DNA from: Corallochytrium limacisporum Hawaii
Taxonomy: Eukaryota; Protista; Pluriformea
NCBI GenBank assembly: GCA_002811645.1
Contig: PDIP01000100.1
Location: 38,220-86,541, forward strand
DNA: 48,322 nucleotides
Direction of reading: 5' to 3'
Shown here piece after piece: positions 1 through 48,322 of the stretch. Both the position numbers and the translations under genes were made by a program. Under the pieces are notes generated by a model that was given only the letters and a program-made list of their open reading frames with translations, did no database searches and was not told the DNA's origin. How positions within the stretch are numbered: the stretch's first letter is position 1; the number at the start of each line of letters is the position of its first letter.

Positions 1-1
1 A

Positions 2-382
2 TTCCTGGCCTTTGACGGCACACCTGGCCTGCAGATCCAGCGTGCAGATGGCACTTGGTTCAGTCCCAAGAACGTCACTCGGGACACGATCGTTATTAAC
101 CAGGGTGACTTTGTTAAGCGTGTTACCAACGGCAAATACCGTTCCATGATGCACAGAGTGCACAACCCCGCGGGCAAGGAGCGTGTCAGCTTCCCTTTCT
201 TCTTCAACCCCAACTATACGGTGGTCGGTAAGCCCGTCGAAAAGCTCTTGCAACCTGGTGAGCAGCCATTGTATGAACCCATGACTTTTGGAGAACACAT
301 CTTGCACTGCGAGAAAACCATTTGCCGTACCGATCAAGGCCAGATGCCTGACCTGGAAGAACTGGCCCGTGCTGGACAGTAA
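2..382 (+). CDS. Fe(II)/2OG dioxygenase (IPNS/DIOX family), array copy A; 5'-truncated by window edge
   Basis: Frame open from position 2 (FLAFDGTPGLQIQ...NQGDF...NGKYRSMMHRV...ERVSFPFFFNP); collinear with the 3' third of 1317..2414; distal His and RxS present. Confidence 0.92.
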   Translation, partial: FLAFDGTPGLQIQRADGTWFSPKNVTRDTIVINQGDFVKRVTNGKYRSMMHRVHNPAGKERVSFPFFFNPNYTVVGKPVEKLLQPGEQPLYEPMTFGEHILHCEKTICRTDQGQMPDLEELARAGQ

Positions 383-1316
383 GCCATTGTGTCCACGCCC
401 CGCAAAACCACTCGGAAGGCAGTGCTGATCATCACCTGAGTGTTTGCGAAAACTCAATATGCCCCTTAGCCTCAGTTTATGAATAGAAAGAAAACCCGGC
501 TTGGGGAGGATGGCCGAACTTCCTCCCCCTTCCCAGTAAAATTTCTTCCCCCTTTACTCGTGCTTCCTACAACGGCAGCGCATGTAGCACCAAAAAATCT
601 CGCAACTTTCGTTTTGCAGCGCCCGTCTGCCTCACCTCCTCCTCCCCAAACCCTGCCCCCTGCCATGGGGAGAAAGAGAGAGAGAGACAGAGTCAAAGTG
701 ATCGGCGCTAAACACTTCGCCTGCAAAGTTTCGAATATTCTTTTCCTCTCTTCGCGGCGTAGCCCAGACCGCAAACCCCCCCCCCCCGGGGGGGAGGATT
801 CCCTTTCTCTCTCTCTCTTTCCTCTTCTCACATTTTCTTCCTTCTCCCTCTGGAAGCCCAATGTCTGGGTACCTTTAGGCTCTCGTGAGTAGTAAATTGC
901 CGATGGGTTTCACGCGGGTCTTTCGGAATCGATCGCTCCCCCCCCCCCTTCCCCCTTCCCTTCAGCACCGGCAGCTTAACCGTACACAGGTTCCTTTTGC
1001 TAACTGTTTACCTAAGAGGGGCGGGCCAGGTGGCGCTACGCATCCCTGTTAGCTACCACTTCATCAGAGCGCTGATTGACCGCAAGTATGAATACAAAAA
1101 CTACGATTGTTGGGCCGACCAGATGCTTCATACGCACATGCTTTGATGCCATTCTATTTCCTTCGATTCAGAAGCGTGCCTACCTCCGTTGCACCTAGAG
1201 AGCTTGCTGCGGGATGGAGGAGGACAGCATCTGATCCGGTACTTAACGGCTCAGACTTCAACCATTGCATCACAAACTGACACGTTGCTTGCTAGGCTTG
1301 AACGGTCTAAACGAAA

Positions 1317-2414
1317 ATGAAAATGGTTGCTCAAGACAAATTCCTCAACTCTGAGCTTGCTGCCTGCCTGTCTTTGAAGGGCATCGATGAGGTGGAGGCG
1401 CTGCGCAAGACAAGCGCCTTTGAGAATCTTGTTGACCCTGAGGAAGACACGATTCCTTGCTTGGATCTAGAATGGGCGTTTGCGTCAAAAGCCAACAAGT
1501 TGCAAGCAGCTAAGGAATTACACGTTGCCATGCGGGATATTGGTTTCATGTGCGTAAAGAACCACGGTGTCGACCCTTACTTGAAAGATCAGATGGAATC
1601 TAATGCCCGCGAGTTTTTCCACCTTCCCGAGGAAATCAAAGCGCAGTATGCCGACAAGCAATTTTATCGAGGGTGGATGAAGCGCTTCTTTGAAACCATT
1701 GGCACCGGAGCTTACCGAGACGTCAAGGAAAGCTACGGGGCGCCCACTTTTCCAGACGATCTTCAGGAGCTGTGGGTCAGAGAAATCCCAGACTTCCAGT
1801 CCACTGTCCTTCGTTACATAGACAGCGTCCGTCGCAGTGGCTTCAAGATGAATCGACTCATGGCCTTGTCGCTTGGTCTGGACGAAGAATACTTCAACCG
1901 TGAGCTATTTTGGAACGGTCTTGGCTTCGGCAATGAGTTTATGCGTCTGAACTACTACCCAGAAAAGCTGCATTCAAACTGCGAGAAAGGAACATTCGGC
2001 CTTGGACAGCACACAGACTTTGGATGGATAACATTCCTGGCCTTTGACGGCACACCTGGCCTGCAGATCCAGCGTGCAGATGGCACTTGGTTCAGTCCCA
2101 AGAACGTCACTCGGGACACGATCATTGTCAACCAGGGTGACTTTGTTCAGCGGGTCACGAACGGTAAGTACCGTTCTACCATGCACAGAGTGCACAACCC
2201 CGCGGGCAAAGAGCGTATCAGCTTCCCGTACTTCTTCAATCCCAACTACAATGTAATTGGTAGGCCCATCGAAAAGCTCTTGGAACCTGGAGAGCAGCCC
2301 ATATACGAATCTATGAGCTTTGGAGAGCACATCTTGCACTGCGAGAAAACCATTTGCCGTACTACTCATGGCCAGATGCCCGACCTGGATGAGCTGGCCT
2401 GTGCTAAACAGTAG
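1317..2414 (+). CDS. Fe(II)/2OG dioxygenase (DIOX_N + 2OG-FeII_Oxy), copy B
   Basis: IPCLDL...GFMCVKNHGV N-terminal motif, RLNYYP, HTD...H facial triad, RxS (ERISF). The start may be Met 1323, as in the paralogues. Confidence 0.95.
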   Translation: MKMVAQDKFLNSELAACLSLKGIDEVEALRKTSAFENLVDPEEDTIPCLDLEWAFASKANKLQAAKELHVAMRDIGFMCVKNHGVDPYLKDQMESNAREFFHLPEEIKAQYADKQFYRGWMKRFFETIGTGAYRDVKESYGAPTFPDDLQELWVREIPDFQSTVLRYIDSVRRSGFKMNRLMALSLGLDEEYFNRELFWNGLGFGNEFMRLNYYPEKLHSNCEKGTFGLGQHTDFGWITFLAFDGTPGLQIQRADGTWFSPKNVTRDTIIVNQGDFVQRVTNGKYRSTMHRVHNPAGKERISFPYFFNPNYNVIGRPIEKLLEPGEQPIYESMSFGEHILHCEKTICRTTHGQMPDLDELACAKQ

Positions 2415-3868
2415 CTGATGGTACGGCCAGCAAATGTAAAACCAGCTAGCCGGCATTTTGTATCGAACGCAATTACCCTCAGCCGATTACAAATTAGATA
2501 GATCCAACTGCCATCCTCAATACACATGGTTTCTACTGGTAACCCCCCATCGAAAGCTCTGCAGCATGAGCCACTGGCTTCAACTGAGTTCGAATTCGAG
2601 GCCCACCCCAAAGATATCGTTGGCAAGAGCTCTCCCATCCCAACGGTTAGATGCCCACTCGCCTTGTTCTTAGGTAAGAAAAGAGGGGAGGGGGAGGGGG
2701 AGGAGGGCCGCGGGGGGCACAGTGTATGAATTCATTCGGACCAGTACTAAACACCATCTGGAGAGCCACACCCAAAAAGAAAAAAAAAGAAAAAAAAAAA
2801 GAAAAAAATTCTGTTGTCCACTCCTATTCCCCTCCCCCCCTCGCTTCTTGACCAGGGGCAAAAAAAAAACTTTTCCTTCCGTTTGGGGGAGTATTACTTC
2901 TGCCCTGGTTAATTCTACAACCCTTAGGCATCTAAGCACCTGAGAAGAACATCTGTGGTCCACCGTCTATAAATACTCGCATGGCAAAGTCTTCGGTGTG
3001 CGCTCTGTGTGTCTCTCTCTCTCTCGTGGTCACTTCCTTACGCGCACGACCAGCACTGTCCTCCAGTGCGCGCCATCCGTGGGTCCGTACAATTGTATGG
3101 GTGCATCGTAGCTCCTTTCTGCAATGTTCCGCTTGCTTTCTTCGGAACGAACCACTCCTACGCCGGGTGCTTATTTGCAACCCCTCCCTCCCGGGACGAA
3201 GAACGTTCAGGCGCCCCGAGGGGGGAAGAGAGAGAGAGCCAGAAACGCGAGAAGGTGGTAGTGGAGAGTGGTGGCGAGGGTGTCGACAACCTCTTTTTTT
3301 CTTTTTCTTTTTTCCTGTGTATCCTCAGCTCCCCTTTTTCCTTTGCTTTGAGACAAAGAATTAGTTTGCTGCGTCATCTCGCAGGTGCCACCACCCCCAG
3401 AAGCCAAGGCCGGTGTGCTGGGGAGGGGTAAGCTTTGGTTTTCCTTTCCCCATTTCGTTCCGCCCGCCCCCCCTCCCTTCCCCAACGTTCGAGCGAATTT
3501 TCGATAGTGAAGCGCTGGAGACGAGATACCCATTGGGCGGCACTCGTCCTCTACCACTGCCGTGTCGTTAGAATATCGGACGTGTCGTTAAGCGCCGCAC
3601 TAAATTCCAATACTGCGCATATTTTGATATCGGCATGCAAAGACAGATCTAATTGCGTCTGTTTGGTTTTCTTGCGCTCGTCTGGGAATGTGCTGTCACG
3701 GCAAATACTTACAACACTTATCCCGGAAGCTGAAGCAGAACGCGGATCGGCATGTAGTTGCAAGCTAGTTAAGGATGTTTACTGGCTAATAAGAAGTTTC
3801 CGACAGGTGATCACTATGTCACAGTAAGATTCAGTGCTTGCCAGACCTCAACCAGACAAAAATTCACT

Positions 3869-4960
3869 ATGGTTGCTGAAGACAAATTCGTTTATGCTGA
3901 GCCTGCCACCCGTCTTTCTCTGGAGGGCGTCGGTGAGGTAGACAAGCTGCGAAAGACCAGCGGTTTCGACCACCTGGTTGATGCGGAGGAAGACACCATT
4001 CCTTGCTTGGATCTGGAGTGGGCCTTTGCGTCTGAGGCCAACAAGTTGCAGACGGCTAAAGAACTGCACACTGTCATGCGGGATATCGGCTTCATGTGCT
4101 TAAAGAACCACGGGATTGACCCTTACCTGAAGGATCAGATGGAATCCATTGCCCGCAAATTCTTCCACCTTCCCGACGAAGTCAAGGAACAGTACGCGGA
4201 TAAACAGTACTTTCGGGGATGGATCAGGCGCTTCAGTGAGATTTTAGGTAAGGGTGACTACCGAGATGTCAAAGAAAGCTTCATGCCTCCCACCTGGGCT
4301 GGTGACTGCCAGGACTTGTGGGTCAAGGAAATCCCGGAGTTCAAGTCTATAGTCCTCCGCTATTTCGACAGTGCCCGAGGCACTGCCTTCAAAGTCAACC
4401 GTCTGATGGCCCTGTCTCTTGGGCTGGATGAGGAGTACTTCAACCGCGAACTGTTTTGGAACGGTCTCGGCTTTGGTGCTGAACTCGTGCGCATGAATTA
4501 CTACCCTGAGAATCTGCGCTCCAACTGTGACAAGGGCACCTTTGGCCTTGGCGAGCACACCGACTTCGGTTGGCTCACATTCCTTGCCTTTGACGGCAAC
4601 CCTGGCCTGCAGATCCAGCATGCCAACGGTAGTTGGTTTAGCCCCAAAAACGTGACGCGGGACATGATTATCCTCAACCAGGGCGACTTTGTCAAGCGTC
4701 TGACCAACGGCAAGTACCGTTCTACTCTGCACAGAGTGCACAACCCGGAGGGAAAGGAGCGCATTAGCTTCCCATACTTCTTCAATCCCAACTACAACGT
4801 GATTGGTAAACCAATTGAGAAGCTCTTGGAACCCGGAGAGAAGCTGGAATACGAGCCCCTCACCTTTGGGCAGCACATTTTGCATTGCAGGACCACCGTA
4901 ATCCGTCCGGACACTGGCAAGATGCCAGACCTGGAGGAACTTGCCCGCTCTGGACCGTAG
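3869..4960 (+). CDS. Fe(II)/2OG dioxygenase, copy C
   Basis: 363 aa with the same motifs (GEHTDFG, LHRV, ERISF). Confidence 0.95.
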   Translation: MVAEDKFVYAEPATRLSLEGVGEVDKLRKTSGFDHLVDAEEDTIPCLDLEWAFASEANKLQTAKELHTVMRDIGFMCLKNHGIDPYLKDQMESIARKFFHLPDEVKEQYADKQYFRGWIRRFSEILGKGDYRDVKESFMPPTWAGDCQDLWVKEIPEFKSIVLRYFDSARGTAFKVNRLMALSLGLDEEYFNRELFWNGLGFGAELVRMNYYPENLRSNCDKGTFGLGEHTDFGWLTFLAFDGNPGLQIQHANGSWFSPKNVTRDMIILNQGDFVKRLTNGKYRSTLHRVHNPEGKERISFPYFFNPNYNVIGKPIEKLLEPGEKLEYEPLTFGQHILHCRTTVIRPDTGKMPDLEELARSGP

Positions 4961-5455
4961 ATCTGTACCTGCCTACCGTTATTTAAACCTACAAACACAA
5001 CATCATCCATCATCATAGCATCAAAAATCAATTTATCTCGACTGTTAATAGACACAAGTTAGCGACCATCATCATTCGTGCTTCCAACGGAGATCCATGT
5101 GCCTTCTTCATCACTACCATTGAACTCATACTGAATGTATTCAACCTCCCCCGCTCCCCTCCCGCCAGGTCCAGTCCGCCAGCTGCCCCAGGGGTCCACG
5201 GCAACCCATCCCAACGCAAGAAGAGGGCTGACTATCGATGAACACTCATCATTACCTCACCTCCCAAGAAGTTAGGTGCAAGTGTTAGACATTGCACAGC
5301 GTACCACCAGTACACAGGTTGCCACGAAGGCGAAATCAATGAAGGGGTGTCAGGCACCGACCCTTGCCATCGCGATAGGCGCACCAAACGGAGAACGAAT
5401 ATGCCTTATCTTGGCGAATGGGATAACGGTGTCAATTTTTCTTCGCTTTCGCTCA

Positions 5456-5458
<3 letters not shown>

Positions 5459-5521
<63 letters not shown>
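5459..5521. repeat. (TC)n microsatellite abutting an assembly gap
   Basis: Perfect TC dinucleotide run. Confidence 0.98.
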
Positions 5522-5607
5522 NNNNNNNNNNNNNNNNNNNNNNNNNNNNNNNNNNNNNNNNNNNNNNNNNNNNNNNNNNNNNNNNNNNNNNNNNNNNNNN
5601 NNNNNNN
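5522..5607. other. Assembly gap (N run)
   Basis: Run of N between two microsatellites. Confidence 1.
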
Positions 5608-5691
5608 GTCTCTGTCTCTGTCTCTGTCTCTGTCTCTGTCTCTGTCTCTGTCTCTGTCTCTGTCTCTGTCTCTGTCTCTGTCTCTGTCTCT
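5608..5691. repeat. (GTCTCT)n hexanucleotide microsatellite, about 14 copies
   Basis: Perfect tandem repeat after the gap. Confidence 0.97.
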
Positions 5692-6319
5692 GTGTCTCAC
5701 TATCCCCTGCTCAGCCCATTCGTTCGTTTCTGGGCCGGTACTTACTGGCACGGCACTGTGTGCGGGGAGGGAGGAGGGAAGTAATTAAAGGAGAGAGAGG
5801 TTGCCTTGCAAAAAAAAAAAAAATGGCGATCTAACGTGCTGGGGAAGCAATACCGCAAAGGAAATAGCTTTTTCCATCTCAGGTCGGAACCTCCCGTCCC
5901 CTCCCGGGGGGGGGGGACCAAGGCCTCCCCCTTCCCCCCTCGACCGTTCTTCTCTTGCCCTGCCTGCCTTTTGCTAGGTCCCTTCGTACGCACCTAAGAG
6001 GCTCGGCCGGACGGAATGCGCACCCACCTCGGCTGCGTTCGAGCGTTGGGAACAGGAATTGGAATCAAACGTACATAGCCACCGCAAGCACTTGGGGATC
6101 AGATCCTCAATCACAACGGATCCTTGACCTTTGTTCTACGTTTACATTCGGTTCGCCTTCGGAACAAGGGCACCTTGAATGTTGCTTGAGAAGTTGGTAC
6201 TATTTTAGGGACTCCGATCTCAATCTATTGAGGGATATTCAAAAATGTATTCGTGCGTCACTGGTCAGAATCTCTGCTTTCTAGAATTGAATGCGTTAGA
6301 TAGTACCACGATATTCAAC

Positions 6320-7408
6320 ATGGTAGCTGAAGACAAGTTTGTAAACTCTGAGCCTGCCACCCGTCTTTCTCTGGAGGGTGTCGGGGAGGTGGACAAGCTG
6401 CGGAAGACAAGTGCCTTTGAGTATCTGATTGATGCAGAGGAAGACACCATTCCGTGCTTGGATCTGGAATGGGCGTTTGCGTCTGAAGCCAACAAGCTGC
6501 AGGCGGCTAAGGAACTGCACGTTGTGATGCGTGATATTGGATTCTTGTGCGTGAAGAACCACGGTATTGATCCGTACCTCAGGGAGCGGGTGGAGTCAAA
6601 TGCCCGCCAGTTTTTTCACCTACCCGACGAGGTTAAGGAGCAATACGCCGGGAAGCAGAACCTTTGTGGGTGGATCAGGCGCTTTGCTGAGTACGTTGCG
6701 GGTGAATATCGGGATGTCAAAGAAGTCTATTGTACCCCAACGGTTGCGAGTGACCTACAGGAACTGTGGGTCACGGAAATCCCGGACTTCCAGTCCGTCA
6801 TCCTCCGCTACATGGACAGCGTTCGCCGCTGTGGCTTCCAAATGAATCGTCTCGTGGCCTTGTCTCTCAATCTAGACCAGGAGTACTTTAACCGTGAACT
6901 GTTCTGGAACGGTCTCGGCTTTGGTCATGAGTTCATGCGCCTGAACTTCTATCCAGAAAACCTGCATTCAAACGCTGAGAAGGGCATCTACGGCCTGGGA
7001 CAACACACCGATTTTGGCTGGCTTACATTTCTTGCTTTTGACGGCAATCCCGGTCTGCAAATTCAGAGTGCAGGCGGTCGTTGGTTCACGCCCAAAAATG
7101 TGACCCGAGATATGGTAGTCATCAATCAGGGTGAGTTTGTCGAGCGATGTACCAACGGCAGATATCGTTCCACGCTGCATCGTGTACACAACCCTTCAGG
7201 TAGGGAACGAATCAGCTACCCAGTCTTCTTCAATCCGAACGCCTACGTAGTTGGTAAGCCCATAGAAAAGCTTCTGGCACCTGGAGAAGAGCCGAAGTAC
7301 AAAGCTCTGACATTTGACGAACACATCAAGGAGAGGCAGCGTGCCATCATCCGCACAAACGAGGGCAAAGTGCCTGGAGAGGAAGAATTGGCCCGTAGTG
7401 AGCAGTAG
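6320..7408 (+). CDS. Fe(II)/2OG dioxygenase, copy D
   Basis: Start placed at MVAEDKF (ttcaacATGG) by comparison with paralogues; HTD/H/RxS intact. Confidence 0.94.
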   Translation: MVAEDKFVNSEPATRLSLEGVGEVDKLRKTSAFEYLIDAEEDTIPCLDLEWAFASEANKLQAAKELHVVMRDIGFLCVKNHGIDPYLRERVESNARQFFHLPDEVKEQYAGKQNLCGWIRRFAEYVAGEYRDVKEVYCTPTVASDLQELWVTEIPDFQSVILRYMDSVRRCGFQMNRLVALSLNLDQEYFNRELFWNGLGFGHEFMRLNFYPENLHSNAEKGIYGLGQHTDFGWLTFLAFDGNPGLQIQSAGGRWFTPKNVTRDMVVINQGEFVERCTNGRYRSTLHRVHNPSGRERISYPVFFNPNAYVVGKPIEKLLAPGEEPKYKALTFDEHIKERQRAIIRTNEGKVPGEEELARSEQ

Positions 7409-8849
7409 GTTCAATATCCTTCCAGTCCGGAAAAGAGAATAGAATACTTACCACACCATCCATATATCCCATCATGTCAGACACCAACAGCCTGCCCCAT
7501 CAGCCAACATTGGATCACCATTAAAGCAACATCATCTTCCCATCACCACTCCGATAAAGGAGTACTGTCTTCCACGGTCTTCTCGCTTAAAGCAGCTGCA
7601 GTCATATGATGACCACCTAAGGTTATGACGTTGAGCCCCCCAGTGAGCAGAGTCACCCGTGACTCCTCGACAAGCCTTTGCTGCCCGAGCCACTTCCTGC
7701 CTACCATAACGGTCATGAAATTATCCCATTTGGATGCATCAGTCCCTCCGGTGAGTCGACGCGCAATCCCCCCTTTCGCCTGGTTGTTCCGCTATACAGG
7801 AAAGGAGAGCTTCAGTTCTCACAGCCGTAGAAGAGATGGAGGAGGGAGGGGGGGGGGAAGAGGAGGAGAACGGCATTGGCGGCTGCCCGGTTCACAGGCC
7901 ACCTCTGACGAAAAACTTTGGGGTGGATATCATTCTCACAGCGCCGTTTTTACTGCAAACATTCCTTAACCTTCGTACTCAAGGAAAGAAAAAAAAAATA
8001 GGGGAAAAAAATTACGGGGATACCAGCCCCGTATTTCTTTCCTGCACAACAGACTCAATCACTAAACCTTTCAATCTCTCCAGGACATTCCCTGTTGACG
8101 CCGCTTTCCTTTCGCAGGCCTCTCAGTCGCTGTCGTTGCTATTCAGTTGTCTCATTCTTTTCTCTGGACCGTGATTCTGCCGAAGATAATCTCTTACACC
8201 TTAAATACCCCCCCAAACCCCCCTTTTACCAGGCCAAAGGCCCTGAATACCCAAGAGAGAGAGAGAAAGGAGGGGGGGGGGAGATCTCCCTTTCCTTCGT
8301 ATGGAACTTGGGATCTCTCAGTCTTTCTGTCTCTTCCTCTCTCCCGCTTCCCACTCGGGCAGAGAGGGGGGGGGGAGGTGTTTGTGTGTAAGGTCCCCCG
8401 CTGTATCTCTACCACGGGGCGAGGAGCGTTGCCCAAAGAATTTGGGGTGGGACAGAGGGAGGCCAGAGAAACATGTCTTAGTGGTAGCAGAGTTGTGGAC
8501 AGCTGCACATTCCTCTCTTGTCAAGTCGCGCAGGTTGGCTCTACCAGTGCTGGCCACCTCCCCACCACCGTTTCGCTTCGTTTGATTGCCTTATCCAGGA
8601 CTGGCCTGCCCACTGAGGGCCGTGCCTCTGCCGTATTAAAAATTTCCAGGGTAGCGCGCCACCCGTAATACTTCAAGTGGGTGAGGTGGGGGGATAAGGT
8701 GAATTGCATAAGGTATGGGTCACATGAGCCAACCCAGGCAATTCATCGGGCAACCATCATCTCAAGTCATTTTTTGGTTCCCAGAGTATGTGTATTGACA
8801 ATTTCTATGTGTTTAGTGTGAAACCGTAGGAACAGATTCTCGAGACTGG

Positions 8850-8856
8850 TATAAAT
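8850..8856 (+). promoter_or_regulatory. Putative TATA box of copy E
   Basis: TATAAAT about 110 nt upstream of ATG 8967; similar spacing at copy F and the histone genes. Confidence 0.4.
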
Positions 8857-8966
8857 TGATCACAGATCCCAAAGTGACGCTGAGGCGCGGTCGTCGTCTT
8901 TGATCAGTATGCCGCAGGTACGATAACAGTGCGCTCCAGGCTTCACCCTAGTAAGAAATATTCAGC

Positions 8967-10058
8967 ATGGTTGCCGAACACAAATTTGTCAACTCTGAGG
9001 CTACTTCTTGTCTGTCTCTGGAAGGATTCGATGCGGTGGACAAGCTGCGCAAAACCAGCGCCTTCGAACATCTGGTTGATGCGCAGAAGGACACCATTCC
9101 TTGTCTGGATCTGGAATGGGCATTTGCGTCCGAAGCAAACAAGCTGCAGACAGCTAAAGAATTGCATGCTGTTATGCGGGACATTGGCTTCTTGTGCTTG
9201 AAGAACCATGGCATTGACCTCGCCCTCAAAAATCGGGTGGAGTGTAATGCTCGCAGATTTTTCAACCTTCCCGACGAGATTAAGGAGCGGTATGCCGATA
9301 AGCAGCCTTTCCGGGGCTGGATGAAGCGTTTCTGCGAGGTTATTGGTACTGGGGAGTATCGAGATGTCAAAGAAAGCTATTTAGCGCCCGTTCTTGCCGT
9401 TGACCTACAGGAATTATGGGTTACGGAGATTCCAGACTGGCAGTCAACTATCCACCACTACATGGACAATGTCCGCCGGACATGCTTCAAGTTGCATCGC
9501 CTCATGGCCTTGTCCCTTGGGCTGGATGAGGAATATTTCAACCGCGAGCTATTCTCGAACGGTGTTGGCTGTGGTCATGAGCTCATCCGCATAAATTACT
9601 ACCCGGAGAATCTTCACTCCAACGCCGATAGGGGTACTTTTGGTCTCGGTGAGCACACTGACTTTGGCTGGCTCACATTCCTTGCCTTCGATGGCAACCC
9701 AGGTCTGCAGATTCAAGACGCCAACGGCAGTTGGTTCAGCCCCACAAACGTTACGCGGGATATGATCATCGTCAACCAGGGTGACTTCGTCAAACATCTT
9801 ACCAACGGCAAGTACCGTTCTACCCTACACCGCGTGCACAATCCGGAAGGAAGGGAACGCATCAGCTTTCCTATCTTCTTCAATCCCAACTACAGTATTG
9901 TTGGAAAGCCCATTGAACAGATCTTGGAACCCGGAGAGGAGCCCAAATACGAAGCTTTGACCTTCGGAAAGCATATCCTTGGTCGAAGGGTTAGTACAAT
10001 CCGTAAAGACATTGGCAAAATGCCGGATCTCGAGGAACTTGCCCGCGGCGTAGAGTAA
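8967..10058 (+). CDS. Fe(II)/2OG dioxygenase, copy E
   Basis: 363 aa; HTD/H/RxS intact. Confidence 0.95.
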   Translation: MVAEHKFVNSEATSCLSLEGFDAVDKLRKTSAFEHLVDAQKDTIPCLDLEWAFASEANKLQTAKELHAVMRDIGFLCLKNHGIDLALKNRVECNARRFFNLPDEIKERYADKQPFRGWMKRFCEVIGTGEYRDVKESYLAPVLAVDLQELWVTEIPDWQSTIHHYMDNVRRTCFKLHRLMALSLGLDEEYFNRELFSNGVGCGHELIRINYYPENLHSNADRGTFGLGEHTDFGWLTFLAFDGNPGLQIQDANGSWFSPTNVTRDMIIVNQGDFVKHLTNGKYRSTLHRVHNPEGRERISFPIFFNPNYSIVGKPIEQILEPGEEPKYEALTFGKHILGRRVSTIRKDIGKMPDLEELARGVE

Positions 10059-11806
10059 ATCCGGGTCCGTAGTTTATCAAAAACACACATTCAAACACAG
10101 CATGATTCACTGTCCATACCCGATCACTAGATAACATTAGCATTATCCTACATTACATGATTAGCGATACATCATGACTCTATGGCCTTTCTTGCTGACA
10201 TATTGCGAGAGTCTAACCGCACCCTGAAGCAGACGTGTATGGACGGTCCGGACGGGAACTGCCCAGACTTGGTGAGATGGACTGCTTCTTTCGGAAATGA
10301 ATTGGGGCACACGGTTTGTCTGCATTCCTGGTCGGAGATGGTAAGCACCTTTGTCCTGAGAGTTTACTGATAATCCTCACCATTTGGTGAGAGCATGCAC
10401 CATGGATCTATGTCTTGCGTTCATGCGGGCTCCCAGTCAACACTACCGCCCCGTCTTCTCCAGGACTACCCCTTCCGTCGAACTTTTTGGTTTCAGATGT
10501 TTTCCCTTAGCCACGCGGTACACAGCCTCTTGGGTGCCTCAGTGGTCTCATTCTTACGCGAAAAACCCACACCTCAGTCCACCTTCACACAGCTGTCAGC
10601 TCGCAAAAGAAAAAAGAGAAACCAGGGAAAGGGCGGGCAACACAAGACACTCCGGAGTTTATAGCGACAAAAGTGGAGGGCGCGGTGTGCGAAATGGCCC
10701 GTCAGAGGTAGCCGGGGAGGGGGGAGGGGTGAGGAGAGGCGGTGAGAGGTTCCATTAGCCAAACGGGCAGGGCGGCTCCCCCCTTCTCTACCCGACCGAA
10801 CCGAAAACATTTCCTTCCCGCGCAGCCACGTAGTTTTATTCTTAGTTGCTGAGGTCACCCGCCTCCAGGACCTCGCCCTTGCTTTGCGGGTTCACTTTGC
10901 CGAGCCCCCCCCCCCCTCCTCCCTCCCTCCTTTCTTGTCACCGAAGCTGCAAAACCGTGAAAAGCCGCCCAGATCAGCTGGAACGCTTGGCGTCAGTCCC
11001 GCAAACGTGCCTAAGTTATTAACAGGTACGGGTCCAGGCTATTATTAAACCTCGTCCCGTCTTTTTTCGTTAGTTTTGTTTTTGTCCTGTTCATCTTCAA
11101 CTCCGCAACACCACCGGCGGTTAGGACTGTACTAAAAAAAAATACCGAGTGGCTTGTCCCGCCAAAGGCGAGACCTTCCAAACGGGCGGCACGAAGAGAG
11201 AGACGAGAGACCCCTCCGGTGCGCACGTAGAACGAAGGGAAGGTTTCCCCCCCTCCTCCTCCTCGGGGACCCAGGGTCCCTGTTTGATTTGTGCCTCGAG
11301 CTCTGGGGATGAGACGAGGCGGGTCAAAACCCCTTCAAAACCCCCCCCCCCGGGGGGGCAGCGGAGAGCCGAAGAGGCGGAGTAAAGGAGAAGAGAGAGG
11401 GGGGGTAGATCGAAGTCATCGATCCTTTTGCCCCGAAAACAAGAAAAAAAAAAAGGTGAGATAAAAAGGATTTCGTTCCCGGGAATACTTCGGTTTGCGA
11501 TTCCGTCGCAGACGCGCTAGCCCGACCCCCCCCCCGGGAGAACCCATCTTCGTGTGAAGCGGGACCCGTACCACGGTCGCACTGGGTTTCCTTTTCCCCG
11601 CTTTGCCCCGTGGCGGTGGGTGACGGGACAATAGGAACTGCTCAGGGACGAGAACGGATGCTGGTGTACTGTACTGATCTGGAATTGTCCACATAGATTG
11701 TGATTTGCAAGGAGCATGAGACATCTATAATTTTGTCCATTTTTGTGGTTTTCCCTGAATTCTTTCTGGTATGTGCCGTATTGGGGACTCCGGTGCTGCG
11801 GGAGAA

Positions 11807-11813
11807 TATAAAT
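11807..11813 (+). promoter_or_regulatory. Putative TATA box of copy F
   Basis: TATAAAT about 96 nt upstream of ATG 11909. Confidence 0.4.
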
Positions 11814-11908
11814 CGCGAGCTATTTGAGGAAACTGCTTTTCCCAATCCCTGCTACGTCTCCGATAAGGATCAATATGCAAAACACAAGTTTTTTTGACTC
11901 TCTTAAAC

Positions 11909-13000
11909 ATGGTCGCTGAAGATAGATTCGTAAACTCTGAGCCTGCCACCCGTCTGTCTCTGGAGGGTGTCGGTGATGTAGACAAACTGCGTAAGGCAAG
12001 CGCTTTTGAATATCTAATTGATGCGGAGGAAGACACCATTCCCTGCTTAGACCTCGAGTGGGCGTTTGCGTCCGAAGCAAACAAGCGGCAGGCGGCTAAG
12101 GAACTGCATGTCGTCATGCGGGATATCGGCTTCTTGTGCCTGAAGAACCACGGGACTGACCTTGTCCTCAAAGAGAGGATGGAATTCAATGCCCGCAAGT
12201 TTTTCCACCTTCCCGATGAGATCAAGGAGCAGTATGCCGACAAACAGTATATGCGGGGATGGATTAAGCCGTTGAGTGAGGCTGTTGGTACCGGGGAGTA
12301 CCGGGACGTCAAGGAGAGTTATGTGGCACCTACCTGGGCTGCTGACCGCCAGGATCTCTGGGTCAAAGAGCTTCCCGATTTCCAATCCACCAGCCTACGC
12401 TACATGGACAGTGCGCGGCAGACTGGCTTGAGGATGAACCGCTTAATGGCTTTGTCTCTTGGTCTGGACGAAGAGTATTTCAACCGTGAACTGTTCTGGA
12501 ACGGTATCGGCTTTGGCGATGAAGTCCTCCGCCTCAACCACTACCCTGAAAACCTGCGCTCGAACGCCGCAAAGGGCGTCTTTGGGCTCGGCGAGCACAC
12601 CGATCTCGGTTGGCTTACGCTGCTTGCCTTTGACGGCAACCATGGTCTGCAGATCCAAAGCGCAAACGGCACTTGGTTTAGCCCTAAGAACGTAACGCGG
12701 GACATGCTTATTGTCAATCAGGGTGACTTTGTCCAACGCCTCACCAACGGCGTATATCGCTCCACAAGGCATCGCGTGCATAACCCGACAGGCAAGGAGC
12801 GTATCAGTTTCGCCTTCTTCTTCACACCCAACTACACTGTGGTCGGCAAACCCATTCCACACCTTCTGAAGCCCGGAGAGAAAATGAACTACGAACCCGT
12901 AACCTTTCTCCAACATATAGACGAGACTGAGAGAATAATGGTTCGGCCAGGTGAGGGCAAGATGCCGGACTTTGAAGAACTGTCACTCGGTGAAGAGTAA
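11909..13000 (+). CDS. Fe(II)/2OG dioxygenase, copy F
   Basis: Start at MVAEDRF (ttaaacATGG); HTD/H/RxS intact. Confidence 0.94.
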   Translation: MVAEDRFVNSEPATRLSLEGVGDVDKLRKASAFEYLIDAEEDTIPCLDLEWAFASEANKRQAAKELHVVMRDIGFLCLKNHGTDLVLKERMEFNARKFFHLPDEIKEQYADKQYMRGWIKPLSEAVGTGEYRDVKESYVAPTWAADRQDLWVKELPDFQSTSLRYMDSARQTGLRMNRLMALSLGLDEEYFNRELFWNGIGFGDEVLRLNHYPENLRSNAAKGVFGLGEHTDLGWLTLLAFDGNHGLQIQSANGTWFSPKNVTRDMLIVNQGDFVQRLTNGVYRSTRHRVHNPTGKERISFAFFFTPNYTVVGKPIPHLLKPGEKMNYEPVTFLQHIDETERIMVRPGEGKMPDFEELSLGEE

Positions 13001-14355
13001 TCCTCCACATCACCATAAACCCCATATAAATCCAACATCCATTCGCCGCCATAATGCATCATCATTACAAACGTTTTAATTCGCAATCCACCTGGCTGCA
13101 TTCAATGACTTTTAGGTACTTTCAACCAGGGAAGCAGGCCCGTGCGAGAGTTCGTTTGTGGTCCCTTCTCCCTCCCTCCCCATCGCATCGCCCCCTCATC
13201 TTTCGGCAGAAGGGTGTGGGGGGGAAGAATCCAGTTCGACCAAGCGTACCACCAAGACCCAGAGGCCTCCACGGTGTTTGGTTTTTCCTTATACCCCACC
13301 ACTCCCCTTTCCTAAACACACCAACAACGACCAAAAGAACCTGTTTTCTTTTTTTCTTTCTTTTCTTTTCTTCGGGTTTTTACTCTTCGGGTTTATGGAG
13401 GGGGAGCAATGAAAATGCTTTTCGCCATTCTGAAAGGAAAAATCTGGCCGCTCCTTTCCCCTTAACCCTAACCCTTTGGCTAGTGGACGGGCGGGACCTT
13501 ATAGTTTCCCCAAAAATTCTCTGCCATTTTTGTTTTTTTTTCTATTTTTACTTTTCTTCCTTTTTTTTCCTTTTTATTTTTTCTTTGTCTCAAACGGCGG
13601 CGGGGGCTTTTTTTTTAATCAACGCGGGCCAAAAGACTACATTTCTCCTCCTCGGCCAACCTGAAAAATCTCCCCCCCCCCCCAGGGCGGCCCGCGCGAG
13701 GACCTCACTCTCTCGGTCTTCCTGCCGGGCTCTGTTACCCTTTCACGGGAAAAACTGAAGCCCTCGTCACACATCGGCGGTGGGGGGGGGGCGCCGTGGT
13801 GTTCAATTACGGACTGGGAATACAGGTCACCAATTGGTTCTCCAAGGTTCTCCTTCACACCTCATGTCTCCCTTTGCCCGTGTGTCTCAACCACGCTCAT
13901 CAACTTTTCGAGCTTGCATTTGTGCGACACCCGTGGGTGTGGATGGCTATGTACCCATAGCTGTGCCTTTGCCTGGGTGTTGCCGTCCCCGAACGCAGTA
14001 TTGTGTGCATAACCCTTTGTGCGTAAGATCTGTGCGACACTGGATGTCTCGTAGGGCTGATTGCATAGAGATGTAAGAACGTTTGTTTACCCTCCACCGA
14101 CAGGCCCCCACGAAAGCGATTGGTAAAATCCGAACGCGATTACCGAATTCGGGACATCGGCTTAATCCCCCCTTCACAAGGTCCCTGCGCTGTTCCATTG
14201 GGGAGATCCCAAAGCTTTGCAGAGGAAACAATGAAGCTCCCAAGTCTAAGTAGTACTTCAACCAGATCTTTGTGCCGATGAAATAGCCTCCTGTATCAAA
14301 CCGCTTGTCCACAACGGTTCTTACCTCGATCTTCTTTTACACTTGGTTGGACAGG

Positions 14356-17300
14356 ATGATCAGGAAGTGGGTGCCAGCGAAGCCGGAAGAGGGCAATCCC
14401 TTTGGCTGGACAGCTAGCAATGCCTCAAGATCTTCAGGATCTCCCCCTCCAGGACCCGGAGAGAGCAGTGAGGACTTGGAAGCCGCTGAATCGCAAACCA
14501 CAAACCGGATCTTGTTCCCTGATCAAACGGCACAGACAGATCAGTTAGGATCAGGTTCAACAAAAGTGAAAAAGACATGGAGAGTTGATGTCCACGGTCG
14601 CAAGCACTTGAGTTTCCTCGCTTGGGACTTTGCCCCTGCCGACACAGTGATCCACCCTTCTTTTGGATCCGTTGCGGTCCCACTGCAACGCCTTCGCGCG
14701 GAAGCACTGCACAGATCAATGCGTAGCAGCAGCTCTGGCTCCTCCGCCTTTGGTGACTCGGAAACTACTATGTCGTCCGTGGCTGCCGTTCCGTGGCTGG
14801 TCCAGCCCTTCCATCGTCTTCCACTGATTACTGCGCTTCTCTACGACGGTGGTGTCTTCAAACGGAGCGATTGGTGCTTCGCTGACGACGACGCGACACT
14901 GTTCGCTGTCTATCCACGGATGGTGGAAGACAAAGTGCGCCACGTAGTATCCGAGAGACCCGATAATGGCCGCTATAACATCGGAGATGTTGTCGCTGTC
15001 TTTCACAACGAACGCGTTCGGAGCATTGAGGGCCATGGTCAGTGCTCTACGGCAATTCAGCGCATGGTTTCTCCATGTCGGTACGCGGTTGTCATGCCCG
15101 CTCCTGCCGAACGACAGTTTGCACTTCTCCTTGCTCCGCTGATGTCGAAGAAGCAACGCAGACAGGCCGTCTCCGTGTCCCGGAAGCTGGAACGTGACAG
15201 AGAGAGGGAACGGAAAAGAAAAGAGAGGGAGCACCAACAAGCAGAGCAATTGCAGGCAATAGCGGAGTCGGTAGCGACGCCCAAACCGCCGAGCGAAGTC
15301 ATTCCCACGGCCTCATCTCCGGTGGTGGACTTGAAGCCCTCTCTGCAACCGGCTTCAGACCAGGCCACGCCACAGAAGAAGAGGCAGACCAATCGCGAAC
15401 AGCATGATCACCATGATGCTGTACACGAGTGGAACGTGAGCATGGACCTGGTTGCGGATGAGAACCTGAAGCCACGCAAAGTGTACGCTGAGGACTACAT
15501 TGCTTTCGTCAATGGAGCCATTGATCTTAAACTAGTGTATATACCCGGATCATCTTCATCTTCTTCAGTGTCCAGGACACCGACAGGGTCGTCCATGACC
15601 TCATCCGCGACGATCACAGGTGGAGAACAAGAAGATTCTGACAGTAACATAGACGACAACATCAAAATCATGCCTGATGACGATGATGAGAGAAGCCAAG
15701 GGAAATCAAACTCTTCCAAACAAAGGGAATGGCAGACAGTAGGAATGACGCCGAATCCTGGTGAAGTATGGGCCATCAAATGTCCGGATCATGGCGCCAT
15801 AAACGGTGCTGGAGGCTTTCAGTTAGTCCTTGTCATTGGCGACAGGACTGATTGTCGCTCCGATCCACTCGCGAAGGCCACCCTCGAATTGCGCAGACAA
15901 CGGGACAAATCTCTGTCTACACTATCACATCGGGACGTCGACATGGGCACAACCGACAAGCCCCCTCCAAAGCGCCGCAAAGTGTACTCTGCCGCTTCTT
16001 CAAGGACATGTAAGGTTGTGCAGTGCCTTCGCATTCAACGCTCCGCGACTGTACCGGATTTACCATTGTTTGTCTGCCGCCCGAATCCTCGGTGTGCGTG
16101 TTATGGAGTACCTGAAGCAATCTTCCATCACCGTGTGCCATTTCGACCATATGCGCTGCTATGTGGGGCGGTTGGATTGCTTGTGGATCCTTCGTGTCTG
16201 GGTTACGGCCGTCTACCGACAACATCAGCAAACCAGCCCGGTCACCAACCTAGTGAGCATGTTCACGCGCCGAAGAAGCACAAAGAGCGCTCTAGTGTAG
16301 TGGAATATGAGGGTTGTGAAGACGAAGACGATTGCTTATTGTTCGGTACGAATTCGGCCCGAACCAACACCAATGGTAGTCATCTGGGTGATAGTCGCGA
16401 CGACGGCGATGATGATCACCCAATCCTAGATTTTCCGGAACCAGACACTATCAAAGAAGATGGGATGGCTGCCTGGACCGGCTTACGACCCGAAGCCCAC
16501 AGGCTGCAGAGCTATGTCCCACTATCCGAGATTGAGGATATGGATGCCGCTTGGCACCACGCGACAACAAGCCTTGGAAGCCAGGCGATGCCGCCTGAGC
16601 TCTGTGCCCGTCTCGCGCGCCTCCAAAAGTCTACGGCAAAACGCGAGAAAGATCGCCTGGCCGCTGCCCGGAGACAGGCGGTCATTGACCGTCGGGCACG
16701 ACTCGCACAAGTACGCGAGCAGAATGTCCGCCGGCGCGAGGAGGAGCGACAGCGCCGGGCGCAGTGGCAAGAGGAACAGAAGCAGCGCCGTGCCAAGCAG
16801 CGTGAAGAGAACGCACGGCAGACCGACAAAGAGCGACGCCGGCGCTTTGAGTTTGAACGGCAAAATGAGGAAACTGAGCGCGACGCCGTGGCACAGCTCC
16901 AAGCGGCGTCTGCGGAAATTCGCGCACAACGCATGATGCAGCGTCTTCAGCGCAAAGGTCAAGTCTTCCAGAAGTCAACAAAGGCCACAGAGGCATTGGA
17001 CTGCATGGAGATTGAAGACGGGCAGATTAAGACGGAGAAAGAGTTGCCAAACGCTCAATGCCCGGAGGATAGCATGACCGGCATGGATCACATGTACGCG
17101 ACCTGTGCAACATGTCATCAGGAGTTTTGGTTCATGAACCTCGTCCGGTGCGACATATGCCGCGCTCTGCACCATTACCAATGCCTTGCGCCAGTCACGG
17201 AAACGGATGCGCTATCGGAAGAGAATAGAAATGAAGGGGTGGAGACCGCCCTCGCTGTGGATCCGAGCCTCCGCCAGCATTTGACCTGTGTTCCGTGTGT

Positions 17301-18966
17301 GCCAGACCTGCAAGGACCGGTCAATATTGAAACCGATTACATTTGCGGCGTCAGGGCGTATGGGACCGACCGTGAAGTTCATGTCCTTGTTCTGCGCAGT
17401 TTGGTGTCCGATCCGAAAACTAGCTTCGGTGACGCAGTGGCGGAGAGGAGTGCCACAAATGGATTGGACAATAGCACAGAGGCACACGGAGACCAGTTCC
17501 CGGCCTTGTTCCAGTCCTCGTCAGTGCCACTCCAACGCTGTACTCTTCGTCAGCTTTTAACGGATTTTGGAGCCGACGGTGTCGCACTGTGGGCGAGATT
17601 CTGTCTGCGTGACCCGGCCGCTTCGGAAGCGGTTGTGTTCGCTCCAGGTGGCAACAGTCTACTGTCGATGTTGCGATACCAGTCAACGAGCGCAATGCTG
17701 CACTGTTTGAGGACGGTGCTCCCGGGTGGGATCACGCGGTGCATGTATTTCATGGCCGGCAACGGCCGGCCGTTTGGCATCATTCAGTATCTGAATGTGT
17801 TCACGGAGCGAGAGCTTGCTGTTCTGGAGCAGCACGTGCATGAGCAAATCGCTCACGCAGATTTCCTTGACCATGAAAAGCGAAGATCTGCCCTTGAACA
17901 GGAAGAACCGGCAAACGGGAGTGGCCAGGGTCATACTGAGTTCAATAGAGAGGAAGGTATGCAGGACAGTGGTGTACTGGCCGAACCCGGATCAGAGACG
18001 TGTAAGGATGTGTCATCGAAGAGGACTACGTCCACTGCCGAGCTCAAGCTGGTACCTAAGTCCGAATCTGACTTTGATTCCGACACTCGACGATCATTTG
18101 CAACGGGTTTAGACGACCGCCGGATCACCGCCAAGCGCCTCAAGATCTTCTATGGCCACCGGTATGTCTACCGCGCGCGGGATCGAACCTACGAGGATCG
18201 CCTCTACGCGGATGTAGCCAGCATGCCAGAACTGCATAGCCGAACATGGTCGGAGATTGCGACGCGGTGCCAGTTGGAGCCGGACGGGCATGACCCGCAT
18301 GCGTTTCTTACCTTTCCCGAGGTGCAGAGACTTGAGCAGGAGATCACGAGGACCTCGTCTTCGGTACAGTATGGACCAGTGGCGTCGCCATCGTTGCTTA
18401 CGTCTGCTCGACCGCAATACAAGGCCATGACGAGCTCTGTGATCAACGTGTACCTCCCCGGAGGTGGCTTGGGCCTGCATACTGACTCCATGGCCCTTTT
18501 CGACACGCCTATCGTCAGTCTCAAGCTGTTCGGCGAATCTGACCTCTGTTTCGGCGGTCGTTCCGTTGGAAAAGTTCTGTCCGAGCAGAAATTCAGCATG
18601 CCTCGAAACTGCGTGACGCTCATGTACGGTTATGCGGCATTGGGAACGAGGCACTGTGTCCGTGGTAAGGCTGTGCCATTCAACGCGACGCTACTCTGGC
18701 GTCGTGCTCGCAGCGAGAGCCTGATCCAAGCCACCGGTCCAACCGCAGCGCAAACGGGCGATCGGTATTCCCGAGTGAACATTACGGGTGATTTATGTGA
18801 TGTAAGCGGCAGTACCAAGACCCACGACACGACGATGGGATCCATAGACCTGTCCAATGCGACCGACACCATGCTGATGAAAGACGACATGTCCCTACAT
18901 TCTCCCATCCATCAGCAGCAAGTCAATAGGGTAGCAACTGGAACTCCCACAACGACAGCAGAATGA
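14356..18966 (+). CDS. Multidomain protein: DUF3444-like region, coiled coil, PHD finger and C-terminal ALKBH5-like AlkB dioxygenase
   Basis: First ATG at 14356. C4HC3 finger CATC..CDIC..HYQC..CVPC (~17104-17298). AlkB domain (~17775-18705): KIFYGHRYVY, SSVINVYLPGG, HTD, PIVSLKLFGESDLCFG, GYAALGTRHCV, matching ALKBH5-type motifs. PGEVWAI / FHHRVP / LVDPSCL resemble DUF3444. Confidence 0.85.
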   Translation: MIRKWVPAKPEEGNPFGWTASNASRSSGSPPPGPGESSEDLEAAESQTTNRILFPDQTAQTDQLGSGSTKVKKTWRVDVHGRKHLSFLAWDFAPADTVIHPSFGSVAVPLQRLRAEALHRSMRSSSSGSSAFGDSETTMSSVAAVPWLVQPFHRLPLITALLYDGGVFKRSDWCFADDDATLFAVYPRMVEDKVRHVVSERPDNGRYNIGDVVAVFHNERVRSIEGHGQCSTAIQRMVSPCRYAVVMPAPAERQFALLLAPLMSKKQRRQAVSVSRKLERDRERERKRKEREHQQAEQLQAIAESVATPKPPSEVIPTASSPVVDLKPSLQPASDQATPQKKRQTNREQHDHHDAVHEWNVSMDLVADENLKPRKVYAEDYIAFVNGAIDLKLVYIPGSSSSSSVSRTPTGSSMTSSATITGGEQEDSDSNIDDNIKIMPDDDDERSQGKSNSSKQREWQTVGMTPNPGEVWAIKCPDHGAINGAGGFQLVLVIGDRTDCRSDPLAKATLELRRQRDKSLSTLSHRDVDMGTTDKPPPKRRKVYSAASSRTCKVVQCLRIQRSATVPDLPLFVCRPNPRCACYGVPEAIFHHRVPFRPYALLCGAVGLLVDPSCLGYGRLPTTSANQPGHQPSEHVHAPKKHKERSSVVEYEGCEDEDDCLLFGTNSARTNTNGSHLGDSRDDGDDDHPILDFPEPDTIKEDGMAAWTGLRPEAHRLQSYVPLSEIEDMDAAWHHATTSLGSQAMPPELCARLARLQKSTAKREKDRLAAARRQAVIDRRARLAQVREQNVRRREEERQRRAQWQEEQKQRRAKQREENARQTDKERRRRFEFERQNEETERDAVAQLQAASAEIRAQRMMQRLQRKGQVFQKSTKATEALDCMEIEDGQIKTEKELPNAQCPEDSMTGMDHMYATCATCHQEFWFMNLVRCDICRALHHYQCLAPVTETDALSEENRNEGVETALAVDPSLRQHLTCVPCVPDLQGPVNIETDYICGVRAYGTDREVHVLVLRSLVSDPKTSFGDAVAERSATNGLDNSTEAHGDQFPALFQSSSVPLQRCTLRQLLTDFGADGVALWARFCLRDPAASEAVVFAPGGNSLLSMLRYQSTSAMLHCLRTVLPGGITRCMYFMAGNGRPFGIIQYLNVFTERELAVLEQHVHEQIAHADFLDHEKRRSALEQEEPANGSGQGHTEFNREEGMQDSGVLAEPGSETCKDVSSKRTTSTAELKLVPKSESDFDSDTRRSFATGLDDRRITAKRLKIFYGHRYVYRARDRTYEDRLYADVASMPELHSRTWSEIATRCQLEPDGHDPHAFLTFPEVQRLEQEITRTSSSVQYGPVASPSLLTSARPQYKAMTSSVINVYLPGGGLGLHTDSMALFDTPIVSLKLFGESDLCFGGRSVGKVLSEQKFSMPRNCVTLMYGYAALGTRHCVRGKAVPFNATLLWRRARSESLIQATGPTAAQTGDRYSRVNITGDLCDVSGSTKTHDTTMGSIDLSNATDTMLMKDDMSLHSPIHQQQVNRVATGTPTTTAE

Positions 18967-19848
18967 TTGAGACAAAAAGAGTACAAAAAATCACGAACTA
19001 ATAGAGTAATCAAGTCTGACAAAGCAAACAGTGTCTCTGTTTGGAGTAATTTGTTGTTTGAACGAATGCTTTATGATGCAAGAAATAATGTATAGCATTT
19101 GAGCTTCCTCTTGACAGGAGACCATAGACATCTGCTGTCACGCTCTGGAATCCAGTCCAATGTTCAAAGTGTTTGGCTTCATGACCAGTCACAACCATGG
19201 CATAATTTGAAACGGACAAGGTCTCGAGATCAATCAATAGCACCATGTTAACCATGCTGTTCACAGTCCCACTTGCAACACTCTGAGCATGCTAATATCT
19301 GCTCAAACTTTAAGTTGCAGGGCCCTTGATACAGGCATGGTGAAGAAACATGTTGTTATGAAAAAGATATTCTTTAAAGCGAGTTGCTAGAAACCTTCCC
19401 TTGCCGCACCATCATAAATGGTACGTACCAGAGTGTGGAACGATGAACATAGAACAAAAGGGCCAGAACAGTCACTGCACATGGTCATTTCCTCTCCAGT
19501 CAAGACATATCAGCACAATGCCAGGAGAATGAAAATATGCTATGCTAAAAAACGATTGTGGTCAAAAATTTCCCACTACCCGGGAGCAATACTGAAACCG
19601 TACACTCCGAAAAAGAAAACCAAAAAATACCTTCGATCGGTCCCGATAGAAGATCAAAGCCCTCAGACATCTAAGGCGTTAACATGGTTCGAACATGATA
19701 CCGAGTTCTTCTCCTTTCATTCCGGATCGAAAATGTTTCCGTTTTTCTGATTCTTCTTATTGCCCGGTAGTACAAGAAATCATTGTGTTGAGTTTTGTGA
19801 TCAGCGTTAAGGTTGGAACTATCTGCACTTTTTAAAAAGACAATGCAT

Positions 19849-20103
19849 TTAGCTCAGTTTCTTGCGGAAAGAGCAACCGTTCATGAGGTGGCACTTGCCA
19901 CCGGTGGGCTGGCACAAGACCTGAGAGCAGCTACCGCACTGGACGACGCTCTGGGCGTGGCTGAACACAGTGGTGATGGCAAAGCAACCCGGGCACTTAA
20001 CGTCCATGAAGTAACTGTTGGGGGACTGAACCAAGCGCTTCAGCTTGTGGCGGCGCAGCTCGTCGTCCTTGGAGGGATGCAGGAGATCAGTAGCGAGAGG
20101 CAT
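19849..20103 (-). CDS. RPS27: 40S ribosomal protein S27 (eS27)
   Basis: [10 protein letters not shown]...[22 protein letters not shown]...C..C zinc ribbon...GCSFRKK; intronless. Confidence 0.98.
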
Positions 20104-21138
20104 GTTTGTTAATTTAAAAGTCTGACCCGTTATATAACACTAACTTGTAAAGGATATCCTATGCTACTCAAGAGAATGAACTACCTTAAGGTCTGATCGG
20201 TTTTGTACCTCAGCATGTGAGTGTGATTGTAATTATAAGCACATGAGCTCCCTATTACGATAACACACCCATTCATCCTCCTGCGCTCTCTCCCACAATC
20301 CCATTCATTTCCACACACAGTGTTAACTAAAGCTTTCAGGACTGCGTGCAAAGTGATCCAGGCGAAACAAATGCCTGCGAGCCGCATGAAACGTTGGCAG
20401 CAGAAAGTGCTCTTGCCCTTTGACGTCCACTCCGAAGCCAAGACCGCCCGGAACTTGGAGGAACGTCGAAACTCAGAGAGAGTGAGCGATTTCAGGAGCC
20501 CAGTGCAGTACATTCAGTACTCAAAAGCGAATACACCTTCCCCGGCCCCCCTTCCCGAGGCCCCTCCCTCTTCTTTCCAAATTCTTGAAGCTCCTTCGGC
20601 ATAGTGAATGAACTGAAAATTGGGCCTTTGTTGCAAATTCCGGTACTTTAGTACTGCGATCTGAACCGAGTCCCCGAGAGCAGCTGCTCTGTCCCCACTT
20701 CAACTCCCGTCCTACCCCCATCTTTCGGGACTATTCGTGGCCATTCACGGAGAATGGTCCCATTTTCCCAGGCCATTCACTATTAAACATTAGATAAATT
20801 GCGCACGTGGGGAGGGGTAGAGCCCGTCACAATTGGTCTTGGCAGTGAAGCCAAAAATGTGACGGAGGGCAGCCCGCGGTGGGACCGACGGAGAGCCCTC
20901 AAATTTTCTCCGAAATTAGCGAAATTCAGCGGCCCCTACTTTCCGGGAGAGGGGGTGATGGAATTTTCCAAAATTTTCTTATAAAAATTGTGTGTGAAAT
21001 TGATTTATTTGTGTGTGTTTTTCAGCTTTCATATATTTAGTATTGATATTCGGTTGGGTAGGGATACAGGGAGGGGTCGTTTTCCCTAAACAAAATGGAC
21101 TCCTTTTTTTTTGGTTTTCGTCGCCGTTCCCTTTCCCC

Positions 21139-21176
21139 GTCTCCCCCACCCCAGTCTCCCCCACCCCAGTCTCCCC
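21139..21176. repeat. 15-bp tandem repeat (GTCTCCCCCACCCCA) x2.5, G-quadruplex-capable on the minus strand
   Basis: Direct inspection; at least four G4/G5 tracts on the minus strand. Confidence 0.85.
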
Positions 21177-21960
21177 TGAGGCCTCCCCCCGGCCCGTGTC
21201 CAGTGGCCTGCACAGCGAAGGAGGGGTTCGGGCCCAAAGGGCGAGGGCGCTTGGTGGTTGGTCACATGGCTTCATCGCATCCCGCGACCATTTCGAAGAC
21301 ACGGGGTTCGCTCTCGTGTGTGTCCTTCTGGGGAGAGTTCGGTAGGGAATGTACTGCAATATTTGCAGAGGTTTTGGAGCGCATTGGAGGTCCCTGTCCG
21401 GGACTGTCGGGTGGTGGTGGAACCCATCGAGCGATGAAAATAAGGATAATTACATTCTTGTGAAGTTTAATTAAATATATTCATTATTGAGAACTTAGCA
21501 AACATATTTTGGAGACATATATGTACACGAACCGTTGCGAAGGCCCTCCGAGGTACGGCACATAATACAGGCATGTGACTTGATTTTCTTCTCTCACTTT
21601 TATAGTTTCCGGATTATATAAAATTGATAAATTAGTGTAATTTTAAACCTTTTAGTAAAATACGTATATCAAATAGACATGTGCACTGAGCTCAGGGGAC
21701 CGGCAAAGTCTTTGCCAATCGGCGATGTGTGCGTGTGTGTGTGATCCGTGCCAGAGTTGGTTCAGTACCAAATGCACTGCACAAACCCGCACAAACCAAA
21801 TATGAACCGCTCAGTCGAACAGGACAGGAAAGAAAAAAAAGAAAAGTCGGTGACGAGTCAGATATTCTGGTCGGCCTTCCCTGTGTTCCCTGAAATCGCG
21901 ACCCTTTCGGAAAATCCGGCCGGTACTGCTCCGGTACCCGAGCCGGGGGGGGGGGGGGGG

Positions 21961-22165
21961 NNNNNNNNNNNNNNNNNNNNNNNNNNNNNNNNNNNNNNNN
22001 NNNNNNNNNNNNNNNNNNNNNNNNNNNNNNNNNNNNNNNNNNNNNNNNNNNNNNNNNNNNNNNNNNNNNNNNNNNNNNNNNNNNNNNNNNNNNNNNNNNN
22101 NNNNNNNNNNNNNNNNNNNNNNNNNNNNNNNNNNNNNNNNNNNNNNNNNNNNNNNNNNNNNNNNN
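21961..22165. other. Assembly gap (N run) following a poly-G tract
   Basis: Run of N. Confidence 1.
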
Positions 22166-22723
22166 GGTTTGTTGGTTTAAGTGAGTTTGTGCTACACATC
22201 CTGCCCGTGTAAACCGGTGACGTTGTCCAGAAAACTCTCGCTTCTGCGCTGGATTGGCCCGAATTGGGGAGGCGAGGGCAGAGGGGGGGGGGGGGAGATT
22301 CCTGGCTCCCTCCTCCCCCGGGGCTCCTCCTTCTGAGCTCTCCGAAATATAACTGAACCCCTTATATCCCTCACGGGTCTTCGTTAATCTGTGAGCAAAA
22401 AGACGGCTTTGGGAGTCGGTACTAGGAACGGCAGTTCCGAGGTTAGCAATGGGCGGTAGTGGACACTGTCAAGGTCATGATGCTCTCAATCCTCCAAGGA
22501 GGCTTCACAAAGTTACTGCGTACCCAGATAAAGAGCATGTCATGAGCAAGCGCGTTGGGAGTGGGATACACGAAACGCCTCAAGTGGACACGGGCGACGA
22601 TCGGAGTGAATCTGGTGAAAAGGAAGCCCACACAGCCGTCACCCATCCCTCCTCGTACACACTGCTTCTTGGGCCGGTCGGCCCCTCCTCCTTCTCCGGG
22701 GCCCTTTTCCCCCTTCTCCCTAA

Positions 22724-23150
22724 CCTTTTTCCAAGATCCTCAATGGTGCGATCGACGAGGACGTCTACCACGATCAGATGAGCATGGTCGTCGAATTGAC
22801 AAACGCTTTCGAAGACCACGACATCGGACTCAACGGCAAGAGGACTGCTCGGTTGAGCAAAGAGGACATCCCCAGTGTCATTTACATGTTCTTTCCTGTC
22901 AAGGAAGATGCCAAAGGAAGTGGACGCCATCGTGTCGACTGGCTTCGGCGTCAACTTCAAGGACATCGAGCCCGACCTGGCCACTAATTGTGATCTCTAC
23001 TGTGTCCGCATTCGCGGCACGACGCTGAAGCGAAACGGCCGGCGTCCGAACGGCCTGTGTGAGAAGCGCATCGTTTGGGAACGCAATCGCGCCAAGCATA
23101 AGAAACTGGCAGGCAAGCGCAAAGGAAGAGGAAGGGCCAGGAAGATGTAA
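22724..23150 (+). pseudogene. Frameshifted gene fragment resembling the C-terminal region of TSNAXIP1 (translin-associated factor X-interacting protein 1)
   Basis: Joined frames read FSKILNGAIDEDVYHDQMSMVVELTNAFEDHD...RLSKEDIPSVIYMFFPVK / KMPKEVDAIV...VNFKDI. In-frame TAA at 22721 and a frame change near 22904. Family assigned from recalled motifs only. Confidence 0.45.
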
Positions 23151-23789
23151 CGGGTTGGCGAATGCTCATGATGGATCTGCTTCCGTACTGGAATCTCCAG
23201 CCCAAAGTCGTTCTCTAAGATCATACGGTGGGCAGAATCCGTGTGTGTGTACCATCCCCAAAAAAGCTAGGTCATAAAACTTCCCATCGCGATTGGAAAC
23301 GTATTAGCACTGGCCCCGGTCTCGATGTGTCCAGTCCCAACCCAACCCACCTCCCAAATGTTCGCTGGTTCTTGCTTCCGTGCCGCGGAGTGTAAGGGGA
23401 GGGTTGGGGATGTAGCGTGACGGATACGTGGTTCTATAAATAGGGCACTGCCGTACACATTCCGTTTTGTACACACAACCCCCCCCCCCGGGGGGCTTCC
23501 CTCTCCCGTGTTCCTATGATCTCTGCGCACTTGCACTGTGGCTCATTGGTTGGAGATGAGGTGAGGCGTCGGGCGTGCCATTTGTTGCCCGATCACTGGA
23601 CTTCTCCAGCCGCGCTTCGGTTCCTTGTTTATTTCTATTTCTGGTGCGCTTTTCTATTTGGGAATCAACATTTCAGAAAGTGAATACTTGCATGATTTTC
23701 AGCATTCGGATTATTGCCTGAGGTTTGTTCGAAAGCAAAGGGAAGTCGACCATAGAAGAAGGCCAACAGGGCTATAATTCGAAGCGACC

Positions 23790-24920
23790 ATGTCCAAGCC
23801 TCAACGGCCAAAGCCTCAATTGGATACAAACGTGACTTTCCACGCCTATGCAGCCTACGGCCCCGATGAACCCCTGCGTCCATTCGACTACAATCCCAAA
23901 CCGCTTGGTCCCACAGATGTCGAAGTAAAGATCCTCTGCTGCGGCATCTGTGGCACCGACTGCCACACGATCAAGTCCGAACATGGGCCCACGCGCTACC
24001 CATGTGTGGTCGGGCACGAGATAATAGGTACAGTAGTGGCCAAGGGTGTGGAGGTTCGGGAGCTTGACCTTGGCGCAAGGGTCGGAATTGGAGCACAGGT
24101 CGATGCCTGTCGAAACCGCCCCGAACGGCGCCGTCCCGCGAACAAAGATTGCGAAGAATGCGTGGGCGGATTGGAGGAATATTGTAGCCGGAACATTTCC
24201 ACGTACAATGCTCGTGATTTCGAAGGCTACATAACCTATGGTGGTTATGCAGACCGCGTGCGAGCGCCTGCTGCGTTCTGTGTGCCCGTGCCTTCCGCCC
24301 TGGAATCGTCGGTCGCAGCTCCTTTGCTCTGCGCAGGATCGACCGTCTATTCCCCGCTGCGGGAGTTCGGCGCCGGACCAGCGAAATCAGTCGGAGTAGT
24401 CGGCGTTGGAGGCCTCGGGCACCTGGCGGTGCAGTTCGCAGCGAAGACTTTTAAAGCGCGCACAGTTGTGGCAGTGAGCCACAGCGAACGCAAGCGGGAG
24501 GACGCGCTCGCAATGGGAGCTACAAAGTTTCTGAACAGTTCGAATCGATCGGAAATGAAGGAGGCGTTCGGGACTCTGGATCTATTGATCATCACTGCAA
24601 ACCCAAAGGGGCTGGATCTTCATCCATACCTTAGACTGCTGCGCATGGACGGAGTGGCGTGTATGGTTGCAGCGCCCGAGGGCGCTCTGCAAGTAATTCC
24701 ATTCTTCCTAATGCGTAGAAGGATTCGATTGGTGGGTTCCTTGATTGCGGGCGTGGACACAATCAGTGAGATGCTGAGGGCTGCAGCTAGAGATCAGGTA
24801 CACCCCGTGATCGAGCGCTTCCCTATGTCCCAATGCAATGACGGCGTCGACCGCGTGTTCGAGGGCACCGCACGATACCGGGTTGTGCTCGAGAACCAGG
24901 GCGGCCCTGGTAAGTTGTGA
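23790..24920 (+). CDS. Zn-dependent alcohol dehydrogenase, cinnamyl-ADH/ADH6/YahK-like (MDR superfamily)
   Basis: CGICGTD, GHEIIG, structural-Zn cysteines, TYGGYA, APLLCAG, GVGGLG Rossmann motif, RYRVVL; ends in -GKL. Confidence 0.95.
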   Translation: MSKPQRPKPQLDTNVTFHAYAAYGPDEPLRPFDYNPKPLGPTDVEVKILCCGICGTDCHTIKSEHGPTRYPCVVGHEIIGTVVAKGVEVRELDLGARVGIGAQVDACRNRPERRRPANKDCEECVGGLEEYCSRNISTYNARDFEGYITYGGYADRVRAPAAFCVPVPSALESSVAAPLLCAGSTVYSPLREFGAGPAKSVGVVGVGGLGHLAVQFAAKTFKARTVVAVSHSERKREDALAMGATKFLNSSNRSEMKEAFGTLDLLIITANPKGLDLHPYLRLLRMDGVACMVAAPEGALQVIPFFLMRRRIRLVGSLIAGVDTISEMLRAAARDQVHPVIERFPMSQCNDGVDRVFEGTARYRVVLENQGGPGKL

Positions 24921-25426
24921 GACTAAGGGGCGCTGAGACAAGAACGATACTTTATTTTGTCAACCCCGTATAAACTACATACAAAGTGCTATTCTACAAA
25001 AACGACAATTCAGCCACAGGCAGGATTAGCATAGGCCCCCTGGTACAGAAGCGCGCGGACTGAGGTCCGTACGCGCCCGTGCTGACCCGCCTCCTCCTGC
25101 CTCCCCCCTCCCCCGGGGCACCCAGGCCGGAGGCTGGGCGAGCGGGAAACACCGAACGGTATCCGAGGGCTGTCTGCAGCGGGACTTTGGGGAAGAAAAG
25201 GGGAGGGGGGGTTTTGCCCTTCCGCGGGCCCGGGGATTGTTTGTGTCACCGGCTGGGAGCACTTGTGTGGAAAGAGTTGTTGGTGGAGCTTTTGGCAAAC
25301 CTCGACCGGTTCTGCTGTTTTAGGTTCCTGTGTACTTGTGTGGCTGATGTGTTGTCGGTCATCGTCTGCCTTGGTTCAGGTTTGAAACAGTCTCACTGGT
25401 AGTGACCTATCAGTCGTCTTCTGCAG

Positions 25427-25574
25427 GTATGTAAATGACGCGATCTCGGTTGCTAAGGTCATGAGAACTCAAAGCAATAAGAAAGACTCACATGAAAGAG
25501 ACATTGTGTGGCGTGGCGATCAATTAAGTGTACCGTAGCATGAGGTAGCAATAGGTAGCAATCTGACCATTCAG
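25427..25574 (+). other. Putative 5'-UTR intron of the FAM114-like gene
   Basis: CAG|GTATGT donor, CTGAC branch-like site at 25563 and TTCAG acceptor 38 nt before the ATG. Confidence 0.35.
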
Positions 25575-25612
25575 TAAAGAAGGAAAAGAGAAAGTTTACC
25601 TTCATTCCAATA

Positions 25613-27193
25613 ATGAGCCAAGAAGGATCGAGCAGTGAACAGAAGCCTCCACAAGAGGAGGAGCAGGATTTCCGCAGTCCTCTCGATCGTCTTGCCGCGG
25701 CTAACCAGGCAAAACAACAGCAGGGATCTGGTTCTACAGGAAACGAGCAACAAAGCCAGGAAGGTGACGTTTTGTCCTCTATGTGGGGTACCGCAACGTC
25801 GTTCTGGGGCACCGCAGTCAAGGCTGCCACCGATACCTACAACGAGGTTGCAGAGACGCTTGACGCGGCAGCACGCTACGATCCGGAGACAGGAGAGCTG
25901 CGCGAGGCTGGATCTTCGACCGTAGATGTTCCGAAATCACAAGGTCAGGAGTCTAATGCGCAAACACAGGAGGTGCCAGCGCCAGGCGCGGCAGATGCGC
26001 CAGCTGGCACCGACCAGAGTGGAACTGTAGTGTCGACCGACGTCAGTGGAGATCCACTGCAGGCCCTCGCGGACCTTAATTTGGGCACCAAATTGTACGA
26101 TTTGTTTGATCAGGGCATGGACTTGACTGCGGACATGGTGGGCAAGGCACAGGGTCTGGTCCGTGACCCGAACGCAGGCATTGCCTCTGTCACGCAGGCA
26201 TCTGAGGGTTTCATGCATAAATCGCTTGATGTCTTGGAGACTTTGGGGGAAAGGACTGTGGAACTGCTGCAAGAGTCCGGAATTGGGCCTGCTGCGGGTA
26301 CGACGGTGGCAGCAGCGAATGCTACTTCCGCTGACCTGAATGATGCGGTGCAACAGGCGGCCAAGGACCAGTCGGAAGGATCCGGGGACAAGAGAGCAGA
26401 TCGCGAGATGACCTTCGCACAGGCCTTTGCTGCTGTCCAGGGTAACGTTGTGCTGACCAAAAGCAACGCTCTACTGTCTGAACAGAAGACCGCCGCCGAG
26501 CAAGCACTCGATTCCCTGGATCCGGAGACTTCGGCAGAAATCAAAGACCTCGTGGCGGAGATTGACGACAACATGGAGCAGGACGAGCCGGACCAACCGA
26601 CTTGGGAGGGTCAACCGCTTGATCTCAACGTTATCGCCGAATTGCTTGCTGTTCTGCACTTTGAAGAAGGATGCACAGACGCTGCAGATCGGCTCAAGGA
26701 AACGAAGCAAAACATACTTGTGTGGGCGAACCAGCAGCTCGTTTCCCTGAAGGAAAGCAGCGACGAGCCCGCCAAACTCAGACTAGACCGAATGTATCGG
26801 ACCGGCCTCGAACACATTGCTGGCTTCACGCTCGCTTCATGCGAGGTCATGCATGATGTGACTGCCAACTTTGTGGCTGGACTAGGTGACGGCAGCATCA
26901 TGTTTGAGTCACAAGAGGCGGTCATGGACGCGACCAAGCGTATGCACATGGTCTGGTGGTTGTTGTCTGACGAATGTTCGACAATCTACAATGTGGTATC
27001 GGGACTGATCAGCACGGCGTGCTCGTCGCTGTACACTGACCAAGAGCAGGAATCTCGCAAGGACGCGCTACGAGTACTGTCCACAAAGTTGTACCTTGAG
27101 TACGGCCATGCGAACGCAGCGATGCATGAGATTCTTATGGCCAACGCTCCGGTCTTTAAAGGGGCACTGTGCAATCTTTCCGAAGAGTACTGA
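25613..27193 (+). CDS. FAM114 (DUF719/Noxp20)-like protein
   Basis: N-terminal WG motifs (MWGTATSFWG); SLDVLETLGERTVELLQE and TFAQAFAAVQG resemble conserved FAM114 blocks; acidic helical C-terminus. Confidence 0.65.
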   Translation: MSQEGSSSEQKPPQEEEQDFRSPLDRLAAANQAKQQQGSGSTGNEQQSQEGDVLSSMWGTATSFWGTAVKAATDTYNEVAETLDAAARYDPETGELREAGSSTVDVPKSQGQESNAQTQEVPAPGAADAPAGTDQSGTVVSTDVSGDPLQALADLNLGTKLYDLFDQGMDLTADMVGKAQGLVRDPNAGIASVTQASEGFMHKSLDVLETLGERTVELLQESGIGPAAGTTVAAANATSADLNDAVQQAAKDQSEGSGDKRADREMTFAQAFAAVQGNVVLTKSNALLSEQKTAAEQALDSLDPETSAEIKDLVAEIDDNMEQDEPDQPTWEGQPLDLNVIAELLAVLHFEEGCTDAADRLKETKQNILVWANQQLVSLKESSDEPAKLRLDRMYRTGLEHIAGFTLASCEVMHDVTANFVAGLGDGSIMFESQEAVMDATKRMHMVWWLLSDECSTIYNVVSGLISTACSSLYTDQEQESRKDALRVLSTKLYLEYGHANAAMHEILMANAPVFKGALCNLSEEY

Positions 27194-27342
27194 ATACCGA
27201 CAATGAAATTTTTTGTCTGACGATAACTGTACAATACATATGACTTTATATGACGGTAATGTTCTATGGATCACACTGTTCTCAATTTCAGTGTTGGCAT
27301 GCCGTGCCGGTAGATGATTTGGGATTTTGTTGATATCAAAAT

Positions 27343-27645
27343 CTAACTCGTCGATGCCTTGTTGTCCGGAGACAGAAGCACAACAACGTCTCCGCGAACA
27401 AACATCATGGGAACTTTCTTACCTTGCTGCTTAATAAGTTCTTCATCGGTTTCCGGATCTACCTCTACGATGGTTACTGTCTCTTCCGCTTCGCTGAGCA
27501 CCAGATTCAAATGCTGGTCGTACGCGTGCAGCTTGCCACGGATCTCACGATCGCCGCGGCATTTCACCCGCACCCGGTCATCTAGAAGAAGACGCACCAG
27601 ATCTAGCGGTTCTTCGACTGTTGATGACAGACTTGACGTGGCCAT
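27343..27645 (-). CDS. LSM3: U6 snRNA-associated Sm-like protein LSm3
   Basis: [33 protein letters not shown]...MFVRGD; first ATG at 27645; intronless. Confidence 0.96.
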
Positions 27646-29923
27646 GTTCAATAACCGTGGTGGACTGTTGGATCCTTTCTTTACCTGTATCTCTGTCTCT
27701 GGTGTTCACCTGAACATTAACACATTCATTTATTTATCGAAGGGTGTTATGTTAATAGCAAACTATTCTTATAGCTTGTTGGTCTATTTGTTTGAGAACC
27801 ATGAAACAGATTGAACTTGAATTAGTACGAACGGAGAGCTATCCACCAAAGGGAACACTGTCAAGAATGGCCAGTAGTTTCCGGCCCGGAATTATTCGGA
27901 ACCATCGCGCTACGGTTTGCAGAACCGCGCCAGAGTACCCACCCTCCCTCAGCACAACAGCCAACAGCCATGCGCCGCTGATTATACAATCAAATAATCT
28001 TATTCATTTTAATATGAAAATCAAAACATAAAATCTCTGCGAGCCCTCCTCACTTTCTGCATACCTCAATAAATTGATTCACACATATATATTCTCGCGC
28101 TCGGTCGGTGAGCTGTCCAATCGCTTCGCGTGTGTATATAGTACAGTTGGTACTCCGCAGGGATCCCCGAGCAAGCAACACGTTGTGGACAGTTTTCATT
28201 CATTTTCTTCGTACGGCGTCTGGTTTATTTTTAGGTACGGCATGCGTAAACACACCACCGGACTGCCGTAGGAGACTGACTTTCCGTTGACTGGCTATGG
28301 AGCTGTGCCTCTGTTGATCGTAGGAAGAGGGTTACGGAACGTCCTTTGTAAACACGGGGGTTTGTGTATATGAACGCACACTTCATAGATCGCGCGAATC
28401 AAAACAAGCGACTGTGGGAAGCCGGAGCAAACAAGGATGGCGATAATTGCTAGAGTTCGCTCGCAGGCTGCTAGACGCACCCAGCCAGTTAGCATGATAA
28501 ATAGATCCAGATCAGAAACAGCTTTGGATAAGATTCTGCATGTCCCATGGGATGCATCAGAGGTTAAGGTATCAGCATCACAACTGACAGTAAAAAGGAT
28601 TCGACGTCTGGGGTGCGATTGTCTTACTAGATCTGTATGGTCTTGCTGGCACGTGAAACAAATCAGGTACAAACAGCACCCTGCATCCAAGTCACACAAA
28701 GTGTCTAGTGTTTCCAGCACACTTGCGCCCAGGAGAGTGCCATGGAAAGATGAGATGCGGTGTCGCATAGCAAAGTACGGGTTTACGCACACCATTGAGT
28801 TTCTTCCCATGTGTGTCTATCTAGTCCCTTTCGCAAACAAATTCACCGACGCGACATCTATCAGACCCTCTTTCCTGAGGATTCACAGACCTACAAAAGA
28901 GAGCAAAGACAGACGAAGTTTAATTGGTGGATGCTTAGCAATAATAGACCATGAAACTTGGTCGCGCTGAAGAAGATGTCTGAAGCGAATATATCTCCCA
29001 AAGCACCTGACTTTATGACCAGTTGCGAGAGCGGTATGACTCTCTCATTTCTGTGTACTCATGATCGGCCAAGGAGCAGCAGGTTTTGAGAATCAGGCCC
29101 AAGTTACCATTCCGTGTCACTGTCTCGCTCTCCACAAAGTTAGAGCAAAGATAAACTAGGACGAGCACACATTGATCCGCTTCACGTTCCCAACATTCTG
29201 GCTGATGCAAGCATTCCTTCTCTGCCCGTGCGTCCCACTGCGCGGCAAGGCCCCAAATTTCTTTGGGCGATCCGGTCATCAGATTTTAGCCTTTGTGACC
29301 GACTGCCAAAGGGAACAAACAAAAAGCAAAAAAAAAAAGAAAACACAAAAACATACAACAAAGAAGAATGGAAATTTAAATTATACCCCACCCCCCCCAG
29401 GGGGAACTCACGCGGAAAAATTGTGTGCTGGATGGAGGCGCAGGAAGGTAAGGGAAACTTTCCACTCCCAGGGGAGTGAGCGCGGGTTGCCTTAGTTCAG
29501 GTACCGTAAAGACAGAAAAAGAGAAACAAAGGCAACGAAAGGAAACAGCGTCAGAATCTTACGGCCGAACGTGTCGTCCGAATATCCTGTCGAACTTCTT
29601 AGGTTTATTGAGCTTCTCTGTTAATTTACGTATCGTGCGAAGGAAGGAGATGGGGGTATTACTCTAAGTTTTTGTTGTCTGGTATGGCTTCGTGGGGGGG
29701 GGGGTCCATTCGTCACTGGAAAACAAGAAAATACAAAGGAGAAATAAATGGTTCGCGGTGCCAGTTCACACTGGCATTTCCAATATGAACTGAGTTTTTG
29801 GGGGGACCCGGGGGGGATTGAGCACGGGCGGGTGCCCGCGACAGGCCGCTCGGTAGCGCACCAACCCCACTTCAGCTCGGAACCGAAATTGTCAGGTTGG
29901 CGGGGAAGGGAGTGAAGCGTCGC

Positions 29924-29964
29924 GGTGGTGGTGGTGGTGGTGGTGGTGGTGGTGGTGGTGGTGG
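29924..29964. repeat. (GGT)13 microsatellite
   Basis: Perfect trinucleotide run in the LSM3-transferrin spacer. Confidence 0.97.
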
Positions 29965-32080
29965 AATCTCTTCGGGCCGCCGCCGCGTGTTTGTTTCGAA
30001 AACGCTTCACTCGCCGGTAGTTGGATGTCCAGCTGCTTTGGACACACATACAACAGACCAGGTGTTAAGCTCCACGCGAGCTATACCATCCAGGGCGTGT
30101 ACGTCGATACATTCATTACTATTGAGTTGGTATTGCCGTTTGTCCGTCATTCCCTTATTCGGCGTGCGAGTTTTTGCACGCATCTCCCAATTTTTAAAGT
30201 GTTTCCTCCTCACCCGCCCCCCCCCAAGCCCCCCAACCCCGCTCGCTGAGTTGTGCCTGTCTGCAACATTCAGTACATTCCCTACCATTCTCCCTTTGCT
30301 TTGGTTTCAGTGGTGATTGGGACCCGGTTGTCCAAAAAAGGCGCTGGAGCGGAATTAAGTTTTCTAAACCATGAAGAAGACGCAAAACAAACACACGGTA
30401 GGTGCTGACAGGTGTTCCCTGAGGTATGAGCCATCCATATAACACTTCCGAAGAGCTTGCCATGGCGGACCATCCACGTTTCAATCGTATCAGGTGCTGC
30501 TGAGATGCGGTATCAGATGGGATCTGAATGGTGCCTGGTCAGTATCGGGGAGCAACGAGGGCGGTTCTTTGGCGTACGCTGGCCACCAAGGAAGTGGCTT
30601 TTTTTGGAACACAGTGTTTGGAAGCAAATGGTTCCCAGTGGTTTTTTTGTGGATTTTTGTTTTGGTGGGTGAGGAGCAGTGCGGCCATGATAGGCAACAC
30701 GCACAAGCGAAACTGATGAACGGCGAAATATGCGTGACCCAGTGAGTCTGCAATCAACGCGGATTGGTTTTTTTGGGGCCCTTGAGAGGCCTCCAGAGCT
30801 GGGTACGTGTACGTGTGCGTGTGAGAAGTCCCTTGAAACTGGGACACACGCATGGGCATGGAGAATCGAACGAAGCATTACCGAGAGTGCATTGACGCCA
30901 CATACACACACCCCACCCAACATCAATTTACTGAATGGTTGGACTACCACATGAAATCTGTTGGCGTGCGTATGAGATCTCGGGGAGATGATCGATGGAC
31001 AAAATTCCCCGCCACCACCACCGTGACTTGTTTGCCCCTCCCATCACTTTGTTCTCTTCGACACCCACACCCCGCGCAGCACACACACACACACCCCCAC
31101 AACTCACATGATTTTTTGTTGTGTGTGTGTATGCGTGTCCCACCCCCTCCCCCGGAAGGGTCCGGGGGTGGGTGTGTGTTCCACGCATCGTCTCCCTGAC
31201 TCTCTCTCTCTCTCTCGCCCTCTCTCTCCCTCTCTCTCCCAATTTCGCTGCAGCTGCTGCGCGTTCGTTCTTTCCCCATCTTTAGTTTTTAAAGTCTTTG
31301 CGCATTCGCCTTTACCCCCATTGTGTTTCTATGGATGTGTGCCCTTTCTTTCCTTGGGAAGCGGGGGAGGATTGTGGGGGGGGGGAGAAGAAATCCCAAG
31401 CACGGCCCACCACCAAACTCCTTCCAAAGAAAATTCCAATCCCAGAGAGAGGGGGAACCCCCTTCGGTGGGTAAAGAATGAGTGTGGAGAAGGGCCGAAC
31501 AAGAAGTATCCGAAAGAAAAGGGGGAAACAAGGAACCGGGAAGGGTGGGGAGGGGGGGGGGCCGAGGCCACCTCAGTGACTGCCGCGGGAGGGTAAAGGC
31601 TGCCTGGTACGGCCAGGGGAGATTTTGGAAGCACAATGCGTGTTGTAGTGTCTCGTACCTGATGGCAGCTGAACGCTGCAGGAAACCACAAGAGGAATGC
31701 TCCTTTCAGTCTTCGAAAGACGCTGGATCCAGAAAATGGTACGCGTGTGTTTCTTTGGGTCTCGACACTTTGCAATCAGATCCATGCAGAGACCGGGCTA
31801 TTTCGGGAAGATCCGTGGACCAAGATGATGAACATTGAAACGTTTTCTAAGTTCGAGTTAATGACCACCTTAGTTCGGGGTCTTTAACATATCAGCGACT
31901 GAAGTTTGAACCAGTTGCCAGTTCTACGGAAACAAAAGGGAACACTGACAGGGAAACAAAAGGGTACATTCATAGTGCTGCGCATGCACTCACCCCGGCC
32001 TCCTCTTTCAGTCTGTACTTTTGATTCCTCTCCAGTGACACTACTAATTGATTAAAAACGACAAGCAACGCGCTCCAACA

Positions 32081-35000
32081 ATGAGGTTCATCCACATTGC
32101 CCCAGCAGCCCTCCTGGCTGTCGGCGCAGCTGGCCAAACTCTGCGCATCGCGCTGGCTGGCGACGCCACCGAGCTGACTGAAGCACAGCGGGATGCCCTC
32201 GACGACTTCAACGAGGGTCGTGATCTGGAGGTTGAATTTGTCTCTTCAGAGTTCAACAGCATTGATGGCGCCGTACAGGGTGAAGCTGACCTCGTCAACA
32301 TCGATGGTGTCGATGCTGTGGCAGCCTTCCTGGCCGAGGAAGCTCTCCTTGTCGGATTCGAGAACGAGGGATCCTACACAGCGACTCCCGTGGTTCGCGT
32401 TAACAGCGACATCCAATCCTTCGCCGACATGCGAGACAGGAATGCTTGCCATACCGGCACGTTCAAGAGCGCTGGTACATTTATGCCCTTGGGCTACGCG
32501 GTCGAAAATAGCGAGATCACGAACATTGTTCAGATGTATACCGGGGACCACTATGATGGCTGTGAATCCCCAGTGATTGAGACTGCCCGCAACTACTTCC
32601 GGGACATTTGCATGCCGGCCAACTCTCCCGGCTGGCCCGGTTACTGTGGTCTCTGCCCTGGTGATTGTGACAATACTTCGGAATACTCCGGTTACAAAGG
32701 CGCCCTGAAGGGTCTGGTTGACAACATTTGCGACGTCGCATTTGTCAAGTCGACCACTGTCGCGGACTATTGCGCCAAGATTGACAATTGCGATAATGAC
32801 GACTACCGCTCTATAACGCTGAAGAACGCCGATGGGTCTGATGCTGACATGACCGTACCGTCCCATTCTCTGTTGGTTCTGCCCTCGCTAAACATAGACA
32901 TAGAAGAGGTCAAAACCACCATTCGCGAGCTCGTTGCCGATGATGTACTGAAGCCCGCCGTAACCGAAGCTGACGCTGTAACCGTGGATGGTACTACCAC
33001 AGAAGAGCACATTGGCAGCTACGCCGAAAAGCTCGAGTCTGTACCTGGCTTCAGCGAGTTCCTTGAATGCACCAAGGCCGGTCCCAATGAGTGCCCGGAG
33101 GTAGAAACCGACTGCACCTACGACACTGCCACCCCATTCCTGCGCATCGGTTTGCCTGAAGATCTCTGGGAGCGCCGTGCTCAAATCCAGACGTACCTGA
33201 ATACCCAGGCTACTGACGACGAGCGCATTGTTCTAGCCCGCACGGACTCCATTTACCGTCTCAACGACAACTCTGTCGACTCCATTGACTTGGACAGCGG
33301 TGCTGCTGCCATTGGAAGCCTTCGCTTCGAACAGCAAGTCTCGGTCGTCGAAGTTGATGACGGTGCCCAGAACTACGTTGCTTCAGCGCTCGTCCGGTCC
33401 GATTCTGGCTTATCCACATTTTCCGATCTCAGGGGTAAGAAGTCATGCCACACTGGTTTCCTCAAGACTGCGGGCATGCAGATGCCGGTCGGTTGGTCTG
33501 TACAGAATCGCCACAAAACCGGTATGAAGGCAACTCTGGTCACAGGCTACGGTATCGATCAGTGCCGCAGTCCCCTGTTGTACACGGTACGTGACTACTT
33601 TGGTGCATCCTGTGCTCCCCCAACTACCGCTGGCCACGTTGGTATCTGCGATCTGTGCTACTCCGGTGCCGAGGCCGAAGGGGCAGCCGGTGAATCCGTC
33701 TGTGACTCTGGCAACCGCTACGCTGGTTACAATGGTGCCCTTCGCGGTCTGATTGAGGGAGCCTGTGACGTCGCTTTCGTCCGGTCTACAACCTTTAACG
33801 ATGCCTGCGGTGCGAACGATTCTCCAGCTTGGTGTGACGGTGCGCCCGACATCGAGGAACTGGCTGAGATCCAGGAGGCGGGTGGCTTTGCCAAAGTGCC
33901 CACCCACCCGATCATGGTGCGTAACAATGCCCCTGAGCAGGCCGTGCGCATCGCTTCGTTGCTCACCACTGCAGAAGCCGCCACTGCGTTTGATAAAACC
34001 TTTGACTATGTTGATGGCGTCGACGAGAGCCAGGTCGGTACGAAGGCTGCAACCGACGCCCATCTGGAGTCCTACGTTGAAAATGTGCAGAATGTGCCCG
34101 GCATGCTGTCCCTGTTGAATTGTGAGGCCCTGGATGAGTGCACGCCCGATGTTGACACCGACTGTCCGGCCACACCTTTGGCCGTGCAAATGCACTTCGC
34201 CCTTGGTGATGATCCATACCGTACCAATGCCAGTGCCCTTATTACCGCCTTCAAAAATGTCAACGAAAATCGAAATACGAATATTGTCGGCCTTGACGCC
34301 GGTTCTGCCAACGAACTGGAAGGGAATACCGTCGATGTCGCTTTCCTGGACGCCTCGGAAGGCACTTACGCCTGGCTCAACTACGGAAGCCTCATCATTG
34401 GCAACGAGGTCCGCAATGATGGTACTGACGCCTACAAGGCCTTCCCCTGGGTGCGTAAGGATTCTGGTATCAAGACCTATTCTCAGTTGGAGGGTAAGAA
34501 GTCCTGTCACACTGGCCTGCTCAAGAGCGCCGGGTCATTCATGCCCGTCGGCTACGGTATCCGGGCTGGCCACATTGACCCTTCTGTGATTGACGCCCAA
34601 CTCGACGCCTGCACAAGCCCCCTGATCGACACAATCCGCCGCTACTTTGGTGAGTCCTGTGCCCCGCCCGCGTCTGAGGGTGAGGCCGGTATTTGCGATC
34701 TTTGTGACCCTGACACTCCCTGCGATTCCAATAATCGCTACGCTGGCTACGACGGTGCCTTCCAAGGCCTGGTTGATGGCGTTTGTGACGTTGCATTCGT
34801 GCGCCAGAAAACGCCAGACGAATACTGTGGCATAGACGCTGACCCCGGGAACAAGCCGGAATTCTGTGACGCAAATCTAGACGACTTTGAGATGCTGGAG
34901 GAACTACAGAGAACCGTAACAGGTCTGGGCACCGTCCCTGAGCACGCCTTTTACGTGCGCAACGACCTTTCCGACGCTTTTATTGGCCACGCCCAGGCTC

Positions 35001-36655
35001 TGCTCATCGAACCTTCCTTCGCTACATCCGTGCGGCGAAATTTGAACTTGGCCAGGTTTACCCCCGTTGAGAATGTTAACTCAGAGACTACCAGGGCATA
35101 CCTCGGTACCTACGCACAGAACATGGAATTGATTCCTGGCGGATTGGAGTTTTTATCCTGTTCCGAGAACAATTCGTGTGCACCGGCAGAGACCAACTGT
35201 CCCAACAACCGTGACTTTATCGTGCTCTCTCTCGTCCAGGACAGCGACTGTGGAGGCAAGCCCTGCATCACCGCCAGCGCTCTGAATGAAGTATTCGAGA
35301 CCGAGGAATATCTCCTTCCGGACAACGGAGGCCAGATTGTGGTCACCCAAAAAGACGGGGCTGCTACTCCCACTACAGCCGTGGATGTGATTTCCAACGA
35401 TGCCGCAGTTGCATACCTCTTCTGGAAGGGCAATGGCTACCAAGCCATCGGCGTCGCCGAGGCCACCGGTGGACAGCCGAGCTATGTGGCCACCGCCTGG
35501 GTCCGCACTGACAGTGGCCTGACCACCTTTGACCAGCTCCAGGGCAAGACTTCATGCCATACGGGCATGTTCAAGTCCGCCGGCATGTTCATGCCCGTGG
35601 GCTGGGCTGCCCAGAACTCTAACGCGTTCAAGTCGGTCATGGAGTCTACCGATGAACTGTCCAATCCCATCACCGCCTGTAACTCTGGCCTGCGCATGAC
35701 ATTGTACAACTTCTTTGATGCGTCGTGCGCCGTCCCCGTTCAGGAATTCGCTTCCGGTATTTGCGACGCCTGCTTTGGGAACGCAAGCGCAGGGGACGAG
35801 GCCTCATGTACAAGCGCTAACCGCTACGCCGGGTACGACGGTGCTCTACGCGGCCTGATGGAAGGTGCCTGTGACGTTGCTTTTGTGCGGGAGTCCAGTT
35901 TCGATGACTATTGCACAGGCGATAATGCGGCTGATTGGTGCCGGAGTAATGTCAAGGTTCTGGATGAGCTCTCCAACGGTGGCTTTGGCGATGTGCCCGG
36001 GCACCCCCTCATGGTGAGTGCCGCATTAGCTTCTACTCCGGTTGGGCAGCAGGTCACGGACCGGATCATGGCGCTGCAGTCTGATGACAATGTGGACCAG
36101 GATACTCTGGGTGAGCTGAAGGTCTTCTCCAGTGAACAGGCTGGTGAGGAAGCCTACACCGAGTCTATTTTGGGAGAGTATGGGGCCAATGTTGAGAACG
36201 TGCCTGGAGTCAAGGAGGACGAGCTCTGCAGAATCGGCGAAGGGGAGCCTGACTGCTCCACTGCGCTCGAGGGCGAATGTGATAACTACCTGGCCGATGG
36301 TATTGACAATGGCAATTCAGGGGGCGGGACTGGCAGTGATTCCGATGGGCTCTCCGACGGTGCTATTGCCGGCATTGTCATTGTCGTGCTCGTGGGCGTG
36401 GCTGCCATTGCTGGTATTGTCTTCTGGGCCATGCGTCGGGCTCGTGCTAATCGCAAGTACGAAAACCATACAGACGACGTGGAGATGACCCCCAGCACTC
36501 ACAGCTCCATGTCGAAGCCGAACAATGTGTACAAGTATTCTGAGGACAGCTTGCCGCACGTGGAACACGCGGCAAGGGATGCAGGGTCTTCGGGCTCTCC
36601 CACATATGCCTTCACCATTGATGATCAGCCTACTAACGGTGCTGAGCGCCTCTGA
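32081..36655 (+). CDS. Type I membrane protein with four tandem transferrin-like lobes
   Basis: Signal peptide MRFIHIAPAALLAVGAAG; four repeats of CHTG..K.AG..MP, Y.GY.GA..GL....CDVAFV and VP.H; TM helix GAIAGIVIVVLVGVAAIAGIVFWAM followed by RRAR; cytoplasmic tail of about 75 aa. Confidence 0.93.
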   Translation: MRFIHIAPAALLAVGAAGQTLRIALAGDATELTEAQRDALDDFNEGRDLEVEFVSSEFNSIDGAVQGEADLVNIDGVDAVAAFLAEEALLVGFENEGSYTATPVVRVNSDIQSFADMRDRNACHTGTFKSAGTFMPLGYAVENSEITNIVQMYTGDHYDGCESPVIETARNYFRDICMPANSPGWPGYCGLCPGDCDNTSEYSGYKGALKGLVDNICDVAFVKSTTVADYCAKIDNCDNDDYRSITLKNADGSDADMTVPSHSLLVLPSLNIDIEEVKTTIRELVADDVLKPAVTEADAVTVDGTTTEEHIGSYAEKLESVPGFSEFLECTKAGPNECPEVETDCTYDTATPFLRIGLPEDLWERRAQIQTYLNTQATDDERIVLARTDSIYRLNDNSVDSIDLDSGAAAIGSLRFEQQVSVVEVDDGAQNYVASALVRSDSGLSTFSDLRGKKSCHTGFLKTAGMQMPVGWSVQNRHKTGMKATLVTGYGIDQCRSPLLYTVRDYFGASCAPPTTAGHVGICDLCYSGAEAEGAAGESVCDSGNRYAGYNGALRGLIEGACDVAFVRSTTFNDACGANDSPAWCDGAPDIEELAEIQEAGGFAKVPTHPIMVRNNAPEQAVRIASLLTTAEAATAFDKTFDYVDGVDESQVGTKAATDAHLESYVENVQNVPGMLSLLNCEALDECTPDVDTDCPATPLAVQMHFALGDDPYRTNASALITAFKNVNENRNTNIVGLDAGSANELEGNTVDVAFLDASEGTYAWLNYGSLIIGNEVRNDGTDAYKAFPWVRKDSGIKTYSQLEGKKSCHTGLLKSAGSFMPVGYGIRAGHIDPSVIDAQLDACTSPLIDTIRRYFGESCAPPASEGEAGICDLCDPDTPCDSNNRYAGYDGAFQGLVDGVCDVAFVRQKTPDEYCGIDADPGNKPEFCDANLDDFEMLEELQRTVTGLGTVPEHAFYVRNDLSDAFIGHAQALLIEPSFATSVRRNLNLARFTPVENVNSETTRAYLGTYAQNMELIPGGLEFLSCSENNSCAPAETNCPNNRDFIVLSLVQDSDCGGKPCITASALNEVFETEEYLLPDNGGQIVVTQKDGAATPTTAVDVISNDAAVAYLFWKGNGYQAIGVAEATGGQPSYVATAWVRTDSGLTTFDQLQGKTSCHTGMFKSAGMFMPVGWAAQNSNAFKSVMESTDELSNPITACNSGLRMTLYNFFDASCAVPVQEFASGICDACFGNASAGDEASCTSANRYAGYDGALRGLMEGACDVAFVRESSFDDYCTGDNAADWCRSNVKVLDELSNGGFGDVPGHPLMVSAALASTPVGQQVTDRIMALQSDDNVDQDTLGELKVFSSEQAGEEAYTESILGEYGANVENVPGVKEDELCRIGEGEPDCSTALEGECDNYLADGIDNGNSGGGTGSDSDGLSDGAIAGIVIVVLVGVAAIAGIVFWAMRRARANRKYENHTDDVEMTPSTHSSMSKPNNVYKYSEDSLPHVEHAARDAGSSGSPTYAFTIDDQPTNGAERL

Positions 36656-38137
36656 AGAGGTTGATCCGAACTTGTTCCAAATGCTTTTGATGACCAGATG
36701 ACCGTACCTGTGAGCATAACCATGGTTATCAAAAATTAACCAAGAACCCCGATACTAATGATTCGTGACAAGAGTGGACACATCACTTAGATCATCAACA
36801 CAACATCGTATCCCAAATCATACATAGTCCAAAACAGCATAATTTATCAATTCAAGAAACGCCATAAGTGCCGATCATGTTGCATTCAGCAGGTCTGAAT
36901 CTTATCATGATCTCTTCCAGACATTCCAGTTCTTAGTAATCTCAACCCTGACGTTTGCCAACCGTTTCTGCTCTGCCCGTACGGTCCGGGCCGTTCGCCG
37001 ACCGCGCTCTGCGGTCCACATCCGGACCCTTTCGATCTAACCTAACCCCTCCCCCCCCCCGGGGGCCTTGCCGTCACGCTCTCTCCGCCAAACACCACCC
37101 ACCACCACCGCCCCTCCCTCCGCCACCACTCTGCGCAGACCCCCTCTTTCTTCAGGACCGACGGTAACCCAACAAAATACCCCCCCCCTCTCCCCAGGGA
37201 CGCGAAGCACGCAAAGAGAGGAGAACGGGAGAAGGAGGGCAGGAGCCCGGAGAGGGCTCGGTAGTGCAATAAAATCGACCAAAGCAAAAGCAAAAAGAAA
37301 AAAAAATGAGAGAGAAGGAGATCTCGGGCTCTCGCTCTCTCTCTCTCTCTCTTCCCTCTCCCGCGCTGGCAGTTTTCCAGGTGGCTTTTCCGGGTCTCGC
37401 TACTTTTACAACCGGCGCTTTGCACCGGACGCCCGACGACAAAAGAAAGATCGAGAGCCGCGCTCCAAAGGACCGGAGAAATGGCGAGGAGGGGGGGGGC
37501 CGGGGAGGTGATCGGGACTCGGACGGTCAGCGGGTCTGACGTGAGGTCTCCCGCCCCGGAGGGGGGGGCCTTCCACCGGGCAACGGGACAGACGGAGACC
37601 CAACTGTGGGCTGGTGGAAACTTTTGGGAGGACAGAGAGTGCGAGACCATTGGTTGTGGTCTGGTGAGTTCTCGTTGGATGTTTTGGGGAACTGCGGCAT
37701 GTGCTTGATCGCACTCGGGATTTCCTGTCCATAGGTTGCTTTGTTCGTTTTGGACTAAGTGCAGTGAGTTCGCAGCAAAGGACTGGGCAATCCTGGAATC
37801 GCCCGGCACGTCGCATGAGAGATGAGAGGGTCTTTGAGGCGCAGAATGTCATGTGAAGTAGCTACATTGATGTGCTATTTCATCTTCACACCTGGAAACT
37901 TTGCATTTGTTTCGCTTGGTTGTACAACTGTGTGTGTGTAAATGTCCAGAGAAAGTTTGTAAACAAGTTCGCACAGCGTGCTTAGTCACCATTCGACGAG
38001 ACGGCCCGAAACGACGCCGTCGTTCTGAATCATCAGAGGGATCGCAGCGCGACCAAGATCAGCAACAAGCGCACAAGGCACAAGCACACGGAAAACAAAG
38101 GAGATTCAGGCGATTTTTGCGGGAAAAGATCAACAAT

Positions 38138-40774
38138 ATGGCAGACACTGACACTTCGGAGACGGTTGCACCCGCCACCACCGATCCTTGTCGTGGTAGC
38201 AGCCGTGGCAAGGGTAAGCAACGTATTGACTCCGCCTATTTCGATAGCGATGAGTGTTTAGAAGTTGAGGACTACCATTCTTCCCGGGATGAAGAAAAGG
38301 CATCAATGGATGTAGACCATCACAAACAAGACCACAAGGACAATGCCTGCCACATTCTACATGTTGACCTCGATACTCTCTTTTTACTGTGCTACAAATA
38401 CCTCCGTGGCAAGGATGTGGCAGAGTTAAGCGCAACCTGCCGCTCCATGCGCAACGCATTGCAACCGGTCTGGTCGATCCTGATTCGACGTGACTTTGCA
38501 CATTTTCGTAAGGATCTGGGCATTGACCTCCCAGACGCCGTACGTTTCAGTCTAACCGACCCAAGTGGGGTCAAGGACTTCCACACTGGCCAATCCGGTA
38601 GTACAGATACCAAGTTCCATCGCAAATCCGTTGGTCTGAAGCAACAATCATGGTCTATCGCAGAATACGCCGAACTCTTCGCCGTCACTAGCCTTAAAAG
38701 GGCATGTTGGGTGCCATGCTTCAAGGACCGGGACCCACCGTCAAGTTTCTTCATGGGCTGGGCAGGTGGCATAGACGACAATTCGGAGGATGAAGACTAC
38801 TCACCAGGGCATGAAGCGGCACATTCTAGGAACAGCACTACTCGCATGAACGTCAGGCTCCGAAATGATCGCAATCCGGTAATGCTTCAGTTGTTGCGTA
38901 GGATCTCATTGATTTCTGGGCTGCGGTTCGTCGAGTGGGATGGGCACAATGCCGAACATGATGATGAACCACAGGACCGTAACAACGACTATGGCGTTGA
39001 AGCCATGGCAAGAGAAGATGATTATAACGATGATGACGATGATGGCAGTGATGACTACATGGAGGATGAGCAAGGCACAACCGATGATGATGAACATGAG
39101 GAAGTTACAGAACCTGGCAGTGCCACTACCGAAGCAGACTCACGGACACAGCCATTGTACCACCAGCCTAGGCCGGCTCCGCGTCCGCAGCCTCGTCAGG
39201 TACTGCGCCCGGCCAGTCGCGAAGGTCACGCTGCAGCAGAACTAGATCATACGATGATTCTTTTCGGTGGCTTCACGAGTCAACATCGCGCCGTTTCTAA
39301 CGACCTTTGGCAGTACACCCCACCGTCACGTGACGCGCTCCGCGAGAACGTCCGGCTGCAGACAGAAACGGAGGTCAGGGACAGGGCCAGGGGCAAGGTT
39401 GTGGATGACACGTGTTCGCAGTCCACATCTAAGACGGATCCTGATCTAGACGCTGGTACGGACTGTATCGAAACACCATCCGGAAATTGGTGCCAGATCC
39501 AGCTCCACAGCTCTTCGATCCGACCGCGTGAACGGTACGGACACACCCTGACGAACATTGGTGGTGGCAAGCTGCTAACATTTGGTGGCATGTTCTTTCC
39601 CGGATACTGTGGAGAGACTAACGATGGCATGATTCTAACACGCAGGAGGCTTTGTAAGAATACTCCAGATCACGAACAATCGACATTGCTGTCCTCCGAT
39701 CAGAGTACGAGCAATGAACTGCATGATCATGACAATGATGAAGAATTCGAATGGAGCTGGTTGCCAATCGAGCATGCGCTCGATCCCACGACCCAGTGGC
39801 CGTCACGACCTTCGTCCGCAGGTGCGAATACCTATACTCCTCGTCGTGAAATCCGCCACCGCAGTGAGGACAGTGCCGGTTGTCCTTTGTCGCCTGCGCG
39901 AGGCTACCATGCCGCGTGCTATGACCACGTCGAAGGCATGTACTATGTCTTTGGCGGCATCAGCGAGGGCGACACGCTTGCCGATCTGTGGATCCTCAAT
40001 GTCGGTTGTTTTGACGAGGTCAAGGGTACACTGCATGACGCGCGAAGAGAGGAGAGTTTGATGGGTGGCATTCTGCCTGAGCTTGGGCAGTGGAAGCAGG
40101 TTGAAACCAAGGGTCCTTATGTGCCCTCACAGCGCATGGGATGTACCGCGCATGTCATCGGCGACAAACTGTTCCTAGTCGGTGGCGGCAACTCACCCAT
40201 GCTCCTACACGGAGGGCCTGACTACCATGATGTCTACTGCTTGCCATTGCGATCACCGACGGAAGGGTCGGCACATGATCTGAATAACGATAGTCTCGGC
40301 AGGGACCACCGTTTTAACCACACAGAGCGGTTCTGCTGGAGCAGTGCCGAATCCATGACAGAGATATCGTCGAACCGGCCGCCGGTGCCGTCGGTTGGAC
40401 GGTGCCACGCATCGGTGACGATTGGGTCTCGCATAGTTGTCCACGGCGGTTCATCACGCACTTCAAAAGTGCTTTGTTCGTTTGACACGGAGTCTGGGCT
40501 GTGGTGGAACCACTCTGATGATCCCATGGCACATCAGCGGTCCCAGTCCACTGGATCGTCCTCGGCCTTTGGTGGATCTTACAACATCCACAGACCGGCC
40601 GGATGGTTTAGTTCAAATTACTGTCCAAATCGCCACTCCCTTGTGGCCGGTGTGGCACCTTCAGCACGATTCACGCACACATTGACCTGTCTCGGAGACG
40701 GACGGATTGCTTGCTTCGGAGGGTACAGCCAAGGCGCGCCGATGGGAGATCTGTACGTGCTCAGTGTCATTTGA
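38138..40774 (+). CDS. F-box / kelch-repeat protein (FBXO42-like architecture)
   Basis: F-box-like LDTLFLLCYKYLRGKDVAELSATCRSMR..VW; kelch repeats REGHAA..LFGG, RYGHTL..TFGG, RGYHAA..VFGG, RMGCT..VGG, RCHAS..VHGG, RFTHTL..FGG. First ATG at 38138, but the frame is open back to 37901. Confidence 0.88.
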   Translation: MADTDTSETVAPATTDPCRGSSRGKGKQRIDSAYFDSDECLEVEDYHSSRDEEKASMDVDHHKQDHKDNACHILHVDLDTLFLLCYKYLRGKDVAELSATCRSMRNALQPVWSILIRRDFAHFRKDLGIDLPDAVRFSLTDPSGVKDFHTGQSGSTDTKFHRKSVGLKQQSWSIAEYAELFAVTSLKRACWVPCFKDRDPPSSFFMGWAGGIDDNSEDEDYSPGHEAAHSRNSTTRMNVRLRNDRNPVMLQLLRRISLISGLRFVEWDGHNAEHDDEPQDRNNDYGVEAMAREDDYNDDDDDGSDDYMEDEQGTTDDDEHEEVTEPGSATTEADSRTQPLYHQPRPAPRPQPRQVLRPASREGHAAAELDHTMILFGGFTSQHRAVSNDLWQYTPPSRDALRENVRLQTETEVRDRARGKVVDDTCSQSTSKTDPDLDAGTDCIETPSGNWCQIQLHSSSIRPRERYGHTLTNIGGGKLLTFGGMFFPGYCGETNDGMILTRRRLCKNTPDHEQSTLLSSDQSTSNELHDHDNDEEFEWSWLPIEHALDPTTQWPSRPSSAGANTYTPRREIRHRSEDSAGCPLSPARGYHAACYDHVEGMYYVFGGISEGDTLADLWILNVGCFDEVKGTLHDARREESLMGGILPELGQWKQVETKGPYVPSQRMGCTAHVIGDKLFLVGGGNSPMLLHGGPDYHDVYCLPLRSPTEGSAHDLNNDSLGRDHRFNHTERFCWSSAESMTEISSNRPPVPSVGRCHASVTIGSRIVVHGGSSRTSKVLCSFDTESGLWWNHSDDPMAHQRSQSTGSSSAFGGSYNIHRPAGWFSSNYCPNRHSLVAGVAPSARFTHTLTCLGDGRIACFGGYSQGAPMGDLYVLSVI

Positions 40775-40990
40775 AGCGCAATGTGACAGTGCATGTTGTA
40801 GGACATAAAGCGACACATTAAAGGCTTAGGAAACGATTCTTCATGCTGTATGTAATTAATATGTTAAATAAGGGAAATATTTAGAAATATGCTGTGAAAA
40901 GTGTTATAGAATTAGACTCGAACATCTTTTCCAAAAGGAAAGAAAAAGTTGTGGGGTTGGGGTTTGGTAGTTTCAGAGTTGAGAGCAAAT

Positions 40991-41344
<354 letters not shown>

Positions 41345-41394
41345 TTACTAACCTGTCAACATGTACATGATCTATAGTGGAGACCTTGAGATGC

Positions 41395-41410
41395 CTTTAA
41401 GTACCCGAGC
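41395..41410 (-). promoter_or_regulatory. Shared histone core-promoter motif GCTCGGGTACTTAAAG (H4)
   Basis: 15/16 identical to 42516-42531; ends 93 nt before the H4 ATG. Confidence 0.7.
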
Positions 41411-42515
41411 CGAACACTGGGAAGTTTAGAAGAACCGTAGACACCAGCACGGCAGAGGAGAAATACCGACCGCACGAAAGACTTGGAACGCCAAACAGTG
41501 AGGCACACCACCCAGGTTGCAGATATTTCAAAACCCCACCGTGGACTTGGACGGGTTTCAGGTTCCATAGCGGAACAAAGGGGTAAAAAATGGGTAAAGA
41601 AGACACCGTGGCACACAACCCGTAAGCAACGGTCATCAAGGTCCCATCAAACAAAGCCCCAGCACAGCCATGGTGCGGCCATGCCCAACGGCGAACGCGA
41701 CCCGGAACTGGAACGCTTGGTGCCTGGCGGAAAATCAGTAGACTGCTCCTCCCCCAGATTTGACATATAGGTCTGATCCGGCCCCATTACCTTGATGCCA
41801 AAGGCTATATAAATATACTGAACATATTATCAGGGATCGCGAGTGGTACTTACATTTGTTGCTCCGCCCTCCACAGCCCGGAAAAAGCCATGGGTGTCTC
41901 CACCTCGGGTGCCCTTCCTCACCCTCCCCTTTCCCCTCCCTTTCCCCTCTGCCCAAGTGCGGGTTCACCCGTCTATTTCGGTGGATTGTGCAAAACCGGC
42001 CGCCCAGACCGCGCTTTACGGATCGAAAGACCCAAATCCGTATTCCAGACGTGCCCACCGTTTGCGCGGGAAGTGCGACCCCCCTCTCCCGACCCGGCTT
42101 CGGGATCCAAAGTCCAGTATTGATCGGAAATGCCCTCCGGGGTTAAAAAGAGGCCCCGGTTCCATCCTTTGGATCCGGCTAATGTTATTAACTGTTTAGG
42201 GCTCAGTTATAATGCGGGACGGGTCCGGATCGAAATGGCTGGAGATTGAGGGGGAAAGAACGAGGACCCAAGGGCAAATGGCGGTCCGGGAGCAGCAAGG
42301 GGGAGGGGAGCACACGGGACTGTTCAGAGATACCCAGGGTCCATCTTTTTTCAGTAGAATTTCCCGTACTTTTCGTATAGTTAGCCAGGGGTCGCCTGGT
42401 GTCAGTCACGTTCTATGCGTCAGTCTGTGGTCCGACGTTTCGGCGGAGTCTTAGTCCGGAGGACCGCTCTGCGTTTCGGCAACAGCAGACCCGAAGGCAT
42501 TGACCTGCGCGTCAC

Positions 42516-42531
42516 GCTCGGGTATTTAAAG
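42516..42531 (+). promoter_or_regulatory. Shared histone core-promoter motif GCTCGGGTATTTAAAG (H2B), TATA-like
   Basis: 15/16 identical to the H4 copy; ends 90 nt before the H2B ATG. Confidence 0.7.
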
Positions 42532-42620
42532 CAGCCACAGATCTACCACCTTCACAGACACAAGTCTTGCTCGATTAAGACTTAAATCTTCATACGATAA
42601 TCTAACCACAAACTATCATC

Positions 42621-42989
42621 ATGCCACCTGTTGCATCCAAGAAGGGCGAGAAGAAGGCCGCCGGCAAGAAGGGCGGAGACAAGGGCGGTAAGCGCAAGAA
42701 GGCCCGCAAGGAATCTTACTCCATCTACATCTACAAGGTTCTCAAGCAGGTCCACCCTGACACTGGTGTCTCCAACAAAGCCATGTTGATCATGAACTCC
42801 TTCGTGTCTGACATTTTCGAGCGTGTCGCCAACGAAGCTTCCCGTCTTGCCAAGTACAACAAGAAGTCCACCATCACTTCCCGGGAGATTCAGACTGCTG
42901 TCCGTCTGCTCCTGCCTGGTGAGCTTGCTAAGCACGCCGTCTCGGAAGGTACCAAGGCCGTGACCAAGTACACTTCCTCTAAGAACTAG
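42621..42989 (+). CDS. H2B: Histone H2B
   Basis: [20 protein letters not shown]...[30 protein letters not shown]. Confidence 0.99.
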
Positions 42990-43290
42990 ACTGGTTGAAG
43001 GAATTTAAAAACTTCATCCTTTTTTTGTTTGTTCGCATATTTCATATAATACATTACTTTCCATCATTAACATGCAGAATACAGCAAACAAGACCGCATC
43101 TTCCACGTTTGTTTTGCACATTTCCGAGACCCTACGGAGCAGACACTCTCTTCCGTGATTTGCCAGATCCCCATGTTGGACTGAACATTACAACATAAGC
43201 TGCGCAGACTTATATTTGTCTGATAAGTAATTCTTTAAGTTTAGCATATTGTTTGCCAATGGAAAGACAGTGCTTATTATCCAAGACGGT

Positions 43291-46200
43291 TCAGCCCTCA
43301 AAACAGGCTCGCCACCGCTGACGCCAGACATTCGAATGGTCCAGTGGTAGCATGGGTTCCAAAACAATATCGTACGCCTTGACCACCCCCGTTTTGGTCA
43401 CGGAGGCCGAACTCACAGACCGGATCTCCAGTATGAACTGTTCCGCATCCGGAGGCACGCGAGGAGAGACGGGTTGGCTGCAAGCAGCACCGGCCAAAGT
43501 CACCTCCAGCGAAGGCAGAGCTTCGCGAGATTCCGATCCGTAGCTACTAATCGGCATCGCTGGCGCTGATGCTGGCGCTGATGTCGGAACCTGCGGCCGC
43601 TGCCGTCTATAAAGGACGGACGGTTCGCCCTCATCCTGGCATAGGCTGTCGCCAACCTCCTCATGGCTGTGCTGATCATCCCCCATAGCACGAGGCGATC
43701 TCGGTGGCTTACTTGTCGAGGCCGACGGCTCAGGGCTCGGATCATACTCCGAACTAGAGAGCTCCGACTCACGTGAGACCTTGAGCGATCGCTCGTTGAC
43801 GTCTAAACCACTGCCCGTGCCACCATGCCCGCTGCTTGGTGACAGACTCCCAGGCGATCGCTCCGCAACAGATCTGGGAGAGAGTTGCGCTGGCCTGTCT
43901 ACGCCATCGTCGTCAGCGAAAATTCGCGGGCTCGGAGTTCGATCCGTGACATGTCGGCCCACGCTCTCCTTAGAATGCTTCCGTCGGTGGGTCAGGAGTC
44001 GGTAGCCCGACCCCGTGTTTTCCGATTTGTTGCCATCGCTTTGAGACGAAGTCTCGGTTTCTTTTAGAACCCGTGTCAGCACGAATGGCGTTTGCCCGGG
44101 GGCGTGGAAAGATTCGTTGACAATGAATCCGTCTGGGGTCAAGTGCCACCGCTGGCGCTGCTGATCCTTACATTTCTTTACCTTCACGCTCTTGGGTTTC
44201 TTCTTGCCAGCTTTGTTGCGGGTGGATCCGACGTTGCCCGTCATGACCAACCCAGACGAAAAGCTTTCCATGTAAAAGTTCTGCGTGTGCTTCCAAAGCT
44301 GATGCCCTGCCGCGGCCTTGGGCTTTTTTGGCGCCAGGTGTAGCCGCTGGGATTTACTCGATCCGTCCAGAACCAAAGATCCGTCCCAGGTCGTAATGTA
44401 GAAATAGGAGGTCATCCCCGCCATCGGAATCACGCTCAGGCGTCCCGGTCGCTTACCTAAGGCAAGTTCTTGTTGCACCTCGTCGTCCAGATTGCCTGAC
44501 CTGATGTTGGTGGCGACCACTGCTTGGTTCACGCCAGTCTCGACGACCTCGTCATTGGTCAATCCACCGCCCGTGAGGATCTCTTCTGTGCCATTGGCAG
44601 CGGTAGCCAACTGGGGCCGCGGTGCCATGGTCGTCGGCTGGGGCTCACTGATCCCCTCCGAGCTACCGCTACTTTCGCGGTCATGCCGAGGAAGAGCCTT
44701 GAGCGATCGGAGCGTGTCTCGGAGCGCCACATTAGTTCCCGATAGACTGCCACCACTGGCGTGCAGTCCAGAGCCCACGCCGCTCGTCGATCCCCGCAAC
44801 GAGCCAGATGTTCGGCTAGCTGACAGCTCGGAGACATCGGAAACGTAACCACCATGTGCACTCTCCGTACTACTCGCCGCAATAGTTGCTGCATTTGCCG
44901 TCGCCCCCGCTTCCAGCGGCATCTGCACATCTGTCTCCTTTTCGACAGCGTAGTGGTGCGAGGCGGGCAGAGCGGGCTCGTGGAGCTCGCTCTTGGGGGT
45001 GGCACTGCTGCAGTTTTGCGGAGCAGAGGGGCCTTCTCCCCTTCTCCCTTCTGAGGATGACGACGATGGCCAGTAGATCACCTTGAACGGATCGATGGGC
45101 TTGACAACAGAGGAACCCCACAAATCATCCGCGCCGGACACACCACTGGCATTCCCAGGGGCAACCGTGGAGACCGGAGCACCTGCAATCATTCCTGGCT
45201 CCTCCAGAACGCTGGGGGAAGCAACCTCAGATCCAGGCGTGGCGGTGGCGTTTGTGCTTCCGCCGCTCGCGCCTGAGCTCAGCATCGGCGCCAAAGGAGG
45301 TCTCCGGCCACTGTTGGGCAAAGACGTCCGCTGGGAAGCGATCATATTGGAAGAGCTCGACCCCGAACCAGAACTAGAATTTGCCACGTGGTGCTGTTGC
45401 TGTTGCATCCGGCGCAGCTGGTTAATCTCTGCATCTCTGACACTCTCTGCCGCTCCCTTCGGTTCAATGGCCACCGACATGTGATAAAGCGTCTCACTGT
45501 CCGCGACGTAATGCGCACCAACAATGAACCGTGTCAGACTCGAGTCCGCCTCAAAGTCGTAGAAGCGCGCCTGCTTCTGCATCCACTGAAAGCCTAGCAG
45601 GACCTCCTGCTGATGGAAACTCACCAAATCAAAGGCACCTCCACCGTCCGTGGGCATGAACTGGTCCGGCATGGATGGAGCGCCGTCCTTGGACCGTACC
45701 GTTTGTCCTCGTCGCCGAGCGTTGCTAAACATGGTCGAATTGGAGCGAGCGTGACGAGGACTGAAAGCAATGCCATCACGCGGACTCATGGACAAATGTG
45801 TACTGCTCGTGTCCCTTGACAGGGCATCGCTTGGAGCGAGATGAAGCGTGCCATGGCGGCTACTGTTGCGGCTATTGTTGCGACTATTGTTGCGACTATT
45901 GTTGCGACTATTGTCCTTGCTCTCCTTGTCAACAGGCAAGGTGCCACGGCTGCTCTCCTTGATGTCATCGACGTCCTGGGCACTTGTATCGTCCAGGAAG
46001 TTGTCGTAGCTACCAGAACGGTTGAAGATACCAACACCTTTTCTGTGGCCCTTTGCGCTACGCTTTCGCGCGGTAGGCGAGTGCATCTGTTCACTGCCCT
46101 TCCGCAGATGCCGGGGAAAGTGCAAGTCCCAGGGAGCAGTCTTGGCCAGGGGATCATCCTGCGTTGGTGCCTTGGCGTTGTCGACTGCTTCGTCTCTCGT

Positions 46201-47472
46201 GACTCTCCGCAGACTATCATCTGTGACCACGACATCTTCGGTGTAAGAGCTGGGCCGAACGTTGAGAGACTTGGTCCGAGTGGTGCTTGCAGTACTATCA
46301 GCCTTGTCCTCACCGTCTCCGCCCGCTGCTGATGACGCTGCAGACTTTCCCCGCGCCTCCTGCGTCGAATTTGACCGCGCAATCGAACCCTTCTGCTCTT
46401 CCTGTTGGATCTTGGCTTCATCTGCTGCACATGCGTAAGCGTAGTCAGTCAGAAATATTCCCAGGAACGGCACCATCGCACCCTTGTTCGCGCTGACTGC
46501 CTGCGCAGAGCGCAGCGCTTTATAATTGCTCTCCTCGCTCACCAGCGCGGCAAGGTCACGGAACAGAGAGTGGCCGGCCTGCGGCACTTTGTTCCATGTC
46601 CGCTTCAGACGCCAGACCGGGGTCGCTTGCAGTCCGCTGATCACCGCCTTCAGTCCGTTGAAGTCACGTAGTTTTCGAAGGTGGTGCGCGACCAGCAAGA
46701 AGTAGTTAATCAGTTTGGCACGGAACGTGAGTGTGTCCTCGCTCAGTACACGTGTTGCAATGTACAGGGTAAGCCGGTTAAAAAACTCGATGGCGGACAT
46801 GATGCTGGGTGCCTTTTCAAATTTCTTGCTCTTCATCCAAGCACAGTTCTGGAATTCAAAGATTGTGATCTTGGCAATAAGTTCCGCGTCGATTTTGGCA
46901 ATGGTACGAGCCAATTCCTGTGGCTTATAGGCAGTAATGTCTGTGGCCATCTGTTCGGCGGGTACGGCTGTTTGTTGTTGTTGGTCAGCTGCGGCACTAA
47001 TGTCATCAACTGATTTCAGCAAACTCGACAGATCCAAATACCCACTGCTACCCTGGTTGCTATTCGTATCAAACAGGAACGCCGAGGACACACCACCGCT
47101 ACCCACACTCTGTTGTGATCTGTGGCGCTTAATGGTGGCCCGTGTCGGTGGTTCCCTGCCGAGTCCGCTTATCTCCCCACGGGGTGAGGATTCAGCCCCA
47201 GCAGACACTGCGGCGGACGTGGTTGAACCCTTCGACCCTTTCCGTTGTATTGAACTGTTACTCGAGTACACAGATTCATTGCTAACATATTGCCCTGTCC
47301 CTGACGGACTGCGCGGTGTTACCCCCGGGCTTGGGTATTCATTGGTAGCACCGTTCTGTGGCGACGTATTCTGTTGTGTGTCCTGTCCCCGTTCCATAAG
47401 GGCATTGATGCTCCGACTGAGCTTGTGCCCGGCTAGCGCACTCTGCGCTACCTTCGCTGCGCTAGATTTCAT
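43291..47472 (-). CDS. RasGEF (CDC25-homology, RalGPS-like, no evident REM) with a C-terminal ricin-B-like beta-trefoil
   Basis: PQELA..I..ID, FN.L, RAKLI, FNGLKAVISGLQ.TPVWRLKRTW, VPFLGIFLTD, LYHMSVAIEP; C-terminal LVLD/QLW, LVMT/QRW, FVLT/QRW. Confidence 0.88.
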   Translation of the reverse strand: MKSSAAKVAQSALAGHKLSRSINALMERGQDTQQNTSPQNGATNEYPSPGVTPRSPSGTGQYVSNESVYSSNSSIQRKGSKGSTTSAAVSAGAESSPRGEISGLGREPPTRATIKRHRSQQSVGSGGVSSAFLFDTNSNQGSSGYLDLSSLLKSVDDISAAADQQQQTAVPAEQMATDITAYKPQELARTIAKIDAELIAKITIFEFQNCAWMKSKKFEKAPSIMSAIEFFNRLTLYIATRVLSEDTLTFRAKLINYFLLVAHHLRKLRDFNGLKAVISGLQATPVWRLKRTWNKVPQAGHSLFRDLAALVSEESNYKALRSAQAVSANKGAMVPFLGIFLTDYAYACAADEAKIQQEEQKGSIARSNSTQEARGKSAASSAAGGDGEDKADSTASTTRTKSLNVRPSSYTEDVVVTDDSLRRVTRDEAVDNAKAPTQDDPLAKTAPWDLHFPRHLRKGSEQMHSPTARKRSAKGHRKGVGIFNRSGSYDNFLDDTSAQDVDDIKESSRGTLPVDKESKDNSRNNSRNNSRNNSRNSSRHGTLHLAPSDALSRDTSSTHLSMSPRDGIAFSPRHARSNSTMFSNARRRGQTVRSKDGAPSMPDQFMPTDGGGAFDLVSFHQQEVLLGFQWMQKQARFYDFEADSSLTRFIVGAHYVADSETLYHMSVAIEPKGAAESVRDAEINQLRRMQQQQHHVANSSSGSGSSSSNMIASQRTSLPNSGRRPPLAPMLSSGASGGSTNATATPGSEVASPSVLEEPGMIAGAPVSTVAPGNASGVSGADDLWGSSVVKPIDPFKVIYWPSSSSSEGRRGEGPSAPQNCSSATPKSELHEPALPASHHYAVEKETDVQMPLEAGATANAATIAASSTESAHGGYVSDVSELSASRTSGSLRGSTSGVGSGLHASGGSLSGTNVALRDTLRSLKALPRHDRESSGSSEGISEPQPTTMAPRPQLATAANGTEEILTGGGLTNDEVVETGVNQAVVATNIRSGNLDDEVQQELALGKRPGRLSVIPMAGMTSYFYITTWDGSLVLDGSSKSQRLHLAPKKPKAAAGHQLWKHTQNFYMESFSSGLVMTGNVGSTRNKAGKKKPKSVKVKKCKDQQRQRWHLTPDGFIVNESFHAPGQTPFVLTRVLKETETSSQSDGNKSENTGSGYRLLTHRRKHSKESVGRHVTDRTPSPRIFADDDGVDRPAQLSPRSVAERSPGSLSPSSGHGGTGSGLDVNERSLKVSRESELSSSEYDPSPEPSASTSKPPRSPRAMGDDQHSHEEVGDSLCQDEGEPSVLYRRQRPQVPTSAPASAPAMPISSYGSESREALPSLEVTLAGAACSQPVSPRVPPDAEQFILEIRSVSSASVTKTGVVKAYDIVLEPMLPLDHSNVWRQRWRACFEG
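45860..45914 (-). repeat. Coding 12-bp tandem repeat encoding (NSRN)x4
   Basis: ctattgttgcga units on the plus strand; protein reads DNSRNNSRNNSRNNSRNSSR. Confidence 0.9.
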
Positions 47473-48322
47473 TGTTGTGCTGTGTTGGTTGGGTAAGTTG
47501 GGCCCCCCTTCCTTCAGCCTTCTCCGCTATGATTATATGAGAGGGTCATTGTGGATCCCGTTGCAAGTGTTCTAACGCTGTCCCAGTAGTCCTATGAGTA
47601 TCATTAGGTTTGTCTGTCGCCTGAGTTCGAACCTGTACACTTGTGAAAATTCTTTAGCACACTATCGTTTCTTCAGAACGGCTGTTGATTGACTATGTTG
47701 CCTCTTCCCTTCAATGGCATATATCTCGATTCGCGGAGTCTCGGCGAGTCTGAGGATCCCGAAATGGGGGTGACTGACTAGACCACATATCCCAGCACCT
47801 GATCTACCTTCACACAGCCTCCCCAGACTCGGTGGAACCGTTCTCTAAGTTCATTCCAAAAAGAGTCTGATTCACAGCACCAGGTGTCATCGTCGATTGA
47901 TTGACTAAGTTTTTCAGAACCCACAAAGTTCATCGCAAACGACCGGGCGAACCGAGACCGCCAATGCCCCACTCACACGGGCCTCGCTGTTGACCCGATT
48001 GCCCGCCCCCCCCCCCCTTCTTCAATTAGAAACAAATTAACCAGCTGGATCCAATCCAACCTCAGCGCTCCCAAAAACGGCGAACCTATGGAAAAAAAAG
48101 GGAGGAAAATTCCAAGCGAATCGATAAAACAGAGAGAAAGAAAATGGTTGAAAAAAAATGAAAAATGAAATTCCTCAGCCATCTCTTTCTTGTCCCTTCC
48201 CTCACGTAGGCGATCGCTGTTCGCGATGAACCGTCTCCCTTCGTCGTAGAATAACAATAAGCACGGCTGGTCCCATTCCTGGTTCTACCGCGCGCTCTTC
48301 CCTGCCGCCTCTCTCCCCCCTC

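Follow-up and report, generated by a model that had tools for sequence, protein, structure and literature searches.

Animal ALKBH5 proteins are about 395 aa long, act on single-stranded RNA and carry neither reader domains nor inserts within the catalytic domain. Within the ALKBH5 clade, Tetrahymena DMT3 was reported in 2026 to erase DNA 6mA at transcription start sites (TSSs), and Corallochytrium limacisporum was listed with both AMT1 and an ALKBH5 homologue (PMC12974511). According to that study, DMT3 and the “unicellular ALKBH5” group far exceed the animal enzymes in length and have an AlkB domain split in two by inserts; DMT3 is substituted at the C230 position (Ser in ciliates), shares its organism with AMT1, and has no PHD or other reader reported for it (PMC12974511). 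The C230–C267 disulfide of the animal enzyme is tied to single-strand preference in the portion of that paper that cites Feng 2014 (PMC12974511). Fusions of an AlkBH5-clade domain to PHD and AT-hook modules, in organisms with DNA 6mA, had been predicted as DNA 6mA demethylases by Iyer, Zhang and Aravind in 2015, and the available part of their paper makes no mention of DUF3444, Chromo, BAH or PWWP partners (PMC4738411). DUF3444 is found in plant J-domain proteins (JDP1-4/DILL, SDJ), and that of JDP1 binds the H3 tail (bioRxiv 10.64898/2026.09.14.751381). In C. limacisporum itself, nanopore data indicate high 6mA and no 5mC, with 6mA sitting between H3K4me3 nucleosomes downstream of TSSs (PMC12695648).

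Here we analyse a gene within a 48,322-nucleotide stretch of the C. limacisporum genome (the window), whose product combines a predicted ALKBH5-type catalytic domain with a predicted PHD finger. Like DMT3 and its group, the window protein is long, has inserts in the AlkB domain, is substituted at the C230 position (Gly rather than Ser) and comes from a genome with the AMT1 pathway. Like the 2015 fusions, it pairs an ALKBH5-clade domain with a PHD in an organism with DNA 6mA, although no AT-hook was noticed by eye; the J-domain of the plant proteins is absent. It is a further member of a kind of fusion whose DNA 6mA role was already predicted in 2015 and whose ciliate relative was validated in 2026. 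An earlier reading of the letters alone (the sequence-only reading) therefore implied too much novelty, given the AlkBH5–PHD fusions and DNA 6mA prediction set out in PMC4738411. The overall layout of the gene is as follows:

14356–18966, + strand: whole CDS, a single intron-free ORF of 1536 codons plus stop
15139–15270, + strand: charged R/E/K/Q helix 1 (aa 262–305), from composition and an AF2 helix with pLDDT 82–97
16615–16962, + strand: R/E/Q-rich charged helix (aa 754–869), from composition
18721–18963, + strand: low-complexity C-terminal tail (aa 1456–1536), AF2 pLDDT <45

Transcript-like contigs run along the entire frame: pieces from two 2015 runs (presumed RNA, fragmentary) cover 14286–19024 without joints, at a depth of 4–11 on the gene versus 465–1012 on the adjoining RPS27 transcript. 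Long charged helices and low-complexity linkers stand between the folded parts of the protein. The R/E/Q-rich stretch, called a coiled coil in the sequence-only reading, was borne out as such a stretch by its composition at aa 755–870 (25% R, 16% Q, 14% E, with hydrophobic residues at only 15%), which makes a charged helix likely. Linkers of several hundred low-complexity residues, together with the fact that no single read or contig spans the full 4.6 kb, would also suit an annotation illusion in which one or more separate reader genes and a stand-alone ALKBH5 fall in frame by chance. We regard this as highly improbable: the stop-to-stop ORF (14305–18966, first ATG at 14356) comprises 1553 codons, compared to stretches of at most about 180 stop-free codons in the other frames of the region; contig pieces 16759–17257 and 16584–17065 join the charged helix to the PHD; and relatives from several lineages carry the identical module order within one protein.

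The catalytic part of the protein comprises the following features:

17668–18720, + strand: ALKBH5-clade Fe(II)/2OG dioxygenase domain (aa 1105–1455), from phmmer, Pfam, AF2 and Foldseek
18478–18486, + strand: HxD metal ligands H1375 and D1377, aligned to human H204/D206
18652–18657, + strand: third metal ligand H1433, followed by C1434 (human C267), from alignment to ALKBH5
18682–18705, + strand: degenerate RxxxxxR, with N1443/A1444 at human R277 and R1449 at human R283

Sequence comparison and structural modelling confirm the predicted ALKBH5 identity of this C-terminal domain, and the motif-for-motif match claimed from sequence held for every motif listed: FGIIQY (aa 1140), KRLKIFYGHRY (aa 1260), EDRLY (aa 1280), VINVY.PGG (aa 1362), HTD (aa 1375–1377), PIVS (aa 1385), LCFG (aa 1397) and GYAA...RHC (aa 1425–1434). 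In a PDB phmmer search, ALKBH5 chains were the only significant matches (E 1.8e-13 to 5e-13), the one further match at E <= 1 being an unrelated protein (E 0.92). Human and zebrafish ALKBH5 (PDB 4NJ4, 4NRO, 7WKV, 4NPL) are the best match in both sequence and fold. Foldseek and an AlkB phylogeny, both proposed earlier as checks, agree with this placement. The best 20 Foldseek matches are ALKBH5 throughout (E 3e-13 to 8e-12, versus ~1e-6 for other AlkB members), with AF2 pLDDT >90 in the catalytic core, and the tree splits the ALKBH5 family from nine AlkB paralogues of the same genome (SH-aLRT 97). For the three of these nine that were compared with solved structures, the best matches are ALKBH8, ALKBH6 or NMAD-1, never ALKBH5.

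Judged by its metal ligands and Asn/Tyr pair, the catalytic core is intact and of ALKBH5 type. The columns of H1375, D1377 and H1433 are invariant across 93 family sequences, and N1364, Y1366 and R1449 (the equivalents of human Asn193, Tyr195 and R283) are kept in invariant or near-invariant columns. The window protein thus has in common with animal ALKBH5 the DSBH fold, HxD...H, the Asn/Tyr pair for 2OG, the second Arg, the PIVS and FG motifs and the Cys at the C267 position. The two differ at R277 and C230, which in the window protein are N/A and G, respectively. With G1401 at the C230 equivalent, the C230–C267 disulfide of the animal enzyme would be impossible here, although C1398 (C227 position) and C1434 are kept.

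Several of these features could be taken to indicate another substrate or a non-catalytic scaffold, i.e., a chromatin-bound dioxygenase repairing 1mA/3mC, an enzyme that hydroxylates or demethylates proteins, or a reader whose 2OG binding is poor owing to the lost first Arg. The residue at R277 is N or A, two long low-complexity inserts interrupt the domain (about aa 1175–1255 and 1290–1355), the branch is long (1.4 changes per column), and PF13532 is barely above its cut-off (31.3 versus 31.2 bits). However, all three metal ligands, the Asn/Tyr pair and the second Arg are retained. The first-Arg column holds Ser in 50 of the 93 family members, with Arg confined to a metazoan-like set, so Arg at R277 appears to mark the animal subgroup rather than the ALKBH5 clade. 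Because the first Arg is likewise missing in most non-metazoan members, its loss reads as a clade trait and not as decay. Furthermore, differences between strains are enriched in synonymous changes (10 of 19 in the gene), and the sole nonsynonymous difference in the catalytic core falls in a variable column. Taken together, we consider a different substrate or a scaffold role distinctly unlikely.

Two further features lie between the charged helix and the catalytic domain:

17098–17298, + strand: PHD-type C4HC3 zinc finger (aa 915–981), with a 34-residue loop ahead of the final Cys pair
17323–17541, + strand: segment after the PHD (aa 990–1062), earlier called chromo-like, with no supported fold

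From its pattern, a profile of relatives and its modelled structure, we take the PHD finger to be real, as the sequence-only reading had proposed for a C4HC3 finger ahead of the catalytic domain. The ligand spacing is perfect (C-x2-C-x11-C-x2-C-x4-H-x2-C-x34-C-x2-C at aa 917–981, by regular expression), and the finger lies about 190 residues upstream of the catalytic core. Pfam PF00628 scored E 0.1 and 13 bits, below its 24-bit cut-off. The PHDs of 13 relatives, several of them above the Pfam cut-off in their own right, yielded a profile that matched aa 915–949 at 21.4 bits (E 7e-8, single-protein search), a score reached by none of 5000 composition-preserving shuffles, and AF2 gave pLDDT 78–91 across aa 910–940. 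PHD fingers usually have a Trp ahead of the ligand His; here a His takes its place (CRALHHYQC). The following segment, which had been likened to a chromo or chromoshadow fold, fared differently: a chromo domain gained no support, since Pfam found none at E <= 1 on the window protein, the segment reached −1.3 bits against a chromo-like profile from the relatives (815 of 2000 shuffles equal or better) and its AF2 pLDDT is about 30.

The closest clade of relatives is rich in reader fusions (PHD, Chromo, DUF3444, BAH and PWWP), including PHD+AlkB, Chromo+AlkB and PHD+Chromo+AlkB combinations. Together with the evidence for the catalytic domain and the PHD, this upholds the general proposal that an ALKBH5-type eraser is coupled to chromatin-reading modules. 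DUF3444, PHD and AlkB follow one another in this order in three relatives (P0080, P0069 and P0094). Chromosphaera perkinsii Nk52_evm44s223 (P0011, a holozoan protein) and Cymbomonas tetramitiformis KAK3245510 (P0094) both run from two GxVWA/FSH modules through a C4HC3 finger to an ALKBH5-type domain, the same order as in the window protein with its candidate N-terminal modules, and the former also lacks the first Arg. Both are half as long (779 and 784 aa, respectively). Their N-terminal modules can be recognised as DUF3444-type, by hhalign in P0011 (94%) and by Pfam in P0094 (E 7e-8), which is not so for the window protein.

In the unconstrained tree, the window protein falls amid protist reader-fused proteins (SH-aLRT 89). 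A tree constrained to place it next to the RNA demethylases of animals is worse by only 1.9 log-likelihood units (AU p 0.47), so a sister position to animal ALKBH5, as the species phylogeny predicts for a holozoan, is compatible with the data. That position would fit a co-transcriptional RNA m6A demethylase acting on single-stranded RNA, for which the PHD would merely bring the enzyme to active chromatin with nascent transcripts; the sole biochemically characterised close structures are indeed RNA demethylases. Given the missing C230-equivalent Cys and the genomic and methylation evidence below, we consider this an unlikely reading. Our 112 matches included no sequence that we could identify as ciliate DMT3, and the kinship of the window protein to DMT3 is therefore taken from the tree of PMC12974511.

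The genome contains two MT-A70 loci only (L012 and L013). One is best matched by AMT1/MTA1, at 238 bits compared with 134 bits for METTL3; the second is best matched by AMT7/MTA9. The same search found no METTL3 or METTL14 match, although it was sensitive enough to pick up a 34-bit AMT7-like match, and a YTH search, run without a positive control, also returned none. Because AMT1 and AMT7 are present, METTL3/14 and YTH are unmatched, DNA 6mA is reported to be abundant in this organism (PMC12695648), and a ciliate member of the clade acts on DNA 6mA (PMC12974511), a histone-guided DNA 6mA eraser is favoured over an RNA eraser. The sequence-only reading had left m6A on nascent RNA and 6mA on DNA side by side; the DNA alternative is the one that this evidence supports. 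We thus lean, with some reserve, towards a nuclear, chromatin-tethered ALKBH5-clade Fe(II)/2-oxoglutarate dioxygenase that erases DNA 6mA. As such an eraser, the protein would dock through its PHD on the histone H3 tails of promoter-proximal nucleosomes, near 6mA that the AMT1–AMT7 methyltransferase would deposit at ApT sites. The catalytic domain would oxidise the N6-methyl of 6mA, and the oxidised product would free formaldehyde and restore adenine. As with the ciliate homologue DMT3, the 6mA domain around TSSs might thereby be trimmed or bounded.

The N-terminal half of the protein holds three further candidate features:

14938–15141, + strand: candidate DUF3444-like module 1 (aa 195–262), with GDVVA at aa 210 and CRYAVV at aa 241, collinear with the relatives' GxVWA...P..YA.V blocks
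15733–16155, + strand: candidate DUF3444-like module 2 (aa 460–600), with PGEVWA at aa 468 and IFHHRVPF at aa 589, broken by a basic insert
15961–15984, + strand: PPPKRRKV (aa 536–543), read from sequence

The split DUF3444-like region described in the sequence-only reading gained statistical support from no method. Pfam found no DUF3444 (PF11926) at E <= 1 on the window protein, hhalign of the N-terminal region against the relatives' DUF3444 modules gave 2% probability, the relatives' module HMMs scored 1–2 bits, an ordered-block test on the motifs gave p of about 0.09 (0.085 for module 2), and the AF2 model of the region has pLDDT 41. All that remains of the likeness is the short collinear motifs GDVVA...CRYAVV and PGEVWA...FHHRVP, those of candidate module 2 resembling the relatives' second GxVWA and F.H.VP blocks. 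If homologous to DUF3444, the modules would be H3-tail binders like that of JDP1, and, degenerate as they are, the two might share in the proposed docking on H3 tails. Within the span of candidate module 2, PPPKRRKV is what we take to be a classical monopartite nuclear-localisation-like motif.

The ALKBH5-like protein is encoded by a single open frame of 1553 codons (window 14305-18966, +) without an intron, the first ATG of which, at 14356, gives a product of 1536 aa; all remaining frames in the region are at most ~180 codons long. Contig pieces from two public 2015 runs, putatively RNA, tile this frame (14286-19024) at a depth of 4-11 with no joints and connect the charged helix with the PHD finger; none of the pieces covers the gene entirely. 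The adjacent convergent RPS27 transcript reached a depth of 465-1012 in the same two runs, a difference that fits RNA and not genomic DNA. Relative to the window, one run showed 19 differences over 2.3 kb (~0.8%, range 15087-18911) and the second was identical, indicating that two strains or haplotypes are present in the public data. Ten of these 19 differences are synonymous, and the replacements fall mostly in linkers. The length of the frame, the synonymous excess and the conservation of the catalytic columns ruled out a pseudogene or chance open frame.

Loci in and outside the window (L-numbered loci lie elsewhere in the same assembly)
1317-13000 (+): five tandem DIOX_N + 2OG-FeII_Oxy dioxygenase genes, 363-387 aa
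14356-18966 (+): ALKBH5-like gene
19035-20130 (-): RPS27 gene, ORF 19849-20103
40991-41302 (-): histone H4 gene
42621-42989 (+): histone H2B gene
L015 1483-1893: histone H3 gene, one example outside the window
L012 913-2010 (+): MT-A70 gene
L013 631-2184 (+): MT-A70 gene
L008 925-1977 (+): AlkB paralogue

The RPS27 transcript contig extends down to ~19035-19055, which leaves a gap of roughly 10-70 nt between its 3′ end and the contigs that finish the ALKBH5-like gene (18990/19024); both transcripts are thus convergent and nearly abutting, with a depth contrast of ~100-fold. The dioxygenase genes immediately precede the AlkB gene in the same orientation and belong to a 2OG oxygenase family distinct from AlkB, and no link between them and the AlkB gene was found.

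The C-terminal domain had been read from motifs as ALKBH5-like, an assignment that structural and phylogenetic comparisons bore out. Pfam recognized PF13532 alone (aa 1312-1437, 31.3 bits against a cut-off of 31.2). Among solved structures, the C-terminal 436 residues matched ALKBH5 chains (E 1.8e-13 to 5e-13) and no other AlkB relative at E <= 1; the one further match (E 0.92) was to an unrelated protein. Word-index searches started from the entire protein or from the AlkB domain recovered the window protein itself as sole match; an exhaustive HMMER search of aa 890-1536 against 1.84 billion representatives returned 112 proteins, with a best non-self match of 79 bits and all matches mediated by the core at aa 1350-1465. 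With 92 of these relatives aligned, AlphaFold2 modelled the AlkB domain at pLDDT > 90, the confident parts being aa 1107-1190 and 1260-1470, with two unmodelled inserts in the domain. These inserts match the split AlkB domain described for unicellular ALKBH5 homologues, which are also much longer (PMC12974511). The top twenty Foldseek matches were all ALKBH5 chains (E 3e-13 to 8e-12, TM up to 0.73), and AlkB, ALKBH8 and ALKBH6 ranked after them, near 1e-6. Furthermore, the HxD motif and second His align with the human ALKBH5 residues; across the family alignment H1375, D1377 and Y1366 are invariant, and N1364, H1433 and R1449 nearly so.

Nine further AlkB-type loci occur in the same genome, and the tree separates them from the ALKBH5 family, the window protein included (SH-aLRT 97). 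Three of these paralogues were compared with structures; their best matches were ALKBH8, ALKBH6 or NMAD-1, and none matched ALKBH5. The window gene is the sole ALKBH5-clade member in the C. limacisporum genome. The paralogue L008 is weakly similar to C. elegans NMAD-1 of the ALKBH4 clade (E 5e-5), which makes it another conceivable DNA 6mA demethylase of this genome.

Two departures from animal ALKBH5 were considered. At the column of human R277, the first Arg of RxxxxxR, the window protein has N or A. Arg occurs there only in the metazoan-like set (25/93 aligned sequences) and Ser in 50/93, and in 21 of the 66 non-metazoan members, among them the Chromosphaera protein, neither of the adjacent positions is basic. 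Since most non-metazoan members lack this Arg, we regard its loss as a clade trait and not as decay, and did not take it as a sign of inactivity. The second departure is a Gly at the position of human C230, whereas the C267 position is still Cys. The C230-C267 disulfide has been tied to the single-strand preference of human ALKBH5 (Feng 2014, as cited in PMC12974511), and ciliate enzymes active on duplex DNA have Ser at the C230 position (PMC12974511).

The sequence-only reading had proposed an eraser of either RNA m6A or DNA 6mA, and of these the DNA option is now favoured. An MT-A70 search of the genome gave two matches only, L012 and L013, which are AMT1/MTA1-like and AMT7/MTA9-like; the AMT1-like protein scored 238 bits against Tetrahymena/Oxytricha MTA1/AMT1 chains compared to 134 bits against METTL3, and the second matched MTA9/AMT7 best. 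No METTL3 or METTL14 match was found in the genome, nor any YTH match in a search run without a positive control, so that judging from gene content C. limacisporum appears to lack the writers and readers of m6A in mRNA. The species is reported to have high 6mA and undetectable 5mC, and in AMT1-bearing species 6mA lies between H3K4me3-marked nucleosomes downstream of TSSs (PMC12695648). Tetrahymena DMT3, of the ALKBH5 clade, has been shown genetically to remove DNA 6mA around TSSs, and the same study notes that C. limacisporum carries AMT1 and an ALKBH5 homologue (PMC12974511). Taken together, the AMT1/AMT7 pair, the lack of METTL3/14 and YTH matches, the published 6mA and the analogy to DMT3 favour DNA 6mA over RNA m6A as the probable substrate.

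Upstream of the catalytic domain, the proposed C4HC3 PHD finger was upheld. The pattern is perfect with canonical spacing (aa 917-981); the Pfam PHD model alone gave a weak match (E 0.1), and a PHD profile built from 13 relatives, with the window protein left out, matched aa 915-949 at 21.4 bits, a score reached by 0/5000 composition-preserving shuffles (best 18.2 bits). AlphaFold2 modelled the first half of the finger at pLDDT 78-91. Reader fusions of several kinds recur among the relatives.

Domain combinations in relatives of the window protein (P-numbered)
PHD, AlkB: P0002, P0004, P0012, P0021, P0025, P0010
Chromo, AlkB: P0003 (Stenamoeba), P0005
PHD, Chromo, AlkB: P0037
DUF3444 (above Pfam cut-off), then C4HC3 finger, then AlkB: P0080 (E 2.9e-14), P0069 (4.2e-13), P0094 (Cymbomonas, green alga; 7e-8)
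BAH, AlkB: P0023 (Myrmecia)
PWWP, PHD, AlkB: P0015 (Aplanochytrium), P0145

DUF3444 (PF11926) has been called plant-specific and shown to bind the H3 tail (10.64898/2026.09.14.751381, 2026 preprint). Here, ALKBH5-type proteins from marine protists and from the prasinophyte Cymbomonas scored above its Pfam cut-off; in the literature, we found no report of DUF3444 outside land plants and no description of the DUF3444, Chromo, BAH and PWWP partner breadth for the ALKBH5 clade. The ichthyosporean Chromosphaera perkinsii protein (P0011) combines a pair of GxVWA modules with a C4HC3 finger and an AlkB domain, and at its N-terminus it matched the DUF3444-type modules found in the algal and marine proteins (hhalign probability 94%, E 8e-8). 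The DUF3444-PHD-AlkB order suggested for the window protein thus exists in several lineages, Holozoa included; the DUF3444 assignment in the window protein itself did not reach significance. Five of its blocks are collinear with the relatives' DUF3444-type blocks in a global alignment: GDVVA (aa 210), CRYAVV (aa 241), PGEVWA (aa 468), a hydrophobic strand (aa 486) and IFHHRVPF (aa 589). DUF3444 module HMMs (1-2 bits), hhalign (2%) and an ordered-block PSSM test (p ~0.09) were all non-significant, AlphaFold2 modelled aa 150-640 from a 9-row alignment at pLDDT 41, and an ESM Atlas feature search with aa 455-625 gave no usable match. A Pfam DUF3444 search of the genome found nothing, its control being equally silent. 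From these comparisons, the chances that the window protein itself has DUF3444 modules are roughly even.

In the free tree, the window protein falls within a 28-row clade containing every reader-fused protein (SH-aLRT 89). The protein sits on a long branch, and a tree constrained to place it next to the metazoan ALKBH5 clade was not rejected (log-likelihood difference 1.9, AU p 0.47); no ciliate sequences were recognized, by cluster names and composition, among the 112 HMMER hits. A wider scenario seems to us possible but rather improbable: DUF3444-type modules and the PHD finger would form a two-part H3-tail platform by which the ALKBH5 clade was ancestrally targeted, common to green algae, marine protists and holozoans that are unicellular, with DUF3444 not plant-specific; the stand-alone RNA demethylase of animals would have arisen from a DNA 6mA eraser tethered to chromatin, the readers having been lost when animals lost AMT1, and in the window protein a fast-evolving holozoan form of that earlier state would survive.

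Among the close unicellular relatives of animals, C. limacisporum is one that can be transformed. With high 6mA and no 5mC reported, no m6A writer or reader found and a sole ALKBH5-clade gene, it offers an obvious 6mA-eraser candidate, potentially for the 6mA system of the animal stem lineage, and the gene bears on the timing of the ALKBH5 switch from DNA to RNA. Iyer, Zhang and Aravind (2015, PMC4738411) describe AlkBH5-clade proteins fused to a PHD finger and AT-hook in organisms with DNA 6mA and propose DNA 6mA demethylation for them; an ALKBH5-clade member has since been validated in a study listing C. limacisporum (2026 PNAS, PMC12974511). Given that proposal and validation, the window protein adds an unusually long member to an already described kind. 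The DMT3 study left open how erasure is targeted to promoter-proximal nucleosomes (PMC12974511), and the PHD finger is a possible means of confining it there. The true DUF3444 domains joined to ALKBH5-type domains in algae and marine protists, together with the significant DUF3444-like match in an ichthyosporean, are a by-product of these comparisons.

A chromo-like segment suspected after the PHD finger was not substantiated: the relatives' profile scored -1.3 bits, equalled or exceeded by 815/2000 shuffles, and pLDDT was ~30. The region first described as a coiled coil (aa 755-870) is very charged, with 15% hydrophobic residues, and AlphaFold2 confidently models a long helix in a similar segment (aa 262-305); the charged segments resemble single spacer helices more than they do a packed coiled coil. 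Finally, PPPKRRKV (aa 536) is a putative nuclear localisation signal.
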